This document shows positions 1 through 64,000 of a stretch of DNA of 64,000 bases, in pieces. This DNA comes from Hormiphora californensis. Taxonomy: Eukaryota; Animalia; Ctenophora. The first letter of the stretch is position 1. Every line of letters starts with the position of its first letter. Under the pieces are notes generated by a model. It was given only the letters and a program-made list of their open reading frames with translations, was not told the DNA's origin and made no database searches. The stretch is taken from contig CM035360.1 of NCBI GenBank assembly GCA_020137815.1, positions 6,014,001 through 6,078,000 of the forward strand, in the 5' to 3' direction. The translations under genes were made by a program, and so were the position numbers.

Positions 1-161
1 TCGTTGAAGTTTTTTTTCCTTATACATACCGATAACGAGCAACTCCTTCACTTCAGTTTTCCTGATATTCAAGTCAGCCAGATTAACCCCCTTAGATAAT
101 ATAACCCTTTCATTCGGAGTCAACAGATAGATAGCTGTAAAGATATACTATTCCACACACA

Positions 162-3100
162 GGGAGATGTCACGTGCAGCTGATATCATGTTTATGCCGT
201 ATAATTATCTGATTGATGCAAAAACGAGGAAAAATCAAAACATCTCCTTGGAGAACGCAATCATTATATTTGATGAGGTAATAATAATAAATGATGATAT
301 TGAGGTACTCCTAATGTTTTTAGAAAGTCCCACAAAGAGTACCACTTGAATACTCTCAATTCCCCCTAGGCCCTAACCACGGTCCCCCAAATTCTCCTGG
401 CCCCTATACTATGGCCTATTCGCGGGATATGCTCCTACAATGCACCTTGACCCCTGAAATTAGACTCTTTCCCGGGTACACAATGCTGAATGCACCCTCG
501 AACTTTTCCCCACAAATCCCTCCACATTCCGCAGGCCCATAACGTGGAGAAAGTGTGTGAGGAATCATTTAGTTTTGAGATTACCTCTATGGATATAGCC
601 AACTGTATCGAAAACTGCACGGTAACGAACAATAACTTATATCAACTCTTGTACCGTTGGGTATCTTGTATCATTGGGAAACAAGTCCAGCTTTATTTGG
701 TGACAAATTTCATTTTATTTCGTTCACCCCCAAAATTAAATGGGTGGTTGTTATTCTTGTTCTAACCCTCATTCCCATTTGTTTCGCCGTGCGGGGTGTG
801 GTGAAACAGGGTCGATCAAGGCAATTCTATTCCACACAACACGCCCCTCTCCAGGTAGCATTACAAAGGGTTACAGAAGATGCAAGTGGAGGAGGGGGAG
901 GAGGGACGGAGGATACTGAGCTAACCAAGGCTGATGTTCTCACCATGAAGAGTATCTTCTTGTCTCTAGAGAGGGAGTTCAACAAGTTATCTGTTACTGG
1001 ACAGGGCGCTGTCATTGACAAGGTATTAGAAATAGTAGAATTGGGTCATTTGCTTCCTCTCATTTACTTCAACCGCCAGTCCATTTTCAACCCCCCCCCT
1101 CCAGCTCCCTGGGTAAAAGGGGTAAACTTTGAAAGGGGGTAAATTGAACAAAATGGACTTTACCCCATATCATATTCATGTCTCCTCCCTTCCCTCCCAT
1201 TCAAACACCCTCTTCTAGAGTACGTTTAAGAACCTGCTCCACTCCATCAACGTGAATGACGAGACGAAGGGAGCTATCTCTGAGGTGCTGCAGAAGATGG
1301 AGGCGGTGTTGTCAGTTAGCAGCAGTAATAAAGTTATGGGCACTACTTTCCAGGTGAATAGTAGATACCACAGTAATTGTTAGTTCCATTTAGTGGGTCT
1401 CCAATCTTGACTATAATTATTGTACGTGACAATTGATATTTTCTAGTATGAATATTATTTTGCCGGACTTCCTTCCCAGTTAACCCCAGCTCTTTTCAAC
1501 AGGTCTTGAACAATTTCATGCAGATCCTGGACATCACACTGGGACAAACTAAAGACGCCAGTAGGCAGTACGTATGTCACGTGTCTAAGGAAAAAAGAGA
1601 GAAGAAATCCTCGTTCAATAGTAGAGAGGTTAAACCCCATCTTGAATCAGTAGCCCCTACCTTCTACACCAAGTTATCTTATTGGTGCTTTAGCCCTGGT
1701 AAGAGTCATATCATGTCCATGATCCATCAGGTATTCAGGTAGCAGCCAGATGACAGTCCTAAATATTTGTATTCTAATGACTAAAAACTGCAATAGTGAT
1801 CATGCGATCATAATATTAATTTTATCGATTAGCTGAATAATGTCTAGCTCATGTTTTAAATGGACGTGGTGATGATAGTGGTATCATAGATATCCATATA
1901 TTCACGTATTATTCATTACCAACCCAGTCCTCCACCCGTCCAGGTTTAGCAATGGAAGAATTCCAAAGGCAGGGAGTCTACTCAATCATTTTAACCTCTG
2001 GGACCCTCTCTCCAATCTCTTCTTTCTCTAGTGAACTCAAGATCCCATTTCCAGTGACCCTCTCTAATCCTCATGTTATCGAACCCTCCCAGATCCTTGT
2101 CCAGGTAACTCTTCCTTTTTACTTTTGCCTTGGTCTCACCTCGCAAGTATTGTAATTTGTAAAGTAAGGTTAGAACATAACCAATGTGATGATAGCGATG
2201 TTGGGTGCCAAGATTTGCAACACTACTATACTATATCTAGTCAACTCATCCCCTCCTAAAAGATCCCTTATTATAGGTTCTCTCTATGGGGGTGGGAGGG
2301 GTAGAACTGAACTCAACATACCAAAACAGATCCAGTCCAGTCTATCTGACTTCTCTGGGTAACACCATTATAAACGTTCTAAGACAGGTTTGTGTAGTTA
2401 ATTGTATCATACAATATGAAGTTGATCTGTTTTTCACGATCTGACAGAGTTTGTAAAATAATAGTGTGAACCTTACATGTATGTCATGAAAGTGTCAAGT
2501 GTGAACCTTACATAATGTATGTGATCCCATCTCCTGATCTTTAGGTTCCCAACGGTGTCCTAGTGTTCTTTCCCTCCTACTATGTTATGGACCTGACTGT
2601 GGAACATTGGAAGAGCAAGGGTATCTGGGACAGGATGGACAAGATCAAGAGCGTCTTTATGGAGCCCAAAAATAAAAAGGAAATGGTCGTGGTTATGGGA
2701 GATTTTGATGTCAAGGTGAGACTTGATAATATTAGGGTTACAAGTTTAGCAGTTATCAAATTCACTCCATATTTATGGCTATGTTAATCTCTCGCAGTAT
2801 CTCTCTATTTTATCTCCTCCCGCAGGTTCGAACACCAGACGCGGGGAAGACGGGAGCCATCCTATTCGCAGTTTGCAGGGGTAAAGCCAGTGAGGGAATT
2901 GATTTTGCTGACATGCACGGTCGTGCAGTTATTATCACCGGTATGCCCTATCCCCCCGCTAAAGACCCCAAAGTGAGTGCTAAACGGAGTTACCTAGACC
3001 AGCAGAGAAGGGAGCGACCTGAGTTATTATCTGGAAATGAGTGGTACCAACAACAAAGTACCCGGGCTGTCAACCAAGCAGTGGGACGGGTTATCAGGCA

Positions 3101-3887
3101 CAGCAAGGATTTTGGAGCGGTACTCTTCTTAGAGAGAAGATTTGGGTACAAGGCTAATTTCAGTGAACTTCCAAAATGGATGCAAAGTTCAGTTCAAGTT
3201 CATGACAACATTGGAAAGTTTATCAGGCCTCTAAATGAGTTCTTCAAACTACACGCTCCCAAGACCGTCATTGAGCCTGATAATGAGGGGGTGTTGTATC
3301 CTAGAATGAAGGATGAGATGAAATCTGTATACCATAACCTGCCTCCTATAGTTCCTAAACAGACTACAGCTATTGCTGATACCTCTTTACTCGAGACTAC
3401 ACCGCCACCTAAAAAGTATAGCAGGGCAGGCTCCAAACGCACCAGTCTCCTTTCTTCCCTGAGTGCTAGCAATGAAAACTCCTTTGAGACCCCTGCGAAT
3501 TTGAGTGTTGAGGGAAGGAAGGAGGAGGAATTCAAAACTCCTGAGGTCCTGAAACAGCCTAGAAAGAGGATCAAACTAGTTACTGGTCAGCCTCTAGCTG
3601 TCAGACAGGAATCTGCAGCCAGTGGAACGGATCGAGCTAGAGAAGCTTTAATCAGTTACTCTGCTCGACTAAAAATTGAACTATCTACGGAGGAGTATGT
3701 GCATTTTAGGAGGATAATGGCAGATTTCAAATCAGGGGGGTCTACAGATATTGTGGGGTTGGTTGAGGGTGCCTGTGGGCTGTTCCTACCTGAACACAAG
3801 GAGTTGTTATTGGGATTCAGAGTTTTTATTAAGTCACGTGACCATGCTCAGTTTGATAGGATTGTTACTGAGCGACTTAAGAGATGA
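162..3887 (+). CDS. RTEL1: RTEL1-like DEAH Fe-S helicase, 3' part, multi-exon (5' end outside window)
   Basis: Spliced exons encode [79 protein letters not shown] and a C-terminal harmonin-N-like domain (LLLGFRVFI). Approximate exons 162-277, 535-621, 811-1022, 1219-1353, 1503-1698, 1944-2104, 2277-2387, 2545-2715, 2826-3887; GT-AG introns. Confidence 0.93.
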
Positions 3888-4123
3888 TATTTGGGGTAAA
3901 TGTGTTTTTAAACTAGGTTTTTAATTATTAAATTGTAAATGATTTAATTTATAGTTTGATACATCATCAAGTTGCTTACTTTTATATTACACCCGTCCAT
4001 TTAACCCTCTCCTGATCGTCTCGTGACTCCGCCAATTCTTTCTGATACTGCCATTCAACCCCATAAAACCGCATCCATTAATCTTCCTAAGATACATATC
4101 TAACCCTTTCTTTCAATAGCAAC

Positions 4124-5075
4124 ATGGGTGCAGCTCTCAGTGGATATCTAGAATCCCCCGTTACGGACAAAGAAGTCCAAGATGGCCTCTCCAAACTGGG
4201 CTTATCCTATGGAGCCTCTAGCATGCAGGGCTGGAGGGTTGGCAACGAGGTAAGTACCTTACTCTCGTTTTTTAAGAAACGCTTTAGTAAGAAACTTTTT
4301 TATAAGAAACTTTTCAAATTTAAATCACACAATTCAGAGACACCACAACAAAATAGAACACCCCTAACTTGTTTAGTTTCTTCATAAAGGAGAAGTTCTT
4401 TTTGTTTTTGGATTGCTAATTGCTTACACCTGTAGTTTCCTAGAAAAAAGTTTCTTTTTTAAAAGTTTCTTGAAATATGCGAGCTTAATTAACGAGAGTA
4501 AGGTAAATGGTTATGAGTGTGAACTGTGAGTATGTGATTATGAGTGTTTCGCGGCATTATATGTGAGTGTGTGTGTGCGAGTAATTTGTGAGGGGTACAT
4601 GTGCTCTTTACATTTTGCCGCTCAAACGTGTGACGTACGGCGCGGAGCTATGACTGTTGGTCACACCGCGCGAAGTTCTTAGAAAAGCGCGCGGGACCTC
4701 TTTCACACAGATCTTCATTCTTCTTCTCAGTCCCAATCTCCACTTGCAATGGCAAGCCTCCGGGGCTATGGAGTATTATAGAGGCTTCCCCACTTGTAAA
4801 GTCCACGAGACTTAACCTAACCACTTCGCCAGGATGCTGTTAGTTGTGTTCCTGAACTCACCTCTGACTCAGCACTATTCGCTGTGTTTGACGGACATGG
4901 CGGTCCCGAGGTGGCCCAGTTCGTTGCCAAATACCTGCCCGATCTGATAAAGGAGGAGGAGAACTTTGAGAAGGACAGCGGTGCAGCACTCCTTAACTCC
5001 TTCCTCAAGATGGATAAGATGATCTTAGCAGAGGAACATGCAGAGGAACTCCAGGAACTAGCTGGTATGTTCTGA

Positions 5076-5133
<58 letters not shown>

Positions 5134-8100
5134 GTACGAAAGATGATGATGAGGAGGATACGACAGAAGACAAGTTGAAAGAATGTGTAGAATTGAATGC
5201 TGAGGCTGACATGCCCATAGAGGAGATTCTCGAGAAATACCAAAAAGGTTTTTTTAAATCTTGGTTCGGGAGAATATTGATATTTTGTTGGAATAGTTCT
5301 ATAGAGTCGGGGATTCGTTTACTGAGTAGAACAATAAAACATGCTTGTTGTTCCAAATAATATCATCTTTCTGAAGATCTTCCCCTGTCATCATCCTTTT
5401 CTCCCTATCTACTATCTGCCATCACATCATCATTCTCTCCCGACTATCTCAGAGAAAACTGATGCTGAGCAGGAGGAAGAAGAGAAGAAGGAGCCAGTAT
5501 TTGAGGGCAAGGGAAAGGGGAAGAAGAAAGGAAAGGAGGGAGAGGAAGGAGAAGAGGAGGCAGCTGCTAACGGAGCATCTTCTGAAAATGGGGTAGGTTG
5601 TTGTCAAGTCATATTGGCAGCCATGAGCCCTAAATACACGAGTAAAGAACGAGGCTAAGTCCATGTTAATGGTCGTTGGGGGAATGATGACTGCTGTAAC
5701 TGAAAACTTTTACCATCTTTTATGTAGTTGGACCATGTTTCTAACCCCTATCACTAATTCCCACAGGATAGTGCCCCAGGAGCATCAGCTGTCAATAAAA
5801 ACAAGGCAGCAGGAATACTTGGTCTGCTAAACGGTGGTCTTGGTGGTGATATTAGGGAGATGTTAGCCAAGGGGTTAGCTGCCAAGTTAGCCGAGGCAGG
5901 AGATGATGATAGTGATGAAGATGCTGATGAAGATTACGAGGAGGGAAGTGGGGAGGAGGAGGAGGAGGAGAGTGAGGAAGAGAGCGAGTCGGTAAGGAGC
6001 AGAATATATGCCTTAATTTGGTCTACTATCACTGGCACCCTCCAAAATTACCAATATATAATCCAAATAATATAATCTCTACTATCTCCGTGTTATAGGG
6101 AGAAGACGAAGATGAGGAAGAAGAGGAGGAAGAAGTTGATGTGGATGAGAGGGAAGGTTATGGTAGTGGTTGTACTGCCTGTGTTGCACTAATCAGGGAT
6201 TCTGTTATTACTGTCGCTAACGTTGGTATGTTCCACACTATTATACAGGTGCTCTCTTGAAACTAGTCCAATTTCGACCTGTTAGTTGAGAAATGAGGGC
6301 GGAGGGGGAGGTTTTGTTATCTCATCATTGATGTGGGTGTTGTGTGTGTATGAAGTGAGTGGGTGATGTCTACAGCAGTTCAGTGCATAATTAATACTAT
6401 TATCCTTGAAACGTGAGCACTGCTGATAATAAGAGCCCTGTCTATACGCCTAATCTGTTCAGATAGCAATAAAACACAAGGATTGTTGCTATCCGAGATT
6501 CCTGATATAAAGATACGCCAATTCGAATAGTACTGTGGGTATGTGCCTAGATTAATCGAACCCAGTGGATTCCCTTGGTAACTCCCATGTTAAACAAGGA
6601 GATGAAACTGGGGGGTTGGAGTTACCTCATATATCGGTACGGCAAATAATATCTTTGTATCAGAATTCTCAGAATGAACAGTTGGGCTATAGCAGTTGAT
6701 CACGTCATATTATTTGTCATCATTGATAACTGGCGATGTTTTGGTCATTGTTATGCGAGGTGATATCTCTAATCTTTGTCTCCTCCAGGTGATTCCAGGG
6801 CAGTAATTTGCACTGCAGGGGGCGTAGCTAAGGAGCTATCTCAAGATCACAAACCTGAAGATGAACTAGAGAAGGCCCGAGTAGAAAAGGCCGGAGGTGG
6901 GTGTTTCTAAACCTAGATATAGTCCTTCTTTAGCCGCACATTGCACAACCATCAGCAGTTTACCGAACTCATCCTTCATACTAACCATAATAATAATAAT
7001 AATTCCATAACAAACCAGCATCATTCCCCTCCCAGGTAAGATAACAAAGGACGGTAGGATTAACGGAGGGTTGAACCTGGCCAGGGCACTTGGAGATCAC
7101 CAGTACAAACAGAATGAGGAACTGAAACCAGAGGAGCAGCTCATTAGCCCCCTACCGGACCTGCAGACTCACACAATAGCACCGTGAGTAGTTATATTTG
7201 CCTTTTTCAATTGGTGAACTGCCCGAGGGACTCGACCCTTTCTTGTGAAAATACCACTATCACCATTACAGTTACCTACCTCCAAACTACACTGGATACA
7301 CTCACTCACACCTATATCACACCCCAGGAAGCGACCGAATATTCGGTTCGGTTCGGTTCGGTTCGGAAATTCGGTGTTTTTTGGGCGGTTCGGTTCGGTT
7401 CGGTTCGGTAGGAAATTTTGGCCGAACCACCGAATTTTTTGGTCAAAAAATTGCCCAGAAATCGGGCTTTTTCATGCAAAATTTTTCAATTATTTCACGA
7501 AAATTGTATGGATTTCAATGTCAATTTCGCCGTATTAACCCTATTTCGAATCGGTTAGGTGGTGCTATGTGGAAATGATTTCGCTAGTTAGCAGGTTCGA
7601 TATGGATTGATTTGATACCTGACTTCCCATCGAATCGTGTCCTCATGAGAGGGTCAACAAATTCAGAAACTTTTTTTTTCAAAAGATTCATGGAGAGCAC
7701 CGATCAAGGTGTTAAGAATCATTCTCTGAAATTTTGTGAAAAAGTTTGGAAAATATTTCAAAGTCAATTTTATGGAAAATTTTCTATGTCAATTTTTGCG
7801 TACGAATCGTGTTTCGAATCGGTATATTGCTAAGCGGGAGTGATCTTGCTAATTAGTGGGTCCGAGATGGATTATGCTGATACGTGATCCCCCATCAAAT
7901 CTAATCAGGAAGTTTAGGGGAAACGATTCATGTTTCAATAAATCCTGCTAATTAGCGAGAGCACTGCCGCATAGCATCACCGATTCGCAACACGATTCGT
8001 ACGGCAAAATTGACATAGCATTTTTTTTCCAAAATTGACTTTGAAATATTTTACAAAGTTTTTTCACAAAATTAAATGTTTCTCTAAAAATTCATGGAGA

Positions 8101-9225
8101 GCATCGATCAAGGTATTGAGAATCATTACCTGAAATTTTGTGAAATTTTTTTTGTGAAAAATATTTTAAGTAAATTATGGTATACGAATCGTGTTTCTAA
8201 TCGACAATGCTAAACGGGAGTGATGTTGGTAATTAGTGGGTCCGAGATGGATTGTGCTGATACGTGATCCCCCATCAAATCTAATTAGGAAATTTAGAGA
8301 GACACGATTCATGGTTCGTTTAATCCTGCTAATTAGCAATACCATTCCCGTATAGCATTGCCGATTCGAAACACGATTCGTACGCAAAAATTGACATAGA
8401 AAATTTACGATAAAATTGACTTTGAAATTTTTTTCACAAAATTGACTTTGAAATTTTTTTCAAACGTTTTTTAACAAAATTTCAGAGAATGATTCTCAAT
8501 ACCTTGATCGGTGCTCTCCATGACTTTTTAGAGAAACATTTATACAGAAAAAGTTTTGTATGGTTCGGTTCGGTTCGGTTACCGAAATTCGGTTCGGTTC
8601 GGTTCGGTTCGGTAAAAAAGTTTTTCAAATTCGGTTCGGTTCGGTTCGGTGGTAAAAAACCCGGTTCGGTCGTTTCCTGTCACACCCCCACCCAAACCTC
8701 TCTCTGCATACATATATACCCCATTCACCTCCCTCCACACATGCCAGGGATGATGAGTTCCTCCTGGTGGCGTGTGACGGGATCTGGAACGTCATGACGT
8801 CAGAGGAGAGTGTCACATTTGTCAGGGAGAGGATAGAAGCTGCTAAGAAGGAGGGAACGTGCAGCAAGACATGGATCTCTGATATCGGTAGTGAGGTAAG
8901 AGTGTTAAATGTTGTCCGTGATTTAAACACAGTAACAGCCTTGTAAGACACTGGTAAACTTCTTTCAGATACATTTTGATTCAAATAAGAAATTTATAAC
9001 CTCACGCGGTCACAGTCCGATTTTGGCATGATATTTCTAACCATCCCTTCCCTCAAGCTGCTGGACAAGTGCATGTCACCCAACACAGATGGAGATGGTA
9101 GTGGTTGTGACAATATGTCCGTCGTCATCATCCTGCTCAACAATGATACCATCAGCACTGGCAAGCGCCCCAATGGCGACACAGAGAAAGAAGAACCAAA
9201 CCCTAAAAAGAGCAAAAGGGACTGA
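4124..9225 (+). CDS. PPM1G: Protein phosphatase 1G (PP2C gamma), about 10 exons
   Basis: MGA..YL start, [22 protein letters not shown], long acidic insert, [58 protein letters not shown], basic C-terminal tail. Confidence 0.93.
4257..4503. mobile_element. MITE with TA target duplication (Tc1/mariner-type) in PPM1G intron 1
   Basis: TIR CCTTACTCTCGTT ... AACGAGAGTAAGG flanked by TA on both sides; inverted subterminal AAGAAACTTTT motifs. Confidence 0.75.
7325..8679. mobile_element. Non-autonomous hAT-like element, 1355 bp, in a PPM1G intron
   Basis: 15-bp TIR CAGGAAGCGACCGAA / TTCGGTCGTTTCCTG (1 mismatch); perfect 8-bp TSD TCACACCC (7317-7324, 8680-8687); (GGTTC)n arrays at both ends; internal direct and inverted repeats; no transposase ORF. 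Confidence 0.88.
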
Positions 9226-9245
9226 TCTTAACTTTCTCCCCAACG

Positions 9246-10894
9246 AGTAAACACACACACACGCATTGAGCAAGCTCAATGTTTAGCTATTCTCCGGCTG
9301 GGTATAGGGCTGAGGTACTGGCAAGATATAGTAGGATCGCTACTGCCCACATGTCAAGTTTATTCGGATATACAAGTTTAAAAGGTTGGGGGGTCACAGG
9401 GACCGTCTTAGCTTCGCTCCCCGTTAACATTGCCTGTAACCGGGGGTCCACTAAGCTCTCATATATACTCGGCCATTACTCCCAACCACTAGTAGTGGTT
9501 TTCAGTACCTCTTATACTGGTAAATCCGTATAGAAACAATCCTTGTGTTTTAATAGCGATCACTCCGTATATCTTGCACTGACCCAGTATTACCACACAT
9601 TAATTGTGCAATTGGCACTATGGGATTTCTCCACTGCGGCCGGCACTGTGAGTAATCAGCCACTATATAAGCTACATCTTGGTTGCTAACCAGTCAATAC
9701 ATTAGTAGAGGGGTTGTAGCACCGGGAGGTAATGAGTAAACACACACACACGCATTGAGCAAGCTCAATGTTTAGCTATTCTCCGGCTGGGTATAGGGCT
9801 GAGGTACTGGCAAGATATAGTAGGATCGCTACTGCCCACATGTCAAGTTTATTCGGATATACAAGTTTAAAAGGTTGGGGGGTCACAGGGACCGTCTTAG
9901 CTTCGCTCCCCGTTAACATTGCCTGTAACCGGGGGTCCACTAAGCTCTCATATATACTCGGCCATTACTCCCAACCACTAGTAGTGGTTTTCAGTACCTC
10001 TTATACTGGTAAATCCGTATAGAAACAATCCTTGTGTTTTAATAGCGATCACTCCGTATATCTTGCACTGACCCAGTATTACCACACATTAATTGTGCAA
10101 TTGGCACTATGGGATTTCTCCACTGCGGCCGGCACTGTGAGTAATCAGCCACTATATAAGCTACATCTTGGTTGCTAACCAGTCAATACATTAGTAGAGG
10201 GGTTGTAGCACCGGGAGGTAATGAGTAAACACACACACACGCATTGAGCAAGCTCAATGTTTAGCTATTCTCCGGCTGGGTATAGGGCTGAGGTACTGGC
10301 AAGATATAGTAGGATCGCTACTGCCCACATGTCAAGTTTATTCGGATATACAAGTTTAAAAGGTTGGGGGGTCACAGGGACCGTCTTAGCTTCGCTCCCC
10401 GTTAACATTGCCTGTAACCGGGGGTCCACTAAGCTCTCATATATACTCGGCCATTACACAGTGCCGGCCGCAGTGGAGAAATCCCATAGTGCCAATTGCA
10501 CAATTAATGTGTGGTAATACTGGGTCAGTGCAAGATATACGGAGTGATCGCTATTAAAACACAAGGATTGTTTCTATACGGATTTACCAGTATAAGAGGT
10601 ACTGAAAACCACTACTAGTGGTTGGGAGTAATGGCCGAGTATATATGAGAGCTTAGTGGACCCCCGGTTACAGGCAATGTTAACGGGGAGCGAAGCTAAG
10701 ACGGTCCCTGTGACCCCCCAACCTTTTAAACTTGTATATCCGAATAAACTTGACATGTGGGCAGTAGCGATCCTACTATATCTTGCCAGTACCTCAGCCC
10801 TATACCCAGCCGGAGAATAGCTAAACATTGAGCTTGCTCAATGCGTGTGTGTGTGTTTACTCATTACCTCCCGGTGCTACAACCCCTCTACTAA
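9246..10894. mobile_element. TSD-flanked concatemer of a self-complementary 489-bp unit (about 2.5 direct copies plus 0.9 inverted copy); candidate retrotransposed circular RNA
   Basis: Period of exactly 489 (9279/9768/10257); inversion from 10458; 13-bp TSD TTTCTCCCCAACG at 9233-9245 and 10895-10907; no TIR, LTR or poly(A). Confidence 0.85.
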
Positions 10895-10985
10895 TTTCTC
10901 CCCAACGCCATTCCTTTTTATCAATCAGCGAAAATTGTCACTCACTGATGTCACTCTCTTACCCGATCAACAGGTGTTCTAGTAT

Positions 10986-11188
10986 CCACGCTAGTTACCT
11001 AGTAACCACGCTAGTTACCTAGTAACCACTCTAGTTACCTAGTAACCACTCGAGTTACCTAGTAACCACTCTAGTTACCTAGAAACCACGCTAGTTACCT
11101 AGTAACCACTCTAGTTACCTAGTAACCACTCTAGTTACCTAGTAACCACTAGTTACCTAGTAACCACACTAGTTACCTAGTAACCACG
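10986..11188. repeat. 20-bp quasi-palindromic minisatellite (CTAGTTACCTAGTAACCACT), about 10 copies
   Basis: Directly visible tandem array; each unit has GTTAC-CTA-GTAAC dyad symmetry. Confidence 0.9.
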
Positions 11189-11438
11189 CATCTCACCCAT
11201 GTGTTGCTCTGCTTTTATTTGATATATTTAACATAATCTTGTTAAAGTGTTGACATCTATTTTAAAACACAGATTTGTTTGTATCTTTACTGTTTTCTAA
11301 AGTGGTCAGAACACCACCCACCCCCCCCCCCCTCTCTCTCTCTCTCTTTCACTCCCTGATCCCTCTCGCTTTGAAATGTCACTATCAGAACCTCAAAACC
11401 ATATCTCTATTATATTTGTAGGATCCCCAACAACTAGA

Positions 11439-14321
11439 ATGGTTATCGTGGATAAAGACATTGCAGAGATCGTGGTTTCAGCAGTTGAAAGAAAACCAGA
11501 GTACATTAGACTCTTCCAGAGAAGCAGTGAGTGATTTTTATAATTTCAATATTACACTCAAACACTCTCTCCCTCCAGTCCTAATTTCTCTCTCCCTCCA
11601 GGCTCCAGACCCGATCACTTTCCCTCCAGCCCCCATCTCTCTCAGCAAGTTTTTATTTCCGACCTGGCAATACCCATCCTACCCATACCCGACCACACAA
11701 TACCCATCTCGGTTAGAAAATAAGGTTGATACTCCTTTCAGAAGTTTCAGAACGGGAGCTCTTTTACTTGAATCGGAACTTAGGAGGTCCGACCTATTTG
11801 AGAAATATCAGGAGTGAAATTTTTAAAGCGATCAGAAAGGAGATGGTGGATTGGTATCACACAAAACCCCGCCCAATATCACCTGGGTTAAGAGTGTGCG
11901 CTTTGATAGATGAGGCGGTGCATGGAGCATGTGAGTATGACAATTATATCCTGTGATATCTAGCTACGAAAGTCCAACTTTACCAACCTCAACCCCACTC
12001 GTTACATAAGTTATTCCAACAGGGGCTGTTGTGAGTGATGTTATGACAACCGTAGCTAACTCTGCCTCATGCATGGCTAAGAAAGAGAAGCAGGAGGTGA
12101 GTTCCGACCCTTACCATAATCTGGTTAGATCTATTATTCTGGCAAGACTACTAACCAGTAGTAACCATGTGTTTTTCTTTTTTTAACCAGATGGGTACAA
12201 TAGACCTCACTCTGGCATCAAGGCTAAAGAGACCACTTCAAGATATACTTGTGGACGTGGGAAGACCTATGAACTGCAGATTTACCAATGGAACAATCGT
12301 ATGGTACGTTGTCCAGTTCAAGTATCTCTGAGCTTTTACTATCCATTCATTTCTCAAATTCCTAATTCTTTACCGTTTACCCTGCCCCTTTTATTTCGAC
12401 AATTAATCCTGTCATATATTAGGCGACCGTTACCTGTTACCGAATAGATGAAGGAGGAGATATAAGAATTATCCCGGCCACCCCGGTTGCCAAGGTAATC
12501 AGGGAGATGAAGCTCCCTGAGATACTTAACGCCACAAGCAAGGTGAGATGTCTACTACCTTAAGTTTTAACCTAGTGTATTCTCAAGTTCAGTTTACATT
12601 TGAGAATTAGGTGTGTGCACGACGCCCCAAGTCCAATATATGATTCCTTCTGTAGGTTGAGTTACTGGAACACAAAGATTGGGCGATGGGTGGGGAAGTG
12701 GCAAGAGAGGTGGTCATGGCTGAAGGACGTGACGGTGGGACATGATTGCCCTGATGCACCACCAACAACCACCCCAAGTCTGGAGGATTCTCAACGCCAA
12801 AACACACACTACCCCAAAGACAAAACACATCCGACATCAGGAAGGGTGTATTCGTTACCAAGAGAGGATGATAGTGTTTTAGTCAATGAAGAGGAGGAGG
12901 AGGGAGGAGATGAAAGTGTTTTAGTCAAACCCGGGGCGCGGAAAGAGAGGGTCGAACAAGGAAAGGACGATAAAGAGAATATCAGTTTGAAGAGGCCAGC
13001 TCCCCCATTAGATACCACGTCCATTAACAAAAAAGGTTTGGTTTTCATCTTACAACTACCTTCAATCATCAAGTGCCAATTGAATTGTTGCAAATGTAGC
13101 AGGATATAATGTACATCTTTACAATTGTTCCCTCCTATAGGCAAGGAGCGGAAGACATTCTCCCACCAACTTCCACCGGTATCTCCCATTGGTTTCGAAG
13201 TCACCCATTTACGTTGCTCGCGCAGAGGGGTAATTTCATTACCAATATCTCCCACGGTCAAGAGAGAATCAATATCCACCCCAAAACACCCTCCCCCTCG
13301 ACCATCTACCCGGAGTGAGAGGTACTCCGAGAGGAACTAGGAGGGTGTGAACTTCTTCTTGAAGAAGGGAGGCGGTGGGAGGAAGTCCTCTTGGTAAGTG
13401 TTATTCATTATTTTATTTACCTTGAACGCACCGAACTTTTTCGGTATTGGGTGTGAACGGAGGAGTCTGCCAACTCTGTACTAATTTAGTACTGCTAATG
13501 TCATGTAAAGGCTATTGTGTGGAACCCGCACACTTTTTGACGCACAACAGCTATTGTTTCTCCTCTATAAAGAAACTCTGTCTTGAGTCTTTGATGTTGA
13601 AACCCTCACCTGTCAGCAATTACCCAACTATATTTTGACAACTGATATATCATATTTTTGTTCAGCGTTATTGATCTTTCTCTGTTTTTCTCAATCTCTT
13701 TCTATCTCTCTCTCTATCTCTATCTCTCTCTCTTTATCTCTCTCTATCTCTCACTCTCTCCCCTCTTCTCCATCCCGCTCCTACTCACACTTCTCGGGGA
13801 AATTTGCTGCTATAGCAACCCCCCTAGCAGCAGCTCGAACTGCACACACACACATAAATATATATCACTCAGTAAATACGAAATCGAATATGTTTAGTCT
13901 GGTCGCGGCCCCCGGCCTTTATCAGTTCTCTGTTCTCTCGTGTGTGTAGTTGACTCTTTGTTTTACCCCGTACGTTGACCAAGCTTCTCCTTTTGGCTCT
14001 TGTGTCTGCAGATCCCTTCTCCGTCGCGAACTTAAGTTTCTCTCTCTCCCCCTTTCTCTCGTGTTTGCAGGCTGGAGGTTGGGTAAAATTGGGGCTCGAA
14101 TGTCCCTCGATAACTTATTTTGCCACAAATGCATGCTGTTATTGAGCATTCAGAGAGCTTACAGCGATAGAGACTCTTCTCTACTCCCTTCTCTCAGAGA
14201 GAGAAGAGTATAGAAGAGAATCTGCAGTTAGAAAGAAATATATATCTGCAGTTAGCCTATTTACTGATATGTAGAGGGTTGCAAGGTGTCTTCCGTGTGT
14301 TATTCCGTACACTACTATACA

Positions 14322-14410
<89 letters not shown>

Positions 14411-16409
14411 CTATCTCTATACCCATGATATCTCTCTTGACTAACGCGTAACGTGTTCTTCAGTTTTATACAGACCCGTAGTAGCCCATACCCAGCCCAT
14501 ACTAGGAATCAGATTGAACAATCACGCTATTGATACCCTTTTTAGGTTACCAGTCTTAGCCTCAGTTGGGGTCCTCCATCAGTAATTATTTTCAATATTA
14601 GGACTTACCTGTTTATAGTGTCTCTTTTCTATTATCACCAGTTGTGAGTTGTAACATGCCCCCCCCCCCCTCCTCAGCTCAACAAATACCTGATGGCACA
14701 GCAGCAGTAGTGTAAGACATGTTGTACACACAGACCCAGTGTTACTAGGTGGTCATGTATGAGCACAGGAGATCCTTTCCAAAACAAATCAGTATGATCC
14801 AGGTAAAATATTATACAACCCCCTGGCCCCCTTGGCTTGCTTGTGTATGATATCCCCCTTCTTCTATCCTCCTGCGCTGTCTCTCTCATGTTATCGCGCG
14901 TGCTACGTTTAGTTAGGGATGGGGGCGAGTGAGTCACTCCCTCTCTCCTTCCCCCTTCCCAAAAAGAGAGGGGACACTGTAGTCTCTACCCAACTGGCCC
15001 CCTAACTTAAACTATAATCAAGATCCTAATTCTTGGATCTTGGATCTGGAATTGTGTTCTGAAAAAAGAACCATATTGACGCTCAATACTAATCCAACTT
15101 CCTTCTACAGATATCCCAGCCCCTCCAAGACAACCGGCCCAAGACAACCCATATCACCAGCAGTCTCACCCGAAACTTCCCTCTCTATAAGTCAGCTGCT
15201 GGTTTCTATAGCAACTATGCGACTCTCCAAACACAGGCCACCATATCGAGAAGCACACCCAACTTTTCTAAAGATCAACAGGTTCGTTTATACAATACTT
15301 GTTTAGTGTATCTGTTTTTATCTGATACTGATCTATCTTCCTAATGGTACCCTTTATTCTAAACTCAACTCGGTCCTTTTTCAACCTTTTTATCTAATTA
15401 CCTCACCCTTGACCCTAACAGCTAACTATCTCTCGCACAGTGCCCCCTAATTACCCAACACTCCTCACTACTCTATTCCCAGGTTTCATTCCCCATGTGG
15501 TCCCGTCCCTTCCGACCCAAACAGATGAACTCAGCTGGAGGAAGGAATGGGAGGGTGTTAAAACACCGTGTACCTGCAGCCACACCAACAGCTCCTAATC
15601 ACCGCCTAACTGGCAGCCACTTGTAAGTTGACTAGCAAACCCTTCGATACGGTAGACGCAACCCCGACGCTTTCCTCTTACGAATTACGATAGAGATGGG
15701 TTAATTAATTAACTGATTTAAATTAGTTGTATTTGAAGATGGTCTAACTCTTTTCACACTTCAGAAAGTTAGGTCAAGAGGTAGCTACAGCAGTAGGACT
15801 AGAGAAAAAGAGAAGGGATCAAGACCTACCTCCTATTGCAACATCTCCTGCCAGCCCGGGTCAGGAGTACCCTTCTCCAATACGGGTCACTGTCAAAATT
15901 AATCATCGTGAAACGAAGAGGTAACTTACTAGACTGTCATGGCACATGTGTATTTGTGTGTACTGTGTCATAAACAAGTTGGAAACACTTTATAAGCACT
16001 TTGTAGACGTACAATTTCCAACTCAATCCAAATTTCCAGGCTTCCTGAGACAGACGATAGTTCGAAATCAGGGGAAGGTGGACCGGTTGGTGAATCTGAT
16101 TTTACATTACAACGTTATATTGACTTTCTCAGACGATCTGGGAATGCTGATCTAACTCACAACGCCTACCTGAAGGTTAGTTAGTACTTTACGCATGGTT
16201 TAGTACGGATGGTTTATCTGGTGGTGAATTTTAGGTCTAGGTCTACACTTCACTTCCCCTACAAGTTATAACTCACACCCTTGCCCCCCCCCCCCATATT
16301 TAACTCGCTATCCCCCCTGTGATAGGTTGAGAACTGGCTGTCTGAAATGCATAAAGATGGGACCTGGCCGGTGCAATGGTTCTCAACTAAACGGGTACAT
16401 CACTATTAA
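11439..16409 (+). CDS. Uncharacterised multi-exon protein gene (no family recognised)
   Basis: Chain of AG/GT-bounded open exons (about 11422-11527, 11741-11930, 12023-12096, 12191-12303, 12423-12542, 12656-13035, 13141-13393, 15111-15281, 15483-15622, 15765-15920, 16040-16176, 16326-16409); phase checked only for the last three. Confidence 0.55.
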
Positions 16410-16473
16410 AGTTGTTGAGTGTCATGGGGGACTCAAGAAATAGAAGAGGAATGAGGATATCACTGTTATAGAT

Positions 16474-16586
16474 ATTATGCCAAAAACTAACAGAAATTAG
16501 TTGGCTGGAAAGGTGACCACTTTTATTGTCAAACTTACACCTTTGCCCTCTCCGGGTTTTTTCATCATTATATTTCCCTCTCACTT

Positions 16587-16683
<97 letters not shown>

Positions 16684-16799
16684 CCTTTCTCTCTCCCTTT
16701 CCCTCTATTTCCGTAACCCGGGCCGGGCAAAGGTGTAAGTTTGACAATAAAAGTGGTCACCTTTCCAGCCAACTAATTTCTGTTAGTTTTTGGCATAAT
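16474..16799. repeat. About 75-bp inverted repeat enclosing a (CT)n microsatellite
   Basis: 16474-16548 is the reverse complement of 16725-16799. Confidence 0.9.
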
Positions 16800-17415
16800 T
16801 TAGGTCTATTTTTGGTATTTTCTGATGTGAAATACGATGTAAGACATGTCTGGACGTAGCAGAACTTGTAAAGACCGTCAGAAATCGCTAAAAATTTAAA
16901 TTTTGACGTCATTTTGACGTCATAGTGTGACGTCACGACGTTATAACGTCTTGCTAATGAAAAATTATTATCAGGCTCATCTAGATAAAGATGCTGACCA
17001 AGTTTGAGATCGATTGGACAAGATTTGAGGTCGCTATGGCGAAAAACGCACTATCGTCATATCTATTTTATACAGTCTTAAAACTTCAGACGCGATTTAA
17101 GACCCTTGGAAATAGAGTTTCAAAAATTCGCGATATAGTTTCTGAAAGTTTAGACGATTATCTTTCATAAGTGTGGTCTCCATTTTTCAATCAGAAGCCG
17201 TCTTCAGGGTGTAAATTGAGCTCAAAGAAATTTGGTCGATTTGAAAAATATCTTAACTTTATGACAGTTTTTAAGGACGTTCTGGTAAGACATAGAACAT
17301 GAAAACCCTCCAATAACACAATCCAAACGATTATCTTTCGAATGCAACAAACGAGAAGTGTCTATCTCTTGTAGTTTTTCCAGAAAATTGTCTGCAAATT
17401 GTGTAAAAAAGCGTC

Positions 17416-17447
<32 letters not shown>

Positions 17448-17722
17448 CATGTATATATAGACACGGACATTTATTGCTTTTTTCACCATGTCATAACTCT
17501 AAAACTAAAAGAGATAGAGACTTGCCCTTTTAAACTCCAGTAGATCTAGTCTACGTGACACTGTATACCAAATTTCAGACCGATTGGTGCAGTGGGGGCC
17601 TCGCTATGGGCGTCGCAAAATGCCATTTTTGGCTAAAAACTGAAAAAACTTATTACTGCTTTCTGGCACGCGCGGCTGGGGGGAGGTGGTGGTCACCTTT
17701 GCGCTCGCCAGCGCAGTGATAA
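16713..17722 (+). mobile_element. Helentron/DINE-like non-autonomous element
   Basis: 5' AAAGGTG...GTGGTCACCTTT sub-terminal hairpin; internal (GTAT)n; repeated core (CCAARTTT.AGA.CGATTGG...TCGCTATGG); 3' GTGGTCACCTTT followed by hairpin GCGCTCGCCAGCGC. Confidence 0.55.
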
Positions 17723-17989
17723 TGGACAACATGAGATTTGACTCCCCTCCGGGAGCAACGAGGGTTCAGACAGATATAATATTTTCTTGGTGATAAACTA
17801 TTTTAGACTGGGTTCGCTTGCATTAACGAAAGATTCAGTGTTCGCCAAACACTTTATGAAAAACTTGGGACACATTTATTAATTGAATTAGGATAAAAGA
17901 ATCTATTTTTATTATCCTTTTAAAAAGTTTTACCATTCTTAAGTCGATTGTTTATCATTTATTATCATCAAAAGGTTTTGCAAAAAATC

Positions 17990-18071
17990 CGCTGCGAGCA
18001 GGGTTCGAACCTGCGCGGGCATTGCCCATTAGATTTCAAGTCTAACGCCTTAACCACTCGGCCATCGCAGC
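17990..18071 (-). tRNA. tRNA-Ser (anticodon UGA)
   Basis: GCTGCGA acceptor stem, A box TGGCCGAGTGG, anticodon arm TTAGA-CTTGAAA-TCTAA, long variable arm, B box GGTTCGAACCC, T6 terminator just downstream. Confidence 0.96.
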
Positions 18072-18496
18072 AGTATGATTTCCGCAATTGTCGGGTATTT
18101 AAACTCATCGTCACAGCCTCATTCGAAAGTTGCACTGCTTCCAATGAGGTCATGATGGGAGAGAGTGCCTCCCGGTTCAACCTGTCACGTGACTGACCGC
18201 GCGCATTTCGCCAGTAAGGATGATACTGCGCGTTTCCATTCTGTACGTTTTCACTGCCAAAATGTCGAAATGCGTGCAGCGGCGTGTTTTAAATTATATG
18301 CGCTGCAAACTTCCCGCGCGGCGTTGAATATATTTTCAAGTTTGAATCAAAAATTTTCGTTTTTCCTGACCCTTTTTAAAAATTTTTCTGCCTCAAATTT
18401 GAAAATTCTGTGAACAGCCTGTGCTACGTCTGCCGTCGCCCGTCATATTGGCCACCCGCATGAAGCGTTGTCTACGACGTCAAAGAAGCAGTTCAC

Positions 18497-18734
18497 TAAA
18501 GTCGGATTTTTTGAAACTGTCACCCCCCTGGGTGGTGCACGAGTTTTTATTTCTGCGTCGGAAACTTGTTTCTTGACCAATTTCGTCAAACCAAAGTTTT
18601 ACGGACTCACAAAATTATGCTCTTTCCGATAATATGCGTTTTTTGCCGAAGAGTGAGAGCAAGTGGGGCTGTCACGCGCAAATACGACGCCGCGTGTGAA
18701 AAGGGGGGCGACAGTTTCAAAAAATCCGACTTTA
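18497..18734. mobile_element. MITE, about 238 bp
   Basis: 32-bp inverted termini TAAAGTCGGATTTTTTGAAACTGTC(A/G)CCCCCC with 1 mismatch. Confidence 0.75.
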
Positions 18735-19414
18735 ACGTTGTTTGCTTTTTCGGACGTTTTGACTCTTGGATTTCGTGGGCGGCGCTGTTGGGGTGGCAAA
18801 CGCCAACCATGACGGAACACCACTGACTACTGTTAACTGTAACATAACATCAGTCCACATTAGCCATTACTAGTTAATTCACACAAATATAACTCGGTCA
18901 CCCCTAAAGTATATAATGCCCCTAAATTTCACACTTCCTTCACCGTTTTGAGAAGTTTTTCCTGTTAGCGAAGGTTTGCAGAGCTTGTTGATATCAGATA
19001 AGTATATGTATTCGCAGTAATATGATCTGAGATCTCACACAAGACATACACTGATCGTGGGGGCTTACACCTCACTAACAATAACAATGTGAACTGCAGT
19101 TGCCAGTTGTTTTAGCTAGCTGCAATCAATGTCCTACATGAATTATACTCTGTTTGATTTCATTCTCATTATCATCTACCATCTTTTGTTGTTGAAGCAC
19201 AGCTCCCAACAATTATACAAGGGGTGAATGGTGGATCACCATTGGTGATGTGGTTGTGAGGGAACGTAGTATAGCACCCCCTATGGTCATTGACCAATGA
19301 CCAGCTATACTAAACTAATCTCAACTCCTTTTATTAGCTAGCGATGTAAGGTTTTCAGGTCAAACTAAATACTAATAGCCACCTGAAGAGAAGTCCCATA
19401 ATTGTGAGGGAGTA

Positions 19415-29052
<9,638 letters not shown>

Positions 29053-29757
29053 AGGCCGTGTGAAATGTTGATGACTATTATATTGAGAGTTCTGATTTTC
29101 ATTTGTGAGGGTGGAAAAGGGTGAATTAATGTTTAAAACTGTTTATATTTTTTGTAGAGTTCTTATTTTCAAAGGGAGTCACAATTTAATTTCCATCGTG
29201 AATATGAATTAGCATAGAGGCGTTTTAGAGTTTCAATTAATCCTGTGATTTGTAAGAGTAGGCCATAAATTATCTAGTTTTTGATTTCATTTCCCGCTAG
29301 AAACTTTGTTATTTGCCTCGCTCTGGGTGTTTGAGGAACGGTAGAATACGAAATTACATAATGATTTTCCGTAATATTACAATAACTGTATTTATCATGA
29401 TCCGTGATGTGTGAATCTGTGTCTGAAATGTATTTGTTAACTGACACAATTAAGTTTTCCATTTCCAAAAACAAAGCTTTTCCCTTTGAAACTGGTGTAT
29501 TGGTTAGCTGTAGTAGTAATACTACATGCCAGTGATTAGTGTGACTTGAGGGGTCTTTTGGCCACACTGAATCAGCATCCTGCACTGCGTTCAGCTGCGA
29601 TCGAAACGGAAGTGCACCTATCAGCCCGATGCTTGTCTTGACATGTTTGGCGGTGTCAGACCCCGTTTTGATTCTTAATCTTAGAGTTACTGCTCTCAGA
29701 TCTGCCATGGAAAATGTCAAAGGGCTGTCAAAACAGGGCTTAGCTAACAGCTGTGGT

Positions 29758-30119
29758 CAGAGCATTGGCCTGACAGATTGCGATTGTACAAGAATCTCAG
29801 ACTTCAGTAATCAGTCCCATGACAGACAGCCTGGCCTAGTGCAAGTGTACCAACCTATTACCTAGTACATGAAATTGTAGCCTTTCTGGCGGCGCCGACT
29901 TAAACAATGCACAGATCGGCTCGGCGGAAATCAGATCGGGTCAGAATTGAACAATTAATTTGTTATGTTCTAACCCGAAACACAGTCTAGCCAGGCAACA
30001 ATTAATGGGGTGTCAGCGAAGGCTACAATTTTAGGCCACTAGGCCAGGCTGCCATGGATAAAGTAAGGACTGAAGAAGGAATCTAATGTACAATGGCAAT
30101 CTGTCAGGCCAATGCTCTG
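29758..30119. mobile_element. MITE-like inverted repeat element
   Basis: CAGAGCATTGGCCTGACAGATTGC at 29758 and its reverse complement ending at 30119; related ends at 27043 and about 30170-30186; no clear TSD. Confidence 0.55.
29960..29998 (+). mobile_element. Mini-element TTG...CAA family (39 bp)
   Basis: TTGTTATGTTCTAACCC-GAAACACAGTCTAGCCAGGCAA; 8-bp TSD CAATTAAT. Confidence 0.8.
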
Positions 30120-31201
30120 ACACAGTTCTCGCGCTAGAGTTTGTTGAGATCTCAACAAGCGAGAATAGGGCCAGGCCAATGCTCTGACTGATCGCAATAG
30201 TAATGCCTGGAGGGTACCCATGGTATTGATTTGTTCACCTCTTACCGATACTCAACAACTCATGGTACTATGGTGACATAGACTATAGACTATTTGGCCA
30301 CATTGATGCCTGAGTGAGATCGAGGTCGCGCAGCAATGGAGCCAAATAGACTATAAAGATCAAAGACAACGGATTGGTGACATTGACACCTAGTGCGTGC
30401 GAGATCGAGCTCTGTGAAGCAGACAGGCGGCAATGGCGCCAAGACAACGGACCCAACCTGTAGCCGTAAGGTACAACTACAAATTAAACACACGCTAGAC
30501 CACTCTTGTAACCGAGCCCCATTTCAAAAGGAGGAGACACATTGAAGTTGAGATCTCATTCAACAGTTGCCAAAAACATTCAACTAATGCCAAAACCGGT
30601 GAAACTGACTCAGTACGGATAAAATAAACCCTGAGAGATGTATAAACGTGCGATCTCAAGTCCAGTGTGTCCCCCCCCCCCCCCCAATAGTAACACAGTT
30701 ATAAAAACGGAATATATGGTTGATAATAAAATAATGGGTTAGTTTGTAACGTTATATAATTGCATAAAATCAAAATACTATCTGGGAGACATTCAACTAC
30801 CGCTCCCAGGTTTGTCCTGACTCACAAAAATAATGATAAAAACTCTCTAATGTAAAACTATAGACCGTAATATATGGCTATTTGTAGAGCCATATATGGC
30901 CATTGGCCATTCATAGACCCAAATATGGGTTACATTATGTAACTTACATATATATTTAACAAATTGTAATAACAGGTACGGTCAAGATTCTAGTACTACT
31001 ACATGCTCATATAACCAATAACGTAAGTAATTACTGACCATAAAATATTCAGTTAAAAAATATAGTACAACAATATGAACATGCGCCTCATGTTTTTGGT
31101 TTAGTGTCAATTGGTACAAAGTACAACTCTCAAACTTTATTCCAGTCTCTTCTCCCAATTTCAGTTATTCTCCAGTTATTCTCTTTTCCAGTGGCCAGCA
31201 C

Positions 31202-34200
31202 TCAGTTAGGGCAGGAGTAAAAAATCCGATATCTGAACTCCTCCAGCACTTCTAAATCTTTTTCTTTGTCCTTCATAGCCCTATCGATTTCCTTTATCTC
31301 CTGCTCCATCTTATATCTTAACATTTTCATCTTTGAGATGTCCTGAAAAATGAAATGAGTTAGTAGTTACTCTGGGACTTGCCTAGCTAGACTGTGTTTC
31401 GCGGAGGGTTAGAACATAACAATCTGATACAATGAGGAGACGATTTGGGATTGAAACATTGCATATGAATGGTGTATTGAGTGTATGATGTACCCCTGTT
31501 GAACATACCTCTCGTGCACAGACGTCGTTCTTCCTCACATCGGACAAGTGTTTGGCTACGCTTGTAGCATTTGTGGTGGGTAGGTTCACATTGACTTGTG
31601 ACCTGATATCTCTGGTACATCCACAGGCTCGGAGTAGATCGTATAGTTCGAGATCTGTCTCTTGGTTAACCATCCCACTTGTACGAGTACTCGAAGGTTC
31701 TGAGGGGGAGGGGGTATTTCCTAATTCTCACACTGTAAATTGAGGGGATAGACTACCACATGATACTTATAAAATTAATCTTGTTCGACTCTCTCCCCGT
31801 TACGAATTAAAAGGAGGGCTAGAACAAGGAGTAGTCGACTATATAGTTACCTGCTCTTATAGCTGAACTGGAGGAGAGGGAAGTACCAGCAGTGACAGTT
31901 TCCGGTTTCCTCGAAGGTACCTGCAACAATAGGAGGTCTATATAGACAATCGAATGCCGCTATTTATTATCGTTATGATTCACGAGAAAGCGGTCAGAGC
32001 ACCGCCCTGACACTTGTTATGTTCTAACCCTCCTTAACATTTGTAACACAGTCTAGCTAAGCAACCTGACACTGTCATTGACAAAGTTGGGATGAAATCC
32101 CCTGACAGTCTTTCGGCGTGCATAGAATGTGTATGCGCTAACAATAACTACTTTCATCACATGCGCGATCCCGCGCGCCCGAGACATTTATCGCCCCACA
32201 GAGAAAGAGCGGCGAGATATATTTAAAGAAGGGAACATGCTGTGCTGCTCCCGGAAGAATGCGCCATTATGTGAGAGAAAGAGACATGTCATTGGATCAC
32301 AAAATCTTACAAACGCTAATGATGTATAGATAATCTGTGAGGGAGAAGTTATACAACCTCTCGGGGCTCGGTAAACCCACAGAATTCCCAGGCTTCTGGC
32401 CTACTTTCACGATGTCTTCCAATAATATAGCTACTTCTTTTTCACTTAAACTAAGAAACATTCCCAAACTTCATTGTTCTCTGTTTTCTTCGTGTTTCAT
32501 CTTTCATCCCACGGTTTCAATTGTCTCTAATTAATAAGACAACCACGCCTAATTCATTCGATGAATTGTTCAAATAGATTTTATTCAGCACGGACACAGT
32601 GTCAAGCGACTCAACGCAATATACACTGAAACTTCTCTTCTCATACTGCATGAATACAAGTGGAATTTGGTACTAGCAATTAGCTGCCATCATTGACCAT
32701 GTGCCCTAAATTATATGGAATATGATTCTGGGAATCTATTCACGGGCCAAACACTGAACACAATGGCACAAAGACCTTTGCATTGTTGTTTGTCATGTAC
32801 CTTTTGTTATGGCAGCAATAACGATAATAATATAACAGTATTGTATTCAGATACCGGAATATATTATGCCAGTCTCAATGTTTCAACATCAACTAAAGGA
32901 CCATGATTCACTGAAACTGCTAATATAGGCTCTTCATCCATTATCCTTTGAGTCACGTGATCAATACAGTAGAGATACCAACCGGGGGGAGGGGGGGGGG
33001 GGTTCCAACCAATCACGTGACCAGATTAATGGGGTGGGGGTCTCAAAACCATTAGAAAGAGCCACTCTCCCTTAACAAACACACATTAGGGCCACTCTTT
33101 TGATTCTACTAAAACGCCAAATTAACGGCACCATACAACATACATCATCTAGGGGGGATTGAGCCTTTCTTTGTATTATACTCTTTACGATCCCCTACTT
33201 TGCTCACACAGTTGTCAGCAGTGTCAGCTACCACTGTACCTGACCTACCTAGGAATAGATAAAGTAGGGTGTGAGCGCAATACCACACCTAGCCCCTGCA
33301 TGTAAAAGGGGGGAGGGGTCTTGTATACACTTACTGTAACACGATAAGGTATTATAGTGACTTGTAAAGCACATGTAGTGTGTGACCAATTGGATTCCCC
33401 CCTCTCTCTCTCTTTATCTATTTCTATGTATTTCTCTTTCCCTCCCTCCTTTCTCTCTCTCTCTCTCTCTCTCTGTTTTCCCTTCGTGTTAAAATCTGCT
33501 ATTCCCTGAACATATGTTCTAAATTCAAGCAGACTTGTAGGCATCTCATCTCTGGTACCTCACCTCGACACACTATACTATATTTCAGGACTAGATGAAA
33601 AGGTACATTGTTGTCAATAGACTGCCAAAAGTCCGAGAGTTTAGTTACTCTCGCAGTGTGGGTGATGTTACAGTCATGTAGTATGACAAGTATATATTGG
33701 GTTATGCAGCACTTCTTATCACTACTTCATGTTATGTACTTCTTATCACTACTTCAACAGAACACATACTGGACCAGTGCTGTGGGTCTTATTGTGCAGA
33801 AGTGCAGAACAATACCCGATAAAAGTTGGTAACCCCCCTATAAATTAATTACCAAACTAATTATACATTTAGTAATTACAGAACATAACCAGCTAATTAA
33901 CAATTACCAGCAAATTAAATCACCCATAATTACCTCAGTTTGTGACTTCCTAAGATTTCCTGTATCAACCCCGTACATTTCCAGCGTTGACTCGTCAGGC
34001 ACCGGAAGACCTTTCCTAATCAGAACCAGTTCCTCGTGTTCCACAGTGAGCTCAGCAAAGCACTGCTCTAACATGAGCATGGTGATAGGGGTGTGACAGA
34101 GCCGCTCAAACAGAACCCTCCATAGAGCCAGGGGGAGGTGTCGATTGGGATTGCATTGGAGAACTTTCTGGATCACCTGGGGGAGGGAGGGGGTGTTTAT

Positions 34201-37200
34201 TTGTCATATAGGATACTATTGTCTATTTCCTACTCCAATTATACCATAGTACCTATCTTAAGTATTACTTTCCTAGTTCCTACTAAACTAGCTACGAGAC
34301 AGTATATACGCTACCAGACACACTGCCTATACTAGACTTGCTACTAGACACACTGCCTATACTAGACTTGCTACCAGACACACTGCCTATACTAGACTTG
34401 CTACTAGACACACTGCCTATACTAGACTTGCTACTAGACACCGCTTCCTATACTAGACTTGCTACCAGACACACTGCCTATACTAGACTTGCTACTAGAC
34501 ACACTGCCTATACTAGACTTGCTACTAGACACACTGCCTATACTAGACTTGCTACTAGACACACTGCCTATACTAGACTTGCTACTAGACACACTGCCTA
34601 TACTAGACTTGCTACCAGACACACTGCCTATACTAGACTTGCTACTAGACACACTGCCTATACTAGACTTGCTACCAGACACACTGCCTATACTAGACTT
34701 GCTACTAGACACACTGCCTATACTAGACTTGCTACTAGACACACTGCCTATACTAGACTTGCTACTAGACACACTGCCTATACTAGACTTGCTACTAGAC
34801 ACACTGCCTATACTAGACTTGCTACTAGACACACTGCCTATACTAGACTTGCTACTAGACACACTGCCTATACTAGACTTGCTACTAGACACACTGCCTA
34901 TACTAGACTTGCTACTAGACACACTGCCTATACTAGACTTGCTACTAGACACACTGCCTATACTAGACTTGCTACCAGACACACTGCCTATACTAGACTT
35001 GCTACCAGACACACTGCCTATACTAGACTTGCTACTAGACACACTGCCTATACTAGACTTGCTACTAGACACACTGCCTATACTAGACTTGCTACCAGAC
35101 ACACTGCCTATACTAGACTTGCTACTAGACACACTGCCTATACTAGACTTGCTACTAGACACACTGCCTATACTAGACTTGCTACTAGACACACTGCCTA
35201 TACTAGACTTGCTACTAGACACACTGCCTATACTAGACTTGCTACTAGACACACTGCCTATACTAGACTTGCTACTAGACACACTGCCTATACTAGACTT
35301 GCTACTAGACACACTGCCTATACTAGACTTGCTACTAGACACACTGCCTATACTAGACTTGCTACCAGACACACTGCCTATACTAGACTTGCTACTAGAC
35401 ACACTGCCTATACTAGACTTGCTACTAGACACACTGCCTATACTAGACTTGCTACTAGACACACTGCCTATACTAGACTTGCTACTAGACACACTGCCTA
35501 TACTAGACTTGCTACTAGACACACTGCCTATACTAGACTTGCTACTAGACACACTGCCTATACTAGACTTGCTACCAGACACACTGCCTATACTAGACTT
35601 GCTACTAGACACACTGCCTATACTAGACTTGCTACTAGACACACTGCCTATACTAGACTTGCTACTAGACACACTGCCTATACTAGACTTGCTACTAGAC
35701 ACACTGCCTATACTAGACTTGCTACCAGACACACTGCCTATACTAGACTTGCTACTAGACACACTGCCTATACTAGACTTGCTACTAGACACACTGCCTA
35801 TACTAGACTTGCTACTAGACACACTGCCTATACTAGACTTGCTACTAGACACACTGCCTATACTAGACTTGCTACTAGACACACTGCCTATACTAGACTT
35901 GCTACCAGACACACTGCCTATACTAGACTTGCTACTAGACACACTGCCTATACTAGACTTGCTACTAGACACACTGCCTATACTAGACTTGCTACTAGAC
36001 ACACTGCCTATACTAGACTTGCTACTAGACACACTGCCTATACTAGACTTGCTACTAGACACACTGCCTATACTAGACTTGCTACTAGACACACTGCCTA
36101 TACTAGACTTGCTACTAGACACACTGCCTATACTAGACTTGCTACTAGACACACTGCCTATACTAGACTTGCTACTAGACACACTGCCTATACTAGACTT
36201 GCTACTAGACACACTGCCTATACTAGACTTGCTACTAGACACACTGCCTATACTAGACTTGCTACTAGACACACTGCCTATACTAGACTTGCTACTAGAC
36301 ACACTGCCTATACTAGACTTGCTACTAGACACACTGCCTATACTAGACTTGCTACTAGACACACTGCCTATACTAGACTTGCTACTAGACACACTGCCTA
36401 TACTAGACTTGCTACTAGACACACTGCCTATACTAGACTTGCTACTAGACACACTGCCTATACTAGACTTGCTACCAGACACACTGCCTATACTAGACTT
36501 GCTACTAGACACACTGCCTATACTAGACTTGCTACCAGACACACTGCCTATACTAGACTTGCTACTAGACACACTGCCTATACTAGACTTGCTACCAGAC
36601 ACACTGCCTATACTAGACTTGCTACTAGACACACTGCCTATACTAGACTTGCTACCTAGACACACTGCCTATACTAGACTTGCTACTAGACACACTGCCT
36701 ATACTAGACTTGCTACTAGACACACTGCCTATACTAGACTTGCTACTAGACACACTGCCTATACTAGACTTGCTACTAGACACACTGCCTATACTAGACT
36801 TGCTACTAGACACACTGCCTATACTAGACTTGCTACTAGACACACTGCCTATACTAGACTTGCTACTAGACACACTGCCTATACTAGACTTGCTACTAGA
36901 CACACTGCCTATACTAGACTTGCTACTAGACACACTGCCTATACTAGACTTGCTACTAGACACACTGCCTATACTAGACTTGCTACTAGACACACTGCCT
37001 ATACTAGACTTGCTACTAGACACACTGCCTATACTAGACTTGCTACTAGACACACTGCCTATACTAGACTTGCTACCAGACACACTGCCTATACTAGACT
37101 TGCTACTAGACACACTGCCTATACTAGACTTGCTACTAGACACACTGCCTATACTAGACTTGCTACTAGACACACTGCCTATACTAGACTTGCTACTAGA

Positions 37201-40200
37201 CACACTGCCTATACTAGACTTGCTACCAGACACACTGCCTATACTAGACTTGCTACTAGACACACTGCCTATACTAGACTTGCTACTAGACACACTGCCT
37301 ATACTAGACTTGCTACTAGACACACTGCCTATACTAGACTTGCTACTAGACACACTGCCTATACTAGACTTGCTACTAGACACACTGCCTATACTAGACT
37401 TGCTACCAGACACACTGCCTATACTAGACTTGCTACTAGACACACTGCCTATACTAGACTTGCTACTAGACACACTGCCTATACTAGACTTGCTACTAGA
37501 CACACTGCCTATACTAGACTTGCTACTAGACACACTGCCTATACTAGACTTGCTACTAGACACACTGCCTATACTAGACTTGCTACTAGACACACTGCCT
37601 ATACTAGACTTGCTACTAGACACACTGCCTATACTAGACTTGCTACTAGACACACTGCCTATACTAGACTTGCTACTAGACACACTGCCTATACTAGACT
37701 TGCTACTAGACACACTGCCTATACTAGACTTGCTACTAGACACACTGCCTATACTAGACTTGCTACTAGACACACTGCCTATACTAGACTTGCTACTAGA
37801 CACACTGCCTATACTAGACTTGCTACTAGACACACTGCCTATACTAGACTTGCTACTAGACACACTGCCTATACTAGACTTGCTACTAGACACACTGCCT
37901 ATACTAGACTTGCTACCAGACACACTGCCTATACTAGACTTGCTACTAGACACACTGCCTATACTAGACTTGCTACCAGACACACTGCCTATACTAGACT
38001 TGCTACTAGACACACTGCCTATACTAGACTTGCTACCAGACACACTGCCTATACTAGACTTGCTACCAGACACACTGCCTATACTAGACTTGCTACCAGA
38101 CACACTGCCTATACTAGACTTGCTACTAGACACACTGCCTATACTAGACTTGCTACTAGACACACTGCCTATACTAGACTTGCTACTAGACACACTGCCT
38201 ATACTAGACTTGCTACCAGACACACTGCCTATACTAGACTTGCTACTAGACACACTGCCTATACTAGACTTGCTACCAGACACACTGCCTATACTAGACT
38301 TGCTACTAGACACACTGCCTATACTAGACTTGCTACTAGACACACTGCCTATACTAGACTTGCTACTAGACACACTGCCTATACTAGACTTGCTACTAGA
38401 CACACTGCCTATACTAGACTTGCTACCAGACACACTGCCTATACTAGACTTGCTACTAGACACACTGCCTATACTAGACTTGCTACTAGACACACTGCCT
38501 ATACTAGACTTGCTACTAGACACACTGCCTATACTAGACTTGCTACTAGACACACTGCCTATACTAGACTTGCTACCAGACACACTGCCTATACTAGACT
38601 TGCTACTAGACACACTGCCTATACTAGACTTGCTACTAGACACACTGCCTATACTAGACTTGCTACTAGACACACTGCCTATACTAGACTTGCTACTAGA
38701 CACACTGCCTATACTAGACTTGCTACTAGACACACTGCCTATACTAGACTTGCTACCAGACACACTGCCTATACTAGACTTGCTACTAGACACACTGCCT
38801 ATACTAGACTTGCTACTAGACACACTGCCTATACTAGACTTGCTACTAGACACACTGCCTATACTAGACTTGCTACTAGACACACTGCCTATACTAGACT
38901 TGCTACTAGACACACTGCCTATACTAGACTTGCTACTAGACACACTGCCTATACTAGACTTGCTACTAGACACACTGCCTATACTAGACTTGCTACTAGA
39001 CACACTGCCTATACTAGACTTGCTACTAGACACACTGCCTATACTAGACTTGCTACTAGACACACTGCCTATACTAGACTTGCTACTAGACACACTGCCT
39101 ATACTAGACTTGCTACTAGACACACTGCCTATACTAGACTTGCTACTAGACACACTGCCTATACTAGACTTGCTACTAGACACACTGCCTATACTAGACT
39201 TGCTACTAGACACACTGCCTATACTAGACTTGCTACCAGACACACTGCCTATACTAGACTTGCTACTAGACACACTGCCTATACTAGACTTGCTACTAGA
39301 CACACTGCCTATACTAGACTTGCTACTAGACACACTGCCTATACTAGACTTGCTACTAGACACACTGCCTATACTAGACTTGCTACTAGACACACTGCCT
39401 ATACTAGACTTGCTACCAGACACACTGCCTATACTAGACTTGTTACTAGACACACTGCCTATACTAGACTTGCTACTAGACACACTGCCTATACTAGACT
39501 TGCTACTAGACACACTGCCTATACTAGACTTGCTACTAGACACACTGCCTATACTAGACTTGCTACTAGACACACTGCCTATACTAGACTTGCTACCAGA
39601 CACACTGCCTATACTAGACTTGCTACCAGACACACTGCCTATACTAGACTTGCTACTAGACACACTGCCTATACTAGACTTGCTACTAGACACCGCTTCC
39701 TATACTAGACTTGCTACCAGACACACTGCCTATACTAGACTTGCTACTAGACACACTGCCTATACTAGACTTGCTACTAGACACACTGCCTATACTAGAC
39801 TTGCTACTAGACACACTGCCTATACTAGACTTGCTACCAGACACACTGCCTATACTAGACTTGCTACTAGACACACTGCCTATACTAGACTTGCTACTAG
39901 ACACACTGCCTATACTAGACTTGCTACCAGACACACTGCCTATACTAGACTTGCTACTAGACACACTGCCTATACTAGACTTGCTACTAGACACACTGCC
40001 TATACTAGACTTGCTACCAGACACACTGCCTATACTAGACTTGCTACTAGACACACTGCCTATACTAGACTTGCTACCAGACACACTGCCTATACTAGAC
40101 TTGCTACTAGACACACTGCCTATACTAGACTTGCTACTAGACACACTGCCTATACTAGACTTGCTACTAGACACACTGCCTATACTAGACTTGCTACTAG

Positions 40201-43200
40201 ACACACTGCCTATACTAGACTTGCTACTAGACACACTGCCTATACTAGACTTGCTACTAGACACACTGCCTATACTAGACTTGCTACTAGACACACTGCC
40301 TATACTAGACTTGCTACTAGACACACTGCCTATACTAGACTTGCTACTAGACACACTGCCTATACTAGACTTGCTACTAGACACAGCTTCCTATACTAGA
40401 CTTGCTACTAGACACACTGCCTATACTAGACTTGCTACTAGACACCGCTTCCTATACTAGACTTGCTACTAGACACACTGCCTATACTAGACTTGCTACT
40501 AGACACACTGCCTATACTAGACTTGCTACCAGACACACTGCCTATACTAGACTTGCTACTAGACACACTGCCTATACTAGACTTGCTACTAGACACACTG
40601 CCTATACTAGACTTGCTACTAGACACACTGCCTATACTAGACTTGCTACTAGACACACTGCCTATACTAGACTTGCTACTAGACACACTGCCTATACTAG
40701 ACTTGCTACTAGACACACTGCCTATACTAGACTTGCTACTAGACACACTGCCTATACTAGACTTGCTACTAGACACACTGCCTATACTAGACTTGCTACT
40801 AGACACACTGCCTATACTAGACTTGCTACTAGACACACTGCCTATACTAGACTTGCTACTAGACACACTGCCTATACTAGACTTGCTACTAGACACACTG
40901 CCTATACTAGACTTGCTACTAGACACCGCTTCCTGGAGGACCCCACGTTAATGGTGTATTCTGACCGATACAGAACGAAGAAGCACACTTGTACCAAGAA
41001 GATATCACACTACCAACTAGATATAAAATACCTGTTTACTGTCGGGTCGTGATTGTATACGACTGTGTAGTTCTGTCTCAACCAGGCGGAGTGTCGACAG
41101 TTCCACTGTACCAGTATCACTGAAAGTTGTTTTGTCTAAATGCAGAGATACAATGAGATATCACAGAGAGATAGGGAGATAGAGAGAAACATAGATAAGA
41201 GAGATACAGAGATACAGAGAGATACTGATATCACTAATGCGTGCTCAATATATGTCGCATGTTAACAGACATACCACATGTAAATTAAATAGTTTCCATT
41301 GTGGCTTGTGTGGAAACAGCTATATTTCTATATATAGAATATATATAGGTATGTATACCTGGTAAGGCACCGTAGTGAGTTGCAGTAGAGGAGAGATAGA
41401 CAGCACAGTTTCAAGGAAGCCAGTAGACTGTCCAGTACCATCTTACAGTGTGGCATGTCCTGAAGGAGTGGTTACTTTCAGTTTTTTGGCACAACTTGTC
41501 CATACCAGTCCATACTGTATGTGATGTGTAGATGCTACAAACTATCTGCTACAACTATCTCATGTTGATTTGGAATACAGTTTTACTACACTTCTCTCCT
41601 ACTAAGCTATGTACAAACTATGTATACATAAGCTATGATAGTAGTATTATTAACAATGGCATCATGGGGTACCCTCTCGCCAACTCAAAGTACGATTTTA
41701 ATTATTATATCGTACTAACTGCTTTTACTCAGGGGAACAGAGGGAATCCCGACAGTCAATTGGGGATGGTAATTTGATACTACTTTTAAACACACCACGG
41801 CGTGCAGATAATGTGTCTCTCTCTAACTTTACCGTAGTAATGCTAATCAGCTCAAGACCTTATTTACCCAGACACTTACAGCGACTAGGCGAAGAAAGGA
41901 GTGAATGAGGGAGATGTTACATCGCTCTTTCAGTTCCTGTTGGAGATAGTCGCAGACTTCCAAAAATCCATGTGCTAGCATAAGATCTTGCTGAAAAAAG
42001 GGGGGGGGGGTTAGAAACACAACAATAACAGCTAAATTATTCAATAGGGCAGTTATTTGTGTCTTTGAAATTATGCTAATGATCGCTTTTTACTAGTTAC
42101 TAGGTAATTAGGGGGGGGGGGGTATAACAAAGAGTAAACGTTCCAAACCCCCAGGGCAACACCCATCCCTAACAGGGCTCTCTCCCCTCCCCTCTCTACT
42201 GTCTCTCCCTCTCTCCCTCTCTTTCCCTCTTCCTTTCAATTTTCCTACCATTTTGGTCAAGTCTGGAGGTAGAATCTGGCTGGCCTGTCCTCGTACATCA
42301 AGCTGCATGATGTCCCCATGTCGACAACAAATGACAACCCAACCCAAATCATTCCAACCCCTTCTCTCCATCTGTATCCCCTTGTTATCCACCCTAATAA
42401 TCGTCTGGCTGGCTACACTGGACTCCGTCGTGTCTGGGCAGGTCTGGATGGCACACTCCGATGTAAACCTAACATTATCATCATCACCATCCTGATCAAC
42501 TGAGAACTCCCCTGGTTCCTGTTTCACAATGATACCATCATCACAGTCCTGTTCTGTCTGGGTCTCTGCACTCTGAGTGGCGGGTCTCTCGTTCACGATC
42601 ATTAGTTGGATAGGGTGCTCTATACCGCTCGTAGCTGGGGTTGCAATTGTTGCAGCATTGGGTTTTGTGATGGTAGGTGTTTTAGGAGTACTGACTGCTG
42701 CTGCTGCGGCGCTGTTGTTAGCTGTATCCTTTGAAACAGTCTTAGAAACTGGAGTTACAGCTGGGCTGGAGTTAGGAGCAGCATCTTTAGAATTTCTCGA
42801 AACTGCGGCTGGAGTGGGAGTAACATCTTTAGAAGAAGTCCTGGAAACTGCGGCTGGAGTGGGAGTAACATCTTTAGAAGAAGTCCTGGAAACTGCGGCT
42901 GATCTAGACTGTTTTTTGGATGGGGGTTGTGGTGTTTTGTTGGTCTGGAGGGGATCCCGTGCGGGGACTTTAGGAGTGTTGGGTGTGTGTGGAGGTGTGT
43001 TGTTGTTTGGAACTGGTTCTGATACTATAGAAACTGAGGAAGAGGAAGCTGTACTGGATCCTGATTCGTTAGATTTGTGTCTGCCTCTATTGGTAGATGG
43101 TACTGTGTCTTCTGAAAAAACATAGTGGTTAGGAGAGAGTTCAATAATAACAATAAGATGGTTTAGGCATTGATTTACAGGGTGTTAAATATTATATACT

Positions 43201-45272
43201 TACGTAGAAATACTTCGATAACTCTTCTGTTTGTGGCATTATCATCAAGGCCAACTTTCTCCAACAAAGCTTTCACGTTGGTGACACCCTTTTCGTGTAT
43301 CTGGTGAAGTCTGAGGGGGAAATAATTGTTAGCATTCAGGGGGAAATGATTTCATTTCATTGAGTGAATAATACATTATAAATTCACCAAATCCACGACT
43401 AAAATTGTACATTGCACAAAAATGCCTTTTTAAAAAGGAAAACCAACAAGTGAATCGATATCCATAGTTTTGAACGCGAATTTGTTTCTCATATTATCCT
43501 TACTCACGTTGCAAGAGTAACAAGAGAGAAATCCCCGAGTAGCTTCATTTTCTTTGAATTCATGATATTGTGAGTTGTACTACATTTTGGACAGCGAAAC
43601 TCAGCCTCGTTCGTCTTGCCTTCCTTGTAGAAAACTAGCCTTATTTCCGAGCATTTGGGACACTGCCGAGACCTGGAAAATGTTAGCTGAGAGAGGGAAC
43701 GAGATTGAGAAAGAAGAGGACAGATAGGGGTAGAAATACAGCCTAGTGCTGCGCCTGCATGCGATGGAAATTAACATCCTTAGCCTGGATTACTAATTGC
43801 ATGCAGATAGTGGAGCGATAATTGCCACAGGGATAGGGAGATAGATGGAGATCGAGGGAGATCGAGGGAGATAGAGTGAGATAAAGGGAGATAAAGGGAG
43901 ATAAAGGGAGATAGAGGGAGATAGAGGGAGATAAAGGGAGATAAAGGGCGATAGAGGGAGATCAAGGGCGATAGAGGGAGATAGAGGGAGATAGAGAGAG
44001 ATCAAGGGAGATAGAGGGAGATCAAGGGCGATCAATTGAAAGATATAGTGGATGAAACGGATGAAAATATCATATAGTGGTGACCAGGTGACAGGGTAGA
44101 GAGAATGTGTGGTAGAAAGATAGAAAGATACTAGATATAGATGCTAACCCACCTAAAAACAGTTTTATGCTTGATGATGTATTTCAAGACAGAGGACCCA
44201 ACTAGTTCAGTTTGTTTGTTCCATGTTATCTTCTGATGATACGTCTCTAGATGTAACCTCTCCGACACCCACCACAGCTCCTCCCCAGTAGGACCAGTAT
44301 GGATATTCTTATTACAGTACCGACACACTGGTTTGTTCAGTTTCTTACAGAAGTGGGATCTCAGAGCGTTTTGTTCTGTTTGACTGGGTGGCTCCTTCAT
44401 CTCTCCTGCCCTCTTTTTCCTCTTCAGACATCTGTCCAGATGGTTTGGTAACGGATCGTACATCGTGCACAGCGGACATATTCTAGTTTTGTTCTTGGAC
44501 ACAATTGAGGTTACTAACGATGTGGCTGACGAAGATGTGCAGGAAGAGGAAGATTTCGCAGCGGAAGATGTGCAGGGAGAGGAAGATTTCGCAGCGGAAG
44601 ATGTGCAGGAAGAGGAAGATTTCGCAGCAGAAGATGTGCAGGAAGAGGAAGATTTCGCAGCAGAAGATGTGCAGGAAGAGGAAGATTTCGCAGCAGAAGA
44701 TGTGCAGGGAGAGGAAGATTTCGCAGCGGAAAGCTGACCTACAGGGATAGCACCACGTGCTAATTTATCAATCTGTTGCTTTTTTGAAGTTTTACTGGGT
44801 CCAAGGGTGGGTTCAGGTCGTCGGGGTGCTGAAAATAGGACAACTTGGCGATTGGAGCAATCATGAAACAACGAATTGCATTCAATTACATATAAATAAA
44901 CATTATCTATATATCGATGAAACACTAACCTGAAGTTATTGAAGGGGTCCGTGGCTCATCCAGTTTCCTTCTCTTGCTACCCTGATTATCTCCTACCCTC
45001 CTCACCATGTCCTCCTTGGGCAGACTCGCCAAATCTGCCGCAATCGACTTCTTGGTAAACATGCTCAGGGAAGGGGTTTCTGTGCCTGGCCTCTTCCTCC
45101 CTCCATTTGGCCTGTTTAGGTCCACTGTCTCCGTATCACTGTCTCCACTTCTCACAGTCACCTGGCTGTTCGAGACGATTGTAAGCCTATCTGAATCAGC
45201 AATGGATTCTGCGTCAGGGTCAGGTAATATGGCGATGTCACTCTCATCACTGGATTTCCGCGGCCTTGACAT
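31202..45272 (-). CDS. Uncharacterised multi-exon, probably nuclear protein with Cys/His zinc-binding motifs, Ser/Thr/Pro/Lys-rich repeats and a C-terminal coiled coil
   Basis: Exons near 45272-44929, 44829-44152, 43672-43508, 43311-43204, 43112-42249, 41991-41879, 41460-41360, 41120-41031, 34176-33934, 31921-31851, 31701-31509, 31343-31202; phase checked for the last six. Motifs CPLC..HLDRC, CRYC..HLETYH, CPKC-x19-CPKC; basic NLS-like patches. Confidence 0.6.
31379..31422 (-). mobile_element. Mini-element TTG...CAA family (44 bp)
   Basis: Same two termini; degenerate TSD TCTGGGAC/TCTGATAC. Confidence 0.7.
32014..32064 (+). mobile_element. Mini-element TTG...CAA family (51 bp)
   Basis: Same termini; perfect 8-bp TSD CCTGACAC. 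Confidence 0.8.
34310..40933. repeat. 30-bp satellite (ACACTGCCTATACTAGACTTGCTAC[T/C]AGAC), about 220 copies, 6.6 kb, intronic
   Basis: Near-perfect tandem array with one common T/C variant and five 31-bp variant units. Confidence 0.98.
43830..44033. repeat. 10-bp intronic minisatellite (GGGAGATARA)n
   Basis: Directly visible. Confidence 0.9.
44532..44731 (-). repeat. 33-bp coding tandem repeat, 6 copies (SSAAKSSS[S/P]CT)
   Basis: In-frame repeat within ORF 44131..44925. Confidence 0.9.
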
Positions 45273-46456
45273 GCCCTATAAAAGTTGGTTCATTGCAATA
45301 TTATATTAGACATATACGTTTGTCCTGTGAATTGACCTACTACAAGTTCGATAATAATTTCGAAAAATTTCGATTCACCAAAAATTTTGAATTTCCATGA
45401 GTTTCCATGAATTTCGAAAAATTTCGAAAAATTTCGAGAAAGTGAGTCAGTTACGGTAGAGTATTGGGCTAAACAGGTGAGTCAGGTACAGTGCGCTATG
45501 TGTAGGGAATCGTCAGGAGCAGTATTGGAGCAGCAGGTTCTCAAAGACTCTGCAAATGAGCTTCAGGGCTAGGCTTATATAACCCCGGTCCCACTGGAGT
45601 TGTAATCATTAGTCACCCTGAGGTAGCACACTTAGGGGTCACCTGGCTAAGCCATAATTCCTAACTCTTCCTTTTCCAAAAGGTTCGCTCTTCATCGGGT
45701 AATCCATGACGCATATACCCCAAGTAGCATTCTGAATTACAGTCGGGAGACTTCAAAGCAGGGATTCTTGGTGAAATGATCAAATTATAGGATAAATTCA
45801 TTTCTACAACAGTCGTCACCAAGGGTCATGTTCAATTGTAGAAGGAAAACAGAGCTGAGAGCATTTCATGGTACTTTAGGGTATTTCCTGCATGCAATAC
45901 CCATATTTTCACATTTGCACTTGGGCCCAGTTACAAAATTGGGTCCTGGATACCAGGGTCCGGTCCATCGGTCCAGATGGCCCCTGTCTGACCGAAATGC
46001 TATCAATTGACTAGTAGGTAATCAGCAACTAGCAAGCATACTCTGCAGGCCTCTCAACCCTCAATGCGGGGGTACGTGCTGCGTGCATAGGGAGAACCGT
46101 GTTGGAGTGGCTAGCAAATTTCGAGAGCAAGTTTTGAACTAAAAAAACACAAACCAACATGGCCATGCATGGATTTTTGGTCTTACCGCGCGCGGCGAGT
46201 ATCAAAAATGGAAATGCGGCATTAAAAGTTAAATTGAAGCGCATGCCATTATGACGCGTTACTGGCTTCGCGTCGTAAAATCCAAAAATATGCTCGCTCC
46301 GCAGCTGCTGAAGTTTTCACTTTTTTGTAAAAATTTTTCGCTCAATTTGAAATTTCCATCCCTCTTCACCCAATCATCCTTTTCCGTTACATATCTACAT
46401 TTTACCCTTCTGAAAAGTTCTTTAAGAGTTATCCTTCAAGTCAGGATGCATGAAGG

Positions 46457-49400
46457 ATGAATGAGGACATTGTGATACGGACTTTAGCCCGGGCTGCGGC
46501 TGCAACATTCTACACAAGTGCCCGTTTTTTTAGTTTCATTACATTGAAGGTGTTCGATGTGATCTGTCTGATCGCTACATTTCTCGCATTCTGTACAGTG
46601 GTTCGTGTTCCAGCATTGTGGCATATTTACACGATAAACAATAGAGATGGAGGGTTCCGTCAGCGATGGAAGCTGGCAGGCTTCATTCAAATATTGGTTT
46701 TTATCTCAGATATACCGTTCATGATCATGGGCTTAACGTTGCTGATTTTCTTTTGGAGAGGAGCCAAACTTTATACTGAACATGGTCCCATCACATATGA
46801 TGGGTTTGGATACGAAGGTTGGCAACTTCGGAAACTTGTCTGGAAGCACTTTATCCTTCTGTGGACGGACTTTATGTTCTTCCCTATGGTAGCTTGTCTA
46901 TCTGCCTCTTGGCGGGGTGCCCAATTCAGGGAAATGTGGGCCCGTGATCACGGTGATGAAATGACGTGGAGGAAACAGCTCATGAAACAGTTTCTAAGCC
47001 TGGTAAACGATATCCTGACAATGCCGATAATTATCTTCTACCTCTTTTCTTGGAGAAGCTATCCGATACGGGGAGCAATTATCAAATACATCCAGTTCAC
47101 ACGTTCCAGTGATCGACCTGATCTGCCTGACAACCTCACCGATTATGACCTTCTAGCATGTCTTCTCAGATTGCCTCCAGGCAACACTTTCCTCTGTCAA
47201 TGGGCCTTGGTGTTTACCCAAACGTGGTACTTCATCCTTGATCTTCTGTGTGTTATTCCAGCAGGGTGTCTGTGTCTCTCCTGGAGAAAACCACTTGTCT
47301 GGGAGGTCCTCGGTCCCTGGGTGAGCCGGTCTATCATTGGCGGGACAACGCAGACATTCAATGTTAACGATATTAGGACTGATAGCGATGGGAAAGTTAG
47401 GAAGTTTGTTATGGAGAACTTTACGGAGCTGATATTTCACGATTTTCCTATTTCCATTCTCGGCCTTATCCTGCTGATTTCCTGGAGGTGCCCTGTTTTT
47501 GTGAGGGATGTTTGGCGGGTATTGACAACAGATCAGCTTCCCCATGTCAACAGAGTGAAGTTCTCCTACATACACCCATCTGATGATCTACTAGTAAATC
47601 ACAGGAAGATTTGTGAAATTGGGAGGGTGACAAAAACCAACTTCTGCTCTCTTTTTACCGATCTAGTGGTAATGGTAGAGATAACAATCATGATCATACT
47701 GTCTCCTGTAACACCCTGGTGTCTAATCGACACCCTCAACCGATTGTGGGCCATGTTCAAACGAGGGGTGCAGGGTGAGCATAGCATCAAACAAACCATA
47801 CACAACAACTTTTGTTGTGCATTGATCGATCTTCCAGCGGTGTTGGCAACAACGGTGGTTTGTGTCACGCTCTGGAGACTTCCTTTCTTGATAAGCGAGC
47901 TATTTGCCCTACATGCACGGCACCTGAGAATACAAATTATCATTGCAGAACAAACCAGGCTAAGAGAAGAGATACAACTCGATCTAGCAGAAGGAGAAGA
48001 AGGTGTTACCAGGCAGGTAGCAAGGGAGGAGGATAACTTACACGGAGATCGCACACTTATTATTGGAAAAGTAAAATTCTGGTTCACCGCATACAGGATA
48101 GAAATCTACTCCAAGATTTACAGAAACTTTTTCCTGATCTTGGTAGACATTTTGACCTTACCATTCATTCTAACCACAGCCCTGACCCTCTGGAGACTTC
48201 CCTTCTTTTTGAAGACAGTGAAGGAGAGCTACAAACCCGCCGGAGAGAGTTCATCTATGACGTCACCGCATGTCAAACCATTTTGGAGATATCCTCTGTG
48301 TTCGTATGATGGTGCAATCGTCCGGGGAGGAGCGTTAAAGAGTGTCCTTCTCTTGATCATCATTGACATCCCCTGCTTCTTCTTATTCTTCATAAACCTT
48401 ATTGGCCTTCTCCGTCTTCCCGCCATCCTCTCTGCCCTTCTCACTTCCACATCCTTCTACACCGAGTATCCTCTAATCCTGGCCCTGGAGACCCTCAATC
48501 TACTTGTTGATTTGGCCTACCTCGTTATGGGGTTGGTGTTGGTTGCCATGCGACCAGTTGCCACGGTAACCAATCTTCTAGAGGATGAGGATCACAGGAG
48601 ATGTAGAGAACTTGCTGATATGATGGGCCCCATCAAGTACCTCCTGAGAAAGGAGGAGGACTGCAACATAAAGCTGCGAGATGCCCTGAACGGACTTATA
48701 AAGTCGTACAGTGTAAACGATGAGAGACATTGCAAGTTTGTCTTGGGCAGAGTTGTAGCCGGGTATTTGGCTGATTTAGAGGTCATGAGGGTGAAGCTGT
48801 TGGATCGGTACGTGGACGATCGTTACCTCTACCTCTTCTCCAAGTACATGTTTCTTAAAGACAAGCATGCCCACTTTAAATACCGGCGTTACCTCGTTGA
48901 GAAGTTCTACCTGATGAACCCTACTGTCAGGGTGAAGGAGCACAATCTGAAACTTCACAAGGCGGAGTACTTGGTGTATAAAGACCAGATGGACCGAGTT
49001 AAGGGGGAGTTAGTTGATTTTGAAGGTGGAACGTCCACCGCTATACCGTGGTGAGTGTGGCTTCTGGGCTCGAACTAGAAAGGAGAACCAGGCTGTGTTG
49101 GTAAAAACTCTGAAAAACGGTTACTTTGCTACCATTCTCCTGATTCTCATCAACTGCATCTTGATATACCGAGCAGTACCACTACTTAGTCAGATATTTA
49201 GAGAGCCCTTCCTGTTGAGGAAGAAGGCTATTGTAAACCTCCGCGAGTACAGAAAGGATCTGGTGTGTCTAGTCCAGTGTATCATGGTGTTTATTAGTGT
49301 GTACAGAGCTCCTGATCTTCTTAGTGACCTGGTTGTGGATGTGTTTTACAGGAGAAGTTTGCGGGCTGTTCGGGCTACTGCTGCTCTGTATCCACCCAAA

Positions 49401-51818
49401 ATTCGCAGCGACATTCACAAGCTTGGTCGGAACATCTTCAAATGGCGAACTGTTGCTTTTTGCATTGCATCCGTCCTTTGTTTTTGCTTTATCCCCCTTT
49501 CGGCAGTGGTGAGGGCTGTCAAGAGCACTGACATAACGACATCCCAAAACAAGCTACTTGGGTACTCACTGCTCATCTATATTGCCATCGCTCTGGCACC
49601 TTGGGGGATCTTCGGCGGGGGACCATCACCCATTTCCGAGATACGTCAGCACCTTCTCGAGTACCTTGGAATTCTAGGAGGGATTTTGGTTGTTCTTACG
49701 GTTGTTCTCTCCCGTACGCCCAGGCCCATGGCCCCCGTGGACTATGTGAGGAAAAACTGGGGCCTGGTCCTAGTCATGTTCAACGAGTTATCCCAAGCGG
49801 GTCAAATCCTTGCTTTACTCCTTCATCAAACCTCCCCATCATCTTCATTTCTGTCTCCATGGCTACGCAGCATGTTCCTACTTGATACGGGGACCCCCAC
49901 CGATAACCACTACTGGTTTACCTGGTTGTTCTATATCTGGTTCTTTGTCTCCTCTGCCCCCATTGTCCTGGAGGGGGTATTGAAATATGTCCCTGAAGGT
50001 CGGTTTTCCAAGGATAATTTCTCATGGCAGTTCTTCTTGACGATCTTTGGTGGAACACTTTTTGTTCCTTTCGTCTACCTAGGATCTTCCTTCCTCACTG
50101 CTTTATCCAGTAACAACGAGAGGAAGTTTGTGTGGCAGACAGTGGACGGTGGAGAAGGGGACGCTCTCTGGTGTTTAGTCTACCTTGCATGGTATCTTCT
50201 TACTTCTGTCTCTGGGTATTGCACATTTTGCAGCACAACTGGCCGATCTGTGGCCGATTTGAAGTGGTCCCCTATTTTCTCGTCCGCTAACAACTTGATA
50301 AAGTTAGCGCTGGTGTTCGCCCTGATCCTCACTGAACTACCCTTTACGATCAAGGCTGTTCTGGTTATGACATGTTTCGTTGTCATGGGAACTCTCCCGG
50401 AAGTGTACACCAGTTTAGTTAGCAAGTACGGCCGTCAGGCCAACCAGAGACCTGGAAATTCCAAAATCTTGACAACTTGGAGGAGATCAACTGTTTTGGT
50501 TGGATGCTTACTAAGTCTTCTGGTGACTGTTGACAGTCTGGTTATTTCCCTTCAACCTTGGTTGGATGGAGTGATACTGTTCGGGCTCTCCCTTCTCCTG
50601 CTGGTTATGTCAGTTCAACTTTTCACCACCAAGGTACCATCCCACCAACACCGGGAACAGTTTGTTGCTAATGTTCGTGCTATTGATGATCTTCTCGGTG
50701 AGGGGGGAGTTATAACTAGTTGGCAGAGTGCCAGGTCTGGTTGGCTCAACTTAGTCCGGTCTGTCAGGCTTGCCAACGAGGCAGATCGACAAACAGAGTT
50801 GATAGTAGAGGGAGTTCTTACCACCAACGCACAACAAGAACAGCCCATTTCTGATCCTGTTAACCCTCCTGCGTACTCGGACCTTGAGGATACCCTCCCT
50901 GAATATGATGCCATTCACCAGTTTAGTGCCCCTGATGAAGTGGGAGATCCTGATCTCGTACCCGATGTTGAATACCTGACCACCCCGGTGGGGGAATGGA
51001 AGAAATTCTCAGCACAGCACTGGTACCAGACCTACCGGTATACCAATGCGCCAGCTGAGGAGGAGGGGGAGGAGGTGGTACTGTCCTGTACCGGGTCTAG
51101 CATCCTGTTAATGTTAGAAGGCCACACCAGGTACACATCCCTGGGATTGAGTTGTGTTAGGAATCTCCACAAGTGGAGGGCACTTGTTGAGACATCGGAT
51201 TGGAAGGCTTTGGCACGGTATTCGGAGATGCTGAAGTCAGCAGTACAGTTCAACTACAAAGACCCGCCTGCCAACCCGGGTAATGATTATAACCGAGATA
51301 GCATCCTTAGACCTTCTGATGACAGGAGTTATTTCCCTGATTTTACAGCCAGTGAAACTCTGTTTGAGATTAAACTCCGGGTTCACAGAGACCGAGTTGA
51401 GAGCTTGCTGGGCTTGGTACCCCCGACTACTGCCCAGATTCTCGCTCTGCTCTTCTCTCCTGATTATCCCATGCTAAGTAAAGTGAGCTGCAGTGAGGAT
51501 AATGTTATCACTTGCTCGTTGTTCAGGGAAACTTCCATTACAATCGTTTCCGTGCCGGATCCAGGGTTTAAACTTGCCTCCAAAGCCAAGATTGAGTTGG
51601 GGAGGGAGGTGATTATGAAGATAGGGTGTGAGGGGCAAGGGGAGGTTGTGGAGTTTCAACCACCCTATCCAGTTGGGAGGAAGAATGCGTTCTTATCCGC
51701 AAAGTTACAAGGGTATGAAGTGATACGTTCGAATGGGGAGGTGAGTTTAAAGATAGCTGGAGCAGAGGTCGCGTTGGATAAGGTTTTAGCAACAATAAGT
51801 AATCTACATTGGCAGTAA
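46457..51818 (+). CDS. Large intronless multi-pass membrane protein (about 1790 aa if joined), split by a +1 frameshift near 49015-49030
   Basis: ORFs of 865 and 934 aa overlap by 41 nt; recurring D..P-hydrophobic-(S/L)WR helical repeats continue as D/N...YRAP/YRAVP in ORF2; many hydrophobic segments; PPAY motif in the C-terminal part. Confidence 0.75.
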
Positions 51819-52177
51819 TACTTTAATTTTGTATTGTAATTAAAGTACATTTTAGAATTTCAATATTTAGAATTAATTTGAAATAATCAGAGTTGTGTGT
51901 GTTTTTGTTTTGTCTGTTTTTAACTTGTATTGTGTGCTTGTTTCTGTCTTTGCTGGGTAGCTTTTAACTTTGTACAGTCAATACTATTTGTAGACAACTT
52001 TTTCTTACAAATTACGAAGTTTACTGTTTTACCCCCAACTCCCCTGTAAATCCCACTCAAACTACATTCAAAACTCTACCCTCCCTCTTCCACTTTCATA
52101 TCCAGCAACCCCCATCTGTCCCTCCCTACCTCCCACCTCTCTCTCTCTCTCTCTCTCTCTTGTTTTAGAAATGTAAG

Positions 52178-58602
<6,425 letters not shown>

Positions 58603-59014
58603 AACAAGTGCTTGTACCCGGTGGTGCAATACCGTCTGAACTGAAGAATACATCCCCACCATCACTGTGGACGATGATTATGTAAAATCAAGTGTAATGT
58701 TATTTATCTTATTTGGGAAACTCATAAAGGAGCGTGTACGATTTATATTAGCTGTATATTCTGCTGTTAGAATAGAGTTATCAATTGTTGCTATTTTCTC
58801 AAAGTTAAAACCTTATTTTCGAGCCTTATGTCAATCCTAGCAACTAGACATTGTTCACCTCTATAAAACATGCATGTGTAAATAACTGACATCAAGATCA
58901 CATTATATTATTGAATTTTTGAGGAAACCCCGTGTCTTTTACTTATTATATAACCCCCCCCCCCCTCTAATCATCCAGCTTTTATTGACTAATCATGTTC
59001 CAGGGGGTGTTATC

Positions 59015-60545
59015 ATGTTTCAAACTACTCACTTCCTACGCGGTATTCCCTGTGCCCGTGCACTGCACCAGATGATCCAGCGAGATACCCGGCTAACTAT
59101 TCCCAAGAACCTCGTATTCATCAAGGGCCCTAATGTGGCCCCTGTGTTAAACTGTCTAAACTACACGGAACTAGAGGGGCAGCTGGCGAGGTTTCAGGGC
59201 AGTGGTGATGGGGTGGTGAATGCTACTTTTGTGATTAATGCCACCACGGCCAACAGCAAGAAAATGAGCAAAGTTCGGGGAATTGCGACGTTTTCTGAGA
59301 AAATTAGGGATTTGAGTGTACTGGCGGTGTGCGATGGTGGGGCTCATGAGGCAGCGATGGAGGCTGGGGCAACAATGTGTTTAGATCCTGCTGATATAGG
59401 AAAAATATCTGAGGGAGAGGTGAGAACTTTTCGATTTCTTTTTACACATTGAAAGTTTTATAACTGATCAGTCATTGGATTGTGGGATCATTTCACATTG
59501 TCTTGAAACTTCCTCCGGAGACAAACCACATATCCCCCCCCTGCACCCAGCCCCCCCCCCCCCACACCACACATCTCCCCCTGCAGATAAATATTGAGGA
59601 CTATGAGAGTGTCGTGTGTACTACCCACTGTTTGAAATCCCTGGCTAAAGTAGCTCGGGTACTGCGGGCTAAGATGCCTCATCCACGAAAAGGTATGTTC
59701 TAACCGGGGCGTGGTGACACAGGGTCGAACAAGGCAAGGTAGTGTCGTCCTCTCTCTCTCTCTCTCTCATCTTTTCTTCTTCGTTTTTATATTTGTTAAA
59801 CTGTCTCTAACCTTCAAAACTCAAATTCCATATACCTATCCAGGTACGGTCAATGATAATATAGGAACAGCAATCCGTGCTTCTCTACTGAATGTGGAAT
59901 GGGAAACAGTGGACAGCCAGAACCATTCTGATTTCTTTAATATTACCCTACCATTATTCAAGGTTAGTGCTTCTTTGTAACTTCCCTGATATTATACGAT
60001 TATAACTTTGCAGTAATGCAGTTTGCAACATAGTCTGATTTTTATTACTTTCTACCTAAATTCTCTAACCGATTCCTCCTTCTATTGACAGGCTGATTTC
60101 CCAATCACAACCATCAAAGACCATGTAACAACAATGTTTGGGGAGATACAGAAATACCGACCTGCCAAGTTCAAACCAGAGACTTTTGTGGAGCGTGTTG
60201 AGTTTAGTATGGGTGGAGATAATCTACACCTTGATATCAGGGAACATAACGCATCATACAAACAGGCAGAGGTAACAACTCTCACTGATATTCATTGCTC
60301 TTTAGATCATGTTTTCCAATCGAAGACCCATAATTTCTGGTACATTTTAAAGCACTTCATCTCTTATTATATCTCTAATTATCTCTAATTAAACTCAGGT
60401 AACAGTCCTAAAGAAACGGTACACTAGAGAAGAAACGTGGGGACTGAGAGATCAGGCTAAATCTAAACAAGCATACCTTGACTCTGAGCGGGAGAAAATT
60501 GGGGTGTTCCTTGAAAATCGATGGGAGTCAGTTATGAAGGAATGA
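59015..60545 (+). CDS. MRPL1: Mitochondrial ribosomal protein uL1m-like, 5 exons
   Basis: Presequence-like N-terminus; VRGIATF...VLAVC.....AAMEAGA......I.KISEGE|INIEDY..VV.T......L..V.RVLRAKMPHPRKG|TV, the uL1 pattern. Confidence 0.75.
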
Positions 60546-60710
60546 GGGACTGTTTTATAGTTAACTTATTACCTTTTTGACGCTTTTTATACTGTGTGAA
60601 GTAACTTTCAACACGTTACAGATTATATTGACTTGTCTTTATTTAGACTTAGTTTATACCAAACCCACTAATTTTAACCTTTTACCCTCCCTGTGTACTG
60701 CAGTGTTATC

Positions 60711-62021
60711 ATGGATTCTGTAGCCTCAGTTAGTATGGATATTTTAGAGCAAGAAGATCCGTCCAACGAATACTGGAGAGCTAAATATCTGCACATATTG
60801 GAACACAGTAGAAAAGTACTGCAGGTAGGGGCTATCTGAAACTCACCCCTTCCCTTGTTCATATCTGTCTTGAGAAGTTTCTTTTGTCCGATGCGATATC
60901 ACTCTTCCTCTCTCTCTTAGAGCAATCGTCACCACCAAGCCAAAATCAAGAGGATAAATAAAAACATCCGCCGCATCTCTAAACAGAACCAGTAAGTCAT
61001 CACCACAAACACACTTTGTGTATAAAACAGTGTACACGACTCTCTCGCCCTCTCATAAACAGAACGCCATTTATAGACGCTGCCCCTGTTGTTGCAGTAA
61101 CGCGCGGAGTCGATTTAGCAGAAATGATGGCGCGCCAATACAATTTGTACATCACACGCGCGCGGGACACTGTTGGTCGTGTATTGTACATTTTCAGAAC
61201 ACAGCATTTATCTGAATACAATATCTCCATCTTTCTAACCTAACCATTGTATTCGTCAGGTATTTTGTACAAGTTTTGAAGGGTCATGGAGACGATTTTG
61301 GGCTTCATTGCCCCTCTGTGTGGGAGAAAATAGCATATCCTGGAGCAATATCAGAACCCTTGTTGGAAGCCAAAACTCACACGAAGAAACCACCAAACGC
61401 GTTCTTTTTGTACTGCAAAGAAAACAGGGACTCAGTTAAGAAACAGGTAGAATGATAGTATTTAGATCTCAAATCGATTATTGGAGACTCTATACTATAG
61501 TTTCCTATCACCCATCATGTCACCTATCAGAGTTCAACTATTTTCTATCTTCAGATCCGGGAGTCTCCGCAGGGAATGTTTGATGCCAGGAATGAGATAA
61601 CTCGGCAACTTGCCAAGGATTGGAATGCCCTCCCACAAGAGGAACGAGAGGTAAACATCACAATTTTCCTATTTCGATTGCTGCAAATTCATGTACAATT
61701 CCTCTCACTAAAATGTCTCATCCCTCTCAGAAATACTTTGAGAAGTACAGAGAGAACATCGAGGAGTACGAAGAGGGTATCCGAGAGGAGCGAAGAAGGA
61801 ACCGACTAATGTTTGCTATGAGCAGTAGTGAAAGTGAATCTGAATTGCTACCAGACCAAGATCAACAGAATGACAATAATAATCAGACACCTGCCCATAA
61901 TTCCTTTAGTAATCAACCGTTCGAGGGACATCACCCTTTCCATCACCTGTTTGCTAACGGCAGGGCGTCCACATCATCAGGATTCCCTGGACCCTTCAAG
62001 ATGAACAGTAATAAGGGATGA
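60711..62021 (+). CDS. HMG-box protein with an N-terminal coiled coil (INO80E/TFPT/Nhp10-like architecture, tentative), 5 exons
   Basis: KKPPNAFFLYCKENR...EITRQLAKDWNALPQEERE|KYFEKY HMG box; N-terminal YWRAKY..coiled coil. Confidence 0.75.
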
Positions 62022-62255
62022 TGATGATGACTCTGTCTGAGCATCAGTTTGTTTATGTGGATTAATTCAAGAATCTAGACATGGTTCCCAAGAGTTGCCG
62101 CGGACACAAATAACTGATATTTTGGTGGCGTAAAAAAGGTTGTCATATTGATACACAAACATTCAGATACACAACATTCACATTCACAAAGATTGTTACG
62201 GTATTCTGGCTAAGAGTTTTCTCAATTAAAAGTCCAGCTTTCGACCCAAAGTTTA

Positions 62256-62423
62256 TTATTTTAGTTTAACCGTTATCGTGTGCCATGCATTGCTAAGGCA
62301 GCCCCGTAGATTCCAGATATTTCGAACTTTTTCAGGTTGTCGGTTGTAATTTGCATCCACCGCACAACACGTCACCTTCACTTCATCACCAGGGTTCACT
62401 CCCTCTGGTAGGGGCACTTCAAT
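62256..62423 (-). CDS. SUOX: Sulfite oxidase, last exon (remainder lies beyond the window)
   Basis: CAVDANYNRQPEKVRNIWNLRGCLSNAWHTITV* matches the sulfite oxidase C-terminal signature; TTTCAG acceptor. Confidence 0.88.
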   Translation of the reverse strand: MEVPLPEGVNPGDEVKVTCCAVDANYNRQPEKVRNIWNLRGCLSNAWHTITVKLK

Positions 62424-62440
62424 CTGAAATAGAGAGAGAG

Positions 62441-62501
62441 TTGTTATGTTCTAACCCTCCCTTTACATTTGTAAACACAGTCTAGCGGTCTAGCTAGGCA
62501 A
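62441..62501 (+). mobile_element. Mini-element TTG...CAA family (61 bp)
   Basis: Same termini; TSD only partial (AGAG). Confidence 0.7.
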
Positions 62502-62810
62502 AGAGTTGGAGTGAACAATTACAAAGTAGGTAATATGAATATTTAATTGTTTGATAGGGGTAATTCCTGTGTGAAACCAATGTTATTGTTTGATCTATCC
62601 CTTGTTTTATCTATTAAATTATCCAGAAACTTATGTGAGTGTGTTTGTATAAGAAACATAAACGTGGCCTATTATGGCGCCAGCACAAAAACCGGTAATG
62701 CAATGGATAAACCGGATACAGCCGCATATGCAGGAAAATTATCCCACGGTATACGACTTCTGCGCGCTGGTCTCTATTCAGTGTGTATCGCGCGTTACGT
62801 TTATGCGATG

Positions 62811-62854
62811 GAGTTTCAAACTTTTCAACACTACTTTAAACAAATTAATTTGAG
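62811..62854 (+). ncRNA. Spliced-leader exon sequence (ctenophore type), not followed by a GT donor
   Basis: GAGTTTCAAACTTTTCAACACTACTTTAAACAAATTAATTTGAG matches the ctenophore SL as recalled from memory (not verified by search). Confidence 0.8.
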
Positions 62855-64000
62855 ATCTCTTCCAACCCGGCCCTCGCGGTCGGCTAGGTATAGTCATGAC
62901 GAAAAGAACGAAGAAGAGAACGACGAAGATCACCGTTCCCCCTTCCTCGTCATCGGATTCATGCCCAACATGTAACATCCACTGGGACGATGAAGACGAC
63001 ATCCCCTGTGTGGCTTGTGACAATTGTAACACGTGGTTTCACATCAGATGTGTCGGTATCCCCGATCATTCTTTCTCAAACCTCTCTGAGTCCACCAAAT
63101 GGTACTGTGCTCGCTGTCTTAGAATCCCAGATATTGTACCCGCTACCCCCCTCAAGGCATCATGGGGAAAGCTGTCAGGTCCAGCTCTATCAAACTCTTT
63201 GTTCAGCATCCACTCCAAAATCTCTTCTTTCCGGCCAAACCTTTTCAAACTACCTTCTGGCAAAGCTGGTAAAATGTTTGTAAGTGAGGCTACGAGACTC
63301 GTCAGTGAATGGACTTCTTCTTCCCCCCTCGAGAGTGTTGCACTGACTGCACTACACCTCATGGGTCCTCTTCTTCTTCAAAACCCGGGGCGTAAATCAA
63401 AAACATCTGAGCAATCTGCTGCCCTTCTCCGTCGATTTCTCCTTTGGCAGACGGGAGATTTCGATGCTCTTTTGTCGGAATGCACTGTTATTCAATCCAG
63501 GTTACCCAAGTCCACCGCTGCCGACAATAGGAAAGGTTTTGTTCGGATGATGTTTATCGGGAGAGTAGGGGCTGCTATGAGACTTCTTAGTGCCACTCCA
63601 TCGGCTGCCCTAGAGATAACTCCAGCAGTGGTGAAAGACCTAAAGGAGAAACACCCAGAGGCAGCTCCTCTAAACCCTGACCACGTCATTTCTACCGACG
63701 TACCCCCTTCTTTTGAGCCTGCCATATTTTTCAATCTTAATGCTGACAGCATCAAACGAGCTGCAGCAGCCACGAAAGGCGGTGCTGGACCCAGTGGGAT
63801 GTCAGACCATCTATGGGCCCGTATGTTGTGCAGTAAAGCATTCGGAAAATCATCGGAGTCCCTTGCCCATGAAGTGGCTCTGATGACTAGAAGACTGTGT
63901 ACAGTGTACGTTGACCCTATCTCGCTGAGTGCACTACTATCGTGTAAACTGATCGCTCTAGACAAGAATCCGGGTGTCCGTCCTATTGGTGTAGGTGAGG
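62855..64000 (+). mobile_element. CRE-clade non-LTR retrotransposon, 5' part; ORF from ATG 62896 open to the window end (PHD finger, then start of the RT)
   Basis: CPTC...VACDNCNTWFHIRC...WYCARC PHD; NLFKLPSGKAGKMF, LLLQNP, LWQTGDFDALLSE, LKEKHP, GGAGPSG, LIALDKNPGVRPIGVGE, typical of metazoan CRE ORFs; no stop codon seen. Absent from the ORF track because it runs off the window. Confidence 0.88.

Follow-up and report, generated by a model that had tools for sequence, protein, structure and literature searches.

How does a short stretch of non-coding DNA come to lie in head-to-tail and inverted copies, between perfect target-site duplications (TSDs), seven nucleotides after the stop codon of a gene? 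An insertion in the ctenophore Hormiphora californensis raises this question. It sits in the window analysed here, a stretch of 64,000 nt without any N (assembly GCA_020137815.1, contig CM035360.1, 6,014,001-6,078,000, forward strand; positions below are those of the window). A sequence-only reading of the locus had proposed that reverse transcriptase (RT) copied a circular RNA, and that the template could be a new mobile element or an endogenised viroid-like agent. We find that the insertion is real and recent, and that its layout is already known from Penelope-type elements (PLEs). Since that layout has been published, we do not regard the locus as a system of a new kind and would class it as a non-autonomous PLE-type element.

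Layout of the insertion

The insertion follows the last coding exon (9058-9225, plus strand) of a PP2C gene, which ends in a TGA at 9223-9225 and has a PF00481 match in its preceding exon. The gene product is 93% identical to a 480-aa PF00481 protein, and from its acidic insert we take the gene to be PPM1G-like. The insertion presumably lies within the 3' UTR. Two plus-strand copies of TTTCTCCCCAACG, at 9233-9245 and 10895-10907, form the 13-bp TSD; the chance of such a match at a given spot is ~1.5e-8. Inside them, the left arm (9246-10457, plus strand) repeats with a perfect period of 489 from 9245 or 9246 to 10457, giving 1212 nt or 2.48 units, and has its tail-less outer end at unit position 1. 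The right arm (10458-10894, minus strand) comprises 437 nt that are 100% identical to the circularised unit in inverted orientation, from unit 457 at its tailed outer end round to unit 404/405. These measurements agree with the description given earlier, of about 2.5 identical copies, an inverted 437-bp copy and a 13-bp TSD that begins 7 nt after the stop.

Read inward from either TSD, both arms are the unit plus strand, as had been claimed, starting at unit 1 (equivalent to 490) and unit 457. The outer ends are 33 nt apart (range 32-34, given one shared base at each TSD); the offset of about 35 nt in the sequence-only reading is real, but the figure was slightly high. The offset appears as a one-sided extension, or tail, of 33 nt on the right side only (10862-10894, plus strand). 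Its template strand is A or C at 22 of 33 positions, and the tailed end falls inside a stem-loop in the fold prediction. By comparison with PMC11167929, the tail would be the interval between two RT start sites. The earlier statement that terminal inverted repeats are lacking holds for the unit, but not for the whole insertion, which has perfect 405-bp terminal inverted arms (9246-9650 and 10457-10861).

At the inversion junction (10451-10460, no strand assigned), unit 234 is where the plus arm stops, and the minus arm begins with unit 405. The reported ATTAC microhomology is present and extends to seven letters common to both strands, ATTACTC, within a stretch similar at 17 of 23 positions. 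Of these 7 nt, ATTAC survives at the junction and the last 2 are missing, so that the exact overlap is only 1 nt. There is no poly(A) in the insertion. The 3' ends of the target share 1 nt with the template at each start, and the target is neither a TA microsatellite nor clearly AT-rich. The inversion junction and the right junction are read from the assembly, public contigs having been compared only with the left flank and the first unit.

A structured, high-copy unit with an older relative

One complete unit occupies 9246-9734, with the minus strand as the putative RNA template. Six-frame translation of the circularised unit gives a longest stop-free frame of 88 aa, and thus no RT or GIY-YIG open reading frame, in keeping with the earlier view that the insertion has no credible frame and no poly(A). 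Rfam returned no match at E up to 10 for 9200-10950. The hammerhead cores CUGANGA and UUGANAA, the latter a variant described for PLE hammerheads, are absent from both strands of the unit. A relaxed hammerhead descriptor, together with HDV-like and twister core descriptors, likewise found nothing in the unit, in scans run without a positive control. A SINE was considered and rejected: the unit has no A box and no B box within 1 mismatch, and the sole tRNA of the window is a tRNA-Ser(TGA) at 17989-18072 on the minus strand. The unit is small, tandem and non-coding, with GC below 50% and a TSD longer than 4 bp. As no ribozyme was found, it nonetheless fails the definition of a retrozyme, and by definition it is neither a retrozyme nor a viroid.

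The predicted circular fold of the unit is modestly stable and not a rod, with -142 kcal/mol (-0.29 kcal/mol per nt), z scores of -2.7 and -2.5 against shuffles and 63-65% of positions paired. Its predicted core (9312-9577, minus strand) is a long interrupted stem that encloses several hairpins, in which 9312-9386 pairs with 9503-9577 (unit 67-141 with 258-332) at 72% complementarity. An 18-nt imperfect palindrome at 9264-9281 (no strand assigned) lies beside an (AC)n run, where coverage of the unit is deepest in two DNA runs, X2 and X6; this segment is apparently common to related subfamilies. A nonamer, CAGTATTAC, occurs at unit 339-347 with no flanking stem.

An older, diverged relative of the unit lies 3 kb upstream in an intron of the same PP2C gene (6333-6716, plus strand, in template sense). 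Its core, 6462-6609, matches the unit with an nhmmer E of 2e-4. Its alignment score is 70; of the 110 window segments, the remaining 109 score no higher than 37.5. The two sequences have an exact 18-nt motif in common, and the relative is predicted to fold into a similar architecture (circular z -3.6 to -4.1), with a long stem at the matching place but of different sequence. One inner hairpin differs between relative and unit by two compensatory C-G to U-A changes, a comparison of two sequences only. Counts of G.U against A.C in the long stems, 2 v 1 and 1 v 2, give no indication of which strand is functional. On this pair of sequences, and without statistics, the family looks old and structured. 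An 11-bp direct repeat at 6322-6332 and 6717-6727 brackets 384 nt around the relative and may be a TSD; a rough count puts the chance of such a repeat in the intron at ~4 in 100. The relative does not end at an obvious tail.

Several further candidates around these sequences were set aside. A second possible relative at 11255-11317 scored 37.5, which equals the second-best of the 110 segments, against a null maximum of 34 from a different region. Six Rfam matches in 6200-6800, all with E of 1 or worse and far below gathering scores, were taken as chance, and the single match of the relaxed ribozyme descriptor in the relative is implausible. On the minus strand, the 11-bp repeat resembles a C box, with weak, chance-level C/D snoRNA matches.

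We looked for the unit in public sequencing runs. Part of it is present in 20 of the 24 runs listed, which come from 12 studies; 10 runs contain at least half of the unit, 6 are RNA runs, and 14 of the 20 are classed as DNA under a label guessed by the tool. Contigs of four runs were compared over 8900-9734. In X2, a sample that may be the source, the summed unit depth is 9,000-21,800 against 34 for the flank contig (260-630 times), and in X6, another sample, it is 23,600-438,000 against 1134 (20-390 times); summed depth here measures abundance, not copy number. The unit is a high-copy repeat family. In both runs, depth over positions 9245-9345 exceeds that of the remaining unit 2- to 10-fold, and three X6 contigs leave the unit directly after the hairpin, at 9280. 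This segment is apparently shared by related subfamilies and is possibly the end of an autonomous partner.

Only two sites of the unit vary at 5% or more in X2 (11.5% and 7.5%), which indicates a young family. The probability that the major allele stands at both sites in all of four independent copies is 0.45, so copy identity does not discriminate between a circle and a tandem transcript and is no proof of a circle. The earlier claim that the insertion is recent is supported, and the X6 sample appears to lack the insertion. There, a single 780-nt contig matches 8900-9245 and continues with 8 letters that do not match the unit. We read this contig as the empty-site allele that had been suggested as a check, and the insertion appears to be polymorphic.

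Head-to-tail joints are present in X2 and in X13, an rRNA-depleted seawater RNA run. X13 supplied one 277-nt contig of depth 4.9 in which 21 foreign letters precede the plus strand of the unit, which begins at 9703 (unit 458) and crosses the unit boundary to reach 9314, 101 nt in all; the contig then inverts, with a 3-nt overlap, to 9517-9363. It looks like a second insertion of like build that ends 1 nt from the tailed end here, for which the prior is 0.006, and it could be chimeric. Circularly permuted breakpoints had been predicted at other loci; the sole readable independent insertion, that in X13, instead ends within 1 nt of the tailed end. Outer-type loose ends in X6 lie elsewhere, at 9401, 9669 and 9681 with one contig each, and are other start sites or diverged subfamilies. 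In X2, the 15 loose-end entries listed, of 144, do not cluster at 9702. A short X14 match to the PP2C exon came from another organism's contig and was discarded. JGI metagenome contigs held no locus with either of two patterns, and viral contigs none for three patterns; for a fourth, one viral-contig locus (L001) had only an 18-19-nt match and was rejected as chance. Phages and plasmids gave no unit match.

A Penelope-type footprint

The layout described above has close counterparts among PLEs. In the published PLE signature, partial tandems are accompanied by a 5'-truncated copy in inverted orientation and, at one end, by a tail of 30-40 bp (bioRxiv 10.1101/2021.04.23.441226; PMC8557442). Pen2a_Av has an inverted pLTR, a 9-bp TSD and a 31-bp tail, and pLTRs are sufficient in trans (PMC3846280); Penelope of D. 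virilis has a 34-37-bp repeat and an inverted form (PMC2377424). Purified PLE protein nicks and extends both strands, with RT starting at two adjacent internal sites in an AC-rich stem-loop without target homology and the tail corresponding to the stretch between them; the hammerhead is dispensable for insertion in vitro and PLEs are thought to use multi-copy linear RNA (PMC11167929). Naiad PLEs, which are without canonical hammerheads, are listed for the ctenophores Beroe and Mnemiopsis, the Beroe entry being flagged 'HHR_core' (PMC8557442).

The insertion resembles Penelope/Poseidon, Neptune and Naiad elements in its tandem copies, its inverted copy that yields terminal inverted repeats, its 30-40-nt tail and a TSD of variable length, and also in having two putative start sites without target homology (PMC8557442, PMC3846280, PMC2377424, PMC11167929). 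Unlike endonuclease-bearing PLEs, it has no RT/GIY-YIG frame, consists wholly of the 489-nt unit and yielded no sequence link to a named PLE in the motifs compared; nor is its target the TA microsatellite that Naiad prefers. Also comparable are the non-autonomous PLEs of the Chlamys group, for instance MRC1 in Chlamydomonas reinhardtii, which insert head-to-tail in multiple copies and are likewise non-coding, young and polymorphic, in a clade described as mostly without hammerheads (PMC8557442). MRC1-type elements, however, belong to a green alga and have 3'-end sequence in common with known autonomous families, whereas no such partner was found for the ctenophore unit in the frames and motifs searched.

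Metazoan non-LTR retrozymes provide the other comparison. They too are small, tandem, non-coding units of below 50% GC with long TSDs and a self-paired predicted fold, and their circles are made with the hammerhead (PMC7229834). A preprint argues that retrozymes derive from PLE pLTRs (bioRxiv 10.64898/2026.07.22.740005). It has been proposed from co-occurrence and pLTR kinship that PLEs mobilise them; across these two sources, their size range of 51-972 bp includes 489 nt, and insertions in 3' UTRs are mentioned. Retrozymes there have a type I hammerhead in each unit and circular RNA has been shown, whereas the 489-nt unit has no recognisable hammerhead. Since the hammerhead test failed, the element works like a PLE-mobilised retrozyme without being a member of that group; the retrozyme-like label applied earlier stands as kinship but not as membership. 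In the literature searched, which took in few subscription papers, no such element, no retrozyme and no viroid-like circular RNA has been reported from ctenophores.

We consider it likely that a PLE enzyme mobilised the unit, whichever template was used. For the specific reading of a young, non-autonomous, PLE-mobilised element without a hammerhead, copied from a linear multi-unit RNA, our confidence is evenly divided. Under that reading, a tandem array would be transcribed into multi-unit RNA of the unit minus strand. A PLE GIY-YIG endonuclease acting in trans would nick the two target strands 13 bp apart, and each 3'-OH would prime RT with essentially no target homology. Synthesis would begin at either of two fixed internal sites, unit 457 and unit 1, which are separated by 33 nt, yielding cDNAs of 437 and 1212 nt, respectively, that stop at variable points. 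The longer cDNA, the left arm, would come from the top-strand nick and the shorter, the right arm, from the bottom-strand nick; they would be joined back-to-back through the short homology ATTAC, and gap filling would produce the TSD.

Tandem copies, an adjacent inverted and truncated copy, a one-sided tail of 30-40 nt and a TSD occur together, and the prior for outer ends separated by 30-40 nt is 22/489 = 0.045. Both putative start sites lack target homology, with 1 shared base at each end. On the recurrence of the ends, X13 offers unit 458 against 457 here, and X6 three single-contig ends elsewhere. A cDNA of 2.5 units can arise only on a circle, on a multi-unit transcript or through precise template jumps. 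Because the searches revealed no ribozyme that could close a circle, we consider a linear multi-unit transcript (or precise jumps) somewhat likelier. Antisense-template self-priming has been discussed as an alternative route to inverted PLE ends (PMC3846280), so the template strand is one that we infer. The earlier proposal of RT on a 489-nt minus-strand template is supported as to a multi-unit, minus-strand template, but copy identity does not establish the circle. Of the window's 180 open frames with at least 75 aa, 120 were searched for an autonomous partner, with no RT or GIY-YIG match. Six unit motifs were absent from a published PLE consensus supplement, a search that misses line-broken motifs and in which the ctenophore Naiads are from other genera.

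Competing readings and what they would mean

The strongest rival keeps the PLE-type enzyme and its two start sites but has it copy a unit-length circular RNA 2.5 times, with closure by an unrecognised ribozyme or by a protein. We regard this as possible, though on balance doubtful. The exact head-to-tail copies without a seam suit it, as do circular folds that beat shuffles in both unit and relative, the long stem kept in different sequence with two compensatory changes (two sequences only), the circles made by metazoan retrozymes of similar composition and TSD length (PMC7229834), and the presence of part of the unit in 6 of the 8 RNA runs listed. Against it, no hammerhead, HDV-like or twister core was found, the predicted pairing is not that of a rod, and copy identity does not discriminate. 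The one RNA run compared, X13, gave a single low-depth contig that resembles a genomic insertion. Other RNA runs, X16-X20, hold unit shares of 0.15-0.19, and two RNA runs hold 0.00 of the unit words where the DNA of their sample holds 0.52; all of these comparisons are weak, being made on seawater contigs, and contigs from RNA runs carry no information on strand, ends or level. A fuller version, which we entertain more tentatively still, posits an old ctenophore family of ribozyme-less RNA circles, copied round by a hammerhead-less Naiad-like RT from two fixed starts. To the same tentative degree, such circles might be closed by a ribozyme or a protein, with a 250-nt fold and the 18-nt motif kept although the sequences have otherwise diverged too far to align easily.

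L1 insertions with twin-primed 5' inversions combine a TSD with an internal inversion joined at short homology, and retroposition of a satellite transcript by an L1-type LINE could on that model account for the variable-length TSD and the inversion; if the template were a linear multimer, a gap of 85 nt would separate the end of the first arm from the start of the second, which fits twin priming. This is improbable given the lack of a poly(A) or simple-repeat 3' tail, primer homology of 1 nt at both ends, an offset of 33 nt that falls within the PLE tail range, apparently fixed start sites and an apparent second insertion, in X13, with an end within 1 nt of this one. The target-primed, twin-primed mechanism proposed earlier is retained as copying from both nicked strands; the mobiliser, however, appears to be of Penelope type and not L1, the one-sided tail speaking against the latter. 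A rolling-circle DNA concatemer captured at a staggered break, from a non-autonomous Helitron or Helentron or a CRESS-type minicircle, is very improbable. Helentron-type elements carry a hairpin beside a microsatellite, as the unit does, and the CAGTATTAC nonamer, a part of the unit in a viral metagenome run and the three X6 contigs that leave the unit after the hairpin point the same way. The nonamer, however, lacks a flanking stem, no matching sub-terminal inverted repeats or TC...CTRR ends were seen on reading the unit, and viral contigs, phages and plasmids yielded only the one 18-nt chance match. A TSD is present here, and we know of no Helitron insertions with TSDs.

We give little credence to an infectious viroid-like RNA endogenised at the site. 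The unit is small, non-coding and moderately structured and occurs in marine metagenomes and metatranscriptomes of 12 studies. It is, however, abundant in the genomic DNA of two samples of the organism, the runs that hold it are mostly of the DNA class, no ribozyme was found in either polarity, it is not a highly paired rod, and an old diverged relative lies in the same gene; a high-copy genomic family with such a relative nearby tells against the earlier suggestion of an endogenised viroid-like agent. Least probable of all is an assembly artefact of the tandem or inversion. The copies are 100% identical and two of the junctions come from the assembly, but the TSD is exact over 13 bp, the tail is of textbook length, head-to-tail joints recur in X2 and X13, and X13 shows an analogous inversion.

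On the preferred reading of PLE mobilisation, the mechanical footprint of a PLE lies here on a purely non-coding unit without a hammerhead. If this is true, a ribozyme is unnecessary for PLE parasitism, and hammerhead-based searches overlook a whole class of these elements. From the two ends, RT start sites can be predicted with single-base precision, making the two-site in vitro model (PMC11167929) testable across a ctenophore genome. Were the circular-RNA reading true, it would reveal a retroelement class invisible to every ribozyme-based search. Whatever the template, a perfect 405-bp inverted repeat 7 nt after the PP2C stop, apparently polymorphic, provides a natural allele for studying double-stranded 3' UTR effects.

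The surrounding window holds other repeats and genes. Another PP2C intron contains a 1.35-kb non-coding element (7325-8679) with 15-bp terminal inverted repeats (14/15) and an 8-bp TSD, TCACACCC, at 7317-7324 and 8680-8687. It has runs of TTCGG close to either end and numerous inverted repeats inside; from the 8-bp TSD, we presume it to be a non-autonomous hAT-type DNA transposon. A nearly palindromic 20-bp minisatellite of 10.6 copies (10979-11187) starts 70 bp downstream of the insertion. Farther on are a 30-bp satellite of 220 copies with 98% matches, a strong C skew and stop-free frames (34310-40926), and a 34-bp tandem repeat of 21 copies with 98% matches (52916-53629). An RTEL1 exon matches a Pleurobrachia bachei protein in EukProt with 93% identity across 55% of the query, and the next matches listed with at most 55%; by this measure the host is close to Pleurobrachia and probably a cydippid. 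Adjacent hydrophobic open frames of 866 and 934 aa (46454-51818), in different reading frames with an overlap of ~40 nt and no Pfam match, may together form a single gene for a large membrane protein, interrupted by a short intron or a frameshift.

Follow-up and report, generated by a model that had tools for sequence, protein, structure and literature searches.

An R2-like retrotransposon headed by the host spliced leader, probably acquired through trans-splicing, in the ctenophore Hormiphora californensis

A 64,000-nucleotide stretch of the Hormiphora californensis genome (hereafter the window; GenBank assembly GCA_020137815.1, contig CM035360.1, positions 6,014,001 to 6,078,000, forward strand) contains an R2/CRE-type element that opens with the complete 43-base spliced leader (SL) of the host and whose RNA was very probably trans-spliced before being reverse transcribed into a site that is not an SL gene. 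A preliminary description of the window had reported a 44-nt SL-like exon, and positions 62811–62854 (plus strand) are indeed identical, at 44 of 44 positions, to the SL published for this species (PMC8527503), which removes the possibility that the 44-mer is not the species' leader. Direct reading, from GAG to TTTGAG, also confirmed that the exon is followed by ATCTC without a GT donor, then by the remainder of a 41-nt stretch up to an ATG at 62896, and by an open reading frame; the exon–donor–intron arrangement of an SL RNA gene is thus absent here. The window contains the terminal 35 nt of the 44-mer a single time, none of 100 shuffles contains them, and an Rfam scan of 61000–64000 yielded two chance-level matches, neither to an SL or snRNA family.

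The SL is complete, as first described, but the leader proper is 43 nt long and starts at A62812 (62812–62854, plus strand), being identical both to the leader in PMC8527503 and to the SL RNA gene in locus L068 (see below). We assign G62811 to the host because the empty allele matches as far as 62813 and the SL gene has C at that position, and because G appears in none of 11 other genomic-type copies, one of which is on a contig that ends before that position. The GAG junction (62811–62813, plus strand) therefore consists of host target bases, with AG doubling as the first two bases of the SL (microhomology). A 43-nt contig from run X12, which we guess to be RNA, spans exactly 62812–62854, the SL alone being covered within the 221 nt compared. 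According to the genome paper, H. californensis contains 718 genomic copies of the leader, and the SL is present on 56% of Iso-Seq reads (PMC8527503).

We compared five of the 14 listed public DNA runs, taking contig depth as a rough copy measure only; X1 and X3 derive from one sample (S1), possibly the window's own source, and X5 from sample S2 of a separate study. One contig each from X1 (record 5, depth 33.5) and X5 (record 18, depth 606.7) follows the flank to 62813 and then extends, by 149 and 155 letters that we know by number alone, into DNA matching nothing in the stretch compared. These contigs represent an allele without leader and element, indicating that the leader belongs to the insert. 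In X1, the contig of the window-type element (788 nt, zero differences) is as deep as the empty contig (32.4 and 33.5), which fits a heterozygote. In X5, flank and SUOX exon have similar depths (606.7 and 537.6), so that the window site looks empty in this sample and its SL–UTR junctions lie elsewhere.

Exact SL–UTR junctions, on contigs that fall short of the 31 letters per side required by the rule we used (21–25 on the SL side, 29 on the UTR side), were recovered from X1 (62834–62883, depth 216), X3 (62830–62883, depth 1220.8) and X5 (62832–62883, depth 940.9). Flank depths were 33.5, 269 and 606.7, respectively, and the junction between SL and element is thus 1.5–6 times deeper than the flank, suggesting that other copies of the family are likely SL-headed. 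This excess, together with the recurrence of the junction in a second sample, speaks against a scenario considered at the outset, in which no other copy would be associated with an SL. In X3, the flank continues into the leader, to 62838, on a contig that reaches 25–28 letters into the SL and is likewise below the rule. The upstream DNA of the window is at single-copy depth in the public DNA runs, and the depths of the leader sum to hundreds of thousands; beyond both edges of the leader, the loose contig ends differ from one another (agreement mostly 0.4–0.55 wherever at least five contigs come together), which fits leader copies set in unrelated surroundings. The window copy therefore has what defines an SL-tagged retrocopy: the leader is fused to the copied sequence precisely at its 3′ terminus, and the site before insertion lacked it. 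The insertion is polymorphic and likely recent.

The insertion lies antisense in an intron of a sulfite-oxidase-type gene (SUOX), in agreement with the preliminary description. The last coding exon (62256–62423, minus strand; stop TAA 62258–62256) matches Pfam Mo-co_dimer over 62259–62423 (E 4e-8, profile positions 98–136 of 138) and adjoins the acceptor TTTCAG (62429–62424) of the host intron (62424–64000, minus strand), whose donor is beyond the window, as presumably are the remaining parts of SUOX. The DNA at the insertion site (62660–62810) had been called CpG-rich and promoter-like; it is CpG-rich, with 14 CpG in 151 nt, a count reached by 0.5% of the 151-nt stretches in the window, but it is single-copy host DNA, shared with the empty allele and with organism B and unrelated to the DNA upstream of the SL gene, and not an SL-gene promoter. 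We rejected the notion that this upstream DNA is conserved and hence a promoter, since organism B diverges there (23 differing letters plus 11 gaps over 231) about as much as in a piece of the SUOX exon (11 in 100). An acceptor-like CAG (62779–62781) sits 26 nt 5′ of an ATG at 62808, an arrangement found in ctenophore trans-spliced genes, and the insertion may have struck a nested gene at its beginning, with the CpG-rich DNA upstream being its promoter.

The element begins, after the leader, with a 41-nt 5′ UTR (62855–62895, plus strand), defined by the sequence and by the exact junction contigs from X1, X3 and X5, and continues as an open reading frame (62896–64000, plus strand) of 368 amino acids that is still open at the window edge, where the reverse transcriptase (RT) core starts. 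It encodes a PHD finger (amino acids 23–74, about 62962–63117; E 3e-7). The nearest full-length relative (P0001; 1023 amino acids, 71% identical) has PHD and RT domains and, by motif pattern, YADD, a CCHC finger and a C-terminal endonuclease-type PD-(D/E)xK motif. A profile of 68 sequences matched R2 chains exclusively in the PDB (five of five matches), and the structure model of P0001 (pLDDT 89) placed R2 at Foldseek ranks 1–7, over about 900–1050 columns. Judged from the sequence and predicted fold of P0001, as the window copy ends before the RT and endonuclease domains, the element is a non-LTR retrotransposon with a restriction-like endonuclease (RLE), similar to R2. The initial reading of a CRE-type frame holds to this extent, and the name CRE, which presumably applies, derives from a resemblance in motifs. 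In a quick tree (62 rows, midpoint root, built with no named CRE reference), the window frame groups with P0001–P0007 (SH-aLRT 99). Searches of the ESM Atlas returned unnamed RVT_1 clusters only, and none of 12 viral candidates proved to be related to the frame. By sequence, the PHD finger of P0001 resembles those of PHF2, ING and BPTF, and a finger of this kind could steer insertion to promoter chromatin, fitting the CpG-rich site.

To find other leader copies we scanned metagenome contigs for exact matches to the last 25 nt of the SL, a procedure that forces these 25 bases and hides diverged leaders, obtaining 107 matches at 106 loci. Of these loci, 93 are mRNA-like contigs that start with the leader; their longest frames match ordinary cellular Pfam families in 72 cases and nothing in 21, the families listed including neither an RT nor an endonuclease. 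No CRE-type protein was detected in the 106 loci by tblastn with five relatives as queries, and no viral contig had the SL pattern. Two sets (Ga0233438 and ERZ1046148) are DNA-like, in that they contain internal, flanked leaders and a 5S array and no leader-headed ordinary mRNA, their DNA nature and species being presumed on these grounds. Their 11 loci comprise seven in which the SL precedes a two-ORF LINE with an APE-type endonuclease, three that probably do so, and one SL gene. Assignment was by RT and APE matches (L029, L032, L049), an APE match (L066), or 71–92% DNA identity to these four or to one another (L020, L098, L105). The three probable LINEs (L054, L096, L101) have a post-leader motif in common with L009 and with L063, which has an APE match; L054 additionally shows a weak frame match to L009, and L096 and L101 were each judged on 300 nt.

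Across 11 element loci (counting L063 and excluding the SL gene), 28–43 nt of the leader are kept, 38–43 nt in nine of them, and there is no internal substitution, in a scan that itself imposes 25 matching bases. Upstream DNA is unrelated among these loci; two of 36 pairs of upstream flanks scored above shuffles (raw scores 19–20), which we took as chance. Five ORF1 proteins of SL-headed LINEs are only 31–59% identical. In L063, from an otherwise mRNA-like set, 351 nt of flank precede the SL and LINE, and L009 begins with the SL followed by an ORF1-like frame; the two look like the read-through precursor and the spliced product, respectively. Because unrelated APE-type LINEs carry the same leader head, the habit is not specific to CRE elements and likely reflects RNA processing by the host rather than target choice, and these LINEs were likely also copied back from leader-spliced RNA. 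The motif common to L009, L054, L063, L096 and L101 includes a GC-rich mini-hairpin in the first 45 nt after the leader. In L054, L063 and L101, TTTYAG directly follows the SL and looks a better acceptor than the leader's own end.

The SL gene among these loci, L068, has a 43-nt exon starting at A and followed by GTAAG, with C preceding the initial AG, and alternates with 5S rRNA in a 778-bp tandem unit (263–381, 693–800, 1041–1159). The SL RNA predicted from it has a better fold than shuffled sequences (z −2.2). Comparison of the DNA upstream and downstream of this gene with the window flanks revealed no resemblance, equal scores being reached by 31% and 41%, respectively, of 500 shuffles; the homology between window upstream DNA and intact SL genes that the preliminary description anticipated under SL-gene targeting was therefore not found. 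Relatives of the element were also recovered at 41 loci (L107–L147) from genome bins of bacteria and archaea, likely on misbinned contigs of animal hosts. Scanning of 15 of the 41 revealed no SL, 5S or snRNA family nearby, with one weak tRNA match (Rfam covering few SL RNAs), and the flanks of these 15 are largely unrelated. Direct repeats of 11 and 14 nt follow the A-run in L114 and L115, and L113 and L118 have possible repeats of 13 nt, the remaining examined loci having none or chance-like or simple repeats (all without shuffle control); from these repeats, a short target-site duplication is predicted for the window element.

We propose the following route. Element RNA would be produced, most likely through read-through from host promoters (step 1), and the host spliceosome would then add the SL 41 nt 5′ of the ATG, giving the RNA a capped and defined 5′ end (step 2). 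The PHD–RT–CCHC–RLE protein would insert this RNA by target-primed reverse transcription up to its very 5′ end, with joining at the AG microhomology at 62812–62813 (step 3). We hold these three steps, from read-through RNA to full-length insertion, to be highly likely. In a fourth step, the terminal AG of the genomic leader would itself serve as trans-splice acceptor, so that the same RNA is regenerated in each round, a proposal to which we give an even chance. Trans-splicing discards the outron, and a lineage with leader-first, full-length copies must consequently be re-expressed in another way; with reuse of the acceptor, the element would be able to dispense with both a promoter and a ribozyme of the R2 kind. 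GAG, however, is an uncommon and weak splice acceptor, which counts against step 4, and the better-looking TTTYAG kept after the SL in L054, L063 and L101 speaks against the proposed route as well. In its favour are the resemblance of L063 and L009 to precursor and product forms, the unmutated and near-complete leaders across divergent families (a pattern toward which the exact-match search is biased) and the similar re-splicing reported for dinoflagellate relics (PMC12014239). Tentatively, and at somewhat less than even chance, comb-jelly non-LTR elements of both RLE and APE types gave up their own promoters, the terminal AG of the SL being a portable acceptor that frees capped, unit-length RNA from any host read-through, and most published genomic leader loci are such heads.

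The preliminary description had offered two models, a CRE family that targets SL genes and reinsertion of an SL-bearing RNA. The latter is supported by the empty allele, the exact junction and the recurrence of SL–UTR junctions; the former does not apply to this copy, whose flank is single-copy, unrelated to the DNA upstream of the SL gene and free of SL in other haplotypes. Targeting might still describe the family if master copies resided in the SL/5S array and used the SL promoter, the intronic copy being an off-target daughter that received its leader in cis. The 5′ side of trypanosomatid CRE elements can hold a whole SL exon. These elements insert at a fixed position of the SL RNA gene (PMC12278014), and several SL-headed copies of our family, known from their SL–UTR junctions, could be such masters. 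Nevertheless, the window copy is outside any SL gene, non-specific APE LINEs bear the same head, making targeting unneeded, and the 15 examined relatives in other hosts lie away from detectable SL, 5S and snRNA genes, within the limits of Rfam noted above, and have largely unrelated flanks, so that we consider this explanation unlikely. The comparison with targeting by trypanosomatid CRE and NeSL elements drawn at first was in this respect misleading, given the same SL head on unrelated APE-type LINEs.

A further explanation disputes step 4 only: the leader would have been captured once per lineage and would now be copied in cis from an internal promoter or, alternatively, only hidden masters with native outrons would be active, SL-headed copies being dead ends. 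Internal promoters are usual in LINEs, Pr77 of trypanosomes being one reported case, and both the short post-SL motif common to the five loci named above and the weakness of GAG as an acceptor would agree with this explanation; copying in cis should, however, erode or mutate leaders, and these are unmutated and near full length across divergent families, with the search bias already noted. We regard it as a real possibility, if a somewhat doubtful one. Much less probable is a two-step origin, in which the CRE-like element landed at the 3′ end of an SL brought in earlier by a different SL-headed LINE, an event for which the 718 leader copies of the genome paper offer potential targets (PMC8527503), since it requires two insertions at one still-polymorphic site and several copies, as well as a second sample, have the identical, exact SL–UTR junction. 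An assembly chimera or one-off template switch is the most improbable of all: no single contig spans flank, SL and frame, and the authors of a schistosome study raised chimerism for their own cases (PMC5832876), but both junctions are present here as exact contigs and the SL–UTR junction also occurs in an independent sample.

Reinsertion from trans-spliced RNA, the reading we prefer, would set the element apart from R2, which has a 5′ HDV-like ribozyme and is the closest solved fold to the P0001 model. The 5′ HDV-like ribozymes reported for L1Tc/ingi would similarly cut a defined element RNA out of a transcript shared with the host. Unlike in R2 and L1Tc/ingi, the 41-nt UTR has no significant fold (hairpin z −0.79; z −0.5 to −1.1 for the UTR, L054 and L101 hairpins), and host trans-splicing would do the work of the ribozyme. 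Trypanosomatid CRE1, CRE2, SLACS and CZAR and nematode NeSL insert into SL RNA genes and, like the window element as judged from P0001, have a single frame with RT and a C-terminal restriction-like endonuclease and an SL exon abutting the 5′ end (PMC12278014, PMC4640811). The window element differs in sitting in a single-copy intron, to which it brought its leader along, away from the fixed SL RNA gene site of the trypanosomatid elements, and in its N-terminal PHD finger.

SL-tagged retrogenes are established in dinoflagellates, where DinoSL relics are leader-first genomic copies that arose by reverse transcription of trans-spliced RNA and are re-spliced at or within the relic; as reported there, these are host genes copied in trans, and the relics are usually truncated or in tandem (PMC12014239). 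In the window, an autonomous retrotransposon itself carries one complete leader, and does so in an animal. Use of host SL trans-splicing by animal transposable elements has precedents in Schistosoma mansoni, with six SL-containing elements that were possibly trans-spliced and retro-transcribed, or chimeric (PMC5832876), and in Hydra, where about 30% of transposable-element Iso-Seq reads carry the SL (PMC12220107). Those cases concern possible chimeras or RNA only, and the sections of the two reports dealing with them mention neither an empty allele nor a junction shared by multiple copies nor a pattern across lineages (PMC5832876, PMC12220107). No report of SL-headed ctenophore elements was found in the literature searched, which did not extend to Repbase and subscription journals.

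Insertion of leader-spliced element RNA would account for the 718 scattered leader copies of H. californensis, which the genome paper's account of them does not tie to transposons (PMC8527503), and would explain the false shared first exons that leader copies cause in annotation. Next to internal promoters and HDV ribozymes, it would be a further way for retrotransposons to renew their 5′ end, and the SL head would mark LINE copies that are young and full-length with an exact tag. As the window copy is polymorphic, apparently intact and from a culturable animal, the idea is directly testable.

Repeats within 62300–64000 were chance-like. In the same intron, 62441–62501 is a short repeat of very high copy number whose ends vary and which may be a fragment of a MITE or SINE, and an organism B contig omits 62439–62553, having different letters in that place. 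X1 also contains a sister subfamily, at about seven times single-allele depth, that has the 5′ region (62885–63030) in common with the window element and diverges after 62958. Over 62936–64000, the element of organism B is about 94–97% identical to that of the window, closer than the piece of the SUOX exon (89%), reflecting either selection or recent exchange between species.
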